Positions 1-64,000 of a DNA stretch of 64,000 bases are shown here, one piece after another. Source of the stretch: Deltaproteobacteria bacterium (lineage in GTDB: Bacteria > Desulfobacterota > Binatia > HRBIN30 > CADEER01). Each line of letters starts with the position of its first letter. The first letter of the stretch is position 1. A model generated the notes under the pieces. The model ran no database searches and was not told the origin of the DNA. It worked only from the letters and a program-made list of their open reading frames with translations. Position numbers and translations under genes: made by a program. The DNA lies in assembly GCA_033764095.1 (NCBI GenBank), contig JANRJF010000255.1:20154-84153 (forward strand), written 5' to 3'.

Positions 1-1
1 G

Positions 2-2020
2 ACCCACCTCAGCATCCTTATTTCAGCCGCCGAGCGTGCACTCCAGATGTTCGCATATGAAGATGCGGTACGTATGTACAGACAAGCGCTTGACTTCCTC
101 CCTCGCACGCCGGTCAACCAAAGGGAACGCTGCCAACTCCTCCTTTCACTCGGCGAAGCAGAGCGGCTTTCCGGGCGGGGTGGCGAGGCGCGTGAGGCGT
201 TTCGCGCCGCCGCCACGATAGCCAGATTATGCTCCGACATCGAACCATTCGCACAGGCCGCGCTCGGGCTGAGCGGGTTTCGCGCGTCAAACCCAGTCGA
301 CGTCGAGGCTATCAGCCTGATTGAGGAAGCACTTGAAAGAGCCGACCAACTCACTCTTGAGCTGCGCCACGAACTCCTCTGTGCGAGAATTGTTGCCCTG
401 CACTTCGCCCCCCACCTAACGGACATGAACAGGGACTGCGACGATGCGCTCTTTTTGGCCGACCAACTGAGGAACAATCGATCTCTCGCCCTTGCCTCGT
501 ATGCCAGACTCCTCACGGTCTTCGCCACAGTCCCCGCCGAAGAGATTAACAACCTTGCAGAACAAACTGCCGCCCTCGCGGAAACCTCGGGAGAGACCCG
601 CATCTACTTTGCTGCATTAACGTTCAGATATGGCGCACTGATCCGCCTGGGTCGGCTACCCGAATGCGATCGGATTCTTCACCAACTCATCCTCGCGACG
701 CAACGAGCCCCGTTTGCCCGACATCGCTGGCAACTCGCGCTGTTCGAAGCAGGCCGACGTCTAGCCTGGGATACACGGGAAAACATCAGGCTCTATATTG
801 AGCGAGCATTTGCCATCGGCGCCGACCTCGAACCTCTTACGGCCAGCCAACATGAAATCGCTCAAAAGGTTGTCCTAGAGTACTTGACGGGAAACCTGTC
901 GAACAACAGCGCCCTTCTTTTCGAAGCGGTGCAGACCCACCCTGACTCCGCAATCGCGCGTGCCGCTTGGGCGTTGTCGCTGTCTGACCCAGACAACCCG
1001 GCTGACGCTCAGGACGCGCTTTCATGGTTTTGCCCTGCGCGGATCGACTCGATTCCGGGCGCCTTCGCATCGCTCACCTTGGCGTTTCTCGCCGAAGCGA
1101 GTTTTCTTGCCGGGGATCGAACACTCGCCGTGCTTGTACACACGAGACTTGAAGCTTGGAGTGACGAACTAATTACACTGGGATTCGGAGCGGGCATAGT
1201 CGGTGCGGCGGGCTTCTATCTGGGACTCCTAGCTTGGCTTCAAAATGATCGCGCGCACGCGCTAGAGCTGCTAGAAGCCGCAGCAGAACTTGAACTCCGC
1301 GTCGGAGCACGACACTCATGGAGACGCACCCGGGCCGCCCTCTCCGCACTGAGGAATGGGCAGCGGACCTTCTCGATCCCCCGAGAAGATACCAACGATT
1401 TTGGCCGAGCCCCGAACCTCGGTCTCTCCGGCGGCGCTCCTCCTAGTGCACCACATCGGTTGCCGAATGTCTTCCGGAAGGAAGTCGGCGTCTGGACGAT
1501 TTGCTTCAACGGTCAGACTTCATACGTCCGCGATCAACTCGGCTTGGAGTATATTCGCCTGCTTTTGCGTGCCCCCGAGAAGGATATCCATGCGATTGAG
1601 CTAGTTCAGTCAGTCAGCCGCTCACCAGCGGAGACCCATCGCTTTCCAATTCACCAGACGGGCATCGAGCAAACAGACCGCGAGGCGCTGAACCAATATC
1701 GTCAGCGGCTGGCAGAGCTTTCCGCAGACATCGAGTCCGCGGACATCGACAACGATACCGGCCGAGCGGAACGCCTACGCGCGGAGCAGGAGTTGCTCTT
1801 GGAGGAGATTTCGCGGTCAAGGAACTATAAAAATCATATCCGCCGAGCGGGATCCGATGCCGAGCGGGCTCGCGTCGCCGTTAGAAATCGCATCACCAGC
1901 GCTTTGAAGAGCATAGGATCCGCTGACGCAAAGGCATCACGCCACCTGCAGAACGCGATTCGGACTGGCCTCTTCTGCTCGTACCGCCCAGAAGATTCCT
2001 GCAGGTGGGAACTCGACTGA
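2..2020 (+). CDS. TPR-repeat regulatory protein (STAND/MalT-like helical region), 5'-partial at window edge
   Basis: Reading frame is open from the window start through the ATG at 47 (no upstream in-frame stop). Helical TPR-like repeats (YRQALDFL, LGEAERLSG, several Ala/Leu-rich repeats). No recognisable HTH. Lower-GC codon usage. Confidence 0.45.
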   Translation, partial: THLSILISAAERALQMFAYEDAVRMYRQALDFLPRTPVNQRERCQLLLSLGEAERLSGRGGEAREAFRAAATIARLCSDIEPFAQAALGLSGFRASNPVDVEAISLIEEALERADQLTLELRHELLCARIVALHFAPHLTDMNRDCDDALFLADQLRNNRSLALASYARLLTVFATVPAEEINNLAEQTAALAETSGETRIYFAALTFRYGALIRLGRLPECDRILHQLILATQRAPFARHRWQLALFEAGRRLAWDTRENIRLYIERAFAIGADLEPLTASQHEIAQKVVLEYLTGNLSNNSALLFEAVQTHPDSAIARAAWALSLSDPDNPADAQDALSWFCPARIDSIPGAFASLTLAFLAEASFLAGDRTLAVLVHTRLEAWSDELITLGFGAGIVGAAGFYLGLLAWLQNDRAHALELLEAAAELELRVGARHSWRRTRAALSALRNGQRTFSIPREDTNDFGRAPNLGLSGGAPPSAPHRLPNVFRKEVGVWTICFNGQTSYVRDQLGLEYIRLLLRAPEKDIHAIELVQSVSRSPAETHRFPIHQTGIEQTDREALNQYRQRLAELSADIESADIDNDTGRAERLRAEQELLLEEISRSRNYKNHIRRAGSDAERARVAVRNRITSALKSIGSADAKASRHLQNAIRTGLFCSYRPEDSCRWELD

Positions 2021-2102
2021 CCACGAACTTCCCCATGAGTGGCACTCGTAGGCGCAGCCGTGCGATTAGTTCAGATATGGCGCGTTCGAGAAGTAAGACA
2101 CG

Positions 2103-3245
2103 TCACACCACACGCGACTGCCCGTTAATCACCGGCATATCCAAGCTTCCCCGCCCAAGCGCCTTATATGTCAAACCGGTTCTCGGATCAACTAACGTCG
2201 TAGCGTCGCTATGGAGCTTCGGTCGAGTATAAATTAAACGCAGTGCCTCAACGTGGCGCAATGATAAGTATCGGTCACCGTAAAGCCTGCGAATTGCCTT
2301 GCGGACGATAGGAGCATTTATGGCGCTCATCGTGGGAAAGATATGATGTTCGACGTGATATCCAAATTGGAGATGGATTGATTCGATAAAAGCAGGCGCT
2401 CGCACGGACACTGTATTGACAAGCGGATCGTTGGCAGATGTCAATGGGGTTAAGTAGTGGTTTGTGGCGATGTAGGACATTACAAGGGTATTTGCTGCTA
2501 GGGCGGGGACCACGACCAAGTAGGCGAAGTGTACAGGACCGAGGCACAGAAGCAGCAAGAGCCAAATACAAATCATGCTTCCCGTTTCGCAACAGACTCG
2601 CCGGAGAGAAATGCGCTTGTAGAACCCCCTTCGCATACTTTGCTTCAACAATACGACCCAAGCAACAACGGCGAAATGCGTGGGGAGGTAAAACCAGCTG
2701 GCAGTAGTCCCGGAGCCGGGCGCGATGGACTCCATAACCTTCAGGTAAGGGGTGCGCTCCCATAGATGAAGCGTACCGAAGTGATCGGTATCACCCATTA
2801 CATGACCCGTGTATGCGTGGTGGGTTTGATTATGCCACGCAACCCAGAACGTCGGAGACGTACAATATGGCAGCAGGCCAATGTATCCGACGATATTTTC
2901 GACGAGTCGGCTGCCCACCACGGCGTGATGCATCGTCTCATGGGCAAGAAACGTTATGCAGCCCCAACTGTGTCCCGCCAAAAGGCCGAACGGAACGGCC
3001 AACCACCAAGGCAGGTTGAGATACAATACGAGAACCGCCAGTGTGACAATGACCGTAAGATGTACCGCAAGCCAGGCCAACCGCACGGGGCGCCGTTGAA
3101 AAATCTCAGGAGGCAACTCTGCTCGGAGCTGCCGCGCGTATTCGTGCATTGTGGTAAGGCGCGCGCTTGAACCAGCAACATCCCTGCTGCCCGCATCAGC
3201 TTGCATTGGGGAGACGTCCATTTGACCGGATATAGATAGAACCAA
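2103..3245 (-). CDS. membrane-bound fatty acid desaturase family protein
   Basis: Three histidine boxes typical of integral-membrane desaturases (HETMHH, HNQTHH, HVEHH) plus several hydrophobic helices. The annotated start at 3245 is TTG; internal ATGs at ~3221 and ~3206 are possible true starts. Confidence 0.8.
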   Translation of the reverse strand: MVLSISGQMDVSPMQADAGSRDVAGSSARLTTMHEYARQLRAELPPEIFQRRPVRLAWLAVHLTVIVTLAVLVLYLNLPWWLAVPFGLLAGHSWGCITFLAHETMHHAVVGSRLVENIVGYIGLLPYCTSPTFWVAWHNQTHHAYTGHVMGDTDHFGTLHLWERTPYLKVMESIAPGSGTTASWFYLPTHFAVVAWVVLLKQSMRRGFYKRISLRRVCCETGSMICIWLLLLLCLGPVHFAYLVVVPALAANTLVMSYIATNHYLTPLTSANDPLVNTVSVRAPAFIESIHLQFGYHVEHHIFPTMSAINAPIVRKAIRRLYGDRYLSLRHVEALRLIYTRPKLHSDATTLVDPRTGLTYKALGRGSLDMPVINGQSRVV

Positions 3246-4515
3246 GCAAAAGACAGGAATTCACGCCGCCGTAGCCGTATCCGGTAACCAGTACGTTTTT
3301 CACGGATCGAGCCGTTGGCACGACCGGGAGGTTCGCCGTCAGATCACCCACTGCCGCCTCCCGAAGGTTTGTATTGGGCGGAACAATCTGGGTCGAAATG
3401 GCCAATGAGCCGGCGGCAACCTGAAAGGCCCCTGAAGCCCCAAATGGATGCCCAAGGACCCCTTTAATTGAGCTAATTGCTGGCGCTGACCCTGCCCCGC
3501 GCAGAGCGATCCTGAGAACCGCGCTCTCCTTGTCATCGAATGTCGGCGAAGAGTTTGCGTGGCTGCAGACGTAATCGATGTCTTTGGCCGATAAGCCGTA
3601 CCTCGACAGTAGTCGGAAGATTCCCTGCGCGGCCACATCGCCAGTCTGATCGATACGGTAGAGGCCCTTGGCATCGCACGAAGACTCACCCCCCAGAACC
3701 TCCGCCAACGGGGCGCCGGCCCGCTCAGCAGCTGCTGCGGCTTCCTCAAGCACGACAAAGCAGGCCCCTTCACTTAGCACGATTCCGGAATGCCTGCGGT
3801 CGAATGGACAAGACGAAAGACTTGGATCCTCGTTGAGCGTCGAGAGTTCCTGGGTTCTGCAAAGCGAGGCGAAGACGCTGGGACTCAATGGGGCCTCGGC
3901 GCCACCCGCGACGCAGAGGTCGGCTACACCCGCCTGAATCAGCAAGCTTCCTAGGCGGATTGCCTCCAATGCAGACGGGCACCCGTTCGCGATGGTCAAT
4001 TGCGGTCCTTGAGCGCCCAGTAGAGCTGCCACCTCTGCCCCCGGCCCGTGGCTAGCCGCTCCACTTACGATAAACGGATTGATCCGCCTGGCACCCCGCT
4101 CCAACATGAGGCCCACCTGAGCCTCAGCATCGGCCCAACCAGCCACCGCAGTCCCTACTACGACTGCTCTCCTGGACGGCGCATACGCACCTTCCTGCAA
4201 CCGCGCGTCCTCTGTCGCCAGCGCGGCCGCGGCGAGGGCGAACTGCGACACCCGGGGCGCGGTTCGAATCGTTCTGGAAGTCAGCAGAGGGAAAAACTCG
4301 TCGTCGGCGACCTGCCCGGCCACTCGGCACGACAAGGAGGAGGCGTCGAATCGGTCAATCGCGCGGATCGCAGACTTTCCCGAGAGAAGCGCCTTCCACA
4401 ACGCGCCCCTGCCTACGCCCACAGGCGCAACCGAGCCGATTCCGGTGATCACCGTCCGCCGTGCTGGGCTCGAAGGCCCCGGGGGAATCGCGCTTTCCAC
4501 AGGGAAACGCTTCAT
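3196..4515 (-). CDS. beta-ketoacyl-[acyl-carrier-protein] synthase (KAS I/II family)
   Basis: N-terminus RRTVITGIGSVAPVG is the classic KAS start. Full-length ~439 aa thiolase-fold condensing enzyme. Start lies 14 nt after the ACP stop. Confidence 0.85.
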   Translation of the reverse strand: MKRFPVESAIPPGPSSPARRTVITGIGSVAPVGVGRGALWKALLSGKSAIRAIDRFDASSLSCRVAGQVADDEFFPLLTSRTIRTAPRVSQFALAAAALATEDARLQEGAYAPSRRAVVVGTAVAGWADAEAQVGLMLERGARRINPFIVSGAASHGPGAEVAALLGAQGPQLTIANGCPSALEAIRLGSLLIQAGVADLCVAGGAEAPLSPSVFASLCRTQELSTLNEDPSLSSCPFDRRHSGIVLSEGACFVVLEEAAAAAERAGAPLAEVLGGESSCDAKGLYRIDQTGDVAAQGIFRLLSRYGLSAKDIDYVCSHANSSPTFDDKESAVLRIALRGAGSAPAISSIKGVLGHPFGASGAFQVAAGSLAISTQIVPPNTNLREAAVGDLTANLPVVPTARSVKNVLVTGYGYGGVNSCLLLGSIYIRSNGRLPNAS

Positions 4516-4528
4516 CTCGGATAGGCTG

Positions 4529-4783
4529 CTACCTTACGCCGGCAGCACACCCATGTATGTATTCGATTATGAGGCCGAGTTCGTTAAGCTCAATTATACG
4601 AATAGGATCTAGCTCGACATCGAACCTCTCTTCGAGCGCAACCTGCATCTCGACGAAAGCAACCGACTCCATGACGACATCCCTCTCTATCGTGGCGCGC
4701 TCATCGAGGGAAAGAGTTGGATCCTGCCCAAACTCCTTCAGCAACTGAAAAACGTACTCGGCAACCTCCTCACGACTCGGCAT
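4529..4783 (-). CDS. acyl carrier protein
   Basis: 84-aa product from an internal ATG (MPSREEVAEYVFQLLKEF...ERDVVMESVAFVEMQVALEERFDVELD). Four-helix ACP pattern with a phosphopantetheine-type Ser in the ESV motif. The upstream part of the 138-aa ORF is probably non-coding. Confidence 0.7.
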   Translation of the reverse strand: MPSREEVAEYVFQLLKEFGQDPTLSLDERATIERDVVMESVAFVEMQVALEERFDVELDPIRIIELNELGLIIEYIHGCAAGVR

Positions 4784-5060
4784 CTGAAACCTCGCGACGC
4801 CGGCCGCGAAAGCTCCGAGTCGTATCCCAAGAGTGCTGCACCGGGCGCCCTCCAGCGCCTGGGAGACCACCTCCCCAGAATGATCGCGCGTCTGGCAATG
4901 GCGGTCGCTCCAACTTTCGCGAGGTAGGTCCAGGATTTGGAACAACTGGCATCATTGACGGCTGAAGTCACGCTGAGTTACGCTTCGGGCCGGCGAGAAG
5001 TCAAGGCGATCTCCTTGGCTCCGCGAAGAACGACGCCAGCAGAGGCAACGAGACGCAATC

Positions 5061-5675
5061 GTGCGCAGCCGGACCATGCCGATAAGCACAAGAGATCTGC
5101 TCAAGGAGTTTTCGTTCAAGGTCGCCGTAGGACCTGACATTGGACCCGCCGTGAACCTCTTTCGACAGGTATATGAGGCTGACGTTGGCTTTGTGCCATC
5201 CGATGGAATGGACGATAGCGCTACCTACCTCATCGCCAAGTGCACCGATGGAGACGTCGCTGCTACATTGCGATTCCTCGGACCAGAGCATCGTCCCTTC
5301 GTGTTCGAAAAATCTTGTGAGGTGGCCCTTCCAGACGGCAGCAGGCCTGCCCTATTGAGCCGCTTTAGCGTGTCGCCGCTATTTCGCGCGGCTCCCCGCT
5401 CGATTGCGCTGCACTTTGGGATGTTGAAGCTTGCAGTCGAATTTGCGCTCCCCTTGGGCGTTACCGACCTTCTTCAATACACCCAGCCGCATCTCATCAA
5501 TTTCTACCGTGCTGCGTTCTTCGAAGCCACGGGTGTGACCTTTGAGTTGCCCCCCTTGCAGAGCAAGATGCATGTTCTTCGCCTCAACTTGCGCACGCTC
5601 GATGAGCGCTGCCGAGCCTCTAACTCCCGCGGCGCAGAGTTCCTTCGTTCTCCTGATCGAATTGTGACCCCGTAA
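5061..5675 (+). CDS. LuxI/FeeM-like N-acyltransferase (autoinducer synthase / N-acyl amino acid synthase family, GNAT fold)
   Basis: LuxI-family landmarks: R..VY....GF (equivalent to R24-F28-W34), acidic DGMDDSATYLI, RFLGP, LSRFSV (the E/L-SRFAV motif), GVTDLL...FYRAAGF. Size ~200 aa. Stop is 3 nt before the histidine kinase start. Confidence 0.6.
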   Translation: MRSRTMPISTRDLLKEFSFKVAVGPDIGPAVNLFRQVYEADVGFVPSDGMDDSATYLIAKCTDGDVAATLRFLGPEHRPFVFEKSCEVALPDGSRPALLSRFSVSPLFRAAPRSIALHFGMLKLAVEFALPLGVTDLLQYTQPHLINFYRAAFFEATGVTFELPPLQSKMHVLRLNLRTLDERCRASNSRGAEFLRSPDRIVTP

Positions 5676-5678
5676 GTA

Positions 5679-7772
5679 ATGCTCCCTTCCTGGTTCGTAC
5701 CCCTAGTGGCAGCCCTCGCAACGGCCGCGCTGGGCGTATTTGTCGCAGTGAGGGGACCGCGAGGCGAGCTGCGCGCCGCGTTTCTGTTTTTCGCCGCCAC
5801 CCTCGTCTTCTGGCACTGCTTTTATCTCGTTCTTTATTTGATACCCGACTACCAGACTGCCTTCGAGGGCGCTCGAATTCTTAGAGTCGGATCCTTCTAC
5901 ATGGTCGCCGCGGTCCTGCATCTTGCAGTTTCGGCGCGAGCAAGACCAAGGCGTCTTTGGCGGTGGATTGTCATTGGCAATTACGCTCTCGCCACCTCCT
6001 TCGTTGTCGCCAATGTATTTGACGTTTGGGTGAAGGAGCTTAGGCGAACCGACGCCGGATACGTCACAGTCGGCACGCGCTGGTACAGCATTCTGAGCCT
6101 CTACGCGTTGCTGAACTTTCTCGTCGCAATATCACTTTCGGTTCGTGACTACTGGATCACGAGGGACCCGCGGGTCAGACAGCAGGTAGGCTTTTGGCTC
6201 GCGGGCATGCTGGTCGCGCTCCCCCTCGGACTCACTAATTTCCTACCTGTTTACGGGGTCGAGTTTCCCCCGCTAGGCAATCTTGGAGCGGCCCTTTGGA
6301 CCGGAATCGTGGCGTACGCGATCGTCCGCCACAGATTGATGGACATCGACGTATTTGTCACCAAGGGGCTCGCTTACGCAGCAGTTACTCTTGTCTTGGT
6401 GACGCCAGCAATCGCAGTGTCAGTTATCCTACAGTGGTGGGCGTTCCGTGCGGTCGACTATGAATTTACGGCGGCGCTCGCGGTCCTGTTCTTGTCGATT
6501 GCCGTTTGTTTTCCGCTGGTTGTGTTCAGTGCCGAAGAGCGCCTGCAACGATCGCTGTTTCGCGCCCGCACCCAGACGCGTCGAGATCTTGCCGCCTTCT
6601 CCCGCAGCATGGTCAAAATTCTCGATAGACAAAGACTGATGGCGGAGATCTGCAACCGGCTGCACGATCTTCTCGACGTCGAACGGGTTGCAATTTACCT
6701 CTTGGATTCTTCAGGTACGCGGTTGGAACTTCGGAAGAGCCAAGGAACCCATGCAGAAACGACGGAGTTTGGGAGTCAACATCCGTTTGTTCGGTGGCTC
6801 GGCCGCCGATCCGAACCGTCGCTTCGCGAGGATGCGGAGGGGCTGGATACGGTGCAGGCAGTCTTTGTCGAGCAAGGGTGGGAGGTCTGCTTACCGATGC
6901 ATAGCGGACGTCAAATGCTCGGATTCCTAGCACTTGGGGCTCGGCATGGGAGGCAAGCGTTCGCGGGGGGCGATCTTGAGCAGTTGGCGGCTATCTCTGA
7001 CGAGGCGGGGGTCGCGTTTGAGAACGCTCGCCTGTACGAAGAGGTCCGGCGGTCCCGTGCAATCATTGATCGCACGAGCAGGCTCTCCTCGCTGGGAACC
7101 TTGGCCGCCGGGATTGCCCACGAGATCCGGAATCCTCTTGTATCGATCCATACGTTCTTCCAAATGGCGCCGACTCGACTCGGCGACGAAGAGTTCATGA
7201 CTTCATTCCTAGGACTGGCGGGAGAGGAGGTGCAGAGAATCAGTAGTTTGGTTGACGAGCTACTGATCTTTGGGAAATCGACGACGACGAATCCGACCGA
7301 GGTGCAGCCAAACGAGGTCGTCGATCGCGGCCTGGCCTTGCTAGCGCCACAGGCGCGTCAGAAGAATGTGACGCTCGATCGAAGTCTCTCAGAATCCCTC
7401 CCCCCCGTTCTGGCCGACGGCGATCAGTTGCTTCAGGTGCTCGTCAACCTGCTCCTGAATGCGATCCAAGCTACTTTGAGCGGCGGTCGCGTCACCGTCG
7501 AAACGCGCCTGATCACGGATGAGACGGGAGAATTCTGCCAGATCGAAATAGTCGACACGGGAGTCGGAATTCCCGCATCGGTTCGTGAAGCGATCTTCGA
7601 TCCCTTCTTTACAACGAAGGACCGTGGAACCGGTCTGGGCTTGTCCGTCGCGCATCGTATCGTCGCCGAATTTGGTGGGTTCCTCTCGGTCGAAAGCGCC
7701 GAAGGCCAAGGAAGCCGATTCAGCGTCAACCTACCTGCGTGCCGTAATCTGGAGTTTCCAGCTGGCGCTTAG
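5679..7772 (+). CDS. sensor histidine kinase: N-terminal ~7TM integral membrane domain, GAF domain, HisKA and HATPase_c (PrsK-like architecture)
   Basis: About seven hydrophobic helices in the first ~300 aa. GAF-like region (VAIYLLD...GFLALG). H-box LGTLAAGIAHEIRNPL. N/G1/G2 boxes (LLLNAIQA, DTGVGIP, GTGLGLSV). No receiver domain. Confidence 0.85.
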   Translation: MLPSWFVPLVAALATAALGVFVAVRGPRGELRAAFLFFAATLVFWHCFYLVLYLIPDYQTAFEGARILRVGSFYMVAAVLHLAVSARARPRRLWRWIVIGNYALATSFVVANVFDVWVKELRRTDAGYVTVGTRWYSILSLYALLNFLVAISLSVRDYWITRDPRVRQQVGFWLAGMLVALPLGLTNFLPVYGVEFPPLGNLGAALWTGIVAYAIVRHRLMDIDVFVTKGLAYAAVTLVLVTPAIAVSVILQWWAFRAVDYEFTAALAVLFLSIAVCFPLVVFSAEERLQRSLFRARTQTRRDLAAFSRSMVKILDRQRLMAEICNRLHDLLDVERVAIYLLDSSGTRLELRKSQGTHAETTEFGSQHPFVRWLGRRSEPSLREDAEGLDTVQAVFVEQGWEVCLPMHSGRQMLGFLALGARHGRQAFAGGDLEQLAAISDEAGVAFENARLYEEVRRSRAIIDRTSRLSSLGTLAAGIAHEIRNPLVSIHTFFQMAPTRLGDEEFMTSFLGLAGEEVQRISSLVDELLIFGKSTTTNPTEVQPNEVVDRGLALLAPQARQKNVTLDRSLSESLPPVLADGDQLLQVLVNLLLNAIQATLSGGRVTVETRLITDETGEFCQIEIVDTGVGIPASVREAIFDPFFTTKDRGTGLGLSVAHRIVAEFGGFLSVESAEGQGSRFSVNLPACRNLEFPAGA

Positions 7773-8148
7773 AGCGGTGGTTAATCCGAACCGCGAGTTG
7801 GACGGGTTCGGCAAACAACGGGCGGCAAGCGGGATACCGGCGAGCGCACGCTTTGGGATGCCGTGCATCCGGGGCGGCGCTGGAGCGAGTTCCAGCCGAT
7901 TCGCGGCCACGGTGCTCGCCAATTGGCGACGCGGCCAAGACGTGCCGTCGCCGCCGCAAGTCGCCAGGACCAAGCAGCGTTCCAAACGTCAGATATTGAA
8001 CGATGGCATCATTCCTGACGACATCTTCGAAGAGCCGGCCGACGACGCCGACAACGACTCAAACCCGGATACTTAGCCTCAAACCCGGACAGTCCCTCGC
8101 CCCTAGGTCGATTGATTCCGGGCGCGGGGCCTGCGAGAATAGGGTTCT

Positions 8149-8658
8149 ATGCCGCGCGCTGGTAAGGCTGAATCGTTGTTCAAGGTTGGAGAGAAGGTCG
8201 TCTACCCTGCACACGGAGTCGGCGTAATCCAGAGCATCCAGACCAAGGTCGTCTCCGGGACCGAGAAGACGTTTTACATGCTGAAAATCCTGGACAGCGA
8301 CATGACCATCATGATCCCGACCGAGAACGTGGCCTCCGTGGGGCTGCGGCGGGTGATCGGGCGGGAAATGGTCACCAAGGTCTACAAGATCCTGCGCGAG
8401 AAGCGGGTCGAGATCGACCAACAGACGTGGAACCGGCGCTACCGGGAGTACACCGAGAAGATCAAGACCGGCTCGGTCCTGGAGATCGCCAAGGTGCTGC
8501 GCGACCTGTTCGTGCTGAAGGGCGACAAGGAGCTGTCCTTCGGCGAACGGAAGATGCTGGATACGGCGCGCAACCTGCTGGTCAAAGAGCTCTCCATCGC
8601 TCGCTCCCACCCGGAGGAGAAGATCATGGAAGAGCTCAAGAACATCTTCGCCCACTGA
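8149..8658 (+). CDS. cdnL: CarD/CdnL family RNA polymerase-binding transcription factor
   Basis: FKVGEKVVYPAHGVGVIQSI, the CarD_CdnL_TRCF N-terminal RNAP-interacting domain. 169 aa. Immediately upstream of ispD, as in many Actinobacteria and Myxococcota. Confidence 0.9.
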   Translation: MPRAGKAESLFKVGEKVVYPAHGVGVIQSIQTKVVSGTEKTFYMLKILDSDMTIMIPTENVASVGLRRVIGREMVTKVYKILREKRVEIDQQTWNRRYREYTEKIKTGSVLEIAKVLRDLFVLKGDKELSFGERKMLDTARNLLVKELSIARSHPEEKIMEELKNIFAH

Positions 8659-8693
8659 CCGCCGGGCGCGGCGCCGTCTGACGGCCCCTTCAC

Positions 8694-9380
8694 GTGTCGA
8701 TCGTCGCGATCGTCGTCGCCGGTGGCCCCGGCAGTCGCCTCGGAGCCGACGTCCCGAAGGGGTTCGTCCGCCTCGCCGGCGAGGCGCTGATGGCGCGCTC
8801 GCTGCGCGCCATGCTGGCGTCGCCGGTGGTGAGCCGCGCGGTGGTGGTGGTGCCGCCCGGCCACACCGACGAAGCCAAGGCACTGCTGGAGTCGGCGCGC
8901 GACGCGCGCCCGCTGCTGGTGATCGAGGGCGGCGTGGAACGGCAGGACTCGGTGCGCAACGGCCTGGCCGCGGCCGGCGATGCCGACGTGGTCGCCATCC
9001 ACGACGCCGCCCGGCCGTTCGTCAGCCGGGCGGCGGTCGACGACGCCATCGCGACGGCTCGCCAATACGGCGCGGCCATCGTCGCCACGCCGGCCACCGA
9101 CACGATCAAGCTGGTGCATCCGGACGGCTGGGTCGAGACGACCCCACCGCGCGACCGCCTGTGGCTGGCGCAGACCCCGCAGGTCTTTCGCGCCAACCTG
9201 CTGCGCCGCGCCCACGCGCGCGCGCCACACAGTCTCGCCACCGACGACGCGCTGCTGGTCGAGGCGCTCGGCGAGCGCGTCTACGTCGTGCGCGGCAACC
9301 CGGAGAACCGCAAGATCACGACGCCCGACGACCTGCGCTGGGCCGAGGCGCTGCTGGCGCGCGCGCCAGCCCCTCGTTGA
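8694..9380 (+). CDS. ispD: 2-C-methyl-D-erythritol 4-phosphate cytidylyltransferase
   Basis: GTG start. IVAIVVAGGPGSRLG nucleotide-binding motif and IspD-family sequence throughout. Confidence 0.9.
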   Translation: MSIVAIVVAGGPGSRLGADVPKGFVRLAGEALMARSLRAMLASPVVSRAVVVVPPGHTDEAKALLESARDARPLLVIEGGVERQDSVRNGLAAAGDADVVAIHDAARPFVSRAAVDDAIATARQYGAAIVATPATDTIKLVHPDGWVETTPPRDRLWLAQTPQVFRANLLRRAHARAPHSLATDDALLVEALGERVYVVRGNPENRKITTPDDLRWAEALLARAPAPR

Positions 9381-10167
9381 GGCTGCCCGAGCGGAATCCC
9401 TGCAGGTCGACCGTCACGTAGCGGAAGCCGAGCGCGCGCAGGGCGGCCACCACCGCCTCGCGCACCGGCGGCTCGGCCAGACGGGCCACGTCCGCCGCCG
9501 GCACCTCGATGCGCGCGATCGGGTCGTGGACGCGCACGCGGCACTCGCGGAATCCGAGCCGATGCAGCGCCGCCTCGGCGCCGGCGACGCGGCGCAGCCC
9601 GTCGAGGGTGATGCGCGTGCCGTACGGGAAGCGCGACGACAGGCACGGGCTCGACGGCTTGTCCGCCGTCGGCAGACCGAGCTGGCGGCTGAGCCGCCGG
9701 ATCTCGTCCTTCGACAACCCGACCTCGGCGAGCGGATGGCGCACCGCGTGCTCCTCCGCCGCCTTCAACCCCGGCCGGTAGTCGCCGAGGTCATCGAGGT
9801 TGACGCCGTCGACGACCACCGCGATGCCGCGCCGATCCGCCTCGGCGCGGCAGATGGTATAGAGACTGCCCTTGCAGAAGAAGCAGCGGTTCACCGGATT
9901 GTCGGCATAGCCGGGAATGTGGAGCTCGTTGGCGTCGACGACGACGTGCTCGACGCCGAGCGCCTCCGCCAGTACGCGCGCCATCGTCTCGTCGGCCTCC
10001 GGCGCGGTGGGCGAACGCGTCGTCAGCGCGACCGCCGCGGCGCCGAGCTCGGCGTGCGCGACCTGCAACAGGAAGCTCGAGTCGACCCCACCGGAGAAGG
10101 CGACCACCAGCGGCCCGAGCTCGCGCAGCAGGGCGCGCAACGCGCTCAGCTTCGCATCGGCATCCAT
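9316..10167 (-). CDS. PP-loop ATP pyrophosphatase, LarE-like (TIGR00268 family) sulfur transferase
   Basis: PP-loop SGGVDSS, conserved CFFCK, ~283 aa. Start codon abuts the cysK stop (TGAATG). The 3' end overlaps the ispD 3' end by ~65 nt (convergent). Confidence 0.75.
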   Translation of the reverse strand: MDADAKLSALRALLRELGPLVVAFSGGVDSSFLLQVAHAELGAAAVALTTRSPTAPEADETMARVLAEALGVEHVVVDANELHIPGYADNPVNRCFFCKGSLYTICRAEADRRGIAVVVDGVNLDDLGDYRPGLKAAEEHAVRHPLAEVGLSKDEIRRLSRQLGLPTADKPSSPCLSSRFPYGTRITLDGLRRVAGAEAALHRLGFRECRVRVHDPIARIEVPAADVARLAEPPVREAVVAALRALGFRYVTVDLQGFRSGSLNEGLARAPAAPRPSAGRRAS

Positions 10168-11100
<933 letters not shown>

Positions 11101-11140
11101 CCGATAACGCCTACTTCCTGCCCGCAGGACTACCGGCGCC

Positions 11141-12058
11141 ATGCCGTTCAAGTCAATTGAGCCAGCCGCGACGCTGGTGCTGTTCCCCGGCGCGCTGGGC
11201 GACCTGCTGTGCTGCTGGCCGGCCCTGGCGGCACTGGCGCGCCAGGGGCCGCTGACGCTGGCGGCGCACGCCGCCCCCGCCAGCGTGCTGCCGGCCGAGC
11301 TCGGCGCACGGTTGTCGATCGACCGGCGCGAGTTCGCCGACCTCTTCGCCGACGCGCCGCTCGCGCCCGCCACGCGCGCCCTGCTCGGCGGCTTCGCGCG
11401 GGTGGAGAGCTTCACCGGCCACGGCGCCGCCGGATTCGCCGAGCGACTCGCCGCGGCCAGTCGCACGCGGCCCGCGATCCACCCGTTCCGCGCCATGCGA
11501 CACGGCGAGCACGCCAGCGCGTACTACGCGCGCTGCCTGCGCGTCGCGATCGACTGCACCCGACTGCCGGTCGCGGCCGACGCCGCCGCGTGGAGCGCCG
11601 AGCTCTGGCGCCAGCGGCGCCTCGGCCCGCGCGTGCTGGTCATCCATCCCGGCAGCGGCGCCGCACCGAAGAACTGGCAGGGCATGGCGGACGCGGCGCG
11701 CGCCTGGCGCGCCGCCGGCGGCGCGGTGCTGGCGCTCGCCGGTCCGGCCGAGCTCGAGCGCGCCATCGACCTGCCCGCCGACCTGACGCTGCGCGACGCG
11801 CCGCTGCCGCGCGTCGCCGCGGTGCTGCAGCGCGCCGCGCGCTACCTGGGGAACGACTCGGGCATCAGCCATCTCGCCGGACTGGTCGGCGCGCGCGGCG
11901 TCGCGCTGTTCGGCAACAGCGATCCCGACACCTGGCGGCCGCTCGGCGGGCTGCGCGTCGAGCACGCGCCGGCCGCCTGCCCCAGCTGCGGCCCGGACGT
12001 GTTCTGCCAGCACCGCCTGCCGCTGCGCCGGGTCATGGCCGCCCTCGCCGCCGACTGA
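11141..12058 (+). CDS. glycosyltransferase family 9 (heptosyltransferase-like)
   Basis: GT9 hallmarks: [15 protein letters not shown] and [13 protein letters not shown]. ~305 aa. Divergent from cysK. Confidence 0.65.
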
Positions 12059-12118
12059 CCGAGCGGCGGTTGCGAGACGCGCCGGTGCGGCGTAGGCACG
12101 GCGCGGGGGATCTCCGCC

Positions 12119-13813
12119 ATGTACGATCTGATCATTCGCGACGCCGATCTCGTCGACGGCAGCGGCGCCGCCCGGCAACGCGGCGACCTGGCGATCGCCG
12201 ACGGCCGCATCGCCGCGATCGGCGACGTGCAAGGCGCGGCGCACCGCGAGATCCACGCCGCCGGGCGCGTCGCCACCCCCGGGTTCATCGACGTGCACAC
12301 GCACTACGACTGCCAGGTGTCGTGGGATCCGGCGCTGACGCCGTCGTCCTGGCACGGCGTCACCAGCGTGGTGATGGGCAACTGCGGCTTCTCGATCGCG
12401 CCCTGCCGGCGCGCGCATCGCGATCTGCTGATGGAGATGCTGCTCTACGTCGAGGGCATGCCGACCGAAGCGCTGCGCGCCGGCATCCGCTGGGAGTGGG
12501 AGTGCTTCCCGGAGTATCTGGACGCCGTCGAACGGGCGCGCCCGGCGGTGAACACCGCCGCCTTCGTCGGCCACTCGGCGGTGCGCTACTTCGTCATGGG
12601 CGACGCCGCCGCCGAACGCGCCGCCAACGCCGACGAGCTGGCGCGCATGCAGGACGTCGTGCGCGAGGCGCTGCGCGCCGGCGCGATCGGCTTCTCGACG
12701 TCCGAGTCGCCGACCCACTTCTTCGGCAGCGGCGTACCGGTGCCGAGCCGCGTCGCGCCGCGCGACGAGCTGCTGGCGCTGAGCCGCGTGCTCGGCGAGC
12801 TCGGCCGCGGCCTGGTCGAGGTGGCGCCGCTGCACCTGCTCGGCGGCACCGACGACAAGCTCGCCGACCAGGCGTTCTACGCCGAGGTCGCGCGCGCCTG
12901 CGGCCGACCGGTCACCTGGGCGCCGCTGCTCGCCAATCCGTTCGATCCATCCGGCGCGCTGCAGATCATCGAACAGGCGGCGGCGGAACAACGCGCCGGC
13001 GCCCAGGTGTATCCGCAGGTCGGCTGCCGGCCGCTGGAAGTGCGCATCTCGTTCGCCAGCGCCGGCATCGCGGTGGCCAACAACCCGTTCTGGAGCCCGA
13101 TCGTCGCCCAGCCGCTGGCCGAGCGGGTCGCGCAGCTGCGCAGCCGCGCGTTCCGCGACGAGCTGCGCGCCATGTCGTCGGGCGGCGGCTTCGTCGCCGC
13201 GCTGGCGCCGAGCTGGCATCACATCCTGCTGCGCCTGTCCGGCAACCCGGCGCACGCGCCGCTGATCGATCGCAGCATTGCCGAGCTGGTCGCCGAGCGC
13301 GGCGGCGACGAGGTGGACACGCTGCTCGATCTCGCCCTCGCCGCCGACCTCGACTGCCAGTTCGGCGTGCCGATCATGAACACCGACGAAGCCGTGGTCG
13401 GCCAGCTGCTGCGCCATCCGGCCGCGCTGGTGGCGCTCTCCGATGCCGGAGCGCACGTCGACACGCTCGCCGACCAGGGGTTCACCACGACGCTGCTCGC
13501 CCACTGGGCGCGCGATCGCCGCGCGCTCACGCTCGAGGCCGCGGTCCGCCTGGTCACCGCGGTGCCCAGCACCCTCTACGGCCTCGGCCAGCGCGGGCAA
13601 TTGCGCGTCGGCTGGGCCGCCGACGTCGTGCTGTTCGACGAAGCGCGCCTCGGCCTGCAGCGCACCGAATTGGTGCGCGACCTCCCCGGCGGCGCCGCGC
13701 GTCTCATTCAGCGTCCGCTCGGCATCACGCACGTGCTGGTCAACGGCGCCGTGCTGGTCGACGATGGCGCCCAGACCGACGCGCGCAGCGGCCGCGTGCT
13801 GCGCGGCGCCTGA
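12119..13813 (+). CDS. N-acyl-D-amino-acid deacylase / D-aminoacylase family amidohydrolase
   Basis: [10 protein letters not shown] metal-binding start, MGNCGFS and the D-aminoacylase pattern through the C-terminal beta-domain. 564 aa. Confidence 0.85.
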
Positions 13814-13848
13814 CAGGGATCGCCTTGAAAACCCGACAGGTCGCAACT

Positions 13849-14934
13849 ATGAAGAAGCCCGCGTTGCCCATGATTCGTCCGGTCGAGTGGCGCAATGGCG
13901 CCGTCGTCCTGCTCGATCAGCGTCTGCTGCCGTTGCAGGAAGTCTACCGCGTCTATCGCGACCACCGCGACGTGGCACGCGCGATCAAGGACATGGTGGT
14001 GCGCGGCGCGCCCGCCATCGGCGTCGCGGCGGCCATGGGCATCGCGCTCGGCATGGCGCAGGCGAGCGACAGCGATCAGGCGCGCGCCTTCGATCGTATC
14101 GCGCGGCGCTTCGCGGCGACCCGGCCGACGGCGGTGAACCTCTTCTGGGCGATCGAGCGCATGCGGCGCGCCCTGGCGCGCGCGCGCGGCCGCAGCCCCG
14201 AAGTGGTGCGCGAGATCCTGCGCCAGGAGGCGGTGGCGATCTACCACGAGGACATCGCCAGCAACCGCGCGCTCGGCGCGCACGGCGCCGGCCTGCTGAA
14301 GCCGCGCACGACGGTGCTGACGCACTGCAACGCCGGTGCGCTGGCCACCGCCGGCTACGGCACCGCGCTGGGCGTCATCCGCGCCGCGCAGGAGGCAGGC
14401 AAGCAGATTGCCGTGATCGCCGCCGAAACACGGCCGTTCCTGCAGGGCGCGCGTCTGACCGCCTGGGAGCTGAAGAAGGATCGCGTGCCGGTGACGCTGA
14501 TCACCGACAACATGGTCGGCCACGTCATGAAGCGCGGCACGGTCGGCGCGGTGATCGTCGGCGCCGACCGCGTCGCCGCCAACGGCGACGTCGCCAACAA
14601 GATCGGCACCTACGGCGTGGCGGTGATCGCCGCGCGGCACCGGATTCCGTTCTATGTCGCGGCGCCGACCTCGACGGTCGATCTCGCCTGCGCGGACGGC
14701 GACGCGATCCCGATCGAGGAGCGCGCGGTGCGCGAGGTGACGCATCTCGGCGACGCGCAGATTGCGCCGAGCGGCATCAAGGTGATGAACCCGGCGTTCG
14801 ACGTCACGCCGCACACGCTGGTGACGGCGATCATCACCGAGCGCGGCGTCGCGCGCGCGCCCTACACGCGCTCGCTGGCGCGGATGCTGGGCGGCGAGAC
14901 GCGCGACGTCCGCCGGCGCGCCAGCCGCTCGTAA
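13849..14934 (+). CDS. mtnA: S-methyl-5-thioribose-1-phosphate isomerase
   Basis: ATG at 13849 inside a long chimeric six-frame ORF. eIF-2B/MtnA family sequence ([39 protein letters not shown]). Confidence 0.85.
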
Positions 14935-14946
14935 CCGCTCCGCGCC

Positions 14947-15351
14947 CTACTGCCAGATCACCTGGCGCAGATCGGCCTGGCCGGCGCGCTCCTTGCCGAG
15001 GCGATCCACCGGGCGGTTCTGCGCGTCGACGAAGACCAGCTTCGGATCCCACTCGCGCGCCTCGGTGTCGGTCATCCACCCGAAGGTGGCGATGATCACC
15101 AGGTCGCCGGCACGCGCCTTGTGCGCCGCGGCACCGTTGATGCACACCACCCCCGAGCCGGGCTGTCCGCGCAACGCGTAGGTGCGGAAGCGCTCGCCGT
15201 TGGTGACGTTCCAGATCTCGACTTCCTGGTTCGGCCAGATGTCCGCGCGCTCGAGCAGGTCGGCGTCGATCGTCACGCTGCCCTCGTAATGCAGATCGGC
15301 GCCGGTGACGGTGGCGCGGTGGATCTTGCTGCGCAGCATGTTGCGATGCAT
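14947..15351 (-). CDS. panD: aspartate 1-decarboxylase
   Basis: [12 protein letters not shown]...GSVTID, the pyruvoyl-dependent PanD signature with the self-cleavage Gly-Ser site. 134 aa. Confidence 0.92.
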
Positions 15352-15367
15352 GGGAATCCTCCTGGCC

Positions 15368-16222
15368 TCAGGCTGGGCTGGCGGTGAGTACGGCGTTGTC
15401 GATCAGGCGCGTGCGGCCGACGAACACGGCCAGCGCGAGCAGGGCCGGACGCTCGAGCGCGTCCGTCGGTTCAAGGCTGTCGGCGTCGACCAGCTCGGCG
15501 TAGTCGACGCGCGCCAACGGTTCCGCCGCCAGGACGGTGGTCGCGGCGGCGAGCACGTCCGCGGCGCGGCGCGCGCCGCCGAGGTAGGCCGTACGCGCGG
15601 CGGCGAGCGCGCGCGACAGGCAGCGCGCCGCGACGCGCTCGTCAGCCGCCAGGTAGGCGTTGCGCGAGCTCATCGCGAGGCCGTCGGCCTCGCGCACGAT
15701 CGGCATGCCGACCACCTCGACGCCCATGTCGAGATCGGCCGCCATGCGCCGCAGCACGGCGAGTTGCTGATAGTCCTTCTCGCCGAAGACTGCGACGTGC
15801 GGCCGCACCGCGTTGAACAGCTTGGTGACGACGGTGGTCACGCCGCGAAAGTGCCCGGGACGCGAGCGGCCGCAGAGACCGGCCGTCATCTTGGTCACCG
15901 CCACCTCGGTCTGGAAGCCGGCCGGGTACATCACCTCGGCGGTTGGCAGGTACAGCACGTCGACGCCGGCGCCGGCGAGCGCGGCGCGATCGCGTGCGAG
16001 GTCGCGCGGATAGGCGGCGAGATCCTCGCGCGGTCCGAACTGCATCGGGTTGACGAAGATCGACGCGACGCAGGTGTCGGCGCGCCGGCGCGCCTCGGCC
16101 ACCAGGCTGAGGTGCCCGTCGTGCAGATACCCCATGGTTGGCACCAGGCCGATGCGCCGCCCGGCGGTGCGGGTGGCGTCGGCCCAGGCCTGCATGGCGG
16201 CCGGCGTGGCGATCTCGCGCAC
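15368..16222 (-). CDS. panC: pantoate--beta-alanine ligase
   Basis: [20 protein letters not shown]-type motif. Probable GTG start ~4 nt after the panB stop (alternative ATG at ~16195). The upstream 116 codons of the six-frame ORF are a read-through artefact. Confidence 0.85.
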
Positions 16223-16226
16223 CGGC

Positions 16227-17084
16227 TCAGCCCTTCGCGGCCGCTTCCTTCGCCGGCACGGTGGCGAGCGAGGTGAAGCTGTGCGCCGCGCTGGGGAACG
16301 CCGCGCCGCGCACCTCGCTGGCATAGCTCTCGACCGCCTCGCGCGCCGCCGTCCACAGATCGGCGTAGCGCTTGGCGAAGCGCGGTGCGGTGCGCTCGCC
16401 GAGCCCGAGCACGTCGTGCAGCACGAGGATCTGCCCGTCGCAGTGCGGGCCGGCGCCGATGCCGATGGTCGGAATCTCCAGGCGCGCGGTGATGTCGGCG
16501 GCGAGGTCGAGCGGAATGCCCTCCAGCACGATGGCGAAGGCACCGGCTGCCTCGACCGCGAGCGCGTCATCGATCAGGCGCTCGCGCTGTCCCGGCGCCT
16601 GACCGCGCTTGCGGCCCTGCACCTTGTGGCCGCCCATGCGGTGCACCGACTGCGGCGTCAGGCCGATGTGGCCCATCACCGGAATGTCCACCGAGGCGAT
16701 GCGCGCGATGGTCTCCGCGACCGCGGCGCCGCCCTCGAGCTTCACCGCCTCGGCACCGCCGTCCTTGATCAGGCGCCCGGCGTTGGCGACCGCGTCGGTC
16801 GGGCTGACCTGGTACGACAGGAACGGCAGGTCGGCGACCAGCAGCGCGCGCCGTCGGCCGCGCGCCACCATGCGCGTGTGGTAGACCATCTCGTCCATGG
16901 TCACCGGCAGCGTGGTGTCGAAGCCCTGCACCACCATGCCGAGCGAGTCGCCGACCAGCAGCAGGTCGACACCCGCCTGGTCGGCGATGCGCGCGAAGGG
17001 AAAATCGTACGCTGTCAGGGCGACGATCGGCCGGCCGGTGGCCTTGGCCTTGACGATCTCGGGTACGGTAACTTTCTGCTCCAT
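16227..17084 (-). CDS. panB: 3-methyl-2-oxobutanoate hydroxymethyltransferase
   Basis: [12 protein letters not shown]...[13 protein letters not shown] PanB signature. 285 aa. Confidence 0.92.
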
Positions 17085-17254
17085 CGGAAAGCCCTCCGAG
17101 ACCGAGTGCCGGAGGGCTGCTCCAAGAGCAGGGACGGTGCGGTCGACGTGTCGCTGGTCCGCTTCGAGCTTGGTGAGTCGGGTACAGGTTCCCGCTCGGC
17201 TCGCTGCGGGGCGTGACGGCGATCAGCCCGCAATTGCCTTCCGTCTCGGTCCAG

Positions 17255-17929
17255 TTATCTGGATCCAAGCGGTATGTAGTGTTGGACGCCTTGTCCCATC
17301 TCGTGGATCTCGCGCATGAGATCCGCGGTCTCCTCGGAGTGCGCGACGAAGTCGATCTCCGAGCAGTTCACCACGAGCAGGGGAGTCTCCTCATAATGAA
17401 AGAAAAAGTCCTTGTACGCCTCTGCGACGCGCCGGACGTATTCCGGCGTGACGTGTCGTTCGTAGTCGCGTGATCGTTTCCGTAATCGAGCCATAAGCAC
17501 ATCTGCACGCGCTTGCAAGTACACCACGAGATCGGGCTTGGGGATGCGCGCCCCGAGCATGTGGTAGAGCTGCCGGTAGAGCGCGAGCTCATCGGGGTCG
17601 AGGTTGATCTGCGCGAAGATGTGATCCTTGGCGAACAGGTAGTCCGCCACCAGGCTCTGCCGGAACAGCTCCTGCTGGGCGAGCTCCTGCTGCTGGCGGA
17701 AGCGCGTCAGCAGAAAGAACATCTGCGCCTGGAAGGCGTGCTTGTCGGGGTCGTCGTAGAAGCGGCGCAGGAACGGGTTGTCGTCGACCTGTTCGAGCAC
17801 CATGCGCGCCTGCCACTCGTCGGCAATGAGCCGCGCGAGGGTGGTCTTTCCGACACCGATGGGGCCCTCGACGACGATGTAGCGTGTCTTGGTCAGGGCG
17901 CGCTCCCGCAGGCGAGGGGCGAGTAGCAT
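17255..17929 (-). CDS. deoxynucleoside kinase (dAK/dCK/dGK family)
   Basis: P-loop VEGPIGVGKTT and the dNK family pattern (ERS motif region, LVVYL). Confidence 0.85.
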   Translation of the reverse strand: MLLAPRLRERALTKTRYIVVEGPIGVGKTTLARLIADEWQARMVLEQVDDNPFLRRFYDDPDKHAFQAQMFFLLTRFRQQQELAQQELFRQSLVADYLFAKDHIFAQINLDPDELALYRQLYHMLGARIPKPDLVVYLQARADVLMARLRKRSRDYERHVTPEYVRRVAEAYKDFFFHYEETPLLVVNCSEIDFVAHSEETADLMREIHEMGQGVQHYIPLGSR

Positions 17930-19019
17930 GGCCCCCCCGGGGAGTCCAGATTGCGCCGTGACGCGCGCGCTCGCTGGTCAGGTGCTGACCGTCGGCATCC
18001 CCGGCGCGACGCTGACGCGCGGCGTGCAACGCGCGCTGGCGCGCCTCGCGCCGGGCGGCGTGGTGTTGTTCGCGCGCAACGCCGTCGATCCGCCGCAGCT
18101 CGCGGCGCTCACCGCGGCGCTGCACGCGCTGCCATCGCGGCCGTTGATCGGCATCGATCAGGAGGGCGGCCGCGTGCAGCGCCTGCCGGCGCCGTTCACG
18201 CGCTTCCCGAGCGCCGCCGCCATCGGCCGTGCCGGCGCCGGCGCGACGCGCGCCGCAGGCGTCGCGATCGGACGCGAGCTGCGCGCGGCAGGCATCGACA
18301 TCGACTACGCGCCGGTGCTCGACGTGCGCACCGCGGGCGGCGACGACGTGGTGGGCGACCGCGCCTTCGCCGCCGATGCCCGGCGCGCCGCGACCTTGGC
18401 GGTCGCCTTTCTACGCGGACTGCGCGCCGCCGGCGTGCTTGCCTGCGGCAAGCATTTCCCGGGACACGGCGCCGCCGACGCCGACTCGCACCTGCGCCTG
18501 CCGACCGTGCGCCGCGGCCGCGCCGCACTGGCGCGGCGGGAGCTGCTGCCATTCCGCGCGGCCATCGCTGCCGGCATCCCGCTGCTGATGGCCGCGCACG
18601 TGCGCTACCCGGCCCTCGACCGGCGGCGCTGCGCGACGCTCTCGCCGGCCATCGTCACCACGCTGCTGCGGGCTCGCCTGCGCTTCGACGGCGTCGTGGT
18701 CAGCGACGATCTCGCCATGGGCGCGATCCGCAACACCCTCGACGCGCCGCGGGCCGCGGTCGCCGCGCTGCGCGCCGGGGTCGATTGGCTGCTGCTCTGC
18801 GGTGCGCTCGGCGAGGCCCAGCGCGTCGCCGATCAGCTCGTCGCCACCGCGCTCGCCGACCCGCGCTTTGCCGCCCGCCTGCGCCAAGCGGCGGCGCGCG
18901 TCGCCGCGCTGCACTCCCTGCGACGGCCCGCGCGCGCGCCGCTGGCGTTTCCGGTCGCGGCGCATCTCCGACTGGTCGAGCGGATACGCGCCGTGGCGAC
19001 CAACGCGGCGGCTTGCTAG
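17928..19019 (+). CDS. nagZ: beta-N-acetylhexosaminidase (GH3)
   Basis: IGIDQEGGRVQR and KHFPGHG GH3 motifs. Start placed at the ATG at 17928, which shares the CATG tetranucleotide with the divergent kinase start. A start further downstream is possible. Confidence 0.8.
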   Translation: MAPPGSPDCAVTRALAGQVLTVGIPGATLTRGVQRALARLAPGGVVLFARNAVDPPQLAALTAALHALPSRPLIGIDQEGGRVQRLPAPFTRFPSAAAIGRAGAGATRAAGVAIGRELRAAGIDIDYAPVLDVRTAGGDDVVGDRAFAADARRAATLAVAFLRGLRAAGVLACGKHFPGHGAADADSHLRLPTVRRGRAALARRELLPFRAAIAAGIPLLMAAHVRYPALDRRRCATLSPAIVTTLLRARLRFDGVVVSDDLAMGAIRNTLDAPRAAVAALRAGVDWLLLCGALGEAQRVADQLVATALADPRFAARLRQAAARVAALHSLRRPARAPLAFPVAAHLRLVERIRAVATNAAAC

Positions 19020-19029
19020 GTCTCGCCAG

Positions 19030-19503
19030 GTGAAGAAGGAGACCACGCACGATCGCGACGTGGCGGTGAACCGCCGCGCCCGCCACGAGTTCCACATCGA
19101 CGAGACCTTCGAAGCCGGCATCGCCCTGATGGGCAGCGAAGTGAAGGCCCTGCGCGCCGGCAAGGCCAACCTCAAGGACAGCTTCGGCCGCGTCGAGAAC
19201 GGCGAAGTCTGGCTGTGGAACGCGCACATCAGTCCCTACGGGCCCGCCTCGCAGTTCGGCCACGAGCCGACCCGGACCCGCAAGCTCTTGCTGCACCGCG
19301 AGGAGATCGCCCGCCTGCACGGCAAGGTGAAGGAGAAGGGGCTCACGCTGGTGCCGCTGCGCCTCTACTTCAAGAACGGGCGCGCCAAGGTCGAGCTCGG
19401 CCTGGCGCGCGGCAAGAAGCAGCACGACAAGCGCGACGCCATCCGCGAGCGCGAGGTGAAACGGGAGATCGACCGCGCCCTGGCCTCGCGGCGTCGCGGG
19501 TGA
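19030..19503 (+). CDS. smpB: SsrA-binding protein
   Basis: GTG start. NRRARHEFHIDETFEAGIAL...GSEVKALRAG and C-terminal basic tail, as in SmpB. Confidence 0.9.
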   Translation: MKKETTHDRDVAVNRRARHEFHIDETFEAGIALMGSEVKALRAGKANLKDSFGRVENGEVWLWNAHISPYGPASQFGHEPTRTRKLLLHREEIARLHGKVKEKGLTLVPLRLYFKNGRAKVELGLARGKKQHDKRDAIREREVKREIDRALASRRRG

Positions 19504-19555
19504 GCTTGCACCCGGCGGCGAGCCCGACCTAGACGGACGGGAAAGAGGAGATGCG

Positions 19556-19804
19556 ATGAGCAAGGACGATCCCATCAGCCGAGCGCTCGACGGCGACATC
19601 GTCATGGCGCACGAGCGTTTCGTCGAGGCGATGGAAGCGCGCCTGCCGACCCTCGAGCTGGCGTCGAAGGAACGCTACTTCGCCGTGCTGACCATCCTGA
19701 TCGGCAAGCTGGAAACCGCCGAGAAGTCGATGCAGGAGGTGCTGGTGGAGATGATGGCCGAGGCCGGCCGCCACCTGATGGAAGAGATGAGCGCGCGCCG
19801 CTGA
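19556..19804 (+). CDS. hypothetical protein (82 aa)
   Basis: Strong SD (GAGGAG) 7 nt upstream of ATG. Helical acidic protein. No recognisable domain. Confidence 0.5.
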   Translation: MSKDDPISRALDGDIVMAHERFVEAMEARLPTLELASKERYFAVLTILIGKLETAEKSMQEVLVEMMAEAGRHLMEEMSARR

Positions 19805-19814
19805 CGGCGCGGAT

Positions 19815-19984
19815 CAGTTGGTCGGCACCGCCGTCGCCGTGTTCTGCGATGTCGGCGTCGCCGGCACGTCGCCGGGGAACACCAGGTCGCCGCCGCAGGC
19901 GCTCAGCGCGCCGAGCAGACAGGCGAGCAGCGACAGCGCAGCGATCAGGTGCAGGGCGGCGGCGCGGGATGAGGTCGGCGTCAT
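19815..19984 (-). CDS. small predicted lipoprotein (56 aa)
   Basis: MTPTSSRAAALHLIAALSLLACLLGALSAC GGD...: signal peptide plus lipobox LSAC. Its start overlaps the stop of the upstream M24 peptidase (ATGA). Not in the ORF track (<60 aa). Confidence 0.5.
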
Positions 19985-21183
19985 GCGTGGGTTCTCGGCG
20001 CAGCGTCACCGAGAATGGCGACGACCGCTGTCTGAATCGGTTCTCCTGTCACAACGATCTCCGATCGGTCAACAAAGGCGTTCAGCTCGCTGCGCACGCC
20101 GAACTCGCCGGGCAGATACACGCCCGGCTCGACCGAGAAGCAGGTGCCGGGCAGCAGCCGGCGCGTGTCCGGCGTCTCGAAGCCATCGATGTTGGCGCCG
20201 TTGCCGTGCACCTCGACACCGATCGAATGGCCGGTGCGATGCACGAACTGCGGCCCATACCCGGCCGCTTCGATGACGCCGCGGGTCGCGGCATCGACGT
20301 CACAGCCGCGCAGCGGCGTGCCGTCGGCGAGCCCGCGACGCGCCGCCGCGACGCCGGCGTCGCGCGCCCGGCGCACGACGTCGAACACCGCCGCATGGCG
20401 CTCCGGCACCGCGCGGCCGACATAGCCAGTCCAGGTGATGTCGGCGTAGACGCCGTCGGGCTCCTTCGCCCAGAGGTCGATGAGGACGAACTCACCGGCG
20501 CCGATCGACCGCCCCGCGGCGGGCGTCTCGTAATGCGGATCGGCGCTGTGCGGGCCGGCGGCGACGATCGGGGGGTGATGGGTGACCAGGCCGTCCTGCG
20601 CGAAGCGCTCCAACAGGAAGCGCTGCACGCCGCCCTCGTCGCAGGGCCGGCCGGCGCGGCAGCGGGCGCCGATCTCGGCGAAGGCCGCGTCCACCGCCGC
20701 GCGCACCGCGCGCGCGGCGCGGCAGTGGCTGGCGTACTGCGCCGCGCTCCACACCGCCTCGAAGCGCTGCACCAGGTCGGCCGCGGTCCGTACCTCGACG
20801 CCGCAGCCGCGCACCAGCTCGACCGTACCGGCGTCGACCCGTGCGACGTACGGCACGGCGTTGAGCGGCGAGTACTGCATGGCAACGGTGCGCAGGCCGG
20901 CGAGCATCTCCGCCAGGCCGGCGTGCAACTCCTGCCAGGTGCGATAGACGCGCATCGCGCCGGGGAGTCCGCGCAAGGCGGCGGGCTCGACTGCCGACAC
21001 CAGGCCGCGCGGGGCGCCGGCGGTCGGGACCAGGTAGAACCAGCGCCGCGTCGCCAGGCGGTCGCCGAGCTCGAGGATGCGCGCCGCGATCGGATCGCTG
21101 CCGCGGAAGTCGCAGAACAGCCAGGCGTCGAGCCCCTCTTCCGCCACGGCGGCCTGCATGGCCGCCAGTCGATCCGCCTGCAT
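19981..21183 (-). CDS. M24 family metallopeptidase (Xaa-Pro aminopeptidase/creatinase-like)
   Basis: C-terminal pita-bread domain with metal ligands (DLWAKEPDGVYADITWTG, HRTGHSIGVEVHG, SVEPGVY) and an N-terminal creatinase-like domain. Confidence 0.85.
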   Translation of the reverse strand: MQADRLAAMQAAVAEEGLDAWLFCDFRGSDPIAARILELGDRLATRRWFYLVPTAGAPRGLVSAVEPAALRGLPGAMRVYRTWQELHAGLAEMLAGLRTVAMQYSPLNAVPYVARVDAGTVELVRGCGVEVRTAADLVQRFEAVWSAAQYASHCRAARAVRAAVDAAFAEIGARCRAGRPCDEGGVQRFLLERFAQDGLVTHHPPIVAAGPHSADPHYETPAAGRSIGAGEFVLIDLWAKEPDGVYADITWTGYVGRAVPERHAAVFDVVRRARDAGVAAARRGLADGTPLRGCDVDAATRGVIEAAGYGPQFVHRTGHSIGVEVHGNGANIDGFETPDTRRLLPGTCFSVEPGVYLPGEFGVRSELNAFVDRSEIVVTGEPIQTAVVAILGDAAPRTHA

Positions 21184-21301
21184 GTGCGGTGACGCTACCG
21201 GAACGGATCGACTCGGTCCAAGCCCGCCGGAGCAGGTGACGGCGGGCAGTCTGGTACGCGGCGGCGGTCCGCGTTACCCTCGCTGCCGGTCGCGTGTCGC
21301 C

Positions 21302-22321
21302 ATGCCTGCCGCCTTCGTTCCCAGACTGGTCAACCCGCCGTTCGGCGATCCCGGCCTCTACGTCGGACTGCGCCACCAGGGCCGCGCGATGCTCTTCGAC
21401 CTCGGCCGCCTCGACCGCCTGCCGGCCGCGGCGCTGATCAAGCTCACGCACGTCTTCGTGTCGCACACGCACATGGACCACTTCATCGGCTTCGACCACC
21501 TACTGCGCGTCCTGCTGGCGCGCGAGGTGCACATCGCGCTGTTCGGGCCGCCCGGCATCATCGCCAACGTGCGCGGCAAGCTGGCCGGCTACACCTGGAA
21601 CCTCATCGACAGCTACCCGTTCGAGCTCACCGTGCACGAGGTGCACCCCGACCGCATCGAGGCCGTGCACCTCCCGGCGCGCACCGCCTTCACCCCCGAG
21701 CCGCTGCCGGCGCAACCGTTCGACGGCACGCTGGTCGACACCGACACCCTCCGCGTCAGCACCGCGCACCTCGATCATCGCATCCCCTGCCTCGGCTTCG
21801 CGCTGACCGAAAAGACGCGCCTGAACGTCCGCGCCGAGGCGCTGGACGAGCTCGGCGTGCCGCCGGGTCGCTGGCTGAACCGACTGAAGGACGCGGTGCG
21901 CGCCGGCGAACCGGACGACACCCCGCTGATCGCCGAGTGGCGCGAGCAGGGCGCGGCGCGCACGGCGCAGTTCACCGTCGGCGCGCTGCGCGACCGGCTG
22001 CTGGTGGCGACGCGCGGCCAGAAGCTCGCCTACGTCGTCGACACCCTGTTCAGCCAGGCGAACCTCGAGCGCATCGGCGCGCTGGCGCGCGACGCCGACG
22101 TCTTCTTCTGCGAGTCGCTGTTCCTCGACGCCGACCGCGACCAGGCGAGCAAGCGCTACCACCTGACCGCGCGCCAGGCGGCGACGCTGGCCCGCGCCGC
22201 CGGCGTCGCGCGCCTGGAAACCTTCCACTTCTCCTCGCGCTACGACCGCGACCCGGCGCCGCTGCGCGCCGAGGCGCAGGCGGTCTTCCGCGGCGAGCTG
22301 CCGCCCGACGTCCCGGGCTGA
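21302..22321 (+). CDS. MBL-fold metallo-hydrolase
   Basis: Internal ATG at 21302. HxHxDH motif VSHTHMDHFIG. ~339 aa. Confidence 0.75.
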   Translation: MPAAFVPRLVNPPFGDPGLYVGLRHQGRAMLFDLGRLDRLPAAALIKLTHVFVSHTHMDHFIGFDHLLRVLLAREVHIALFGPPGIIANVRGKLAGYTWNLIDSYPFELTVHEVHPDRIEAVHLPARTAFTPEPLPAQPFDGTLVDTDTLRVSTAHLDHRIPCLGFALTEKTRLNVRAEALDELGVPPGRWLNRLKDAVRAGEPDDTPLIAEWREQGAARTAQFTVGALRDRLLVATRGQKLAYVVDTLFSQANLERIGALARDADVFFCESLFLDADRDQASKRYHLTARQAATLARAAGVARLETFHFSSRYDRDPAPLRAEAQAVFRGELPPDVPG

Positions 22322-22324
22322 GCC

Positions 22325-22768
22325 GTGTCGCTGAACGACGAGGCGCGCGCGTTTCTCGACCGGCATGCGGTCGCCCACCTGGCGACCGCCGGCGCCGACG
22401 GCGCCCCGCACGTCGTACCGCTGTGCTACGCGCGCCTCGGCGACGCGCTCTACTTCGTCGCCGACGACAAGCCGAAACGGCACGGGCCGCGCGGCCTGCG
22501 CCGGCTGGCCAACATCGCCGAGAATCCGCGCGTCGCACTGGTGGTCGACGACTACGACGACGCCTGGCAGCGGCTCGCCTACCTGCTGGTGCACGCCGAC
22601 GCGGCCGCGGTCACCGACGCCGCGGAATATGCCGCCGCGTTGGCGGCGCTGCGCGCGCGCTACGCCCCCTATCGACGCATGCCGCTCGGCGTCGCCACCC
22701 ATCCGATGGTGCGGCTGCAGCCGCGTCGCTGGCACCTGTGGCGCATCGACGAGGGCCGGTTGCGCTGA
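22325..22768 (+). CDS. pyridoxamine 5'-phosphate oxidase family protein (PPOX class, F420/FMN-binding split-barrel)
   Basis: GTG start. HLATAGADGAPHVVPLCY...LYF pattern of the PPOX/F420-dependent family. Confidence 0.65.
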   Translation: MSLNDEARAFLDRHAVAHLATAGADGAPHVVPLCYARLGDALYFVADDKPKRHGPRGLRRLANIAENPRVALVVDDYDDAWQRLAYLLVHADAAAVTDAAEYAAALAALRARYAPYRRMPLGVATHPMVRLQPRRWHLWRIDEGRLR

Positions 22769-22794
22769 CCGATCGCATCAGGTGTATTCGCGCC

Positions 22795-23442
22795 ATGCGG
22801 TGTGGAACGGTGCGGAATGGTGTGTGGATCGGCGCGCTCCTGGTGCTGCTCGCGGGATCGCTGAACAGCGGCTGCTTCCGCCAGGTGCGCAGCGCCGGCC
22901 CCGCGCCGAGCGCGGCGGGCGGCACCGCGACAGGTGAGTTCACCACACACGCCCTCCCCGTCTACCGCCTGGCGACCAGCGAGGTGCTGGTCGACTCGCC
23001 GTCGCGCCTGGTGGTGTTCCAGGTACGCCTGGAGGGCGGCGACAGCAGCTACGCCTTCACGCCGCGCGATCTCACCATCGCACTGCCCGACGGCACCCAG
23101 GCGGTCATCTTCGACCAGGCGCGCGCCGTCGAGTTGCTGCGCCGCACCACCATCGCCAACGCCGACTTCAGCTATCTGCAGCGCGACGGCCACGTGCCGG
23201 GCGGCATCGCCCCCTATTCGCGCCAGCCGATCGCCGAGATGGTGGCCAGCCGCCTGTTGAGCGAGGGCTCGTTCGGCGCCGGCGAGGCGCTGCAGGGCTA
23301 TGTCGTGGCGGACGTCGGCACCGCGCGCATGTCGCTCGACGGCACCGTCGTCGAGGTCACCGCGCGCCGGCTGCCGGATGCCGCGCCGACCCGTGCCACC
23401 TTCGTCCTCGCCACCGCACCAGCGGTCGGGGCAACGCGCTGA
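22795..23442 (+). CDS. hypothetical secreted/lipoprotein
   Basis: ATG at 22795 followed by a hydrophobic signal peptide (VWIGALLVLLAGSLNSGC) ending in Cys. No domain recognised. Confidence 0.5.
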   Translation: MRCGTVRNGVWIGALLVLLAGSLNSGCFRQVRSAGPAPSAAGGTATGEFTTHALPVYRLATSEVLVDSPSRLVVFQVRLEGGDSSYAFTPRDLTIALPDGTQAVIFDQARAVELLRRTTIANADFSYLQRDGHVPGGIAPYSRQPIAEMVASRLLSEGSFGAGEALQGYVVADVGTARMSLDGTVVEVTARRLPDAAPTRATFVLATAPAVGATR

Positions 23443-23444
23443 AC

Positions 23445-23744
23445 ATGGCCGCACCGACCAGCGATCGCGTCGCCTGGCTGGAGGGCGTGCTGCGCGCGGG
23501 CTTCTCGCCCGAACACCTCAGCGTCGAGGACGAGAGCCATCTGCACCGCGGGCATGCCGGCGCCGCCGGCGGCGGCGGACACTTCCGCGTCTGCATCGTC
23601 GCCGCCGCCTTCCGCGGCCAGAATCAGGTGGCGCGCCAGCGCGCCGTCTACGCCCTGCTCGGCGACGCGATGCGCAGCACCATCCACGCCCTCGCGCTGC
23701 GCACGCTGACGCCGGAGGAGTGGGCGGCCTCGCCGCGCGGCTGA
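23445..23744 (+). CDS. bolA: BolA family protein
   Basis: SHLHRGHAG...HFRVCIVAAAFRG...RQRAVY. 99 aa. Confidence 0.8.
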   Translation: MAAPTSDRVAWLEGVLRAGFSPEHLSVEDESHLHRGHAGAAGGGGHFRVCIVAAAFRGQNQVARQRAVYALLGDAMRSTIHALALRTLTPEEWAASPRG

Positions 23745-24568
23745 TGCCCGTCGACGGCTGGGTTGCGCACGGCGACCTCCGCCTGCACTACCTCGACTGG
23801 GGCCCCCCGGGGCGGCCGCCGGTGGTGTTGTTGCACGGCGGCTCGGCGCACGCGCACTGGTGGGACTTCACCCTCCCCTATCTCGCCGACCGCTACCGCT
23901 GCATCGCGCTCGACCTGCGCGGCCACGGCGACAGCGGCCGGCCGGCCGACGGCGACTACAGCCTCGCCGCGCACGCCGCTGACGCGCTGGCACTGTTCGA
24001 TGCGCTCGACCTGCACCGCCCGGCCCTGATCGGTCATTCGTTCGGCGGCTTCGTCGCAATGGTGCTGGCCGGCCAGGCCCCCGATCGCCTTGCCGCGCTG
24101 GCGCTGGTCGACAGCCGCGCCCGCATCGGCGTACGCAGCGCCCGCTTGCTGGAGGCGCTGCGCAAGCTGCCACATCCCCGCTGGGCCACTCGCGAGGAGG
24201 CAATCACCCGCTTTCGCCTGCTGCCCGCCGACACCACCGCCGCCCCCGAGGTGCTGGCGCAGGTCGCCGAACACGGCCTGGCGCTGGATACGAACGGCAC
24301 CTGGTCGCTCAAGTTCGATCGCCGCGCCCTCGCCGGCGCCGGCGCGCAGGATCTGGCGCCGCACCTCACCGCGCTGCGCTGCCCGGTGCTGGCGGTGCGC
24401 GCCGCGTCGAGCGCCATCGTCGGCCCAGAAGCGATGGCCGAGTACCGGACCGCCGTGCCGCACGTCGAGTTGGCGGAGATCGCCGATGCCCACCACCACG
24501 TCATGCTCGATCAGCCGCAGGCGTTGGCGCGCGTGCTGGGCGATTTCCTCGACCGCACCTTCCGCTGA
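23744..24568 (+). CDS. alpha/beta hydrolase
   Basis: ATG overlaps the bolA stop (TGATG). HGGSAHAHWW, nucleophile elbow GHSFGG. 274 aa. Confidence 0.8.
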   Translation: MPVDGWVAHGDLRLHYLDWGPPGRPPVVLLHGGSAHAHWWDFTLPYLADRYRCIALDLRGHGDSGRPADGDYSLAAHAADALALFDALDLHRPALIGHSFGGFVAMVLAGQAPDRLAALALVDSRARIGVRSARLLEALRKLPHPRWATREEAITRFRLLPADTTAAPEVLAQVAEHGLALDTNGTWSLKFDRRALAGAGAQDLAPHLTALRCPVLAVRAASSAIVGPEAMAEYRTAVPHVELAEIADAHHHVMLDQPQALARVLGDFLDRTFR

Positions 24569-24613
24569 CGAGCCGCGGCCGGCCTACCAACGCCCTGCGC
24601 CATGCGCTAGTCC

Positions 24614-25396
24614 TTGCCGCGCATGGCGCATCGCAGCGACGTGATCGAGGTGCGCGGCGTGCGCACCCGTCTCCTGAAGGGCGGTCGCGGCCAGCCGCTG
24701 CTCGTCCTGCACCCGGAATTCGGCGCCGGATTGTGGGCGCCGTATCATGATGCGTTGGCGGCGCGCTTCCACGTGCTGGCGCCCGATCATCCCGGCTTCG
24801 GCGGCAGCGAGCGGCCGAATTGGCTCGACCACATCGACGACCTGGTCTTCCACTACATCGACCTGCTCGATCAGCTCGGCATCGAGCGCGCGGCGATCGC
24901 CGGGTGCTCGCTCGGAGGATGGATCGCGGCGGCGTTCGCCATCGCCCACCCGGAACGCGTCGAACGCCTGGTGCTCGCGGCGCCGGCCGGGGTGAAGGTC
25001 GACGGCGTGCCGCGCTACGACTATTTCGCCAACCCGATCGAGGACGTGCTGACCCACCTCTTCCACGATCCGGCGCGCGCCGCGCAGATCCTGCCGGAGG
25101 AGTACGGCGCCGAGGTGGTGGTGCGCGGCTACCACGAGCTGACCACGCTGGCGCGGCTGTCGTGGAATCCGTACCTCTACGACCCGAAGCTGCAGCAACG
25201 CCTGCCGCGCGTCCGCACACCGACCCTGCTGCTGTGGGGGGCCGAGGACGCCGTCCTGCCGCCGCCGCACGCCGACGCCTGGGCGGCGCTGCTGCCCTAC
25301 GCGACGCTGCGCCTGCTCACCGCCTGCGGTCATCTGGCACCATTCGAGCAGGCCGACGCCTGCGCGCGCCACACCATCGAGTTCCTCAGCGCCTGA
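24614..25396 (+). CDS. alpha/beta hydrolase
   Basis: LVLHPEFGAG, nucleophile elbow GCSLGG. 260 aa. Confidence 0.8.
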   Translation: MPRMAHRSDVIEVRGVRTRLLKGGRGQPLLVLHPEFGAGLWAPYHDALAARFHVLAPDHPGFGGSERPNWLDHIDDLVFHYIDLLDQLGIERAAIAGCSLGGWIAAAFAIAHPERVERLVLAAPAGVKVDGVPRYDYFANPIEDVLTHLFHDPARAAQILPEEYGAEVVVRGYHELTTLARLSWNPYLYDPKLQQRLPRVRTPTLLLWGAEDAVLPPPHADAWAALLPYATLRLLTACGHLAPFEQADACARHTIEFLSA

Positions 25397-26565
25397 TGCA
25401 GTTCTTCTACTTCCACCTGATGCCGTGGCCGCACCTGCCGCGCGACTTCGACCGCGCCTACGATTCGGCCTGGGTGACGCTGCCGAATCGGCTCTACGAT
25501 CCGAAGCGCGGGCATCGGCTCTACAACGAGTACCTCGACGAGCTCGAGTACGCGGAAGCGCTCGGCTTCGACGGCGTCTGCGTCAACGAGCACCACCAGA
25601 ACGCCTACGGCACCATGCCATCGCCCAACCTGATGGCGGCGGCCCTGGTGCGCCGCACGCGGCGCGTCAAGCTCGCCATCCTCGGCAACGCCATCGGCCT
25701 GCGCGACCATCCGCTGCGCGTCGCCGAGGAGATCGCGATGCTCGACGTGCTGTCGGGCGGCCGCGTCATCTCCGGCTTCGTGCGCGGCATCGGCTGCGAG
25801 CACCTGTCGCTCGGTATCGACCCGACCCACTCGCGCGCACGCTTCTACGAGGCGCACGATCTGATCCTGCGCGCCTGGACCGAGCCCGGGCCGTTCACCT
25901 TCGAGGGCGACCACTTCCGCGTCCGCTACGCCAACATCTGGCCGCGCCCGCTGCAGCGCCCGCACCCGCCGGTCTGGCTGCCGTCGCAGGGCAGCCCGGA
26001 AACCATCACCTTCGGGGCGCGGCACCGCTATCCGTTCGTCAGCGTCTTCACCCCGTATGCCAACGCCCGCCGCCTGCTGACCGAGTATCGCGACGCAGCG
26101 GAGCGCGAGGGCTACCGGGCCAAACCGGCGCAGCTCGGCTTCGCCGTGCCGACCTACGTGGCGCGTACCGACGCCGAGGCGCGGCGCGACGCCAAGCCAC
26201 ACATCCTGTGGCTGTTCCGCCGCGGCCTGAAGATCCCGCCGCATTTCCTCGCGCCGCCCGGCTATCTGAGCGAGGACACCCTGCGCCGCTTCCTGCTCGC
26301 CGGCGTGAAGCCGCCGAGCGAGCTGAGCTTCGAGGAGCTCGAGCGCGACGGCTACATCCTGGTCGGCAGCCCGGCGACGGTGCGCGACCGACTGAAGGAG
26401 ATCGAGCGCGACCTCGGCATCGGGGTCTTCGTCGGCTGCGGGCGCATCGGCGACATGTCGCACGCCAAGGCGACGCGCAGCGCCGCGCTCTTCGCGCGCC
26501 AGGTGATGCCGCACTTCCGCCCGCGCCGCGGCGCCGCGGCGGGACGGGGAGCGCGCCGGCGATGA
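25396..26565 (+). CDS. LLM-class (luciferase-like) flavin-dependent oxidoreductase
   Basis: ATG overlaps the preceding stop (TGATG). TIM-barrel luciferase-like monooxygenase pattern (VCVNEHH, LAILGNAIGL, RLKEIERDLGI). Confidence 0.75.
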   Translation: MQFFYFHLMPWPHLPRDFDRAYDSAWVTLPNRLYDPKRGHRLYNEYLDELEYAEALGFDGVCVNEHHQNAYGTMPSPNLMAAALVRRTRRVKLAILGNAIGLRDHPLRVAEEIAMLDVLSGGRVISGFVRGIGCEHLSLGIDPTHSRARFYEAHDLILRAWTEPGPFTFEGDHFRVRYANIWPRPLQRPHPPVWLPSQGSPETITFGARHRYPFVSVFTPYANARRLLTEYRDAAEREGYRAKPAQLGFAVPTYVARTDAEARRDAKPHILWLFRRGLKIPPHFLAPPGYLSEDTLRRFLLAGVKPPSELSFEELERDGYILVGSPATVRDRLKEIERDLGIGVFVGCGRIGDMSHAKATRSAALFARQVMPHFRPRRGAAAGRGARRR

Positions 26566-27821
26566 CCGACTTCGTCGACGAAGCGGCGCGGCGCACGCCG
26601 GTACGGGCGCGCACACAGGTGCTGGTGGTGGGCGGCGGCAGCGCCGGTGCCGCCGCCGCCATCGCCGCGGCGCGCCAGGGGGCCGACACCATGCTGGTCG
26701 AGCGCAGCGGCGGGCTCGGCGGCCTGGCCACCGGCGGCCTGATCATCCTGCTGCTGACGCTCGACGACGGCGACGGCGAACAGGTGATTGCCGGACTCTG
26801 CCAGGAGGTGGTCGATCGCATCGCCGCCCGCGGCGGCGTCTTCCACCCGCCGCGCGGCGAGTGGGGCTCGCGCGACGAGGCGAAGATCGAGAGCTACCGG
26901 CGGTGGGGCCTGGTGTGGGGCTCGGGCCCGCACCGGGTGCGCTACTCGGTCGCCTACGACCCGGAGGAGCTGCGCTTCGCCCTCAACGAAATGGTCGAGG
27001 CCAGCGGCGCACGGCTGCTGCTGCACGCCTGGGGCTGCGAGCCGCTACGCGACGGCGACCGGCTGACCGGCGTGGCGTTCCAGAGCAAGGCCGGCCGCTT
27101 CGCGGTGCTCGCCGACGTGGTCATCGACGCGACCGGTGACGGCGACTTGTTCGCCGCCGCCGGCGCGCCGTTCGAGCTCGAGAAGGTGCTGCCGTGGCTG
27201 TGGTTCCGCATGGGCGGCGTCGAGGACATCGACGGCGCCCTGGACGACGGCGGCTGGTTCTTCCGCACCGTCGGCGACGGCCAGGTGCTGCTGCCGTGGG
27301 GCGCCACCGAGCGCATCCTGCGCAAGATCGACGCCACCGATCCGGCCGACCTGACGCTCGCCGAGGTCGAGTGCCGCAAGATGGTGATGCGCGAGGTCGA
27401 CCGCCTGCGCGCCGAGGTACCGCAGTTCCGCCGTGCGCACCTGTGCGACATCGCGACGCAGCTCGGCATCACCGAGAGCCGCCGCCTGATCGGTGAATAC
27501 GTGCTGCGCCGCGAGGATGCCGGCAAGCCGTTCGACGACGCGATCGGCATCACCGGGCACTGGACCAGCTACGGGACGCGCTACTGGATTCCGTATCGCT
27601 GCCTGCAGGTGCCGGCATTCGCCAACCTACTGGCGGCGGGGCGCTGTATCTCGGTGGACCACCGCGTCCATCACGCCACCAAGGAGATTCCGGCCTGCAT
27701 GGTCACCGGCCAGGCGGCCGGCACGGCGGCCGGACTGGCGGTCGCCGCCGGCCTCACGCCGCGTCAGGTCGATGCCGACGCCCTGCGCGATACCTTGCGG
27801 CGAGCCGGCGCGATCGTGTAG
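26562..27821 (+). CDS. FAD-dependent oxidoreductase
   Basis: ATG overlaps the LLM stop (ATGA). Rossmann dinucleotide motif [14 protein letters not shown]. Confidence 0.75.
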
Positions 27822-27831
27822 GCGCCGGTCG

Positions 27832-29439
<1,608 letters not shown>

Positions 29440-29447
29440 GTCCGCCG

Positions 29448-30940
<1,493 letters not shown>

Positions 30941-30941
<1 letters not shown>

Positions 30942-31438
30942 TGCACAGCACCTATCAGCTCGGCGCCCGCCACCTGCACGTCGGCCTGCGGCGCGAGGGC
31001 GCCGGGCGCTTCGAGGCCACGACCGACAGCGGCGTACAGCAGGTCGACGCGGCGCTGGTCGACGGGCACACCGTCCAGCTGTGCATCGGCGACGCGGTGC
31101 ATGTCGCACACGTCGTGCGGGTCGGCGCGGTGGCGCACGTCTGGCTCGCCGGACGCGCCTATGTGCTGGAGCCCGAACGCGCCACGAGCAGCAGCCATGC
31201 GGTGCTGGCGCCGCCGCAGATCGTCGCGCCGATGCCGGGCAAGGTGCTGGAGGTGCTGGTCAGCCCCGGCCAGCAGGTCGCGGAGGGCGACGGGCTGGTG
31301 ATCCTCGAGGCGATGAAGATGGAGCACCGCATCACCGCCGCCGCCGCCGCGACCGTGCGCGCGGTGCATGCCAGCGGCGGGCAGATGGTCGACGGCGGCG
31401 CGGTGTTGATCGAGCTGGAGTACGCCGGCGACGACTGA
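30941..31438 (+). CDS. biotin carboxyl carrier protein (stand-alone biotinyl/lipoyl domain)
   Basis: ATG overlaps the BC stop (TGATG). C-terminal EAMKMEH biotin-attachment motif. 165 aa. Confidence 0.75.
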
Positions 31439-31444
31439 CGCCGC

Positions 31445-32350
31445 TCAGAGCGTCGTGCCGGGGCGCAGGCCGAGGCCCTCGGCCGCCTCGGCGGCGGCGA
31501 GCTTCTTGTCGCCGACGCGCAGGCGCCCGACGCGGATCGCGCCGCCGGCGGCGCCGATGGTCACCCCGTCGGCATCGACGCTCAGGACCTGGGCGGGCGT
31601 CGCGTCGGCGCGATCGACACGCCGCGCATCGTGACAACGCACTTTCGCGTCGCCATGCGTGAACCAGGCACCGGGCTGTGGATCGCAGCCACGGATCAGG
31701 TTGTAGACCTCGGCCACCGGCCGCCGCCAATCGAGCGCGGCGTGCTCGTCTCGACAGAGCGGATCGTAGGTGGCGAGCGCCTCGTTCTGCGTCTCGCGCG
31801 GCGGGTCGCCGTCGGCGACCAGGTCGACGGCGTCGAGCACCGCGTCGACGCCGAGCGGGAAGAGGGTGTTGTAGTAGAGCGAGCCGGCGGTGTCGTCGGG
31901 CCCGATCGCCGCGTCGCGCTGCAGCAGCAACGGGCCGGTGTCGATACCGGGATCGACCCAGAACAGGCTGACACCGGTGCGCGTCTCACCCTTGATGATC
32001 TGCCAGGGGATCGCGCTGCCGCCGCGGTAGCGGGGCAGCAGTGACGGGTGGAAGCAGATGCTGCCGAGGCGCGGCGTCTCGAACACCGCCGGGGGCACGA
32101 TCTGGGTGACATAGGCAAGCACGCCGAGCTCGGGCGCATACGCCGCCAGCTCGCGCGGCACCTCCGGCCCCTTGAGCGACTTGTGCTGGTGCACCGACAG
32201 CCCGAGCGCCAGGGCGCGCGCCTTGAACGGGTCCGGTCGAGTGCCCGCGTCGGGCGGGCAGTAGGTCGCGACCACGTCGTGGCCGCGCTCGATGAGGCCG
32301 TCGAGCACCTTCTCGGCAAAGGCCGCCTGGCCGAACAGGGCAATGCGCAT
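31445..32350 (-). CDS. formyltransferase family protein (Fmt-like, N- and C-terminal domains)
   Basis: ATG at 32350 with GGAG SD. MRIALFGQAAF, SLLPRYRGGSAIPW (HxSLLPxxRG motif region). Confidence 0.75.
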   Translation of the reverse strand: MRIALFGQAAFAEKVLDGLIERGHDVVATYCPPDAGTRPDPFKARALALGLSVHQHKSLKGPEVPRELAAYAPELGVLAYVTQIVPPAVFETPRLGSICFHPSLLPRYRGGSAIPWQIIKGETRTGVSLFWVDPGIDTGPLLLQRDAAIGPDDTAGSLYYNTLFPLGVDAVLDAVDLVADGDPPRETQNEALATYDPLCRDEHAALDWRRPVAEVYNLIRGCDPQPGAWFTHGDAKVRCHDARRVDRADATPAQVLSVDADGVTIGAAGGAIRVGRLRVGDKKLAAAEAAEGLGLRPGTTL

Positions 32351-32369
32351 GGGGAGACTCCTTTGTGGC

Positions 32370-33104
32370 TCAGGCGCAGTCGGTGGGATCGAGCAGCGCG
32401 CCAACCGCGTCGACCAGACGGCGCGCGACCGCGCGGGCATCGCCATCGCTGCGCAGCAGGCGGTTGTTGATCTCCAACTCGACGTAGCGCAAGCCGTGGC
32501 GCCGGCCGTGGAGGCGCGCGCTGAAGATCAGGCCGTCGAGGCCCGAATACGGCTCGTTCATGCGCACGGCGAAGCCGGCCGCGCTGGTGGCCGCGGCCAG
32601 CCGTTCGGCGACGTCGTCGAAGGCGTCGAACAGTACGCCGACGTCGAACGGCCGCTGGCGCCCGTGCAGCGCCGGCGTGAACGAGTGGATGCTGAGCAGC
32701 AGCGCGTCGGGATGCGACGCCAGCGTCGCGTCGATTGCGGCATGGAACGGCTCGTAGAAGCGCTGCAGGCGGGCGCGGCGTTCCGACGCGTCAATGCGCG
32801 TGTTGCCGGGGATGGCGACGCCGCAGCTCTGGTGCGGCATCAGGTCATGGTCGGTGAGGCCGCGGTTGCAGTCGACCAGCAGGCGCGAGGCGCCGCTCAG
32901 CACCGCCGGCGCGTTCAGCTGGCGGGCGAGCTCGTCGCTGACCGCAGCGGCACCGATGTCCCAGCCGATGTGGTCGCGCACCTGCTCGGCGGCCAGACCG
33001 AGGTTGGCGTACTCGGCCGGCACGTCGGGCGAAGCGTGTTCGCAGGTGATCACCAGCCGCGCGTCGCGCGCCGGCCCCGCGACGGTGACGGGAACGAAGC
33101 TCAC
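32370..33104 (-). CDS. N-formylglutamate amidohydrolase family protein
   Basis: ITCEHASPDVP, LLLSIHSFTP: FGase/HutG-like zinc hydrolase pattern. Confidence 0.75.
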   Translation of the reverse strand: MSFVPVTVAGPARDARLVITCEHASPDVPAEYANLGLAAEQVRDHIGWDIGAAAVSDELARQLNAPAVLSGASRLLVDCNRGLTDHDLMPHQSCGVAIPGNTRIDASERRARLQRFYEPFHAAIDATLASHPDALLLSIHSFTPALHGRQRPFDVGVLFDAFDDVAERLAAATSAAGFAVRMNEPYSGLDGLIFSARLHGRRHGLRYVELEINNRLLRSDGDARAVARRLVDAVGALLDPTDCA

Positions 33105-33808
33105 GGCATGAGGTGCTTGGTGAAGAACTTGCCGAGCTCATCCCAGGCATCGCGTGCCGCGTCGGGCCGGTAGGAGTCGCGCTCGTCGCAGAAGAAGCCG
33201 TGCGGCGCGCCCGGATAGACCTTCACCGTCGCGTCCTTCTTCAGGTCGGCCAGCGTCTGCGTGATCTTCGCCACTTCCTCGTTGGGGATGAACGGATCCT
33301 GGTCGCCAAAAAACAACAACAGCGGGCAGGCGATCTTGTGCGCCTGATCAAGCAAGCCGCCGATGCCGCCACCGTAGAACGGCGCCGCCGCCCTGATGGC
33401 CGGCACGTTGCAGGCGCTGAGGAAGCTGATGCGGCCGCCCATGCAGAAGCCGGTGATGCCGATGCGGGCGCCATCGACGCCGGGATCGGACTGCAGCGTG
33501 GCGACCGCCGCGGAGACATCGGCGATGATCTGCGCGTCGGTGACGCTGGTCATCAGACGAATGGCTTCGGGAAGCTGATCGTAGCCGACCACCGCGTTTG
33601 CCTGGCGGTGGTAGATGTCTGGCGCCAGGGTGACGAAACCCTTCGCCGCGATACGATCGGCGACGCCCTTGATGTGCGCGTTCAGGCCGAACGCCTCCAT
33701 GATCACCAGCGCGGCTGGATAGCGCCCGCCGTCGGCTGGGCGGGCCAGGTGACCGGTCATGTTGCCGTCCGGCGTGGCGATCTGCACCGTGCTCGAATTG
33801 GTCTGCAT
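33101..33808 (-). CDS. dienelactone hydrolase family protein
   Basis: DLH pattern with nucleophile elbow GFCMGG and PHGF. Stop overlaps the downstream start (ATGA). Confidence 0.8.
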   Translation of the reverse strand: MQTNSSTVQIATPDGNMTGHLARPADGGRYPAALVIMEAFGLNAHIKGVADRIAAKGFVTLAPDIYHRQANAVVGYDQLPEAIRLMTSVTDAQIIADVSAAVATLQSDPGVDGARIGITGFCMGGRISFLSACNVPAIRAAAPFYGGGIGGLLDQAHKIACPLLLFFGDQDPFIPNEEVAKITQTLADLKKDATVKVYPGAPHGFFCDERDSYRPDAARDAWDELGKFFTKHLMP

Positions 33809-33948
33809 CCCTGTGCCCCTCCGTGGAAAATCGCGCTCCTCACTAACGGGTCGGCGACGACCCGCGCAACCGGGGACCGCCGGGCGGTTGACACAACTCC
33901 CGCCGGCTGGGTAGCTAAAACGCCTTTTCCGCAGACTCGGGAGGCAGC

Positions 33949-34725
33949 GTGCGTCGCGAGAAAACGAACTACATCATCCAGTCGGTGTCGCATGCCCTCG
34001 ACGTGCTCGAGCAATTCGTCGGCGAGCACGACGAACTCGGCGTGACCGAGTTGAGCAAGCGGTTGAAACTGCACAAGAATAACGTCTTCCGCCTGCTCGC
34101 GACGCTGGAGTCGCGGGGCTACATCGAGCAGAACAAGGCGACCGAGAACTACCGGCTCGGCATCCGCTGCCTGCAGCTTGGGCAGACCTACGTGACCCAG
34201 ATGGGCCTGCTGCGGCAGGCGCACCCGATCATCGAGTCGCTCGCCAACTCGGCGAATGAGACGGCGTTCGTCGCGGTGTTGCGGAAGGCGAGCGTGGTGC
34301 CGTTGGACGCGGTCGAAGCGAAGCGGCCGATCCGCATGACGTCGCGGGTTGGCGAAGCGCTGCCGCTGCACTGCACGGCGGCCGGCAAGGTCCAGCTGGC
34401 GTTCATCTCCGATGCCGACTTGCGAGAGGCGCTGACCGCGGGGCTGGCGAAGTTCACCGACCACACGATCACCGATCAGCAGGCGTTGCAGCAGCAACTC
34501 AAGCGCGTCGCCGAGACCGGCTACTCGGTCGAGTTGGGCGAGCACATCGTGGACGTGCACTCGATCGCGGTGCCGATCCGCGATTACACGCGCAACGTCG
34601 TCGGCAGTCTCGCCGTGTCGGGTCCGGCGCACCGAATGAGTGGCGAGCGGTTGGAAAAGGAGATCGCGCCGCTCATGCAGAAGGCCGGCAAAGAACTCTC
34701 CAGCCGGCTCGGTTTCAACGCCTGA
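33949..34725 (+). CDS. IclR family transcriptional regulator
   Basis: N-terminal wHTH (LSKRLKLHKNNVFRLLATL) and C-terminal IclR effector domain. Sits upstream of etfBA. Confidence 0.85.
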   Translation: MRREKTNYIIQSVSHALDVLEQFVGEHDELGVTELSKRLKLHKNNVFRLLATLESRGYIEQNKATENYRLGIRCLQLGQTYVTQMGLLRQAHPIIESLANSANETAFVAVLRKASVVPLDAVEAKRPIRMTSRVGEALPLHCTAAGKVQLAFISDADLREALTAGLAKFTDHTITDQQALQQQLKRVAETGYSVELGEHIVDVHSIAVPIRDYTRNVVGSLAVSGPAHRMSGERLEKEIAPLMQKAGKELSSRLGFNA

Positions 34726-34827
34726 TCAGGCGCTTGGCGGCGGCGCTCCCGCTCGCCCGGGCGTGCTTGTCCCGCCCAGGGGTGCGTGCTAGGCCCCGGG
34801 TTTCCATCCACGTCGAGGAGGCTCCCC

Positions 34828-35583
34828 GTGAAAATTCTGGTAGCGGCGAAGCGGGTCCCGGACCCGAACGCCACGATCAAGGTGCGGCCTGACGGCACCG
34901 GAATCGCGACCGAAAACGTCAAGTACGTGGTCAATCCGTTCTGCGAGATCGCCATCGAGGAAGCCCTGCGCATCAAGGAGAAGCAGGGGGGCGCCGAGGT
35001 GGTGTTGGTCAGCGTCGGCGGCAAGGTCGCGCAGGAGCAGCTCCGCACCGGGCTGGCGATGGGCGCCGACCGGGCCGTCTTGGTGGTGAGCGAGACCGAG
35101 GTCGAGCCTGCCGTCGTCGCGCGCGTGTTGGTCAAGCTGATCGAGGGCGAGAAGCCGGACCTGGTGCTGATGGGCAAGCAGTCGATCGACGACGACTCCA
35201 ACGTCGTCGGGCAGATGGCGGCCGAGATGCTCGGTTGGGGTCAGGCGACCAACGCCTCCGAGGTCAAGCTGGCGGGCGACAAGCAATCGGCCGTCGTGAC
35301 GCGCGAGGTGGACGGTGGCCTGGAGGACGTCGAGATCAAGCTGCCCGGCATCGTCACCACCGACCTGCGTCTCAACGAGCCGCGCTACGCTTCGCTTCCG
35401 GGCATCATGAAGGCGCGCAAGAAGGAGCTGAAGGAGATTCCGCTCGCCGAGGTCGGGGTGGACACGACGGCGACGGTGAAGATCCACAAGCTCGCGCCGC
35501 CGCCGGCGCGGCAGGCGGGCAAGAAGGTGGGCAGCGTGCAGGAGTTGGTCGACATGCTGCACAGCGAGGCGAAGGTCATCTGA
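34828..35583 (+). CDS. etfB: electron transfer flavoprotein beta subunit
   Basis: GTG start preceded by [19 protein letters not shown]...[17 protein letters not shown]. Confidence 0.9.
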
Positions 35584-35618
35584 AGCGGTTCGCCGCTGCA
35601 GCGCGAGGAGTCTGATTC

Positions 35619-36581
35619 ATGAACGTGCTTGTATTTGCGGAGCACCAGCACAAGAAGTTCTCGAAGCTTGCCCTGGTCGCCGTACGCGCCGGCCAGATCC
35701 TGGCCGAGAAGACCGGCGGCACCTGCAGTGCCGCGGTGCTGGGCAACGACGTCGAGGGTCTGGCGAAGGAATTGGCCGAGTACGGCCTCAAGACCGTGTA
35801 CGCGGTCGAGCACGCGGCGCTCGAACACTACACCGCCGACGCGCACGCGCAGGCGCTGGCCAATCTGGCGCGCGACAAGGGTTTCACCGCCGTCGTTGCG
35901 GCGGCCAGCGTGGTCGGCAAGGATCTGATGCCGCGCGTCGCCGTACGGCTCGGGGCGGGCATCGCCTGCGACATCACGGGTATCAGCGACAGCGGGTTCG
36001 AACGTCCGATGTACGCCGGCAATGCCATCGCCACGATCTCGATCGAGACGCCGAACAAGGTCGTCACCGTGCGCCCGACGGCGTTCGATGCGGCGGCGAA
36101 AGGCGCGGCAGGCGCGGTCGAGAAGATCGCCGCGAGCATCGACACCAACGCCCTGCGGATGAAGTTCATCTCGTTCAACGAGACCAAGTCGGATCGGCCG
36201 GTGCTGACCGAGGCGCGCATCGTCGTCTCCGGCGGCCGCGGCCTGAAGAACGGCGAGAACTTCACCACCGTGCTCGAACCGCTGGTCGACGCCATGGGCG
36301 CCGCGATGGGGGCCAGTCGCGCCGCCGTCGACGCAGGCTTCGTTCCCAACGACCTGCAGGTCGGTCAGACCGGCAAGGTGGTCGCCCCGGAGCTGTACGT
36401 GGCGGTCGGTATCTCCGGCGCGATCCAGCATCTCGCCGGCATGAAGGACTCGAAGGTGATCGTCGCGATCAACAAGGACGAGGAGGCGCCGATCTTCCAG
36501 GTCGCCGACTACGGCCTGGTCGCCGACCTCTTCAAGGCCGTGCCGGAGATGAAGGACGCGGTCGAGAAGCTGAAGCACTGA
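35619..36581 (+). CDS. etfA: electron transfer flavoprotein alpha subunit
   Basis: FAD-binding C-terminal domain ([27 protein letters not shown]). Confidence 0.9.
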
Positions 36582-36602
36582 ACCGAGATACGCACGCAAG
36601 CA

Positions 36603-36644
36603 AAAAGGGGCCGTGGCATACGCCACGGCCCCTTTTTGCTTTTG
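36603..36644. terminator. bidirectional rho-independent terminator between etfA and the convergent etfD-like gene
   Basis: GGGGCCGTGG-CATACG-CCACGGCCCC perfect 10-bp GC stem. Followed by TTTTTGCTTTTG and preceded by AAAAA. Confidence 0.8.
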
Positions 36645-36668
36645 CGGCGCGGTGGCGGCGCGCCGCGA

Positions 36669-38750
36669 TCAGCTCTTGAGCGAGCTCGCCACCAGTTCCA
36701 TCACGTCGAGCGCCGGCACCTTCTCTTCCATGCCCTTCGACTTGAGGCCGTCGTCGATCATGGTCATGCAGAACGGACAGGCGACCGCGACTGCATCCGG
36801 ATTGGTCTCCAGCGCCTGCTCGACTCGGCGGAAGTTGACGCGCTGCGTCGGCTCCTCTTCCATCCACATGCGACCACCGCCGGCGCCGCAGCACATGCCG
36901 AAGCGGCGGCTGCGCTCCATCTCCTTCAGCTGCACGCCGGGGAGCTTGCTGAGGATGTTGCGCGGGGACTCGAAGACGCCGTTGTAGCGGCCCAGGTAGC
37001 AGGAGTCGTGGTAGGTGATGGCGCGCGGTTGGCCGGCGCTGTTCAGCTCCAGCTTGCCCTCGCTGATCAGGCGGTCGACCAGCTCGGACGCGTGGATCAC
37101 CTCGAAGTTGCCGCCGAACTGCGGATAGTCGTTGCGGAACGTGTTGAAGCAGTGCGGGCAGTTGGTGATGATCTTGCGCACCGAGTAGCCGTTCAGCACC
37201 TCGACCGCCATCTGCGCCATGGTCTGGAACAGGTACTCGTTGCCGATGCGGCGCGCCGTCTCGCCATTGCAGGGCTCCTCGACACCGAGGATGGCGAAGC
37301 TGACGTTGGCCGCGTTCAGCACTTTGGCCAGGGCCTGCGTGGTGCGCTTGTGGCGGTCGTCGAACGATCCGGCGCAGCCGACGAAGTAGAGGTACTCGGC
37401 ATCCGGCTTCTCGGCGATGGTCGGCACCGACAGTCCCTCGGCCCAGTCGGCGCGCGTGCCGGCGTCGATGCCCCAGGGATTGCCCTGCGTCTCCATCGAC
37501 TTGAAGGTGCGCGTCAGCTCGGCCGGAAAGCGCGACTCCTCCTGCACCAGGTGGCGGCGCATGTCGACGATCTTGTCCACGTACTCGATGAGCACCGGGC
37601 AGGCCTCTTCGCAGGCGCGACAGGTGGTACAGGCCCACAGCACCTCGTCATGGATGAGGCGCTCACCGACGATGTTCTCGCCGATCGTCACCGGGGCCGC
37701 GTCGGCCTCGGCGCTCGCGGCGCCATTGGTCTTCGCCGCCAGCACCTCGCCCTCGTGCTCGTAGAGGTAGTCGCGCAGATTGAGCATGAGCTGCCGCGGT
37801 GCCAGCTCCTTGCCGCTGATCGTCGCCGGGCAGTGCGACGAACAGCGCCCGCACTCGGTGCAGGAGTACATGTCCAGCACCTGCTTCCAGGTGAACTGGT
37901 TGATGTACGAGGTCCCGAAGGTGGTGGCGTTCTCCAAGTCCTGCTTGCTCAGCTGTCCGGTGGGCTCGAGCTTCTTGAAGAAGACGTTCGGCACCGAGGT
38001 GATGATGTGGAAATGCTTCGACAGCGGCAGCAGGTTCATGAAGACCAGGATCACGCCGTTGTGGAGCCACCACCCGACGCTACTCACCAGGCCCGCCAGG
38101 CTCGCCCCGCCCAGGGCGAACAGGGCCGCCCCCACCAGCGAGCTGAGCGGCTGCCACGCCCGCTCACTGGCGATCTCCGGCGTCAACTCTCCCGCATAGA
38201 GATGGCCACCGTCGTACAGAAAGCCGGCGATCATGATCGTGGCGATGAAGCTGAGGATCAGGATCGCCTCGCCGTGCGACTGGCCGCGCAGCTTGTTCTC
38301 CGCCGGGGCAAATCCGTAGAGCCGCGCCGGATGGGTGATCAGCCAGCGCACCAACGCCATGCCGATCGCGCCAAGCACGACCAATTGGATGACGTCCTTC
38401 AGCAGCAGATAGGGCCCGCCAAGCAGGTCGACAGACAGCCCGGGCAAGTGGAAGCCCGGGAAGAAACCGCGCACGAACATGTGCACGACCTGCACGGCCA
38501 GAATGGTAAAGCCCCAGAAAATGAAGAAGTGCATCCAGCCGGCGGCCCGATCGCCCTTCAGCGGCTGCTCGCCGACGACGAATTTCTTCTGGCCGAGCAC
38601 GTACTGCAGCACCGCCGAGACGCGCTCTGGAATGCGATCGAAGCGCGGCACGTCGACGACCTTCGTGAGTACCGCGAAGCGCCGGTACAGGGTTCGGCCA
38701 AGCAGGCCGCCGCCCAGCGCCAGCATCGCGGCGAAGATAAGCATACTCAT
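36669..38750 (-). CDS. membrane-anchored (Fe-S)-binding oxidoreductase, EtfD/GlpC/HdrD-like (N-terminal membrane domain, 4Fe-4S dicluster, CCG domains)
   Basis: N-terminal hydrophobic helices. [12 protein letters not shown] and [12 protein letters not shown] ferredoxin motifs. Two Cys-rich CCG-type motifs (CPHCFNT..., GMCCGAGGG...CPFC). Convergent with etfBA. Confidence 0.8.
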
Positions 38751-38923
38751 TGGAACAGCCCCCGATGCGAGGAAGTTGGCTTATGTGGTGAGCCCTACCA
38801 GCAAGCCCCCAACGCTGACAAGAACGGGTGCCTGGGGCGCCGCGGCAGTGCGGATCGTGGACAAAAAAAGAGCCGGGAGGATGCCCTCCCGGCTCTCGTG
38901 AAGCCTCGAAGCGTCAGTGCCGC

Positions 38924-40126
38924 TTACGGCATCGTGATGAAGTCCGGCGTGGCGCGCTCGCCCGCCTGATGGATGTTGAATGCCGTCGTGGCGCGCACCG
39001 TCCCCAGATCGTTCGGATCGGTGCGGTAGAACTCCTCCGCCACGCCGAGCAGGCCGTTGCCGTGCAGCGGCGAGCCGTCATCCACACCGCGGATGCGAGT
39101 CTGGCCGGTGAGGGTTCCGGAGACATAGGCGCTGAACACCGAGAACTGGCAGCTGTTGGAGGTCGGATCGTCGTCGAAGATGGCGCGATCCTTACCGGTG
39201 CCCAGCGAGCACAGTTCGAATTCCTTGAAGCAACGCACAGGACGGCTGGCGGAGAAGCGCTGCTCGAACTCGTTGAAGACCAGGAACTGCGCGGTCGTGC
39301 TGAACAGTGCGACGTCCTGCAGGAGGAAATTCTGCGAGCACGGCACCAGCGTCAGGTGCGTCTTGACATACTGGTTGCTGACCGGTTCGACCGCGTCGTC
39401 GAAGAAGTGGTTCAGGATGAGAACGTTCGGGCAGCCGTTGTACTCAGGATCTTCGCCGCCCAGAACCAGCGTGTTGTCGCCATCGTTGGCGCCGGCGATC
39501 GCCTGGATGCCGATGCCGTTGTAGGCGCGCGCATCGATCGAGCTGTCGTCGTAGGTGATGATCGACACTTCGGCCTTGACGTCATTGCGATCGACCGGTG
39601 CATCGTCCGGGCCGACCTGGACGCACTTGAGCTCGCCCATGAACGGGTCTTCATTGACCGCCGGAACCGAGCCCTCCTGGCCGGCATCAGCCAGCGGCAT
39701 CGAGGTGAGCCCTTCGCTGATGCGCCAGATCAGGGGCTGATGCGGCGTCATCGTGATCTCGAAGTCGGTCTCGATCCAGCCCTCGAAGCACAGCCCACCC
39801 GGGATCGGCGTCTGGCAATCCGCCGCTACCGAGCAGACCCGCGACGGATCGTTGGTGCAGTGCGAGTTCGCGTTCACGTAGAAACAACGCATCTTGACCG
39901 CCTGGTCCGATACGTTGGTGATCTGAATCTCGGTGTCGACCGGGTCGCCGTTACCGGTCAGCACACCGAGATCACCGTCGGAGTCGAAGATCAGCTTTGG
40001 GATGACGATCAGGCCAGCCGGCCGATCAGAGGTCACGTCAGCGCGCGAGGCCCCCGCCGTCAACATCAGTCCGCCGAGGATCGCCAGCGCGCCCGCGAGG
40101 ACAGGATTACGCTTCACCGTACGCAT
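38924..40126 (-). CDS. secreted Cys-rich hypothetical protein, paralog A
   Basis: ATG (MRTVKRNPVLAGALAILGGLMLTAGASRA signal peptide) preceded by AAAGGAGAAGGG. ~400 aa. Paralogous to the next gene. Confidence 0.7.
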   Translation of the reverse strand: MRTVKRNPVLAGALAILGGLMLTAGASRADVTSDRPAGLIVIPKLIFDSDGDLGVLTGNGDPVDTEIQITNVSDQAVKMRCFYVNANSHCTNDPSRVCSVAADCQTPIPGGLCFEGWIETDFEITMTPHQPLIWRISEGLTSMPLADAGQEGSVPAVNEDPFMGELKCVQVGPDDAPVDRNDVKAEVSIITYDDSSIDARAYNGIGIQAIAGANDGDNTLVLGGEDPEYNGCPNVLILNHFFDDAVEPVSNQYVKTHLTLVPCSQNFLLQDVALFSTTAQFLVFNEFEQRFSASRPVRCFKEFELCSLGTGKDRAIFDDDPTSNSCQFSVFSAYVSGTLTGQTRIRGVDDGSPLHGNGLLGVAEEFYRTDPNDLGTVRATTAFNIHQAGERATPDFITMP

Positions 40127-40179
40127 TGCCCTTCTCCTTTCAACCGTCAGGGAGAACCCAGCCACAACCACTTCCGCGC

Positions 40180-41424
40180 TCACAGATCCGGAAGCGTGAC
40201 CTTGTCCACGACCTCGCCACCGCTGGCGGTGAATCGATCACCTTCCATGTGGATGTTGAGCGCGGCGCGGGTCAGGTTGCCCGACGAATCGGCGCGAGTC
40301 ACTCCGGCGACGCCGAGCACCGCGCCGCCATCCGGATTCGGGATGATGCGGGTGTGGGCGGCGACAGTCCCCAGGGAGCCGAAGGAGAACACGGACTTCT
40401 CAGGATTGTTCGGGCTGTCGACCTCGAACAGGTAGAAGTTCTTCCAGCAATCGACGGTCGTGCTGGCCGAGAAGACCTGCTCAAACTCGTTGTAGATCTT
40501 GAACTGGACCGTCACGCTGGCCGGCGTGGCGTTCTCGAAGTCCTCGGTGCACGGGATCAGCGTCAGGTCGGTCAGAGAGGCGCTGACCAGATCGATGTCG
40601 CCGGCCATGTTTTCGATCTGCGGCGGGTTGTTGCACACGCCCGTGCAGTCCGCATCGCTGTAGCACGGCGTATTGACCGGTGCGCTGCAGGTGCCGCCCC
40701 GGAGGTTGGCGTACAGCACGGGATCGGTAACGCCCTCCGAGAGGTGGTTGAGGAGCAGGACGTTCGGGCAGGCGTCGTACTGACCGACTGCTTCCTCGGC
40801 TTCCAAGGGCTGGTTCAGCAGCAACTCGTTGCCGGTCTCGCCGGCGAGGTCGGTGCCCTGGATACCAATCGCATTGTACTTGGAGACGTCGTTGTCGGCC
40901 GAGATCAGCGTCGCCTCACCCTTCAGATGGTTGCCGCCGATCGGATTGCCGGCGACGTCCACCTCGACGCACTTGAGCTCGCCGACGAAGTCCTCCAGCA
41001 CCGGCGGGACAGCTCCTGGATCGATACCAGCATTCGAGCATTGCGGGCTCGGCTGATAGCGACCGTCCGAGCTAGAGCAGACGTCGGTCGGATTGACGAA
41101 GCGACCGGTGCTCACCTGCCAATGGGTCGGCTGCTGCTTGGTGAGCCAGATGGTGAAGTCGGTCACCTGCCATTGCGGGATTCCGAAGAAGTCCGGCGCG
41201 GCATTCACATAGAAGCAGTGCGCGTGCACCATGTTGTTCGAAATGTTGGTAATTTGGATGATGGTGTCACCATCTTCCGAATTGGCCAGGACCTTCGGGA
41301 AAGCGAGGATCGATGCTCCCCTCTCCGTCGTGACGGCCGCGTGCGCGGTGCCGGCCATCATCCCCAGCGCCACCGCGACCCCGCAGAGCCCTGAGAGAAA
41401 AGCATTCCGCTTCTCCGTTCGCAT
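40180..41424 (-). CDS. secreted Cys-rich hypothetical protein, paralog B
   Basis: ATG (MRTEKRNAFLSGLCGVAVALGMMAGTAHA signal peptide) preceded by GAAAGGAGGAGGG. ~414 aa. Shares motifs with paralog A (IQITN.S, CFYVNA, GELKCV.V, NGIGIQ, CPNVL.LNH, FNEFEQ.FSAS, NIH). Confidence 0.7.
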   Translation of the reverse strand: MRTEKRNAFLSGLCGVAVALGMMAGTAHAAVTTERGASILAFPKVLANSEDGDTIIQITNISNNMVHAHCFYVNAAPDFFGIPQWQVTDFTIWLTKQQPTHWQVSTGRFVNPTDVCSSSDGRYQPSPQCSNAGIDPGAVPPVLEDFVGELKCVEVDVAGNPIGGNHLKGEATLISADNDVSKYNAIGIQGTDLAGETGNELLLNQPLEAEEAVGQYDACPNVLLLNHLSEGVTDPVLYANLRGGTCSAPVNTPCYSDADCTGVCNNPPQIENMAGDIDLVSASLTDLTLIPCTEDFENATPASVTVQFKIYNEFEQVFSASTTVDCWKNFYLFEVDSPNNPEKSVFSFGSLGTVAAHTRIIPNPDGGAVLGVAGVTRADSSGNLTRAALNIHMEGDRFTASGGEVVDKVTLPDL

Positions 41425-41755
41425 TGCCCTCCTCCTTTCCAGTCGGCCGAGACTCATACCTCACTCCCTTGCATTCGAAACCAAGACGCGGCCGCGCTTT
41501 TTTTGGACGCGGCTGCAGAAGTGGCGCGTTACATACTCAAAATTCAAACACATTGTCAAGGGAATATCGGGCGTTGCACCGCGGCGTACGGACAAACCGT
41601 TCATGTCCGACTATTCCGCGTCACTGGATGAGCGCCCCTCGCTTGCGGCTCAGCCTGCCAATGCCCGTCCCCTCTCCCTCTACCGTTTCGGTGGGCGCTT
41701 AGATCACGTTTCGCCGAACCGGTCAAATGCAAAACCGGGGACGAGATGTACGCAA

Positions 41756-43090
41756 TCAGGCGAGGACGATCTTGCCACGCCCCTCGCTCACGTTGCGGGT
41801 TGCGTTGCGAGTGTCCACGACCAGGCGCGCATGGCGCACGACGAATTCGTAGTCGACCGTCGTGTGGTCGGTGGCAATGAGGACGGCATCGGCAGCCGCC
41901 AGCGTCGCCGCGTCGAGTGGCACTGACGTCAATCCAAAGTCATGGCGACGACCCGGCTTGAGCGCCGGCACGAACGGATCGTGGTAGGTCACCCGCGCGC
42001 GCTTGCGCGCCAGCAGCTCCAACAACTTGAAGGACGGTGATTCGCGGTCGTCATCGAGATCGCGCTTGTAGGCCACGCCGAGGAGGAGAATCTGCGACCC
42101 GTTCAAGCTGCGGCCCTGTTCGTTGAGCGCATCGGCAAGGCGCTCGACGACATAGGCGGGCATCGACAGGTTCACCTCGCCGGCGAGCTCGATGAACCGC
42201 GTGCTCATCTCGAACTGGCGGGCGCGCCAGGTGAGGTAGAACGGATCGATTGGGATGCAGTGCCCGCCCAAGCCTGGACCCGGATAGAATGGGGTGAAGC
42301 CGAAGGGCTTGGTCGCCGCTGCGTCGATGATCTCCCAGATGTTCAGGCCCATGCGGTCGAAGAGCACCTTGAGCTCATTGACCAGCGCGATGTTGACACT
42401 GCGGTAGACGTTCTCCAGCAGCTTGGCGGCTTCCGCGACCGACGCGTTCGACACCGGCACGACGCGATCGATGAAGGCGCCGTAGAGTGCGGCCGCGACC
42501 CGACCGCAAGCGGGCGTGACACCGCCAACGAGTTTGGGAATCGTGCGCGTGGTGAAGTCGCGATTGTTGGGATCTTCGCGCTCGGGCGAGAAGGCCAGAT
42601 GGAAGTCCTTCGCCACGCGCAGCCCGCCGCGCTCCAGAATCGGCCGCACCACTTCGTCGGTGGTACCGGGATAGGTGGTGCTCTCGAGGACGATCAGCTG
42701 CCCCGGACGCAGATACCGGGCGACCGTCTCCGCCGTGCTGGTGACGTAGGACAGGTCGGGCTCGCGATTCTCCGTCAGCGGAGTTGGGACGCAGATGAGG
42801 ATCCCATCACAGCGCGCCAGATCCGCGTATTCAGCGCTCGGGAAGAATCCCGCCTCGCCGGGTGCCGGGATCGCCGTACGAATGATCGGCTCGAGGCGCT
42901 CGGACGCGACGTGGCGAATGTACGAGCGCCGCTGGCGCAGGAGCTCGATCTTGTCCTGCCGCAGGTCGAACCCGACGCTGGGGAACCCCGCTTCCGCGAT
43001 CGTCGCCGCCAACGGCAGACCGACGTAGCCCAACCCGAGCACGCCGACGACGGCCCGACGCGACTCGAACAGTTCGATAAGCTCCGCCAT
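41756..43090 (-). CDS. nucleotide-sugar dehydrogenase (UDP-N-acetyl-D-mannosamine/-glucosamine dehydrogenase family)
   Basis: Internal ATG at 43090 with GGAGG SD. VGVLGLGYVGLP NAD-binding motif, catalytic GGHCIP, FSPER. 444 aa. Confidence 0.85.
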   Translation of the reverse strand: MAELIELFESRRAVVGVLGLGYVGLPLAATIAEAGFPSVGFDLRQDKIELLRQRRSYIRHVASERLEPIIRTAIPAPGEAGFFPSAEYADLARCDGILICVPTPLTENREPDLSYVTSTAETVARYLRPGQLIVLESTTYPGTTDEVVRPILERGGLRVAKDFHLAFSPEREDPNNRDFTTRTIPKLVGGVTPACGRVAAALYGAFIDRVVPVSNASVAEAAKLLENVYRSVNIALVNELKVLFDRMGLNIWEIIDAAATKPFGFTPFYPGPGLGGHCIPIDPFYLTWRARQFEMSTRFIELAGEVNLSMPAYVVERLADALNEQGRSLNGSQILLLGVAYKRDLDDDRESPSFKLLELLARKRARVTYHDPFVPALKPGRRHDFGLTSVPLDAATLAAADAVLIATDHTTVDYEFVVRHARLVVDTRNATRNVSEGRGKIVLA

Positions 43091-43282
43091 TGCGTTCTGC
43101 GTGCCTCCGCCCGGATTCCCCCCCGGCGGGAGCGATGATTTCCCGCCAGGCCATTCGTCATACCGTCGCCGGCAGCGCAAAGAAAGCTCGATCCTGCCGC
43201 ACAAACGACAACGGGGGGCGACCCATTCGGATCGCCCCCCGTCGCCGATTCAGGCCTTCGAGTGGCCTGACTTCTCGCGTTC

Positions 43283-44209
43283 TCAGTTGCGCCGACGGAC
43301 CCAGAGCAGCAGTGCCGGCAGCAGCAGGAGGGCAGCGGCTGAACCGTTGCTCTCGCGCGGCGAAACGACATTGCAGCCGTCGTCGTTGTCGGTCGGCGTG
43401 CGCACACCGATCGTCGGCGTGCGCGTCACCGTGTGCGTCGCCGTCGGCGGCACCGTCGAGGTGATTGTCGCCGTCGCGGTCGGCGTCCCCGGTCCGGACG
43501 TGTCGGTCGCGGTGGCGGTGGCCGTCGGCGTTCCCGGCCCGAAGGTATCGGTCGGAGTGGCCGTCGCGGTCGACGTGGCTTCCGTCGGCGGGGTGTCCGT
43601 CGGCGTGGCAGTCGCGGTCGCCGTAACTGGAGGCGTCGAGGTGACCGTCGGCGTTGCCGTCGGCAGCTGATCCACGATGACGATCGAGCCCCCGCGCGTG
43701 ACGACTGGGATCTCCTGTCCCTCCTCGTCGCCGAGGAAGGGCGACTCGATTTCCAGCGCCACCGTGCCGGTCGGCACGCCCGGCTTGATCAGGAAGTCGC
43801 AGGTCGCAAGGTCACCGTTGCCGAGCGGCGGCAGCGGATCGGGCGTCCCGGAGACGAAGATCTCCAGGTTGAGAACCCCGGGCTCGAGGATACGGCCGCC
43901 GATCGCGTGCGTATCGGCGATGCGCTCGGCGACCGAGCAGCTGTCGGCGACCGGCACGAAGAACTCCAGTTTCTCCGCGTCGAACAACAGATCCATCCCG
44001 GCGCTGACGGCGTTGTCCTGGGCGCGATCCAGTGCCAGCGTCACCGACACCGTCCCGCCCGGCACGCCAGTGCCACCGGTGACCGACAGTTCCGGCAACT
44101 CGATGCCCGCGTAGGCTCGCGTCCCGACCCCTACGAGCATCAAGGCACTGAATGCGGTGGTCGCCAGTCCCATTCCCCAGAGTTGCCGCGCCATGCTGGT
44201 GCGCATCAT
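43283..44209 (-). CDS. cell-surface protein: signal peptide, cohesin-like domain, Thr/Pro-rich linker, C-terminal GC-TM-RRR sorting signal
   Basis: Start ATG-ATG with AAGGAGAGG SD. Cohesin-like pattern (TGVPGGTVSVTLAL...MDLLFDAEKLEFF...CDFLIKPGVPTGTVALEI...GGSIVIV). TATATATPTDTPPTEATST... linker. Terminal GCNVVSPRESNGSAAALLLLPALLLWVRRRN. Confidence 0.75.
   Translation of the reverse strand: MMRTSMARQLWGMGLATTAFSALMLVGVGTRAYAGIELPELSVTGGTGVPGGTVSVTLALDRAQDNAVSAGMDLLFDAEKLEFFVPVADSCSVAERIADTHAIGGRILEPGVLNLEIFVSGTPDPLPPLGNGDLATCDFLIKPGVPTGTVALEIESPFLGDEEGQEIPVVTRGGSIVIVDQLPTATPTVTSTPPVTATATATPTDTPPTEATSTATATPTDTFGPGTPTATATATDTSGPGTPTATATITSTVPPTATHTVTRTPTIGVRTPTDNDDGCNVVSPRESNGSAAALLLLPALLLWVRRRN
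43430..43665. repeat. imperfect tandem nucleotide repeats encoding the Thr/Pro/Ala-rich linker
   Basis: Reiterated gtcgcggt(c/g)gc(c/g)gt...cccggcccg units. The opposite strand reads as a VAVAVGV repeat. Confidence 0.5.
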
Positions 44210-44265
44210 GTCCTCTCCTTCCTTCCCGGTTGTGGTCCTCGCCCTACGCAGCGCCCCCGGTCGAA

Positions 44266-47010
44266 TCATGGACAGCCGAGATTGATGTTGTTGATGGCGA
44301 TGGTGATGTCGTTCGCCCGCACCCGTCCATCGCCGTTGAAGTCGGCCGCCAGGCACGCGTCGAGCGGCTGGGTGCCGTTGATGATGTTGACCATGATGGT
44401 GATCTCGTTGGCGCGCACGCGGCCATCGAGGTTGCAGTCACCGACGCATTCGCACTGATCGTTCACGCAGGCCTGGCGGTCATCCAGGCACTGGCCCGGC
44501 CCGGCCATCGGTCCGTCGCACTCGATGATCGGACGGCACTCGTTGCCCTTGCACTCCGTGCCCGAGGGGCACTCATCCGGCTTCGTGCACGGCGGACGCG
44601 GCTTGATCTCGAGCTCGCCACCACTCACCTGCGCGTCAAACGGGTTGGCGCCCGGATCAGCGATCTCGAGACGGTCGAGATCGTACAGCAGCTGGCTCGT
44701 GCTCGGCGACGCCGCCGGCGCAATGCGGAAGTTGCACTGCCAAACCGGCCCTGAGCCGAAGGAGTCGATCGGCGGCATCTTGTCGATCACCGCAACGCGC
44801 AGCCGGCCCAGACCCGGCGGATTGGTTGGCACCTGCGGCAGCTGCACCTCGGCTTCGAAGGAACCTTCCTGCAGCATGCGCGGATGCAACGTGCAGGCCG
44901 GCGTACCGATCGGGACTTCCAGCAGGGAGAGGTCGTAGAGAATGTCCACCTGCGCGGTGGTGATGTCGTCGCCGCCGGCAAGGCCGATATTCACCGTGAC
45001 GTACTCACCCGGGATGCCGGTGATCTTCGGCACTTCGATGGTGCGGGTCTCGCTGCTGCGGTCGAGCGCGTAGATCAGCGGCGACCCCTCGCCCGGGCAG
45101 CCGAGGCCGAGGTTGTTGACTGCCAGCGTGATGTCACCGGCGGTCACCTCGCCGTCCTGGTTGATGTCGCCCGCCGGGCAGATGCCGATACCGCATCCGC
45201 CACCGACGATGCAGACCATCTTCGTGATCTCACTGCCGAAGACGATACCGTCCAGGTTGCAGTCGCCGCCGCACTCACAGATCCCCTCCAGGCAGGTTTC
45301 ACGAATGCCGCGGCATTCGATCTGACCGTCGGGGCACGGCCGCGGCGGCACGCAGACCATGGCGCGGCACTGCGTCCCCTCCGGGCAGTCCTCGTCGACC
45401 ACACAGGTCGGCAGCGGCGTCGGCGTCACCGTCGGCGTCGACAAATCGCGGCAGACACCGTCGACACAGAACAGACCAGACGGGCAGTCTTCGGTCCTGT
45501 CGCAACGGATCGTCGGCGTCGGCGTCGGCGCCTCCACGCACACGTCGTCGGGGCCGCACACCTGCCCAACCGGGCAGTCGGTGTCACGCTGACACGGAAT
45601 CCTACGGGTGGGTGTCGGCGTCGGCGGCGGTGTATCGGTCTTCGTCGCCGTCGCTTCCACCGTCACGTTGGCGCGGATGTAGGCGTCGAGGTAGCCCTGC
45701 GTGTCGGCCGGCACCAGGTTGGTCGCCAGCGACTGGAACGCAACCCAACCGCCGTTGAGACTGATGCTGGGCGGCAGGTCAGGCACGCTGCCGTTCGCCG
45801 GCAGACCATCGACGCTGGAGCTCACCAGGGTCGTGGTCTGCTGCTGCAGGTCGCGCACATACACCTGCGAGTTGCCGTTGGTAGTCACGCCCGCCAACAG
45901 GTTGCTGGCGAACGACCCGAAGGCGACGAAACGGCCGTCGCCACTGATGCTCGGCGGAATGGCGATGTCGTTGCCCTGCTGGCCCATCTCACCGACGCTG
46001 ACGCGCTGCGTCTCGCCGCTCGTGCAGTCGTGCACGAAGACGTCGGCCGCCTGGTTGGTGTCGCCGGCGACCAGGTTGGTGGCGTTCGACTTGAACGCGA
46101 CGATGGTCCCGTCGGCGTTGAGGGCCGGCAGGAAGCTCATCTGGTTGGCCTCGACCCCGGCGCTGCTGACGCTGGCGCGGCAGTACACGGCGCCGTCACA
46201 GGCCACGTAGATGTCGATCACGCCGTTGGTGTCGGGCGACGAGGGGAGCAGGTTGGTCGCGCCGGAGGCAAAGGCGACACAGCGACCGTCAGCGCTGATC
46301 GACGGGGCCACGCTCGGGCCGTTCGCCTGCACGCCGCCGGGTCCGACACTGATCAGCGTCGTCGTGCCGGCGCTGCGGTCACGGACAAAGACGTCGGAGG
46401 TCTGGTTGGTGTCGTCAGGCACCAGATTGCTCGCGACGGAATGGAACGCCACCAGGTTGCAGTTGCTGTTCACGCTGGTGAACGAACTGCCGCCGTCGGT
46501 GGGACCATCGATCCCGACGCTGATCAACTCGGTGGTGGATCTCGTCAGGTCACGCACGTAGACGTCGGTGCGCCCGTTGGTGTCGTTCGGCACCAGGTTG
46601 GTCGCGTCGGAACTGAACGCCACGCAGGTGCAGTCGCTGTCGATCGACGGACGGAACCGCTGCGCCTGACTCGGCCCGTTCGCCGCCTGGCCGCTCGAAT
46701 TGACGCTGACGCGCGTGGTCTGCTCCGCATCGCGGTTGTAGACATACACGTCGGTGAAACCGTTGGTGTCGTTCGGAACCAGGTTGGTGGCATCCGAGTA
46801 GAACGCGACGCAGCGGCCATCGGCGCTCGGCACCGCGCCGCTGCTGTTGCCGTTCGGCTGGCCGCCGCTGGCGCTGACGCTGACCAACTCGACCGGCGGA
46901 TACGGATTCAGCGGCGCGGTCTTGGCCACCTGACCGGTGAGGGTCAGCACGGCAACGAACACGCCCACTCCACACAACGCAACGGTGACCGCTTTTCGTC
47001 CGGCGTTCAT
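44266..47010 (-). CDS. large secreted multidomain protein: 7x PD40/TolB-like beta-propeller repeats, Cys-rich modules, cohesin-like domain, two dockerin (type I-like) modules
   Basis: ATG at 47010 with GGGGAGGTG SD. Signal/TM AVTVALCGVGVFVAVLTL. Seven ~44-aa repeats S.DGR.VAF.S.A.NLV..DTN...DV.V.D. Modules C..D.DCP.G..C....C. Dockerin pairs GDCNLDG.V...EIT.MV / GDINQDGEVTAGDITLAVNNLG and DCNLDGRVRANEITIMVNIING / DFNGDGRVRANDITIAINNINLG. Cohesin-like GIPGEYVTVNIGLAGG...VDILYDLSLLEV. Confidence 0.8.
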   Translation of the reverse strand: MNAGRKAVTVALCGVGVFVAVLTLTGQVAKTAPLNPYPPVELVSVSASGGQPNGNSSGAVPSADGRCVAFYSDATNLVPNDTNGFTDVYVYNRDAEQTTRVSVNSSGQAANGPSQAQRFRPSIDSDCTCVAFSSDATNLVPNDTNGRTDVYVRDLTRSTTELISVGIDGPTDGGSSFTSVNSNCNLVAFHSVASNLVPDDTNQTSDVFVRDRSAGTTTLISVGPGGVQANGPSVAPSISADGRCVAFASGATNLLPSSPDTNGVIDIYVACDGAVYCRASVSSAGVEANQMSFLPALNADGTIVAFKSNATNLVAGDTNQAADVFVHDCTSGETQRVSVGEMGQQGNDIAIPPSISGDGRFVAFGSFASNLLAGVTTNGNSQVYVRDLQQQTTTLVSSSVDGLPANGSVPDLPPSISLNGGWVAFQSLATNLVPADTQGYLDAYIRANVTVEATATKTDTPPPTPTPTRRIPCQRDTDCPVGQVCGPDDVCVEAPTPTPTIRCDRTEDCPSGLFCVDGVCRDLSTPTVTPTPLPTCVVDEDCPEGTQCRAMVCVPPRPCPDGQIECRGIRETCLEGICECGGDCNLDGIVFGSEITKMVCIVGGGCGIGICPAGDINQDGEVTAGDITLAVNNLGLGCPGEGSPLIYALDRSSETRTIEVPKITGIPGEYVTVNIGLAGGDDITTAQVDILYDLSLLEVPIGTPACTLHPRMLQEGSFEAEVQLPQVPTNPPGLGRLRVAVIDKMPPIDSFGSGPVWQCNFRIAPAASPSTSQLLYDLDRLEIADPGANPFDAQVSGGELEIKPRPPCTKPDECPSGTECKGNECRPIIECDGPMAGPGQCLDDRQACVNDQCECVGDCNLDGRVRANEITIMVNIINGTQPLDACLAADFNGDGRVRANDITIAINNINLGCP

Positions 47011-47386
47011 GTCGGTCTCACCTCCCCTAAATCCGACGCGCCGCGCAGCGTGCCCGTTGCCTGCGCGACACGGCACTCACATCGTCTCGCGACCGCGCAT
47101 GCCGAACACCGCCGCTCCACTCCGGCGTCGGCACTCAGGCTCTCGAGCCGTCGAGCCGAGGTTTCGGATCTTTCCGTTCACGCGCGTGTCGACCAACTCG
47201 TCTGCGACTGGTTTCAGTGCCGGCACCGTACAATGTTCAACGGCAAAGTCAAGGATGTTTGATGCATGACAGAGCAGCATCAGATAGCCCAAAGATTGTT
47301 TGCTGACGCCGACTTGCACCGGGCACGCGATGCTGATTGTCGCATGCATAACGCAAGTCGCGGGGCGCGGCGGGTGACCTGGTAAG

Positions 47387-47459
47387 TGGAGCTGAGCGGA
47401 GTCGAACCGCCGACCTCCTGAATGCCATTCAGGCGCTCTCCCAACTGAGCTACAGCCCC
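47387..47459 (-). tRNA. tRNA-Ala (anticodon GGC)
   Basis: 73-nt cloverleaf: GGGGCTG/CAGCTCC acceptor stem with the G3:U70 Ala identity pair. D-arm GCTCAGTTGGGAGAGC. Anticodon loop ATGGCAT. T-arm GGCGGTTCGACTCCGCT. Discriminator A, no encoded CCA. Confidence 0.9.
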
Positions 47460-47522
47460 GCACCCGCCGCGCGGGTCCCTGGCTGTAGCGAGAATCGACA
47501 GGAGCCGCAAGACCATCCGCCC

Positions 47523-48869
47523 CTACTCGGCTGCCTCATCGCGACGCCGGCGGCGCTCGCCAAGGCGGGCGACCATCGCCGCCTCCGCCCCATCCTGGCG
47601 GCCCCGGTAGTATTGCCGACCGACCAGCGCGTCGGGCAGGTGATCGTGGCCCACCTGCCCACCTGGCTGGTCGTGCGCGTACTGGTAGCCCCGTCCATAC
47701 CCGAGATCTTTCATGAGCCGCGTCGGCGCGTTGCGCAGCTGCAGCGGCACCGGCAGCGGACCGTGCCGGGCAACGTCCTCGGCAGCCGCCTGCATTGCGG
47801 AGTAGGCGCTGTTCGATTTGGGAGCCGCCGCCAGGTAGACCGCCGCCTCGGCCAGCGGAATCCGCCCTTCGGGCAGACCGACGAACGCGACCGCCTGCTG
47901 CGCCGCAACTGCCAGCGAGAGGGCCTGCGGATCGGCCAACCCCACGTCTTCCGCCGCGAAGATGACCATGCGGCGCGCGACGAAGAGCGGATCCTCGCCC
48001 GCGTCGAGCATCCGCAGCATCCAATAGAGGGCCGCGTCCGCATCGCTGCCGCGCATGCTTTTTATGAACGCCGACGCGATGTTGTAGTGCTCGTCGCCGT
48101 CCTTGTCATAGCGGATGGCGCGGCGCTGGGCGGCTTCCTCGACGAGCTCGGCGGTGAGACGCGACGCCCCCCGCAAGGCGGCCAGATCCGCTGCCGCTTC
48201 CAGGATATTGAGTCCCGACCGCGCGTCGCCGTGCGCCAGCTGCACCAACGCATCGAGCGCTTCTGCGTCGGCCGTCAGTCCGTGCCCGCCCAGACCTCGT
48301 TCCACGTCGGTCAGCGCCCGTTCGATCAGCCCGCGCAGATCCTCGGCCGCCAACGGCTCGAGCGTCAGCACAGTGGCGCGCGAGAGCAGCGGCGCGATGA
48401 TCTCGAACGAGGGATTCTCGGTGGTCGCCCCGATGAGGATCACGGTGCCGTCCTCGACGTGCGGGAGGAAGGCATCCTGCTGGGCCTTGTTGAAACGGTG
48501 AATCTCGTCGACGAAGAGGATGGTACGCCGGCCGCGCCGGCGCTCCTCGCGGGCCTCCTCGATCACCACGCGCAGTTCCTTCACACCCGACAACACGGCG
48601 GAGAAGGCCACGAAGCGCGCCTGGCTGGCGCCGGCGATGACGCGCGCCAGCGATGTCTTCCCACTCCCCGGCGGTCCCCAGAGGATGAGCGAGTGGACCC
48701 GGCCGGCTTCGACCATGTCCCGCAACAACCGGCGCGCCCCGACGAGGTGCGCCTGACCGACGTACTCGGCCAACGAGCGCGGCCGCATCCGCTCGGCGAG
48801 CGGCGCATCCAGGGAGGCGGGCGGTTCATTCGCCGCGAAGAGCGACGGTTGGTCGCCAGAGCGCCGCAT
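47523..48869 (-). CDS. rarA: replication-associated recombination protein A (AAA+ ATPase)
   Basis: PLAERMRPRSLAEYVGQ, Walker A GPPGSGKTS, Walker B ILFVDEIHRFNK, and the MgsA C-terminal domain. Confidence 0.9.
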   Translation of the reverse strand: MRRSGDQPSLFAANEPPASLDAPLAERMRPRSLAEYVGQAHLVGARRLLRDMVEAGRVHSLILWGPPGSGKTSLARVIAGASQARFVAFSAVLSGVKELRVVIEEAREERRRGRRTILFVDEIHRFNKAQQDAFLPHVEDGTVILIGATTENPSFEIIAPLLSRATVLTLEPLAAEDLRGLIERALTDVERGLGGHGLTADAEALDALVQLAHGDARSGLNILEAAADLAALRGASRLTAELVEEAAQRRAIRYDKDGDEHYNIASAFIKSMRGSDADAALYWMLRMLDAGEDPLFVARRMVIFAAEDVGLADPQALSLAVAAQQAVAFVGLPEGRIPLAEAAVYLAAAPKSNSAYSAMQAAAEDVARHGPLPVPLQLRNAPTRLMKDLGYGRGYQYAHDQPGGQVGHDHLPDALVGRQYYRGRQDGAEAAMVARLGERRRRRDEAAE

Positions 48870-48948
48870 AGACAGACCCTATCACAGCGGCGGCAGAGCG
48901 CAGCTCGGCATCTGGCTGGCGCCGTGAACGGCGTGGTATGGTCCGGCG

Positions 48949-49797
48949 GTGCGCCAGGTTGGGATCGTCGTCAAGCGCGGGCGCGACGAAGCGGTCGCGT
49001 TGGGACGGGATCTCGTACCGTGGCTGCGCACCCGCCAACTGACGCCGCTCGCCGAAACGCACGTCGCGGAGGCGCTCGACTGCACGCCGGGGCTCCCGCT
49101 GGCGTCGCTGGTCGCCGAAGCTGACCTGGTGGTCGTGCTGGGCGGCGACGGCACGTTGCTCGGTGTGGCGCGCCACATCGGTCGCCGCGCCGTGCCGGTG
49201 CTCGGCGTCAATCTCGGCGGTCTCGGCTTCCTCACCAGCGTCACCACCGACGAGCTCTACCCGGTGCTCGCCGACGCGCTCGAGGGGCGCGTGCAGATCG
49301 ACCCGCGCATGACCCTCGACGTCCACATGCCGGGGCAGCCGCAGCCACAGCGGGTGCTGAACGACGTCGTCATCAGCAAGGGCGGGGCGCGCGCCCGCAT
49401 CATCGACCTCGACACGCGCGTCGACGGCGAGGTGGTCTGCACCTACAAGGCCGACGGGCTCATCGTCGCCACGCCGACCGGATCGACGGCGTACTCGCTC
49501 TCGGCCGGTGGACCGATCGTGTACCCGTCGCTCGACGTGATCCTGCTGTCGCCGATCTGCCCGCACACGCTCACCAACCGGCCGATGCTGGTACCCGGCG
49601 GAGCGACCGTCCGCGTCACGCCGCGCTCGCCCGATGGCCACGTCGAGGTCACGCTGGATGGTCAGGTCGGGGTGTCGCTGGGCGACGGCGAGGTGGTCGA
49701 GATCCGCAAGAGCGAGACGGTCGTCCCGCTCGTCCGACCGCGCGAGCGGAGTTACTTCGGCGTCCTGCGCAACAAACTGCGCTGGGGCGAGCGGTGA
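48949..49797 (+). CDS. nadK: NAD(+) kinase
   Basis: GTG start. GGDGTLL motif and NadK family pattern (NDVVI...[21 protein letters not shown]). Confidence 0.9.
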
Positions 49798-49815
49798 GCC
49801 GAAGGCGCTCTGACC

Positions 49816-51480
49816 ATGCTGCGCGAGCTGCGCATTCGCGACGTCGCGATCATCGACGACCTGACGCTCACCTTCGGCCCCGGCCTGAACGTCATCACCG
49901 GTGAGACCGGCGCCGGAAAGAGCATCATCCTGCAGTCACTTGCGCTGCTGTGCGGCGGCCGCGGCAGCGCCGACCTGATCCGCGGCGACGCCGACGCGGC
50001 GCTGGTCGAGGGGCTGTTCGATGGTGGACTACCCGACGACGTGCGCGACGCGCTCGGGATGGACGCCGATGACGAAGTGCTCGTCCGCCGCCATCTGACG
50101 CGCGCCGGCAAGGGCCGCATCCAGGTGAACGGCGGCCCCCTCACCCTCGCCCTGCTGTCGCAGCTCGGCGAGCACCTGGTGCACGTGTACGGGCAGCACG
50201 AGCAGGCTCATCTCCTCCGGCCGAGCAGCCATCGCGAGTTGCTCGATCGCTACGCCGAAGCGGGGCCGCCGCAGCGCCAGGTCGCTGAGGCATACGCTGC
50301 CTTCGCCGCCGCGCGGCGCCGCCGCGACGAACAGCAGGCGCGCGCCGCGGCATTGGTCGAACGCCGCGATCTGCTGGAGTTTCAACAGCGCGAGCTGTCG
50401 GCCGCCGCCCCGCGCGCCGGCGAGGAGGCGGCGCTGCGCGAGGAGCGCGAGCTGCTGCGCCACGCGGAGCGCCTGCAGAGCGCCTGTCGCGAGGGGGATG
50501 TCGCGTTGTACTCGGGCCACGGCGCCATGGTCAGCGCGCTCGCTCGCTTGCAGGCGCAGCTCGACGAGTTGTCGACGGTCGCGCCGCTGCTCGCGCCGAT
50601 CGCCGAGCTGGTCGAGGGTGGTCGCGTGCAACTCGAGGAGGCGGCGCTGCAGCTCCGCGCCGCCGGCGCCCGGCTCGACGCCGATCCGGCGCGCCTCGAC
50701 GACGTCGAGGAACGCCTCGCGTTACTGCAACGGCTGGCGCGCAAGTACGGCGTCGAGGTCGACGGCCTGGCCGACACCCTGGCAACGGTCGAGCGCGACC
50801 TGGCAACGCTGGCGAGCGATGCCAGCGACGCGGCGGCGGCGGAGACCGCGCTCGCCGCGCTGCGCGAGGCAGCGCTCGTCGCGGCGCGCGACCTCTCGCG
50901 GCGACGACGCGCGGCGGCGAAACGGCTGGAACGAGCGATGGTCGGCGAGCTCGCCGCGCTCGGCATGCAGGGCGCGATCTTTCGCGTCGAGCTCACCAGC
51001 GACGAATCCGGACTCAACGCCGACGGGATCGACCAGATCGAGTTCTTCCTCTCCGCCAATCCCGGCGAGCCTCCCAAGCCCCTCACCCGCGTCGCCTCCG
51101 GCGGCGAGCTGTCGCGCATCCTGTTGGCACTGAAGGCACTCACCGCTTCAGTCGGCGAGACGCCCATCCTCATCATCGACGAGGTCGACGCCGGGATCGG
51201 CGGCACCGTCGCCGATGCGGTGGCGCGCCGACTCCGTACGCTGGCGGCGAACCGACAATTGCTGTGCATCACCCACCTGCCGCAGATCGCCGCGTATGCC
51301 GACCAACACTTCGCCGTCGAGAAGGGCCTGACCAACGGCCGCACGCAAACGCGCGCGCGCGCCCTCGACGCCGGCGCGCGCGTCGCCGAGGTGTCGCGCA
51401 TGCTCGGCGGCGACACGGCGCCGGCCGAAGCGGAGCGTTACGCCAAGCGCCTGATCGCCGAAGCGCGCCGCCTCGGCTGA
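49816..51480 (+). CDS. recN: DNA repair protein RecN
   Basis: MLRELRIRDVAIIDDLTLTFGPGLNVITGETGAGKSI, coiled coils, C-terminal SMC signature and D-loop (LIIDEVDAGIGG). nadK-recN linkage is conserved. Confidence 0.92.
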   Translation: MLRELRIRDVAIIDDLTLTFGPGLNVITGETGAGKSIILQSLALLCGGRGSADLIRGDADAALVEGLFDGGLPDDVRDALGMDADDEVLVRRHLTRAGKGRIQVNGGPLTLALLSQLGEHLVHVYGQHEQAHLLRPSSHRELLDRYAEAGPPQRQVAEAYAAFAAARRRRDEQQARAAALVERRDLLEFQQRELSAAAPRAGEEAALREERELLRHAERLQSACREGDVALYSGHGAMVSALARLQAQLDELSTVAPLLAPIAELVEGGRVQLEEAALQLRAAGARLDADPARLDDVEERLALLQRLARKYGVEVDGLADTLATVERDLATLASDASDAAAAETALAALREAALVAARDLSRRRRAAAKRLERAMVGELAALGMQGAIFRVELTSDESGLNADGIDQIEFFLSANPGEPPKPLTRVASGGELSRILLALKALTASVGETPILIIDEVDAGIGGTVADAVARRLRTLAANRQLLCITHLPQIAAYADQHFAVEKGLTNGRTQTRARALDAGARVAEVSRMLGGDTAPAEAERYAKRLIAEARRLG

Positions 51481-51594
51481 CGGCGCCGAACGCCTTGACA
51501 TCATTCCGACGGGCACACTAAACCCGCGCGCAGTCGTCTTGGACATCCACAGGGCGTCAGCGCCAGGGGGGGCCTGGCTCGGAAGGAGGAGGCG

Positions 51595-52503
51595 ATGTTG
51601 GGTGCAGCGTTGAGAACTGTCGCGCTCACGGTGCTGGTGTGTTCGTGCGTCGGCGCCGCGGCCGCACAGCCCGAGCCTGGCGCGGCAGACACGTCCGGCA
51701 CGACCACCACGACCGCCAGCACGCCGGACGTCGCGGTGACCGACCGCGATCGCGTCTGGGCCAACTTCACCCGCGAAGCCGCCGTGGTGGGCGAGAACCG
51801 CTTCTGGGTCGAACTGCGCGGCATGATCCTGCAGACGGGGAACTTCCCGACCCTGGGTTTGAACGGCTATCCCGTCCGTGACTTCGAGAAGCAGACCGGC
51901 AAGACGGTCGAGAACATCGACGGCGGGCGCTTCGACCTGATCGGCGCCTACGGCCTGGGAAAGATGGGCGAGATCGGCATCGACCTCCCCTTTGTCATGC
52001 AACAGCAGATCGAGTTCACCGACGGCTCCTTCCAGAACGACGCCAATGTCGGCGACCTGGTTCTGTACGGCAAGTTCATGCAGCAGCTGGCGCAGGACTG
52101 GAATGGCGCCGTGGGCATGGAGCTGAGTGCGCCCACCGGCCCGGTGGACGAGATGCTCGGCTCCGGCGATCTCGGCCTCAACCCGTTCCTGTCGACCCGC
52201 TACCAGTCGGGTCGCGTCGGCGTCGGCGGCCACCTCGGCTTCCTGTTCAACACCGGCAGCCAGCCGCAGGTGTTCAACTGGAGCGTCGAGTTCCTGGCGC
52301 GCGCCAACAAGCAGCTGGCGCTGCGCACCGAGGTGAGCGGCCGCCTGTTCAACGACGACGGCACGATCAACGACATCTCGATCTGGCCGGGCTTCGACTT
52401 TAACCTGACCGACTACTTCATCATCCGACCGCAGGGCCTGGTGCACGCCACCGATGACGCGATCAATTGGGGCATCGGCATCGGCTTCGTCGTGACGATG
52501 TGA
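51595..52503 (+). CDS. hypothetical secreted protein (possible outer-membrane beta-barrel)
   Basis: Signal peptide VALTVLVCSCVGAAAA, Thr-rich stretch, then alternating-polarity strands. GGAGGAGG SD. No domain assigned. Confidence 0.55.
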   Translation: MLGAALRTVALTVLVCSCVGAAAAQPEPGAADTSGTTTTTASTPDVAVTDRDRVWANFTREAAVVGENRFWVELRGMILQTGNFPTLGLNGYPVRDFEKQTGKTVENIDGGRFDLIGAYGLGKMGEIGIDLPFVMQQQIEFTDGSFQNDANVGDLVLYGKFMQQLAQDWNGAVGMELSAPTGPVDEMLGSGDLGLNPFLSTRYQSGRVGVGGHLGFLFNTGSQPQVFNWSVEFLARANKQLALRTEVSGRLFNDDGTINDISIWPGFDFNLTDYFIIRPQGLVHATDDAINWGIGIGFVVTM

Positions 52504-52510
52504 GGCGCGG

Positions 52511-53239
52511 TCAGTAGCGCACTTCGACCAGACACAGCCCGGCGGCCGGCGCGGTCGCCGCCGCCAGGCTGCGGTCGCGCGCCGCCAGCAATGCGGTGAG
52601 ATCGGCCGCGCGCCGACCCAGTCCGATCTCGACCAGGGTGCCGACGATGTTGCGCACCATGTGGCGCAGAAACGCCGTCGCCTCGATCTCGTAGCGCAGC
52701 AGGGCACCGTCCGCCTCGACGATGCTGCGCAACACGCGGCGCACCGGATGCGCGGCGTCGCACCCGGCCGCGCGGAACGACGAGAAGTCGTGCTCGCCGA
52801 GCAGCTCGGCGGCGGCGCGCGCCATCTCCGCGACGTCGAGCGGCTGCGGGACGTGCCAGGCGTAGCGCCGCCAGAACGGCGACGGCACGCGCCGATTCCA
52901 GATGCGGTAGACGTAACGCCGACTGCGCGCGTGGCGCCGCGGATCGAAGGCGTCGTCCACCACGTCCACCTGGCGCACGGCGACGTCCGCAGCGGTGTGA
53001 GCGTTGAGCGCCCGGCAGACGACATCCGGCGACAGCGCGCGCTCGGCGTGAAAGCTCACCACCTGGCCGGAGGCATGGACGCCGGCGTCGGTGCGACCGG
53101 CGGCGGTCACCCGCGTCGGTTCGCCGAACAGCTGCGCGACGGCTGCTTCCAGTTCGCCCTGCACGGTGCGCGCGTTCGGCTGCAGTTGCCAGCCGTGCAG
53201 GTCCGTTCCGTCGTATTCGACGACCAGCCGGTAGTGCAT
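52511..53239 (-). CDS. truA: tRNA pseudouridine(38-40) synthase
   Basis: Internal ATG. YRLVVEYDGTDLHGWQ, catalytic GRTDAGVHA. Confidence 0.9.
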   Translation of the reverse strand: MHYRLVVEYDGTDLHGWQLQPNARTVQGELEAAVAQLFGEPTRVTAAGRTDAGVHASGQVVSFHAERALSPDVVCRALNAHTAADVAVRQVDVVDDAFDPRRHARSRRYVYRIWNRRVPSPFWRRYAWHVPQPLDVAEMARAAAELLGEHDFSSFRAAGCDAAHPVRRVLRSIVEADGALLRYEIEATAFLRHMVRNIVGTLVEIGLGRRAADLTALLAARDRSLAAATAPAAGLCLVEVRY

Positions 53240-53255
53240 GGCCGCCCCGACGGCG

Positions 53256-54263
53256 TCAGCCGCGCTCGCGCAGGGCGCGCTCGGCGATCTGCACGGCGTT
53301 GACCGCCGCGCCCTTGCGCAAGCCGTCGATCGCGACCCACAGCGCCAATCCGTAGGGCACGGTGGGATCGTCGCGCAGGCGTCCGACCTGCGTCGCATCG
53401 GAGCCGACGACGTCGGCCAGCGTCGGGCCGCTGCCCTCCTCGACCAACAACACGCCCGGTGCGCCGCGCAGCACATCGCTCGCCGCGGTCGCGTCGAGTG
53501 GTCGCTCGGTCTCGACCGACACCGCGTACCCCTGTCCGTAGAAGGTCGGCACGTGAATGCTGGTGACGGTCAGCGGCAGATCGGGCAGGCCGAGCACCGC
53601 GCGCGTCTGCGTTTCGATGTCCCACTCGCCGCGCACGCGCCCGCCCGGCATATCGTCGCCGACGCGCGGAATGAGATTGAAGGCGACGCGGTGCGGAAAG
53701 ACGACCGGCTCGACCGACTCGCCGGTGAGCAGCTGGCGTGTCTGCGTCGCCAGCTCGTCGACGCCCGCGGTGCCGCGATACGAGGCCGGCTCCAGCGCGG
53801 TGACGACGACGCGGCGCAGCGTCGCCGCCTCGTCGAGCGGCTTCAATGTCACCGCCAGCGCCGTCGCGCCCGGCACCGGGCAGGCAAACACGCCGCGATC
53901 GGCCGCATCGGCGACGGCGTCGGCATTCACTTCCGGAACGATCAGGGTGGCGCCGCTGTCGCCAAGCCCCTGACTGACGTCGACGACCAGTGCACCCACT
54001 TCGCGGCCGCGCTCGCTCCATTCCCGCGCCGAGTCGGCCGGTCCGCAAATGAACAGCACGTCGACGCCCTCAAGCTCGACGTCGTCCAGAGGCAGCAGGT
54101 CCGCCGGCAAGGCGCTGGTGTCGCCGTCCTCCGCCTGGTTGGTCGTGTCGTAGAGGCGCCACTCCGCCACCACGACGCCGCGCGTATCGAGCACGTCCTG
54201 GAGCTCGCGCCCGAGCTCGCTTACCGCACCGACGATGGCGACGATGATGCCGTCTTCGTTCAT
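53256..54263 (-). CDS. aspartate-semialdehyde dehydrogenase family protein (Asd/USG-1-like)
   Basis: Internal ATG at 54263 overlapping the leuB stop (ATGA). N-terminal Rossmann IVAIVGAVSELG. Active-site Cys region FACPVPGATALAVTLKPL. asd/usg-truA order as in other bacteria. Confidence 0.75.
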   Translation of the reverse strand: MNEDGIIVAIVGAVSELGRELQDVLDTRGVVVAEWRLYDTTNQAEDGDTSALPADLLPLDDVELEGVDVLFICGPADSAREWSERGREVGALVVDVSQGLGDSGATLIVPEVNADAVADAADRGVFACPVPGATALAVTLKPLDEAATLRRVVVTALEPASYRGTAGVDELATQTRQLLTGESVEPVVFPHRVAFNLIPRVGDDMPGGRVRGEWDIETQTRAVLGLPDLPLTVTSIHVPTFYGQGYAVSVETERPLDATAASDVLRGAPGVLLVEEGSGPTLADVVGSDATQVGRLRDDPTVPYGLALWVAIDGLRKGAAVNAVQIAERALRERG

Positions 54264-55360
54264 GCGCGTGCGAGCGCCGTCCGCACCGCGTCGCCCATGG
54301 CGCGGCAACCGACGATGCGGCAGCCTTCCTGACGCACGTCGGCCGTGCGCAGACCGCTGTCGATCACCGAAGACACCGCCGCCTCGATGGCGCGCGCCGG
54401 AGCCGCCTGACCGAGCGAGTACTCCAGCAGCATCGCCGAGGACAGGATGGCGCCGAGCGGATTGGCGATGTCCTGACCCGCAATGTCCGGCGCGCTGCCG
54501 TGGATCGGCTCGTAGAGACCGAGCCGGCCGCCGAGGCGGTTGACGGTCTCTCCGAGCGAGGCGGACGGCAGCATGCCGAGCGAGCCGGTCAGCACCGACG
54601 CCTCGTCGGTGAGGATGTCGCCGAACATGTTCTCGGTGACCACGACGTCGAAGTCGCGCGGGCGGCGCAACAGATGCATCGACATCGCGTCGACCAGCAC
54701 GTCATCGCAGGCCACGTCGGCGAAGTCGCGGGCGATCTCGTGCGTCACCTCACGCCACAATCGCGAGGTGGCGAGGATATTGGCCTTGTCCACCTGCGTG
54801 ACCTTCTTGCGCCGCGGGCGCGCCAGCTCGAACGCCAGCCGCACGACGCGCGTCACCTCGCCCTCGGCGTAGACGACCGTATCGACCGCCGACCGCCCAT
54901 CCGGGCCGGTGCGGCGCTCACTCGGCTGTCCAAAGTAGACGCCGCCGGTGAGCTCGCGCACGAAGAGGATGTCGACGCCCTCGAGGAGCTCGCGCTTCAG
55001 CGGCGCGGCGGCAATCAGTGCCGGGTGGGCGACGATCGGCCGTAGGTTGGCGAACAAGCCGAGGCCACGGCGCAGGCCGAGCAGCGCCTGCTCCGGCCGC
55101 ACGGTCGCCTGCGGATTGTCCCACTTCGGGCCGCCGACCGCACCGAGCAGCACCGCATCGCTGCGCTGGGCGAGCGCGAAGCTCGCCTCGGGCAGCGCCG
55201 TGCCATCGCGGTCGATGGCACAGCCGCCGAGCAGTGCCTCCTCGAAGGTGAGATCGAGGTCGAACTGCCGGGCGCACACCTCCAGCACGGCGCGCGCCTC
55301 GCGCGTCACTTCCGGGCCAATGCCGTCGCCGGCGAATACGGCGATCGTCGCCTGTTGCAT
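54260..55360 (-). CDS. leuB: 3-isopropylmalate dehydrogenase
   Basis: IAVFAGDGIGPEV, NLRP, and the isocitrate/isopropylmalate DH signature NMFGDILTD. Adjacent to leuA. Confidence 0.88.
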   Translation of the reverse strand: MQQATIAVFAGDGIGPEVTREARAVLEVCARQFDLDLTFEEALLGGCAIDRDGTALPEASFALAQRSDAVLLGAVGGPKWDNPQATVRPEQALLGLRRGLGLFANLRPIVAHPALIAAAPLKRELLEGVDILFVRELTGGVYFGQPSERRTGPDGRSAVDTVVYAEGEVTRVVRLAFELARPRRKKVTQVDKANILATSRLWREVTHEIARDFADVACDDVLVDAMSMHLLRRPRDFDVVVTENMFGDILTDEASVLTGSLGMLPSASLGETVNRLGGRLGLYEPIHGSAPDIAGQDIANPLGAILSSAMLLEYSLGQAAPARAIEAAVSSVIDSGLRTADVRQEGCRIVGCRAMGDAVRTALARA

Positions 55361-55369
55361 CGCGTCTCC

Positions 55370-56929
55370 TCAGGGACCGACCGTCGCCTGGGCCCGCTGA
55401 TGATGGCGGTGGCGGTAGTCGAGCTTGTTGAGCGCGTTCACGTAGGCGAGCGCGCTGGCGGTGATGATGTCGGTATGGACGCCCTGGCCGCTGACCGCGA
55501 TGGCGCCCTCGCGCAACGAGCACGACGCTTCGCCCTGCGCATCGGTGTCGGCGGTGATGGCGCTCACCTGAAAGCGCTCCAGCGTCGGCTGGCGACCGAC
55601 CAGCCGACTGATCGCCTGGAAGCAGGCGTCGACCATGCCGTCGCCGGTCGCCGCCTCCTCGCGTTCGGCGCCGTCGACCCGCATGCGCACGCGCGCCTGC
55701 GGTGCCGCGCTGGTGGACGACGTCACGCTCAGGTCGAGCAGCTCGTAGCGGTCCGCCGTGCGCACGCCAGTCTCAGCGACCAGCGCGACGATGTCTTCGT
55801 CGTAGACGTTCTTCTTGCGGTCGGCGAGCGCCTTGAATCGCGCGAAGGCCTCGTTCATGTCGATGCCGCTGAAATCGACGCCGAGCTCCTGCAACCGCTG
55901 CACGAAGGCGTGGCGGCCGGAGTGCTTGCCGAGCACCAGCTTGTTGCTCTTCAGGCCGATCGATTCGGGCCGCATGATCTCGTAGGTGAGCTTGTTCTTG
56001 ATCACACCGTCCTGGTGGATGCCGGCCTCGTGGGCAAACGCGTTGTCGCCCACCACCGGCTTGTTGATCGGGATCGGGATCCCGGTGATCTGCGAGAGCA
56101 GGCGGCTCGACGGGTAGATCTGCTCGGTGACGATGGCGACGTCGACCTCGGTGAAGACGTCGCGGCGCGTCTTGATCGCCATCACCACTTCTTCCAGCGA
56201 GGTGTTACCGGCGCGCTCACCAATGCCGTTGATCGTGCATTCGACCTGCCGGGCACCGTTGCGCACCGCGGCGAGCGAGTTCGCGACCGCCATGCCGAGG
56301 TCGTTGTGGCAGTGCGCGCTCCAGGTGACGCGATCACCGCCCGGGGTGCGCTGGATGAGGTCGCGGAACAGCCCGCCGAACTCCTGCGGCACGGCGTATC
56401 CGGTGGTGTCGGGCACATTGAGCACGCGGGCGCCCGCCTTGATGACCTCGCCGAAGACCTGCACCAGGTAGTCGGGATCGCTGCGCGAGGCGTCCTCGGC
56501 CGAGAACTCGATGTGGTCGACGTGCCGCTTGGCAAGCCCGATCGCCCAGCAGGCGGCGTCGATCACCTCCTGGTGGCTCATCATGAGCTTGCTCTTCAGA
56601 TGCAGATCGGAGGTGGCGATGAAGATGTGGATGCCGGGCCGCCTGGCTTTCGCGACACTGGCCAGTGCCGCCTCGATGTCGGCTTGCTTGGTGCGCGCCA
56701 GGCTGAGCACCACCGGCGCACTGACCGCCTCGGCGACGCGGGCGACCGACTCGGCGTCGCCCGGCGATGCGGCGGCGAAGCCCGCCTCGATAACGTCGAC
56801 GCCGAGCTTCTCCAGCTGACGGGCGATCACGAGTTTCTCTTCGACGTTCATCGTCGCGCCGGGCGACTGCTCACCGTCGCGCAAGGTGGTGTCGAAGATC
56901 CGTACGACCTGGTCCTGGGTAGTCATCAT
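55370..56929 (-). CDS. leuA: 2-isopropylmalate synthase
   Basis: Internal ATG-ATG at ~56929. RIFDTTLRDGEQSPG, HCHNDLGMAVANSLAAV, C-terminal LeuA dimerisation/regulatory domain. Confidence 0.9.
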   Translation of the reverse strand: MMTTQDQVVRIFDTTLRDGEQSPGATMNVEEKLVIARQLEKLGVDVIEAGFAAASPGDAESVARVAEAVSAPVVLSLARTKQADIEAALASVAKARRPGIHIFIATSDLHLKSKLMMSHQEVIDAACWAIGLAKRHVDHIEFSAEDASRSDPDYLVQVFGEVIKAGARVLNVPDTTGYAVPQEFGGLFRDLIQRTPGGDRVTWSAHCHNDLGMAVANSLAAVRNGARQVECTINGIGERAGNTSLEEVVMAIKTRRDVFTEVDVAIVTEQIYPSSRLLSQITGIPIPINKPVVGDNAFAHEAGIHQDGVIKNKLTYEIMRPESIGLKSNKLVLGKHSGRHAFVQRLQELGVDFSGIDMNEAFARFKALADRKKNVYDEDIVALVAETGVRTADRYELLDLSVTSSTSAAPQARVRMRVDGAEREEAATGDGMVDACFQAISRLVGRQPTLERFQVSAITADTDAQGEASCSLREGAIAVSGQGVHTDIITASALAYVNALNKLDYRHRHHQRAQATVGP

Positions 56930-56989
56930 CGTCCCCTGTTTTTCTGCATCTTCGTCGATCCTGGGGAGCGGATCGATCCTTCCATCGGC

Positions 56990-57030
56990 GACCGAGAACA
57001 CAAAGGGCCACGGACGACTTGCCCGTGGCC
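56990..57030 (-). terminator. putative intrinsic terminator/attenuator hairpin in the pssA-leuA intergenic region
   Basis: Minus-sense GGGCCACGG-gcaagtcgtc-CCGTGGCCC (9-bp perfect GC stem) followed by CTTTGTGTTCTC. Lies ~75 nt upstream of the leuA start and ~180 nt downstream of the pssA stop. Confidence 0.45.
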
Positions 57031-57212
57031 CTCGAGACGCTACCGGTTCCAACCAACGGACAAGTTCCCCTGCCCGTGGCGCCGTCGATCGAGTTTACCG
57101 ATTCGCAAGCGCACCGAGCCCTGGGCATAGTCGTAGCGCCAGGGCTAGGAGCGTGGTGGTGTGCGAATCGAAAGCCATTGGGTCGCGAAGCTAGAAGAGG
57201 GCCGCCGGAGTG

Positions 57213-58028
57213 TCAAGCCGCTTGTCGGGCGCTCGGGCGGCGCACCAGGCGGCGGCCGGTCACCCACACCCAGCGAGCCGGGCCCGACAGCGCATACAGG
57301 AAGAATCCGGCGAACAGACACACCTGAGGCTCGGCGATCAGGAGCTTCAGCACCAGGATCCCGGCCAACAGCACCCAGAACGGCTGGCGCCGGTGCAGGT
57401 CGATCTCCTTGAAGCTGAAGTAGCGCACGTTGCTGACCATCAGCCCGGCCAGCGCGTAGATCATCAGCAGCACGATCAGGTGCCGGTACGTCGCACCCTC
57501 ACCGCCGAAGAAGTAGTAGAGCATCACCGTCGAGGCGATGACCTCGGCGGCGGCCGGAATCGGCAGGCCGAGGAAGTGGCGCTTCTGCGCCGTCTCGACA
57601 CGCACGTTGAAGCGCGCCAACCGTAGTGCGCCGCAGGTGACATACAGCGCCGCCGCCATCCACCCGATCGTCCCCCACGGCTCCAGCGCCCAGCGATAGA
57701 CCAGGATGCCGGGCGCGACGCCGAAGGCGACCAGGTCGCAGAGCGAATCGTACTCGATGCCGAAGCGTGAGGTGGTCTTGGTCAGCCGCGCGACGCGGCC
57801 ATCGAGCACGTCGAAGACATTGGCGGCCATGATCGCGATCGCGGCGACGAGAAAGTCGCCGCGCACGCTGGCGATCAACGAGTAGACGCCGCAGAACAAC
57901 CCACCGGTGGTGAGCAGGTTGGGCAGCAGGTAGACGCCCTTGCGCAGCGGCTGGTCGACCAGACGCGGCGCCGCATCGGCTCCCGAGTCCGACGCGTCAG
58001 CGCCAATGCGCGAAACGGGCTGCGCCAT
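57213..58028 (-). CDS. pssA: CDP-diacylglycerol--serine O-phosphatidyltransferase (CDP-alcohol phosphatidyltransferase family)
   Basis: D-G-x2-A-R-x8-G-x3-D-x3-D motif (NVFDVLDGRVAR...FGIEYDSLCD) and multiple TM helices. Confidence 0.85.
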   Translation of the reverse strand: MAQPVSRIGADASDSGADAAPRLVDQPLRKGVYLLPNLLTTGGLFCGVYSLIASVRGDFLVAAIAIMAANVFDVLDGRVARLTKTTSRFGIEYDSLCDLVAFGVAPGILVYRWALEPWGTIGWMAAALYVTCGALRLARFNVRVETAQKRHFLGLPIPAAAEVIASTVMLYYFFGGEGATYRHLIVLLMIYALAGLMVSNVRYFSFKEIDLHRRQPFWVLLAGILVLKLLIAEPQVCLFAGFFLYALSGPARWVWVTGRRLVRRPSARQAA

Positions 58029-58034
58029 GCGCGC

Positions 58035-59051
58035 TCAGTTCTTCGAGCGGTCGACCAGTCGATCCGACGCCAGCCACGGCATCATGGCGCGCAGCTTGGT
58101 CCCCACCGCCTCGATCGGATGGTGCTCCGCCTCTTTGCGCAGTTCGCGGAAGTGCGGCATGCCGACGCGGTACTCGGTGATCCACTCCTCGGCGAACTTG
58201 CCGCTCTGGATCTCGGCGAGGATTGCTTTCATCGCCTGCCGCGCCTCGGGTCCGATGATGCGCTTGCCGCGCGTCATGTCGCCGTACTCGGCGGTGTTGC
58301 TGATCGAGTAGCGCATGTCGGCGATGCCGCCCTCGTAGATCAGGTCGACGATCAACTTCACTTCATGCAGGCACTCGAAGTACGCCATCTCCGGGCTGTA
58401 GCCCGCCTCGACCAGCGTCTCGTAGCCGGCGCGGATCAGCTCGGTGAGGCCGCCACACAGCACCGACTGCTCGCCAAACAGGTCGGTTTCGGTCTCTTCC
58501 TTGAAGGTCGTCTCGAGCACCGCGGCGCGCGTCCCGCCGATCGCCTTGGCATAGGCGAGCCCGACCGCGCGCGTGTCGCCGCTCGGATCCTGGTGGATGG
58601 CGAGCAGGCACGGCACCCCGCGCCCCTTCTGGAACTCGCTGCGCACGAGGTGGCCGGGTCCCTTCGGCGCCACCATGAACACGTTCAGGCCCGGCGCCGG
58701 CACGATGCCCTTGAAGTGGATGTTGAAGCCGTGCGCGAAGCAGAGGTACTTGCCGTCGGTCATCCCGGCGGCAACTTCCTTCTGGTACAGCTCGGCGGCG
58801 AGCTCGTCGGGCACCAGCATCATCACCACGTCGGCCGCCTTGGCGGCGGCGCCTGGCTCCAGCACCGTGAACCCGGCCGTTTCCGCCTTGGCCCACGAGC
58901 CACCGCCCTTGCGCAGGCCGATGATGACCTTGATGCCGCTGTCGCGCAGATTGTTGGCGTGCGCGTGCCCCTGGCTGCCGTAGCCGATCACGGCGACGGT
59001 CTTGTTCTGCAGCGGCGCCAGATCGGCGTCGCGGTCGTAGAAGATCTTCAT
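58035..59051 (-). CDS. ilvC: ketol-acid reductoisomerase
   Basis: [11 protein letters not shown]...[21 protein letters not shown]. Class I KARI, 338 aa. Confidence 0.92.
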
Positions 59052-59566
59052 GCCACTCGCTCCTTCGTGCCTCGCGCGCCGCGCATCAACTGCATGCCGC
59101 GATGCATCGCGACTTTGCCGGTACGGGCGATCTCCTTGATGCCGAGCGGCTTGAGGAGCTCGAGCAAGGCGGTGATTTTGTCCTCGGTTCCGGTGACCTC
59201 GATGAGATACGATTGCGGGCTGACGTCGATGACCTTGCCGCGGAAGATGTCGACGATGTGCATGACTTCGGAGCGCGTCTGCTGGTCGGCGGTGACCTTG
59301 ATCAGCGCCAACTCGCGCTCGACGTGGCTGGCCCGGGTGAAGTCCTGCACCTCGATGACGCTGACCAGCTTGTTGAGCTGCTTGTTGATCTGCGCCAGCA
59401 CCTGATCGTCGCCACGCGTGACCAGGGTGATGCGCGATACCGCCGGGTCGAGGGTTTCGGCTACGGTGAGGCTCTCGATATTGAAGCCGCGTCCGCTGAA
59501 CAGCCCGGCAATACGCGCCAGGACGCCGAATTCATTCTCGACCAGGATCGAAATGGTATGGCGCAT
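59048..59566 (-). CDS. ilvN: acetolactate synthase small (regulatory) subunit
   Basis: Internal ATG. ACT domain [32 protein letters not shown]. Stop overlaps the ilvC start (ATGA). Confidence 0.88.
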
Positions 59567-59648
59567 CGATTGTGGGTAGCGCGTTGCGCCCGGCAACGCG
59601 AGTCGCCCCCGGGCCGCGGGGAGCGCGTTGAGCAACGGCAGGTCGCCG

Positions 59649-59873
59649 TCAGTGCGTGCGGTAGCGGCCGAGGATCTCCATGATCCGATCCTTGCCGGCC
59701 AGCTTCACCTTCTGGATCCGCTTGCGTTCGACCTCTTCCTCGGGGGTGAGAAAGTGTTTGTGTTGCAGGGCCGCCAGCTGTTTCTCGAGCTCGAGGTGCT
59801 CCTCGTAGAAGCGCCTCAGCTCGGGGTCGCGGTCGAGCAGCGTGCGGATCAGTTCTTCGTCGTGCTTCTCCAT
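59649..59873 (-). CDS. DUF465 (YdcH-like) small protein
   Basis: 74 aa. LLDRDPELRRFYEEHLELEKQLAAL resembles the DUF465 motif. Weak call. Confidence 0.4.
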   Translation of the reverse strand: MEKHDEELIRTLLDRDPELRRFYEEHLELEKQLAALQHKHFLTPEEEVERKRIQKVKLAGKDRIMEILGRYRTH

Positions 59874-59942
59874 GCCCAGAAACTCCGCGAGGGTGCCGGC
59901 AGACTTAGCCCAGCCCGCTCCTCCCTGTCAATTTTCCCACAC

Positions 59943-60650
59943 TTATCCAATGGATAGCGCCGCGGCGCGACGCTCCCGGTGCATCTCGGCCTCGGCCGCG
60001 CGGCAATAAGCGGGCTCCAAGGCGGCGAGCGCTGTCGGCTCGCGCGTTTGCCCCAGTTGGGCGACGACCACGCCGCTCGGCGGGCGCTGGCTGAGCCGCA
60101 GGCGCCGCACTCCGGGCGGCAGCGCGTCCCACAGCGATGCGTGCGCGTCCACCGCGTCACCGACCAGCGTGCACGGCGCCGAGAGACGCTCGATCAGGGC
60201 AGCCGGGGCCATCGCGGTGGCTGGCATCTCGGCGTGCAACGCGTCGCCCCGCCAGCGGAAACTGGCGGCATAGATCTCGCCCTTGCGGGCGTCGAGGATC
60301 GGCCAGACAGCCCCGTCCGTGGGCCCGACCGCATGCGCATATGCTTCCAGCGTCGGCACGCCGACCAGCGGCAGGCGGGTCGCGACCGCCAACCCTTTGG
60401 CCACGCTCAGCCCAATGCGCAGGCCAGTGAAGGAGCCAGGGCCGATCGAGATCGCGATGCGGGTCAGCTCGGCCAGCCGCATCCCTGCATCGGCCAGGAC
60501 CGCGTCGATCAGCGGCAGCAGCGCGCGCGCGTGACTACCGGCAACCGACTGCACGCGTTCAACGCATTGCGCGGCGCCGACGATGCCGACGCTGGCGACA
60601 CCGGTGGCGGTGTCGAGGCCGAGTACGGGCACCCCGTCAGCCCCAGCCAC
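59943..60650 (-). CDS. tsaB: tRNA threonylcarbamoyladenosine biosynthesis protein TsaB
   Basis: VLGLDTATGVASVGIV...ISIGPGSFTGLRIGLSVAKGLA. YeaZ/TsaB family. Confidence 0.85.
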   Translation of the reverse strand: MAGADGVPVLGLDTATGVASVGIVGAAQCVERVQSVAGSHARALLPLIDAVLADAGMRLAELTRIAISIGPGSFTGLRIGLSVAKGLAVATRLPLVGVPTLEAYAHAVGPTDGAVWPILDARKGEIYAASFRWRGDALHAEMPATAMAPAALIERLSAPCTLVGDAVDAHASLWDALPPGVRRLRLSQRPPSGVVVAQLGQTREPTALAALEPAYCRAAEAEMHRERRAAALSIG

Positions 60651-61710
60651 GAACGATGCGCAGGATGTCGTTGTAGAACGCGAACGCCATCAACCCGATC
60701 AGGATCACCAGGCCGACCTGCTGCGCGATCTCGCGATGGCGCAGATCGAGCGGTCGACGCATGACGATCTCGATCAGGAAGAACAACAGGTGGCCGCCGT
60801 CGAGGATCGGAATCGGCAGCAGGTTGAGGATGCCGAGGTTGATGCTGATCACCGCCATGAACAGCAGCAGCGATTCCAACCCGACCTGCGCCTGCTGCCC
60901 GGCTGCCTGGACGATCAGGATCGGACCGCCGATGTCCTGTGCCGAAATGCGCCCCTGGAAGATCTTCACCACGCTCATGACCAGCGTGCCGATCCACCAC
61001 GCGGTCTGCTTCGCGCCGTTGGCCACCGCTTCGATCGGCCCGACCGACACCTGCTCGAAGCCGCGCTCGATGCCGATCACGTATGCTTGGCCCACCACCT
61101 CGCCGAAGATGTTCTTCTCCGGCTGCGCCTCCGGCGTCACCGACAGATCGACTGGGGCGCCGTTGCGCTGCACGGTCAGCACCACCGTGCGGCCCTCGCT
61201 GCCGCGGATCGCCTTCGACAGTTCGTCCCAGGTCGCGACGGGCTGACCATCGAAGGCAGTGACGGTGTCGCCCGCTGCGATGCCGGCCTTGGCCGCCGGC
61301 CGATCGGCCATCACGCCACCGACGGTGGCACTGTCGGTCGGCACGCGCTGTCCGTACACGGCCAGCACCAGCGTGAAGGCAAGGAAAGCGAAGACCAGGT
61401 TGAACGCCGGACCGGCAATGACGATGGCGATGCGCTTCCAGACGTTCTGGTGCGAGAACGAGATGCGCGGATCGACCGGCTCGGTGGAGTCCGGATCTTC
61501 ACCGACCATCTTCACGAAGCCGCCGAGCGGCACCGCGCTGACGGCGTACTCGGTACCGTTCACCGTCCGCCCGAAGATCTTCGGACCGAAACCGACCGAG
61601 AACTTCAGCACCCCGACGCCCGCCCACTTGGCGACGATGAAGTGCCCGAACTCGTGCACGACGATGAGCACGCCGAGCACGACGATGGCGGCGAGAATTC
61701 CAGTCAGCAT
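60637..61710 (-). CDS. rseP: RIP metalloprotease RseP (site-2 protease)
   Basis: HEFGHFIVAK zinc motif, PDZ region, LDGGH motif (ILDGGHLLF). 357 aa. Confidence 0.9.
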   Translation of the reverse strand: MLTGILAAIVVLGVLIVVHEFGHFIVAKWAGVGVLKFSVGFGPKIFGRTVNGTEYAVSAVPLGGFVKMVGEDPDSTEPVDPRISFSHQNVWKRIAIVIAGPAFNLVFAFLAFTLVLAVYGQRVPTDSATVGGVMADRPAAKAGIAAGDTVTAFDGQPVATWDELSKAIRGSEGRTVVLTVQRNGAPVDLSVTPEAQPEKNIFGEVVGQAYVIGIERGFEQVSVGPIEAVANGAKQTAWWIGTLVMSVVKIFQGRISAQDIGGPILIVQAAGQQAQVGLESLLLFMAVISINLGILNLLPIPILDGGHLLFFLIEIVMRRPLDLRHREIAQQVGLVILIGLMAFAFYNDILRIVRGWG

Positions 61711-61733
61711 GCGGACGCGAGACCGTGATCAGG

Positions 61734-62543
61734 TCAGACGTTGAGATAATAGTACACGAGCGCGACCGGGAAAAGCAGACTATCGATACGGTCGAGCACG
61801 CCGCCGTGTCCCGGGAAGAGCGCGCCCGACTCCTTCGCGCCGAAGCTACGCTTCATGACCGACTCGGTGAGGTCGCCGACCTGCCCGATGAGCGCCATGA
61901 CCGTCGCCAGGGTCAGGATTTCGGTCCAGCTTCTCGGTGACAGGACGCCGAGAAACTCGAGCACCAGCTTGGCCAAGGCCGCCGCCACCAGGCTGCCGGC
62001 GATGATGCCGATCGCGCCCTCGACGGTCTTGCCTGGGCTCACATGGGGAATGAGCTTGTGTCGACCGAGCGCATGACCGACGAAATAGCCCGAACTGTCG
62101 CCCGCCATGGCGATGGCGATGACGAACGTCACCCAGGCGGCGCCGTCGGGCAGCACGCGCAGCCAGTAGAAGTGGGGCAGCAACAGCCCGGTGTAGAGCA
62201 CGCCGATCGTGATCAGGCCGACATCCGCCAGGCCGCGGTCGAGATCGCGTCGCGCCAGCACGACGTAGCTCAGCGCGCCGGCTAACATCGCCGACAACGC
62301 CGCCGCCAGCCGCACGCCGGGCTCCGGCGCACTGACGCCGGCGAGGATCACCACCACCCCGAGCAGGCCGCCGACCACGCGCGGTCCGACACGCGACGTG
62401 AAGGCCAGTCCGCCGTACTCCACCAGGGCGAGTGTCGAGATCAGCACCACCACCACTCGCCAGATCCACACCGGCGCGCCGAAGATCAGCACGACGAGTA
62501 GTGGGATCGCGACGAGGGCGGTGAGAAGCCTAGCGCGCAGCAC
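61734..62543 (-). CDS. cdsA: phosphatidate cytidylyltransferase
   Basis: C-terminal CdsA signature (SVMKRSFGAKESGALFPGHGGVLDRIDSLLF). Probable GTG start at ~62543 with GGGGAG SD, overlapping the uppS 3' end by ~14 nt. The longer six-frame ORF is an extension through the uppS 3' end. Confidence 0.8.
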   Translation of the reverse strand: MLRARLLTALVAIPLLVVLIFGAPVWIWRVVVVLISTLALVEYGGLAFTSRVGPRVVGGLLGVVVILAGVSAPEPGVRLAAALSAMLAGALSYVVLARRDLDRGLADVGLITIGVLYTGLLLPHFYWLRVLPDGAAWVTFVIAIAMAGDSSGYFVGHALGRHKLIPHVSPGKTVEGAIGIIAGSLVAAALAKLVLEFLGVLSPRSWTEILTLATVMALIGQVGDLTESVMKRSFGAKESGALFPGHGGVLDRIDSLLFPVALVYYYLNV

Positions 62544-63312
62544 CGGCGCGCTCCCCACCCTGGCGCTGCTCGCCGGTGAGCCCGAAGCGCCGCTCGCGCT
62601 GTTGATAGTGTTCGAGCGCGGTGAGGAATTCGGCCTCGCGGAAGTCAGGCCACAGGGTGTCCGTGACGTAGAGCTCCGCATAGGCGATCTGCCAGAGGAA
62701 GAAGTTCGAGAGTCGCATCTCGCCGCTGGTGCGGATCAGCAGGTCCGGGTCAGGCAACCCCGCCGTACCGAGAGCGCCAGCCAGCGCCGTCGCGTCGATC
62801 GCGTCGGGATCCAGTTCGCCGTCGCGCGCGGCGCGGGCCAGCCGGCGCGCCGCCTGGACGATGTCCTCGCGACCGCCGTAGCTGACACAGAGGCCGACGG
62901 TGAGGCGCTGATTGTCGCGCGTCAACTCGACGACGTGCTCGAGCTCGCGGCGCACGCTGTCGGGCAGGCGGCTGAGATCGCCGATCGCCAGCACCCGCAC
63001 CTCGTTGCTCATCAAGCGACGGATCTCGGTGCGCAGGTAGCGCCGCAACAGCGCCATCAGCGCGTTGACCTCACGCGGCGGCCGCTGCCAATTCTCGGTC
63101 GAGAAGGCGAACAGGCTGAGGTACGGCACGCCGAGCCGGCGCGCCGCTTCGACGACCGCGCGCACCGAGTCCTTGCCGCGACGGTGCCCCTCGATGCGTG
63201 TTAACCCACGGCGTTGAGCCCACCGCCCGTTGCCATCCATGATGATGGCGACGTGCCGCGGCAGGCGCGTGAGGTCGAGTCCGGAGGTGTCGAGCGCGGG
63301 CACCTCGGTCAC
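62530..63312 (-). CDS. uppS: isoprenyl transferase (undecaprenyl diphosphate synthase)
   Basis: HVAIIMDGNGRWA, FSTENW, and the cis-prenyltransferase pattern. Confidence 0.9.
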   Translation of the reverse strand: MTEVPALDTSGLDLTRLPRHVAIIMDGNGRWAQRRGLTRIEGHRRGKDSVRAVVEAARRLGVPYLSLFAFSTENWQRPPREVNALMALLRRYLRTEIRRLMSNEVRVLAIGDLSRLPDSVRRELEHVVELTRDNQRLTVGLCVSYGGREDIVQAARRLARAARDGELDPDAIDATALAGALGTAGLPDPDLLIRTSGEMRLSNFFLWQIAYAELYVTDTLWPDFREAEFLTALEHYQQRERRFGLTGEQRQGGERAGAAR

Positions 63313-63872
63313 ACCTCCATGATCTCTTCTTCTTTCGCCTTGAGGACCTTGTCCAGGCGCTCGGTGTAATCCTTGGTCAGATCCTGGATCTTCTCCTGCC
63401 CCTTGCGCAGGTCGTCCTCGGTGATGTCGCCGTCTTTCTCCAGCGCCTTCAACAGGTCGTTCGCGTCGCGCCGGTGATTGCGCAGCGAGACGCGGAAGTC
63501 CTCCGCCACTTTGCGGATGTGCTTGACCAGATCCCGGCGGCGTTCCTCGGTGAGCTCGGGAATCGGCACGCGGATCAGTTTGCCGTCGTTCTGCGGTACG
63601 AGGCCGAGGTCGGACTGCAGGATCGCCCGCTCAATGTCGTTGATCGCGCTGCGGTCGTAGGGCTGGATAACCAACAGGCGCGGTTCCGGCGCACTGAGGC
63701 TGGCGAGTTGATTCAACGGCGTGCGGGCCCCGTAGTACTCGACGTGGATGCCCTCGAGCAACGCCGTCGAGGCACGGCCGGTCCGCGTGCGCGTCATGTC
63801 GCGCCGCATCGCGACGATGGTGTCCTCCATCTCGCGGCGCAGGTCGGCCAGGACGTCGTCGCTCGCGGCCAT
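63309..63872 (-). CDS. frr: ribosome recycling factor
   Basis: Internal ATG at ~63872 overlapping the pyrH stop (TGATG). RRF family sequence (IRVPIPELTEERRRDLVK). Confidence 0.9.
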   Translation of the reverse strand: MAASDDVLADLRREMEDTIVAMRRDMTRTRTGRASTALLEGIHVEYYGARTPLNQLASLSAPEPRLLVIQPYDRSAINDIERAILQSDLGLVPQNDGKLIRVPIPELTEERRRDLVKHIRKVAEDFRVSLRNHRRDANDLLKALEKDGDITEDDLRKGQEKIQDLTKDYTERLDKVLKAKEEEIMEV

Positions 63873-64000
63873 CAATGCACCAGGGTTCCAATCGGCTCGC
63901 CCCGCACGGCGCGGCCGATGTTGCCTTCCACCGTCATGTTGAAGACCATGATCGGCAATGCGTTCTCCATGCACAGCGTGACAGCGGTCGCGTCCATCAC
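63872..64000 (-). CDS. pyrH: UMP kinase, C-terminal fragment (gene continues beyond window end)
   Basis: Translation of the window end on the minus strand: ...[40 protein letters not shown], the PyrH C-terminus. pyrH-frr-uppS-cdsA-rseP order is conserved. Confidence 0.85.

Follow-up and report, generated by a model that had tools for sequence, protein, structure and literature searches.

An uncultured Candidatus Binatia bacterium (Binatota) encodes what appears to be a non-cellulosomal cohesin-dockerin system, in which a small protein with a single cohesin (CohS) would anchor a large propeller protein at the cell envelope through the latter's C-terminal dockerin (Doc2); we put the probability of this reading at roughly 0.65. 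The two genes are neighbors in the window, by which we mean the whole 64-kb stretch of DNA analyzed (Table 1). The nearest named relatives are Candidatus Binatia and "Deltaproteobacteria bacterium" metagenome-assembled genomes (MAGs), rather than the Myxococcota-like bacteria proposed in the initial annotation. New here are the Binatia host, the conserved gene order, the shuffling of modules among relatives, the co-evolution of Doc2 with CohS, and the way in which the halves of Doc2 evolve together.

Table 1. Features of the cohesin-dockerin locus and the genes downstream (positions in the window; aa, residues of the encoded protein)
Feature	Position	Strand	Evidence
Big gene, 914 aa: signal peptide, 7-blade propeller, Cys-rich, dockerin 1, cohesin B, Cys-rich, dockerin 2	44266..47010	-	ORF, RBS/ATG, Pfam, orthologues
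Signal peptide of big protein, aa 1-31	46918..47010	-	Read from sequence: MNAGRKAVTVALCGVGVFVAVLTLTGQVAKT; conserved in orthologue alignment consensus
Seven-bladed PD40-like beta-propeller, aa 40-448	45667..46893	-	Pfam PD40 32.7 bits; seven repeats by motif
Three Cys-rich modules C..D.DCP.G..C....C with Thr/Pro linkers between, aa 473-556	45343..45594	-	DUF7107 35 bits, EB 26 bits, motif scan
Dockerin 1 (Doc1), internal, aa 580-639	45094..45273	-	Dockerin_1 24.0 bits; family HMM 106 bits
Cohesin B (CohB), internal cohesin, aa 645-806	44593..45078	-	
Fourth Cys-rich module and pre-dockerin Cys module, aa 808-855	44446..44589	-	Motif scan; Cys invariant
Dockerin 2 (Doc2), C-terminal, internally symmetric, terminal GCP, aa 856-914	44269..44445	-	Dockerin_1 35.7 bits
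Small gene, 308 aa: signal peptide, cohesin S, Thr/Pro stalk, Cys + TM + RRR tail	43283..44209	-	ORF
Cohesin S (CohS), aa 35-181	43667..44107	-	Pfam Cohesin, full length, 27.7 bits vs. 24.1
Thr/Pro-rich stalk, ~90 residues, predicted disordered, aa 182-272	43394..43666	-	AF2 pLDDT 40-57, no secondary structure
Tripartite C-terminal sorting tail (DDGCNVV, hydrophobic helix LLLLPALLLW, RRRN), aa 273-308	43286..43393	-	Sequence, AF2 helix 291-307
Nucleotide-sugar dehydrogenase (UDP-ManNAc/UDP-GlcNAc dehydrogenase-like)	41756..43090	-	TIGR03026, 398 bits
Secreted protein A, ~414 aa, conserved in gene block, no assigned family	40180..41424	-	
Secreted protein B, ~400 aa, no assigned family, paralogue of A (44% identity)	38924..40126	-	
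Strong intrinsic-terminator-like hairpin, 13-bp stem and T run, closing the five-gene block	38868..38897	-	

What gives the small protein the build of an anchoring scaffoldin? Its gene begins 56 nt past the stop of the big gene, its product matches NCBI MAG protein SF182_17260 at 100% identity, and about 100 orthologue clusters share its build. CohS is a type-I-like cohesin: it passes the cut-off of the Pfam Cohesin model (PF00963, 24.1 bits), its profile matches PDB entry 6kg8_A (E 5e-8), and its AF2 model (pLDDT 95-98) is a nine-stranded beta-sandwich (jelly-roll) for which the top 50 Foldseek matches are all cohesins, the best being 6kgc_A (E 9.4e-13, TM 0.85). Thr and Pro make up 27% of the whole protein, and the Cys of the tail is invariant in 74 orthologues. 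Signal peptide, cohesin, stalk, and tail thus bear out the anchoring-scaffoldin organization read from the sequence at the outset.

The big protein begins at an ATG preceded by a ribosome-binding site (GGGGAGG, 8 nt upstream), the start matches the consensus of 72 orthologues, and full-architecture orthologues fall into about 70 clusters at 45-92% identity. On the whole protein, Pfam Dockerin_1 (PF00404) scores 44 bits (E 2.6e-11) over two stretches, each of which by itself reaches the cut-off of 22.9 bits. Both have the layout of type I dockerins, with two ~22-residue segments made of an EF-hand-like Ca loop (D1, N/D3, D/N5, D/E12) and a helix; the 72 orthologues show hardly any variation at positions D1, N3, D5, G6, and E/D12 of the four F-hand segments, and the two dockerins with duplicated Ca-binding segments described in the initial annotation stand. 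Doc1, which comes after a Cys module and in every case has CohB immediately behind it, conserves both Ca loops and shows two F-hand helices in the AF2 model (pLDDT 75-84). The earlier claim that the big protein also carries its own cohesin holds: the profile of the CohB family matches the solved cohesin 6kg8_A (E 3e-7) and is homologous to CohS (hhalign 99.4%), although the single CohB sequence, at 20.7 bits, stays under the Pfam cut-off of 24.1. In Doc2, loop position 9 is concordant between the halves in 70 of the 72 orthologues, across changes among R, F, L, T, and G; the two halves evolve in concert, and their symmetry is maintained.

The remainder of the big protein was also read correctly from the start. 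The propeller, then called PD40/TolB-like, has seven blades of ~58 aa each with the motif A-x-N-L-V...D-T-N...D-V-F-V, and this propeller turns up in many phyla in fusions with other modules. Identity with TolB itself is rejected, with 15.2 bits for the TIGR02800 equivalog against a cut-off of 343 and no Tol-Pal context among the window genes. A motif scan counts four C..D.DCP.G..C....C modules and two pre-dockerin Cys modules in total, and the Cys of the three-module region are all invariant in the 72 orthologues.

Which dockerin goes with which cohesin? Using partial Mantel tests with propeller divergence controlled, on a small sample of 14 non-redundant loci that are all related, we found that Doc2 co-evolves specifically with CohS (partial r 0.69, p 0.0002), alone among the pairs tested. 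Doc1 and CohS (partial r -0.09) and Doc2 and CohB (0.00) showed no co-evolution, and the value for Doc1 and CohB (0.21, p 0.06; 0.05 without locus L099) was not significant. Because Doc2 and CohS lie close together on the DNA, joint replacement of the segment could inflate the signal; the absence of any signal in the equally adjacent Doc1-CohB pair counts against such an artifact.

The arrangement of modules among relatives follows scaffoldin logic. The order of big gene, small gene, sugar dehydrogenase where present, and two secreted paralogues is kept in all ~30 related loci long enough to judge. Among loci with enough downstream DNA, about 20 have the big gene followed by a gene for a cohesin plus tail, and in the others, which are variants, the next gene encodes an adaptor or an anchored scaffoldin that bears cohesin and tail. 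One variant (L099) has three tiers, namely the cargo, a Coh-Doc-Coh-Doc adaptor, and a Coh-anchor protein, while two others (L107 and L102) encode an anchored Coh-Doc-Coh scaffoldin. In another relative (P0090) a stalk and tail stand in place of Doc2, so direct anchoring can substitute for Doc2. The co-evolution lends independent support to the proposed pairing of Doc2 with the anchored cohesin, and this replacement supports it as well. Related dockerin and cohesin proteins also form a large repertoire: in a sample of ten relatives that share the dockerin type, we found propellers, a lectin, Lcl_C, and TSP3 domains and no CAZyme, and multi-cohesin relatives and adaptor-type relatives consisting only of cohesins and dockerins occur elsewhere.

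Could the modules be structural only, the dockerin-like ones being plain Ca-binding stabilizers and the cohesin-like ones spacer beta-sandwiches, with adjacency arising for some other reason? Many non-cellulosomal cohesin and dockerin modules do have no demonstrated partner (PMC9012536), but we regard this as very improbable here given the strict co-occurrence and adjacency across ~30 loci, the specificity of the Doc2-CohS co-evolution, the concerted Doc2 halves, the direct anchor in place of Doc2 in P0090, and the existence of adaptors made of cohesins and dockerins alone. A self-polymerizing coat or fiber, in which Doc1 binds the CohB of the next copy and the resulting chains are held at the cell by Doc2 and the anchored cohesin, has more in its favor. 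One chain contains one cohesin and two dockerins, the cohesin of Ruminococcus bromii Amy4 binds its own dockerin (PMC4611034), and every architectural variant retains the Doc1-CohB unit. We nevertheless judge it unlikely: the polymerization suggested as a possibility in the initial annotation gains no support from co-evolution of Doc1 with CohB, which is absent; the ~5 residues that separate these modules favor a cis or structural relation; and the many further relatives with dockerins or cohesins are possible partners. A pTM of 0.76 for the AF2 model of the four-module fragment hints at fixed packing, and a dockerin may be packed on CohB in cis, which would alter the role of this unit as a set of binding ports.

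Where the anchored complex resides depends on the tail of the small protein. Its motif with invariant Cys, TM helix, and Arg-rich end, together with the N-terminal signal peptide, has the layout of MYXO-CTERM, which is also the best-matching known sorting-signal model; several orthologues are named MYXO-CTERM proteins at JGI, and there is only one tail of this type within the window. This tripartite layout backs the membrane/sorting anchor noted earlier, although the score of the small protein itself (TIGR03901, 16.9 bits) is under the cut-off of 20. Without processing of the tail, the small protein would stay in the inner membrane. One might therefore envisage a periplasmic complex, in which the unprocessed tail is an inner-membrane anchor and the stalk spans the periplasm to hold a TolB-like propeller protein. 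The low tail score and the propeller type (PD40/TolB) speak for such a complex, as do the lack within the window of a polytopic CPBP-like protein, the protease type to which myxosortases (core model NF040914) belong, and published work that places MYXO-CTERM and myxosortases only in Myxococcota and Bradymonadales. Still, the invariant Cys just ahead of the helix is a hallmark of processed, lipidated tails, the MYXO-CTERM model is matched by 23 of 74 orthologues at E<=0.01 (best 3.4e-6), the TolB equivalog clearly fails (15 vs. 343 bits), and the long Thr/Pro stalks and lectin/adhesin-like cargo of relatives suit surface display. A periplasmic location is thus improbable in our view, and the reading we prefer remains a propeller protein held at the envelope by Doc2 and CohS.

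How might such a system work? Each protein has a Sec signal peptide and numerous conserved cysteines, and both therefore act outside the cytoplasm. A myxosortase-like protease would cleave the tail of the small protein, which would become lipidated, and by analogy with Myxococcus the outer membrane would then display the protein on its outer face. There, Doc2 would plug Ca-dependently into CohS and keep the propeller protein tethered at the surface of the cell, probably in either of two orientations, as the halves of Doc2 are kept symmetric. The Doc1-CohB unit would offer two further ports, which could recruit other lineage-specific dockerin and cohesin proteins (propellers, lectins, and adhesin-like domains) or, less likely, link one big protein to the next in head-to-tail fashion. 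As the cargo is of a binding and not a catalytic type, the system probably serves in adhesion, in forming a surface coat, or in capturing ligands.

Housekeeping genes flank the pair on both sides, and one strong terminator follows the fifth gene of the block. The nucleotide-sugar dehydrogenase placed downstream by the initial annotation is there, but the two secreted paralogues of the same conserved block had been overlooked. The dehydrogenase occurs in most related loci (it is missing from L004, L098, L100, and L109), and that it supplies glycan for the stalks is speculative. Protein A has zero matches in Pfam, NCBIfam, PADLOC, and PDB, its 1,130 homologues are all without a name, and it comes after the cohesin-dockerin pair in all loci that reach far enough. 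Being co-conserved, the two paralogues probably take part in the system. More tentatively, and with the odds against it, one may picture a hierarchical cohesin-dockerin "surface-ome" as a conserved core-genome trait of Binatia (candidate phylum Binatota), with a lipid-anchored single-cohesin stalk, myxosortase-like sorting outside Myxococcota, a tethered propeller protein whose dockerin and cohesin ports nucleate a larger network or polymer built from lectin-type and propeller-type proteins, and two obligatory secreted paralogues. If true, it would be the first cohesin-dockerin system shown to organize a diderm outer surface for a purpose other than polysaccharide breakdown.

How does this locus compare with known systems? 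A cellulosome is rejected, since no CAZyme bears a dockerin (none was found among the window genes scanned) and the only nonassembly domain is the PD40-like propeller; so is a cellulosomal scaffoldin, as each protein has one cohesin and, by Pfam, no CBM. The noncellulosomal context recognized early on is in keeping with these results and with the housekeeping flanks, and no CBM was detected in the multi-cohesin relatives with the family-specific models used. Like clostridial type-I pairs and anchoring scaffoldins (Clostridium acetobutylicum CaCohA2-CaDoc0917, 6kgc; Clostridium thermocellum OlpA/OlpC, 3ul4 and 4dh2), the system has F-hand Ca loops in duplicate, a dockerin whose internal symmetry suggests dual binding, and a single-cohesin anchor protein. 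It differs from them in sharing only 12-25% identity, in its lack of CAZymes, CBM, and SLH modules, in a tail of the MYXO-CTERM type, putatively a lipid anchor, where the clostridial proteins use SLH or sortase anchoring, in the Cys that each dockerin keeps without exception at loop position 2 and in its terminal GCP, and in a conserved Cys pair per cohesin.

In Archaeoglobus fulgidus, the cohesin and dockerin genes are likewise adjacent, and one of them bears both modules. This archaeon, too, has such modules without degrading cellulose (2xdh; Bayer 1999; Haimovitz 2008; Voronov-Goldman 2011). PMC9012536 states that its cohesin and dockerin have been verified to bind, and a MYXO-CTERM-type anchor, a propeller, and Cys-rich modules are not recorded for it in the literature covered. 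In the amylosome of R. bromii, Amy4 combines cohesin and dockerin and the cohesin of Sca2 is cell-anchored (Ze et al. 2015, PMC4611034). Both systems have a cargo bearing both modules and a separate small single-cohesin protein that is fixed, or here predicted to be fixed, to the cell, are used outside cellulose breakdown, and make self-association and recruitment of more dockerin proteins possible. However, R. bromii is Gram-positive, with cell-surface anchoring, its cargo consists of amylases, and its binding has been measured, whereas here the host belongs to Binatia, the sorting signal is Cys + TM + RRR, the propeller is noncatalytic, two dockerins, Cys-rich modules, and conserved disulfide-type cysteines are present, and binding is inferred. 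The role of MYXO-CTERM in surface display was shown experimentally in Myxococcus xanthus, for example for TraA (myxosortase MrtX; PMC11980579), whose system shares the tripartite tail (invariant Cys, TM helix, and Arg-rich end) and N-terminal signal peptide; here the host is Binatota and the tail scores under the cut-off, and a MYXO-CTERM protein carrying a cohesin was not found in the literature searched. ANME archaea have S-layers, their cargo is mostly substrate-binding proteins, and a conserved two-gene anchor module is not described for them (PMC9012536), but they resemble the present lineage in a large lineage-specific dockerin/cohesin repertoire, in non-CAZyme cargo, and in scaffoldin-like proteins that combine several cohesins with a single dockerin.

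Do the two genes encode genuine cohesins and dockerins? The big protein reads as a propeller, Cys-rich modules, an internal dockerin (Doc1), a cohesin (CohB), further Cys-rich modules, and a C-terminal dockerin (Doc2), and the small protein as a signal peptide, a cohesin (CohS), a Thr/Pro stalk, and a sorting tail. In Pfam searches, Dockerin_1 matched the big protein at 44 bits (E = 2.6e-11), with Doc1 and Doc2 scoring 24.0 and 35.7 bits in a separate scan (cut-off 22.9); PD40 matched its propeller of seven blades of ~58 residues each (32.7 bits), and DUF7107 (35 bits) and EB (26 bits) matched its Cys-rich modules. Cohesin matched the small protein over the whole model length (27.7 bits; cut-off 24.1). 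CohB scored 20.7 bits, under that cut-off, and its identity as a cohesin is settled because the family alignment profiles match a solved cohesin, 6kg8_A, at E = 3e-7 for the big-protein C terminus (which also reached solved dockerins at ~3e-4) and at E = 5e-8 for the small protein. AlphaFold2 modeled the small protein as a confident cohesin (pLDDT 95 to 98) followed by a disordered stalk and, at the C terminus, a helix, and a big-protein fragment (residues 556 to 914) with mean pLDDT 84 and pTM 0.76; in Foldseek searches of both models against the PDB, the top 50 were exclusively cohesins. Residues D1, N3, D5, G6, and E/D12 are kept in all four F-hand loops and are near-invariant across 72 orthologues. 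With HMM matches, profiles, models, folds, and Ca-loop conservation in agreement, the cohesin, dockerin, and PD40 modules of the initial annotation are real, and none of the outcomes named there as refuting it was observed.

CohS and CohB share 27% identity (hhalign, 99.4%) and a conserved Cys pair and on this sequence evidence are paralogues. In both dockerins, loop position 2 is an invariant Cys and a second invariant Cys stands in a terminal G-C-P; these might form a disulfide clasp. The pTM over the four-module fragment suggests fixed inter-module packing, perhaps with a dockerin docked in cis on CohB. The Doc1–CohB junction has the lowest model confidence within the fragment (pLDDT 56) and may be a processing or recognition site.

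The two genes are co-oriented (see the table), and the big-protein N terminus agrees with the consensus of 72 orthologues; the small protein is 100% identical to SF182_17260, an NCBI MAG protein labeled "Deltaproteobacteria bacterium." The 64-kb window holds no other ORF with cohesin, dockerin, or tail modules. An AT-richer stretch between the upstream tRNA gene and the big gene may hold a promoter; a sigma-70 consensus scan found none. An RNA-element search matched only that tRNA, and neither a riboswitch nor anything else within the gene block.

Coordinates of the gene pair and associated features in the window
Feature	Position	Strand	Remarks
Big gene	47010→44266	-	914 aa; ATG; RBS GGGGAGG 8 nt upstream
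Doc1–CohB junction	~45076-45114	-	NLGLGCPGEGxPL; big protein aa 633-645; among the family's most conserved stretches
Small gene	44209→43283	-	308 aa; start 56 nt past big-gene stop
Secreted paralogues A and B	38924-41457	-	about 400-415 aa; 44% identical
tRNA-Ala(GGC)	47386-47459	-	~375 nt upstream of big gene
Low-G+C region	1-8000		G+C 0.56-0.60 vs about 0.70 elsewhere; 657-aa ORF, fatty-acid desaturase, ketoacyl synthase, 7TM-GAF histidine kinase

How might the small protein be held at the cell surface? Its C terminus (...DNDDGC-NVV...LLLLPALLLW-VRRRN) is best described, among sorting-signal models, by MYXO-CTERM (TIGR03901), although its score of 16.9 bits falls short of the model's cut-off (20 bits). 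The same model matched 23 of 74 small-protein orthologues (E ≤ 0.01; best, 3.4e-6), several of which are annotated as MYXO-CTERM proteins at JGI. In Myxococcus, this signal is cut by the CPBP protease myxosortase, its Cys is predicted to be lipidated, and surface display proceeds via the type II secretion system (PMC11980579). By analogy, it is plausible that the small-protein tail functions in the same manner; the window itself encodes no myxosortase-type CPBP protease. Published surveys place the signal in Myxococcota and Bradymonadales only; the family would extend MYXO-CTERM-like sorting beyond Myxococcota, with the window's own tail under the model cut-off.

Which dockerin binds which cohesin? 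We compared pairwise divergence of dockerins and cohesins over 14 nonredundant loci by partial Mantel tests, controlling for propeller divergence (5,000 permutations). Doc2 and CohS co-vary strongly (partial r = 0.69, P = 0.0002; 0.78 without locus L099), a value to be read with the small number and relatedness of the loci and the closeness of Doc2 and CohS on the DNA in mind. Doc1–CohS (partial r = -0.09) and Doc2–CohB (0.00) were not significant. Doc1 and CohB, just as adjacent on the DNA, show no co-evolution signal (partial r = 0.21, P = 0.06), and the self-polymerization proposed in the initial annotation is thus left without support. At loop position 9, the two halves of Doc2 change together (55 orthologues have R/R, 10 have F/F, L/L and T/T occur twice each, G/G occurs once, and 2 orthologues are discordant), the pattern expected of a symmetric, dual-binding dockerin. 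Together, these sequence patterns support Doc2 and CohS as the predicted anchoring pair and, with it, the proposed anchoring via the small protein.

Architectural variants among relatives follow, at the sequence level, scaffoldin logic, and the Doc1–CohB unit is intact in all of them. Locus L099 encodes three tiers (propeller-Doc-Coh-Doc, a Coh-Cys-Doc-Coh-Cys-Doc adaptor, and Coh-stalk-tail), and L101 a Coh-Doc adaptor; in L107 and L102 the small gene is replaced by an anchored Coh-Cys-Doc-Coh-stalk-tail scaffoldin, which L104 and L105, interrupted by contig ends, resemble. In P0090, a big-type protein, a stalk and tail stand at the Doc2 position, and direct anchoring therefore substitutes for Doc2. 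The full-length big-protein alignment, run against the genome collection, was dominated by the widespread propeller and added only L005 as a full-length locus; the small-protein alignment is too variable to seed a genome scan. The propeller motif S.DGR.VAF.S.A.NLV..DTN...DVFV recurs at 40 to 50% identity across many lineages, among them Planctomycetota, Chloroflexota, Cyanobacteria, Actinomycetota, and Gammaproteobacteria (L006 to L084), where matches are confined to the propeller, with nothing shared over the remainder of the big protein.

At E ≤ 1e-3 the Doc2 profile matched 8,909 representative proteins, of which 947 reached E ≤ 1e-10, and the best 148 include many cohesin/dockerin combinations, among them multi-cohesin scaffoldin-like and anchored forms. 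Given this repertoire, the pair would be a single conserved node in a wider network of binding-type proteins. Ten sampled single-dockerin proteins carried lactonase-, Kelch-, or sortilin-type propellers, a legume-type lectin, Lcl_C, or TSP3, with no CAZyme among them. Other Doc2-profile matches (P0380, P0385, P0394, P0423, P0454, and others) have 10 to 15 dockerin-like stretches per chain and, from their sequences, put the F-hand motif to another use, as a repeat.

Is the pair part of a larger unit? Using the window proteins and family-specific HMMs as queries against the ORFs from about 30 related loci, we found the order big, small, (sugar dehydrogenase), A, B in every locus with sufficient downstream DNA; the sugar dehydrogenase is absent from four (L004, L098, L100, and L109), and in the window a strong terminator lies downstream of B. 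Locus L003, from a 4.77-Mb relative, has a group II intron reverse transcriptase (15034-16407) that separates the small gene from the sugar dehydrogenase, and its small protein (574 aa) carries a second, weak cohesin-like region as well as additional Cys-rich modules. The secreted paralogues A and B always lie downstream of the cohesin/dockerin genes. They matched nothing in Pfam, NCBIfam, PADLOC, or the PDB, and their profiles were unrelated to those of cohesin and dockerin; a single C.SD.DC..G.C motif in each resembles the big protein's Cys modules. The conserved order ties two large secreted-protein families (1,130 homologues, all unnamed) to a defined system.

Those relatives that carry a name belong to Candidatus Binatia (phylum Binatota), not to the Myxococcota-like bacteria first supposed. 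Block orthologues filed under "Mycobacterium sp." and "Candidatus Dormibacteraeota" MAGs (P0152/P0262 and P0014/P0167) are probably mis-binned Binatia contigs. Housekeeping genes flank the block upstream (tRNA-Ala, RarA/MgsA, NAD kinase, and RecN) and downstream (Fe-S/CCG oxidoreductase, ETF alpha/beta, and IclR) and recur around relatives' loci; the pair sits in the core genome, not an island. The low-G+C region, whose 657-aa ORF has no Pfam match, may be acquired DNA.

Three other identities were rejected: a cellulosome (no CAZyme or CBM in either protein and no CAZyme among the window genes scanned), TolB (equivalog model 15 bits against a cut-off of 343; no Tol-Pal context), and a defense system (no PADLOC match). 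Cohesin–dockerin pairs are valued as very tight, specific, calcium-switchable connectors, and to our knowledge nearly all that is known of them derives from Gram-positive cellulosomes. Here, two genes form a compact and strongly conserved module, predicted to encode a specific pair, in Binatia, an uncultured, globally common lineage of soil and sediment; the module offers a first handle on the cell-surface biology of this lineage. The predicted anchoring chemistry differs, the putatively disulfide-rich modules suit an oxidizing envelope, and the cargo is nonenzymatic; Doc2 and CohS are a predicted pair for new orthogonal connectors and outer-membrane display.

Our literature search found no paper connecting dockerins with MYXO-CTERM or with Binatota. 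A. fulgidus and ANME archaea are known to have noncellulosomal cohesin/dockerin modules (PMC9012536). In the R. bromii amylosome, Sca2 is the anchor and the Amy4 dockerin is bound by Amy4 itself (PMC4611034); the Binatia pair, as read from sequence, resembles it in combining a cohesin- and dockerin-bearing cargo with a single-cohesin protein predicted to be fixed to the cell. New here are the lineage, the MYXO-CTERM-like anchoring signal, the Cys-rich/disulfide build, the noncatalytic propeller cargo, and the strict conservation of the pair together with A and B.

Follow-up and report, generated by a model that had tools for sequence, protein, structure and literature searches.

A dockerin-cohesin gene pair with a C-terminal tail

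The stretch of DNA analysed here (hereafter the window) spans 64 kb and carries on its minus strand a gene for a cohesin protein, directly preceded by a gene for a larger dockerin protein. The following features were assigned at this locus:

44266..47010, minus strand: ~914-aa exported dockerin protein, upstream neighbour of the cohesin gene, with a 56-nt gap between the two
43283..44209, minus strand: gene for the 308-aa cohesin protein with its C-terminal sorting tail, stop codon at 43283-43285 (ORF and translation)
44108..44209, minus strand: Sec-type signal peptide, residues 1-34 (MMRTSMARQLWGMGLATTAFSALMLVGVGTRAYA, followed by G), with the predicted cut inferred by reading the sequence
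43676..44092, minus strand: cohesin module, residues 40-178, with invariant C91 and C137 (Pfam, PDB profile search, AlphaFold, Foldseek)
43388..43669, minus strand: Thr/Pro-rich disordered linker (stalk), residues ~181-274, ~100 aa (AlphaFold and orthologues)
43358..43384, minus strand: signature D-D-G-C-N-V-V-S-P, residues 276-284, with invariant Cys279 (statistics over 183 tails)
43298..43339, minus strand: transmembrane helix, hydrophobic, AAALLLLPALLLWV, residues 291-304; Pro298 is invariant and Trp303 nearly so (AlphaFold, 183 tails)
43286..43297, minus strand: RRR Arg cluster plus Asn, predicted cytoplasmic stop-transfer end (sequence)
43206..43270, minus strand: two GC-rich hairpins, the first beginning 13 nt 3' of the stop codon, the second of 19 bp and followed by UUUGUG

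The minus-strand ORF 43283..44356 closes with DDGCNVVSPRESNGSAAALLLLPALLLWVRRRN, the tail of the 308-aa protein, and the probable start of the cohesin gene is the ATG at 44209 (MMRTSMARQLW), which has a GGGGAGG ribosome-binding site on its 5' side. The encoded product is 100% identical to NCBI MDX2168825.1 (308 aa), and more than 100 homologues are of comparable length. The N-terminal sequence reads as a basic n-region followed by a hydrophobic core, with A-Y-A ahead of the predicted cut and no lipobox Cys; AlphaFold places a helix at residues 16-26, inside this signal peptide. An N-terminal lipoprotein was also considered as a reading of the cohesin protein and was rejected, because the first 90 residues contain no Cys. 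In the AlphaFold model, the linker showed pLDDT values below 50 and no secondary structure, and across orthologues it varies in length and sequence; its T/P composition alone is kept and it is otherwise unalignable. The hairpin region 3' of the gene folds at -56.4 kcal/mol (z = -6.6 compared to shuffled sequences), part of it was flagged in a consensus scan, and it likely serves as the terminator of the dockerin-cohesin transcription unit.

Several comparisons identified the folded part of the protein as a cohesin. The module scored 27.7 bits for PF00963 (cutoff 24.1), and a profile search with it matched PDB cohesins at E 6.6e-6. AlphaFold modelled it as a beta-sandwich with pLDDT above 93, in keeping with the nine-stranded jelly-roll of solved cohesins, for which the top Foldseek matches were the type-I cohesins 6kgc, 1g1k, and 5nrm (target-normalised TM 0.77-0.83; E values of 1e-12 to 1e-10 for 6kgc and 1g1k). 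The ~914-aa neighbour carries two complete dockerin modules together with PD40 beta-propeller repeats, modules rich in Cys, and a segment that weakly resembles cohesin, and Pfam assigned it Dockerin_1 (43.9 bits) and PD40 (24.9 bits) but no recognisable glycoside hydrolase. Its four Ca-loop repeats, at residues 583, 615, 858, and 890, are kept in the orthologues of two further loci (L001 and L004). The dockerin-cohesin gene pair itself is kept in all orthologous loci examined, down to ~42% identity, and the theme recurs at an unrelated locus (L154), where a tail-bearing double cohesin-like protein comes after two dockerin proteins. The upstream two-dockerin protein is thus the probable binding partner of the cohesin.

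The tail is conserved and reused on unrelated proteins

A first-pass annotation of this DNA had described the end of the protein as an invariant-looking Cys, a short spacer, a hydrophobic helix, and a terminal Arg cluster. The ORF end is indeed built as described, and the span named there (43283-43380) corresponds to the stop codon and the final ~32 codons from G-C on. The AlphaFold C-terminal helix covers residues 291-307. Position statistics computed on 183 related tails bore out the impression of an invariant Cys: it is conserved in 100% of them, and the same column is invariant in all four alignments (A1-A4). In the surrounding positions, G/S precedes the Cys in 93% of the tails, Asp occupies -2 and -3 in 68% each, V/I follows at +2 in 94%, Val at +3 in 63%, and Pro at +4 in 60%. 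The helix Pro is present in 183/183 tails, with Ala right after it in 93%, Leu at -3 of it in 93%, and a near-invariant Trp at +5 or +6. Conservation at the Arg positions is 79-98%, the central Arg reaching 98%. The helix Pro follows the Cys at a distance of 17-21 residues, 179 of the 183 tails have a single Cys, and small residues (G/S/A/T) lie ahead of the helix (N-G-S-A-A-A in the target protein). The contrast between this invariant Cys and Pro and the hypervariable linker before them indicates, on sequence grounds, that the tail is under selection.

A profile was built from tails alone and run against 1.84 billion (1.84e9) representative proteins. The target tail scored 64.7 bits (E 3.6e-13 for 1.84e9 sequences), and 106 protein clusters were recovered at E<=1e-3. 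Upon re-scoring of 98 hits from these clusters, the C-terminus of the protein lay at most 12 residues from the end of the match in 92. The passengers bearing the tail include cohesin or cohesin-like, FG-GAP, BNR, NHL/SBBP, and CHRD proteins. At the DNA level, a strict pattern found 27 metagenome loci, and all 27 encode true tails of the target type; the ORF end coincides with the tail in 25 of them, and in the other two (L132, L153) the ORF continues for ~100 codons more. A degenerate 19-base pattern run on genome contigs yielded a true tail at one (L033) of 120 loci among the matches listed, the remainder being chance matches from GC-rich genomes. A search of a 5.8-billion-protein index with the tail-only alignment returned 6 short fragments. 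As local hmmsearch with the same profile scores the family at 55-77 bits, this shortfall reflects the word-index candidate retrieval. Within the 64-kb window no other gene has such a tail, and in the flanks of the loci examined a second tail was found only at L138. From its sequence distribution, the tail is a modular cassette of ~35 residues on unrelated passengers. These analyses confirmed it as a real, conserved, and reusable C-terminal sorting signal and not a chance feature.

The tail most closely resembles MYXO-CTERM

Among NCBIfam models, the top match of the target was TIGR03901 (MYXO-CTERM, TIGR03901.2), to which the isolated 38-aa tail scored 23.0 bits and the full-length protein 16.9 bits (E 0.0063), compared to a cutoff of 20 bits. 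The older model TIGR03382 (GC_trans_RRR) gave 16.5 bits for the isolated tail (cutoff 15.85), and 54 of 60 related tails matched TIGR03901 at E<=0.1. Several homologues have already been named 'MYXO-CTERM domain-containing protein' by JGI. Both kinds of tail sit at the extreme C-terminus behind a disordered linker, share the order of an invariant Cys after Gly/Ser within a signature, a transmembrane helix, and an Arg cluster, and occur on many unrelated exported passengers. In contrast to the MYXO-CTERM helix, which lacks charged or proline residues and is frequently preceded by a second Cys (GCGC) (Haft 2023, Fig. 1 legend, doi 10.1101/2023.06.07.544157), the tails of the target type have the helix Pro throughout, a near-invariant Trp before RRR, and nearly always a lone Cys. 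They also differ from MYXO-CTERM in the acidic DD before G-C, the conserved C-x-[VI]-V-P, and the 17-21-residue spacing between Cys and Pro.

A further difference concerns the host. MYXO-CTERM and its CPBP-family myxosortases (MrtX/MrtC/MrtP) belong to Myxococcota and Bradymonadales, whereas the present host falls outside both. Twelve organism-named relatives of the LeuA encoded in the window (71-83% identity) comprise seven from Candidatus Binatia bacterium and five with Deltaproteobacteria, Acidobacteria, or Margulisiibacteriota MAG labels, and none of the best 120 LeuA matches is from Myxococcota. The organism names of tail homologues are likewise Binatia or Deltaproteobacteria MAGs. The host is a member of Binatia and lies beyond the reported range of MYXO-CTERM, and in the literature searched no "CTERM" signal of any kind was mentioned alongside Binatia or Binatota.

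Other Cys-type signals were compared in the same way. Synerg-CTERM/MrtS and JDVT-CTERM/MrtJ share with the target a lone invariant Cys and a Leu-rich helix, which in Synerg-CTERM also contains an invariant Pro (Haft 2023), but their HMMs matched only 1/60 (Synerg) and 4/60 (JDVT) related tails. Synerg-CTERM is shorter than the target-type tail. In JDVT-CTERM a DP motif precedes the helix, and the signal serves a single dedicated substrate encoded beside its own protease, an arrangement not seen here. In the MYXO-CTERM system, many substrates per genome share one housekeeping myxosortase (NF040914 core) encoded away from them. Across metagenomes the present tail recurs on many kinds of passenger, and no protease adjoins the tail genes in the examined loci. 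Based on HMM scores and motifs, membership of the tail in PEP-CTERM, GlyGly-CTERM, JDVT-CTERM, or Synerg-CTERM was rejected.

Candidate sorting pathways and enzymes

Observed here are the anatomy, the conservation of the tail and its modular recurrence, the cohesin fold, the retention of the dockerin neighbour, and MYXO-CTERM as the best match. The reading that we consider reasonably probable is that the last ~33 residues form a Cys-type tripartite sorting signal, a form of the MYXO-CTERM class specific to the Binatia lineage, acting in a five-step pathway. The Sec signal peptide would export the cohesin protein, and the Leu-rich helix with the cytoplasmic RRR would retain it in the inner membrane with the cohesin on the periplasmic side. 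By extension from published Myxococcus xanthus work, Cys279 would then be lipid-modified, and an intramembrane endopeptidase would cleave just after the Cys and remove the helix. By analogy with the four enzyme-assigned Cys-type signals, this enzyme may be a glutamic protease of the CPBP/Rce1 type, akin to the myxosortases. Finally, the lipidated protein would reach the outer surface, a step for which the Myxococcus counterpart needs the type II secretion system. At the surface, as general knowledge of cohesins and dockerins suggests, the ~100-residue Thr/Pro stalk would present the cohesin for binding to the dockerins of the upstream protein.

Such an enzyme was searched for around the tail genes. 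The multi-pass proteins encoded in the window are a desaturase, a 7TM-GAF histidine kinase, an Fe-S/CCG protein, PssA, RseP, and CdsA, and no exosortase, CPBP, or rhomboid gene was found there. Multi-pass ORFs of the window and of 34 Binatia-like loci were screened for EExxxR and HxxxN/D, the motifs of CPBP proteases, which gave no candidates, nor did the Pfam gene tables of the related loci. A sorting protease of any family was thus not found in the window and ~190 kb of related loci, and therefore we can only infer the enzyme class and mechanism. MrtX cuts MYXO-CTERM in a Cys-dependent manner, and CPBP proteases have been assigned to MYXO-, JDVT-, Synerg-, and CGP-CTERM (PMC11980579; doi 10.1101/2023.06.07.544157), that is, to all four Cys-type signals with an assigned enzyme (doi 10.1101/2023.06.07.544157).

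The first-pass annotation had placed the tail among exosortase/archaeosortase-type and MYXO-CTERM signals and had taken a kinase elsewhere in the window as a hint of an exosortase-family system:

5679..7772: 7TM-GAF histidine kinase ("PrsK-like"), HisKA_7TM, GAF, HisKA, and HATPase_c (Pfam)

Its idea of a sorting signal holds, as does the tripartite Cys-type architecture with MYXO-CTERM as the closest class, but the exosortase part does not, since Cys-type signals are processed by CPBP/Rce1-type glutamic intramembrane proteases (myxosortases) and not by exosortases (Haft 2023, doi 10.1101/2023.06.07.544157; Guo, Haft & Wall 2025, PMC11980579). That the tail is an exosortase or archaeosortase substrate of the PEP-CTERM type, cut by an XrtA/EpsH-family enzyme and regulated by PrsK/PrsR, is highly improbable. 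The overall layout of motif, helix, and Arg cluster is the same, and this is its sole likeness to the PEP-CTERM/XrtA system; the Pro-Glu-Pro motif is absent, and TIGR02595 gave no match to the target protein at E<=1 and matched only 2/60 related tails (E>=0.043). The kinase is partly similar to PrsK, yet it scored 125.8 bits on TIGR02916, far under the cutoff of 300, covering only model positions 201-679 (the generic GAF and kinase part), and AtoS (232 bits) and ZraS fit it better. It lies 35 kb from the cohesin gene inside a lower-GC island, next to a weak FeeM-like protein and a CarD-like protein and with no gene for PrsR, the usual partner of PrsK, and does not serve as the hint it was taken for. 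The window and related loci also lack an exosortase-like multi-pass protein.

Two further explanations keep the tail anatomy but change what happens to it. A plain C-terminal anchor that only tethers the cohesin to the periplasmic side of the inner membrane, and is neither lipidated nor cleaved nor exported to the surface, appears unlikely: the helix and Arg cluster would suffice for stop-transfer anchoring, and the window and related loci yielded no processing enzyme, but such an anchor leaves unexplained both the fully conserved Cys in D-D-G/S-C-x-V/I-V-P, 17-21 residues ahead of an invariant Pro, and the sharing of a 35-residue cassette by unrelated passengers, and the stalk, the cohesin, and the exported dockerin partner suit surface display better. 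Processing not by a CPBP protease but by a rhomboid protease resembling the rhombosortases of GlyGly-CTERM, or by a novel enzyme family, would accommodate the small residues preceding the helix, the weak GlyGly-CTERM matches in 12/60 related tails (best E 2.5e-5), and the failure to find a cognate enzyme in the window and related loci. We regard it as quite unlikely, as the target tail scored 13.5 bits on TIGR03501 (cutoff 15.5) and has no Gly-Gly at the helix start, GlyGly-CTERM has no invariant Cys, and the enzyme-assigned Cys-type signals use CPBP proteases in four of four cases.

A more tentative possibility, doubtful but worth stating, is that the Binatia tail (consensus [DE]-D-D-[GS]-C-x-[VI]-V-P ... 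L-L-L-x-P-A-x-L-L-W-x-R-R-R) represents a separate fifth Cys-type system with its own intramembrane protease subfamily rather than a drifted MYXO-CTERM. Such a system might include its own Cys-modifying enzyme, for which divergent LGT-family paralogues (GRIGCQLAGDGDYG signature) are candidates. These are encoded in tandem ~1 kb downstream of the tail-bearing cohesin gene at several loci (L154-L159, L129, L130, L133/L134) and as a single copy at two others (L139, L145). If a fifth system exists, the LGT paralogues would be a lead to the acyltransferase that the MYXO-CTERM model lacks.

Implications for probable surface display in Binatia

Cell-anchored cohesin scaffoldins include ScaE of Ruminococcus flavefaciens, anchored by sortase through LPXTG, and OlpB and SdbA of Clostridium thermocellum, which are SLH-anchored. 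Like these cellulosome scaffoldins, the protein described here combines a lone cohesin on a Thr/Pro-rich stalk with a C-terminal anchoring device, and a dockerin-bearing partner is encoded alongside. Unlike them, its host is probably of the Gram-negative (two-membrane) type and its anchor is a Cys-type tail. No glycoside hydrolase is recognisable in the partner, a PD40 beta-propeller protein, so the system is no cellulosome. The cohesin protein probably holds the neighbouring dockerin protein at the cell surface. If the stalk-borne cohesin binds the upstream dockerins there, the protein would amount to a minimal anchoring scaffoldin in a cohesin-dockerin system that is not cellulosomal.

The definition of Cys-type signals and of their CPBP myxosortases dates only from 2023-2025 and so far covers only Myxococcota, Bradymonadales, Synergistota, the sporadic JDVT group, and Thermococcales. 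Binatia are a widespread class of uncultured soil and sediment bacteria, and the conserved, modular variant described here brings Cys-type sorting to this new lineage. The tail signature can be used for prediction of the Binatia surface proteome, and the tail set provides comparative data for tracing both the protease that would cut it and the enzyme that would lipidate its Cys. Cohesin-dockerin pairs tied to the cell by such a tail, in a probable Gram-negative-type host, would constitute a non-cellulosomal analogue of sortase- and SLH-anchored scaffoldins.

A cohesin protein with a conserved C-terminal tail

The C-terminal sequence read by the first-pass annotation, ...DDGCNVVSPRESNGSAAALLLLPALLLWVRRRN, is indeed the end of an open reading frame on the reverse strand. 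Translation most likely begins at the ATG at 44209 (MMRTSMARQLW...), which has a GGGGAGG ribosome-binding site ahead of it. The 308-aa product matches NCBI MDX2168825.1 exactly; that entry belongs to a MAG carrying the label "Deltaproteobacteria bacterium".

43283..44356 (-): open reading frame with cohesin and tail
Residues 1-34: Sec-like signal peptide (basic n-region, hydrophobic core, A-Y-A before Gly35)
Residues 40-178: cohesin (Pfam PF00963, 27.7 bits against a cutoff of 24.1)
Residues ~181-289: disordered region in the AlphaFold model, with the Thr/Pro-rich linker proper at ~181-274
Residues 291-307: C-terminal helix in the AlphaFold model
43206-43270 (-): two GC-rich hairpins starting 13 nt past the stop codon (-56.4 kcal/mol, z = -6.6)

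The signal peptide region lacks a lipobox Cys. A profile of the protein family matched solved cohesins at E 6.6e-6, and the cohesin region was modelled by AlphaFold as a beta-sandwich (pLDDT >93) whose best Foldseek matches were the type-I cohesins 6kgc, 1g1k and 5nrm (target-normalised TM ~0.8). C91 and C137 were invariant in the homologue alignment, consistent with an exported, disulfide-bonded cohesin module. UUUGUG follows the 19-bp stem of the second hairpin, and the hairpin pair is probably the terminator of the transcription unit. Scanning the window in six frames for a hydrophobic stretch, an Arg cluster and a stop returned this gene and two spurious antisense ORFs only.

The tail is shared by >100 homologues (~300 aa), including those only ~40% identical overall, while of the preceding linker the composition alone is conserved, a pattern arguing that the tail is under selection. 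Among 183 distinct tails, the Cys was 100% conserved, preceded by Gly/Ser at position -1 (93%) and Asp at -2 and -3 (68% each), and followed by Val/Ile at +2 (94%), Val at +3 (63%) and Pro at +4 (60%). A Pro within the Leu-rich helix, 17-21 residues from the Cys, was likewise 100% conserved, with Ala next to it in 93%; a Trp lies one residue ahead of the Arg cluster, and 179 of the 183 tails contain a single Cys.

MYXO-CTERM is the closest known family of the tail

Searched against NCBIfam, the full protein matched only the MYXO-CTERM model TIGR03901.2, at 16.9 bits and thus under the cutoff of 20, and the isolated tail scored 23.0 bits on it, with 16.5 bits on the older TIGR03382 (cutoff 15.85). 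TIGR03901 was matched by 54 of 60 diverse tails, compared to 12 for GlyGly-CTERM, four for JDVT-CTERM, two for PEP-CTERM (E>=0.04) and one for Synerg-CTERM, and several homologues carry the JGI label "MYXO-CTERM domain-containing protein". Together, these scores, counts and labels point clearly to MYXO-CTERM as the closest known family and exclude PEP-CTERM membership.

In the MYXO-CTERM pathway, cleavage of the signal is Cys-dependent, follows a presumed lipidation and is carried out by the CPBP/Rce1-type protease MrtX; surface display needs the type II secretion system, and exosortase has no role (doi 10.1101/2023.06.07.544157; Guo, Haft & Wall 2025, PMC11980579). The MYXO-CTERM helix is described as free of Pro and charged residues, with a GCGC motif often present (Haft, doi 10.1101/2023.06.07.544157); in contrast, the Binatia tail has its invariant helix Pro and, with a single Cys in nearly all tails, lacks GCGC. 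Other Cys-type signals give similar HMM scores and need curation to be separated, which is how JDVT-CTERM was discovered, and MYXO-CTERM was reported from Myxococcota only, Bradymonadales being a later addition (Haft, doi 10.1101/2023.06.07.544157). In the literature searched, no paper was found to mention a "CTERM" signal of any kind alongside Binatia or Binatota.

Relatives of the window's LeuA were 71-94% identical; seven of the 12 that carry an organism name are "Candidatus Binatia bacterium", the other five bear Deltaproteobacteria, Acidobacteria or Margulisiibacteriota MAG labels, and Myxococcota were absent among the best 120 matches. Named homologues of the cohesin-tail protein come from Binatia or unclassified MAGs. 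Two close homologues (P0032, P0047) are assigned to Mycobacterium sp. and Candidatus Dormibacteraeota MAGs; because their contigs are short (4-8 kb), these labels are probably binning errors.

The first-pass annotation had proposed an exosortase-type signal, MYXO-CTERM- or PEP-CTERM-like, and had taken a PrsK-like kinase in the window as a hint of an exosortase system. This kinase (5679..7772; HisKA_7TM, GAF, HisKA and HATPase_c in Pfam) scored 125.8 bits on the PrsK model against a cutoff of 300, the match spanning just model positions 201-679, and reached higher scores on the AtoS and ZraS models; PrsR was not found among its neighbours. These are lipid-metabolism genes, encoding a DesB-like desaturase, KAS II (FabF-like) and a weak FeeM-like N-acyl amino acid synthase. 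The kinase gene is within the window's low-GC start (positions 1-8000; ~58% GC compared to ~70% elsewhere), which also encodes a 657-aa protein without family match and may be an acquired lipid-modification island. The kinase lends no support to an exosortase system, and no exosortase-like gene occurs in the window. What stands of the proposal is a predicted sorting signal resembling MYXO-CTERM, on a protein that is probably surface-located; a link to exosortase, PEP-CTERM or PrsK does not.

The tail is carried by diverse passenger proteins

A tail-only profile, which scores the cohesin-tail family at 55-77 bits, retrieved 106 clusters at E<=1e-3 from all 1.84 billion representative proteins, the match ending <=12 residues from the C-terminus in 92 of 98 re-scored hits. 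Passengers comprised the ~300-aa cohesin family, single and double cohesin-like modules, FG-GAP (P0165, P0201), BNR (P0169), SBBP/NHL propeller (P0176) and CHRD (P0190) proteins, so that, judged from these matches, the tail is modular. Outside the target's own family a second flavour predominates, NDDDGC[AQ]VVAP.....GW[LM]LL[LI]PAAALLWxRRRSR. With a strict DNA pattern of the tail, 27 loci were retrieved from JGI metagenomes; every one has a tail of the type described here, in 25 cases at the end of an ORF.

L138 291-1112 and 1130-1891 (+): two distinct cohesin-like genes with the tail, adjacent on a short metagenome contig
L153 1-2472 (-): ~700-aa BNR/Sortilin-like beta-propeller protein with tail GGDDGCAIAP...WLLVPALWLAWVRRRR
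L132 20-2638 (+): the same type of protein and tail

The two exceptions, L153 and L132, are independent contigs whose ORFs continue ~100 codons (at least 100) past the tail; here the tail may be an internal sorting signal like that reported for MXAN_5598, or the stop codon may merely be late.

Dockerin proteins neighbour the tail-bearing cohesins

The cohesin-tail gene has the same neighbours in the same order in its orthologous loci (L001-L006), which come from several MAGs and metagenomes. RarA and a ~915-945-aa PD40/dockerin protein precede it; a nucleotide-sugar dehydrogenase, two ~420-aa exported proteins of unknown function, an Fe-S/CCG protein and ETF follow.

47387-47459 (-): tRNA gene just upstream of the dockerin-cohesin pair, the sole Rfam match in the window
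44266-47010 (-): PD40 beta-propeller protein (~914 aa, exported) that also contains Cys-rich EGF-like modules, one weak cohesin-like stretch and two complete dockerins
40180-41457 and 38924-40183 (-): adjacent paralogous ~420-aa exported, Cys-containing proteins following the dehydrogenase
L154 7461-9898: two dockerin-ending genes and a 463-aa double cohesin-like tail gene, adjacent

The PD40/dockerin gene was directly upstream of the cohesin-tail gene in every related genome examined, and L001 and L004 keep both of its complete dockerins and their four Ca-loop repeats. The ~420-aa pair had no Pfam or NCBIfam match and occupies the same position in all orthologous loci (L001, L002, L004, L005). 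In an unrelated locus type (L154-L159), dockerin-ending proteins of 458 aa (FG-GAP) and 307 aa (without known function) directly precede the 463-aa tail protein with its two cohesin-like modules. The conserved dockerin neighbour and its recurrence in L154-L159 support tail-bearing cohesins as putative cell-anchored scaffoldins for dockerin-bearing partners.

Candidate processing enzymes

The multi-pass membrane proteins of the window are the desaturase, the kinase, the Fe-S/CCG protein, PssA, RseP and CdsA. No CPBP-like, exosortase-like or rhomboid-like gene was found in the window or in ~190 kb of Binatia-like loci, nor in Pfam gene tables of related loci. MrtX is described as a housekeeping enzyme encoded apart from its substrates (Haft, doi 10.1101/2023.06.07.544157), and this absence of evidence fits a housekeeping protease that would likewise be encoded elsewhere.

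After the tail gene, L154-L159, L129, L130 and L133/L134 carry fabI and then two tandem LGT-family (PF01790) genes; L139 and L145 have a single LGT-family gene after theirs.

L154 12320-13893: tandem LGT-family genes ~1 kb downstream of the tail-bearing cohesin-like gene (also L155, L156, L158, L159)
L129 6563-8214: tandem LGT-family genes
L130 687-2302: tandem LGT-family genes
L133 7750-9365: tandem LGT-family genes

The tandem copies share 56% identity and score below the NCBIfam Lgt equivalog cutoff (84.6 and 87.7 bits compared to 118.9); the E. coli Lgt (5azb) signature GRLGNFINGELWG reads GRIGCQLAGDGDYG in the aligned copies. An Lgt-like acyltransferase has been postulated for the MYXO-CTERM Cys (Guo et al., PMC11980579), and these divergent genes are possible candidates for such a role, or their synteny may be coincidental. 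Because it occurs in one orthologous locus type only and is absent from the window, the adjacency is a lead only.

A model for cohesin anchoring

We favour, with reasonable though not high confidence, a model in which a MYXO-CTERM pathway anchors the cohesin: the tail Cys would be lipidated, a CPBP-type intramembrane protease would cleave the tail, and the lipidated cohesin would be displayed at the surface, where it would dock the neighbouring dockerin protein. For the enzyme class itself, we put CPBP-type at about even chances. With the second, unrelated arrangement in L154, anchoring of cohesin-dockerin pairs by the tail seems to recur in these organisms.
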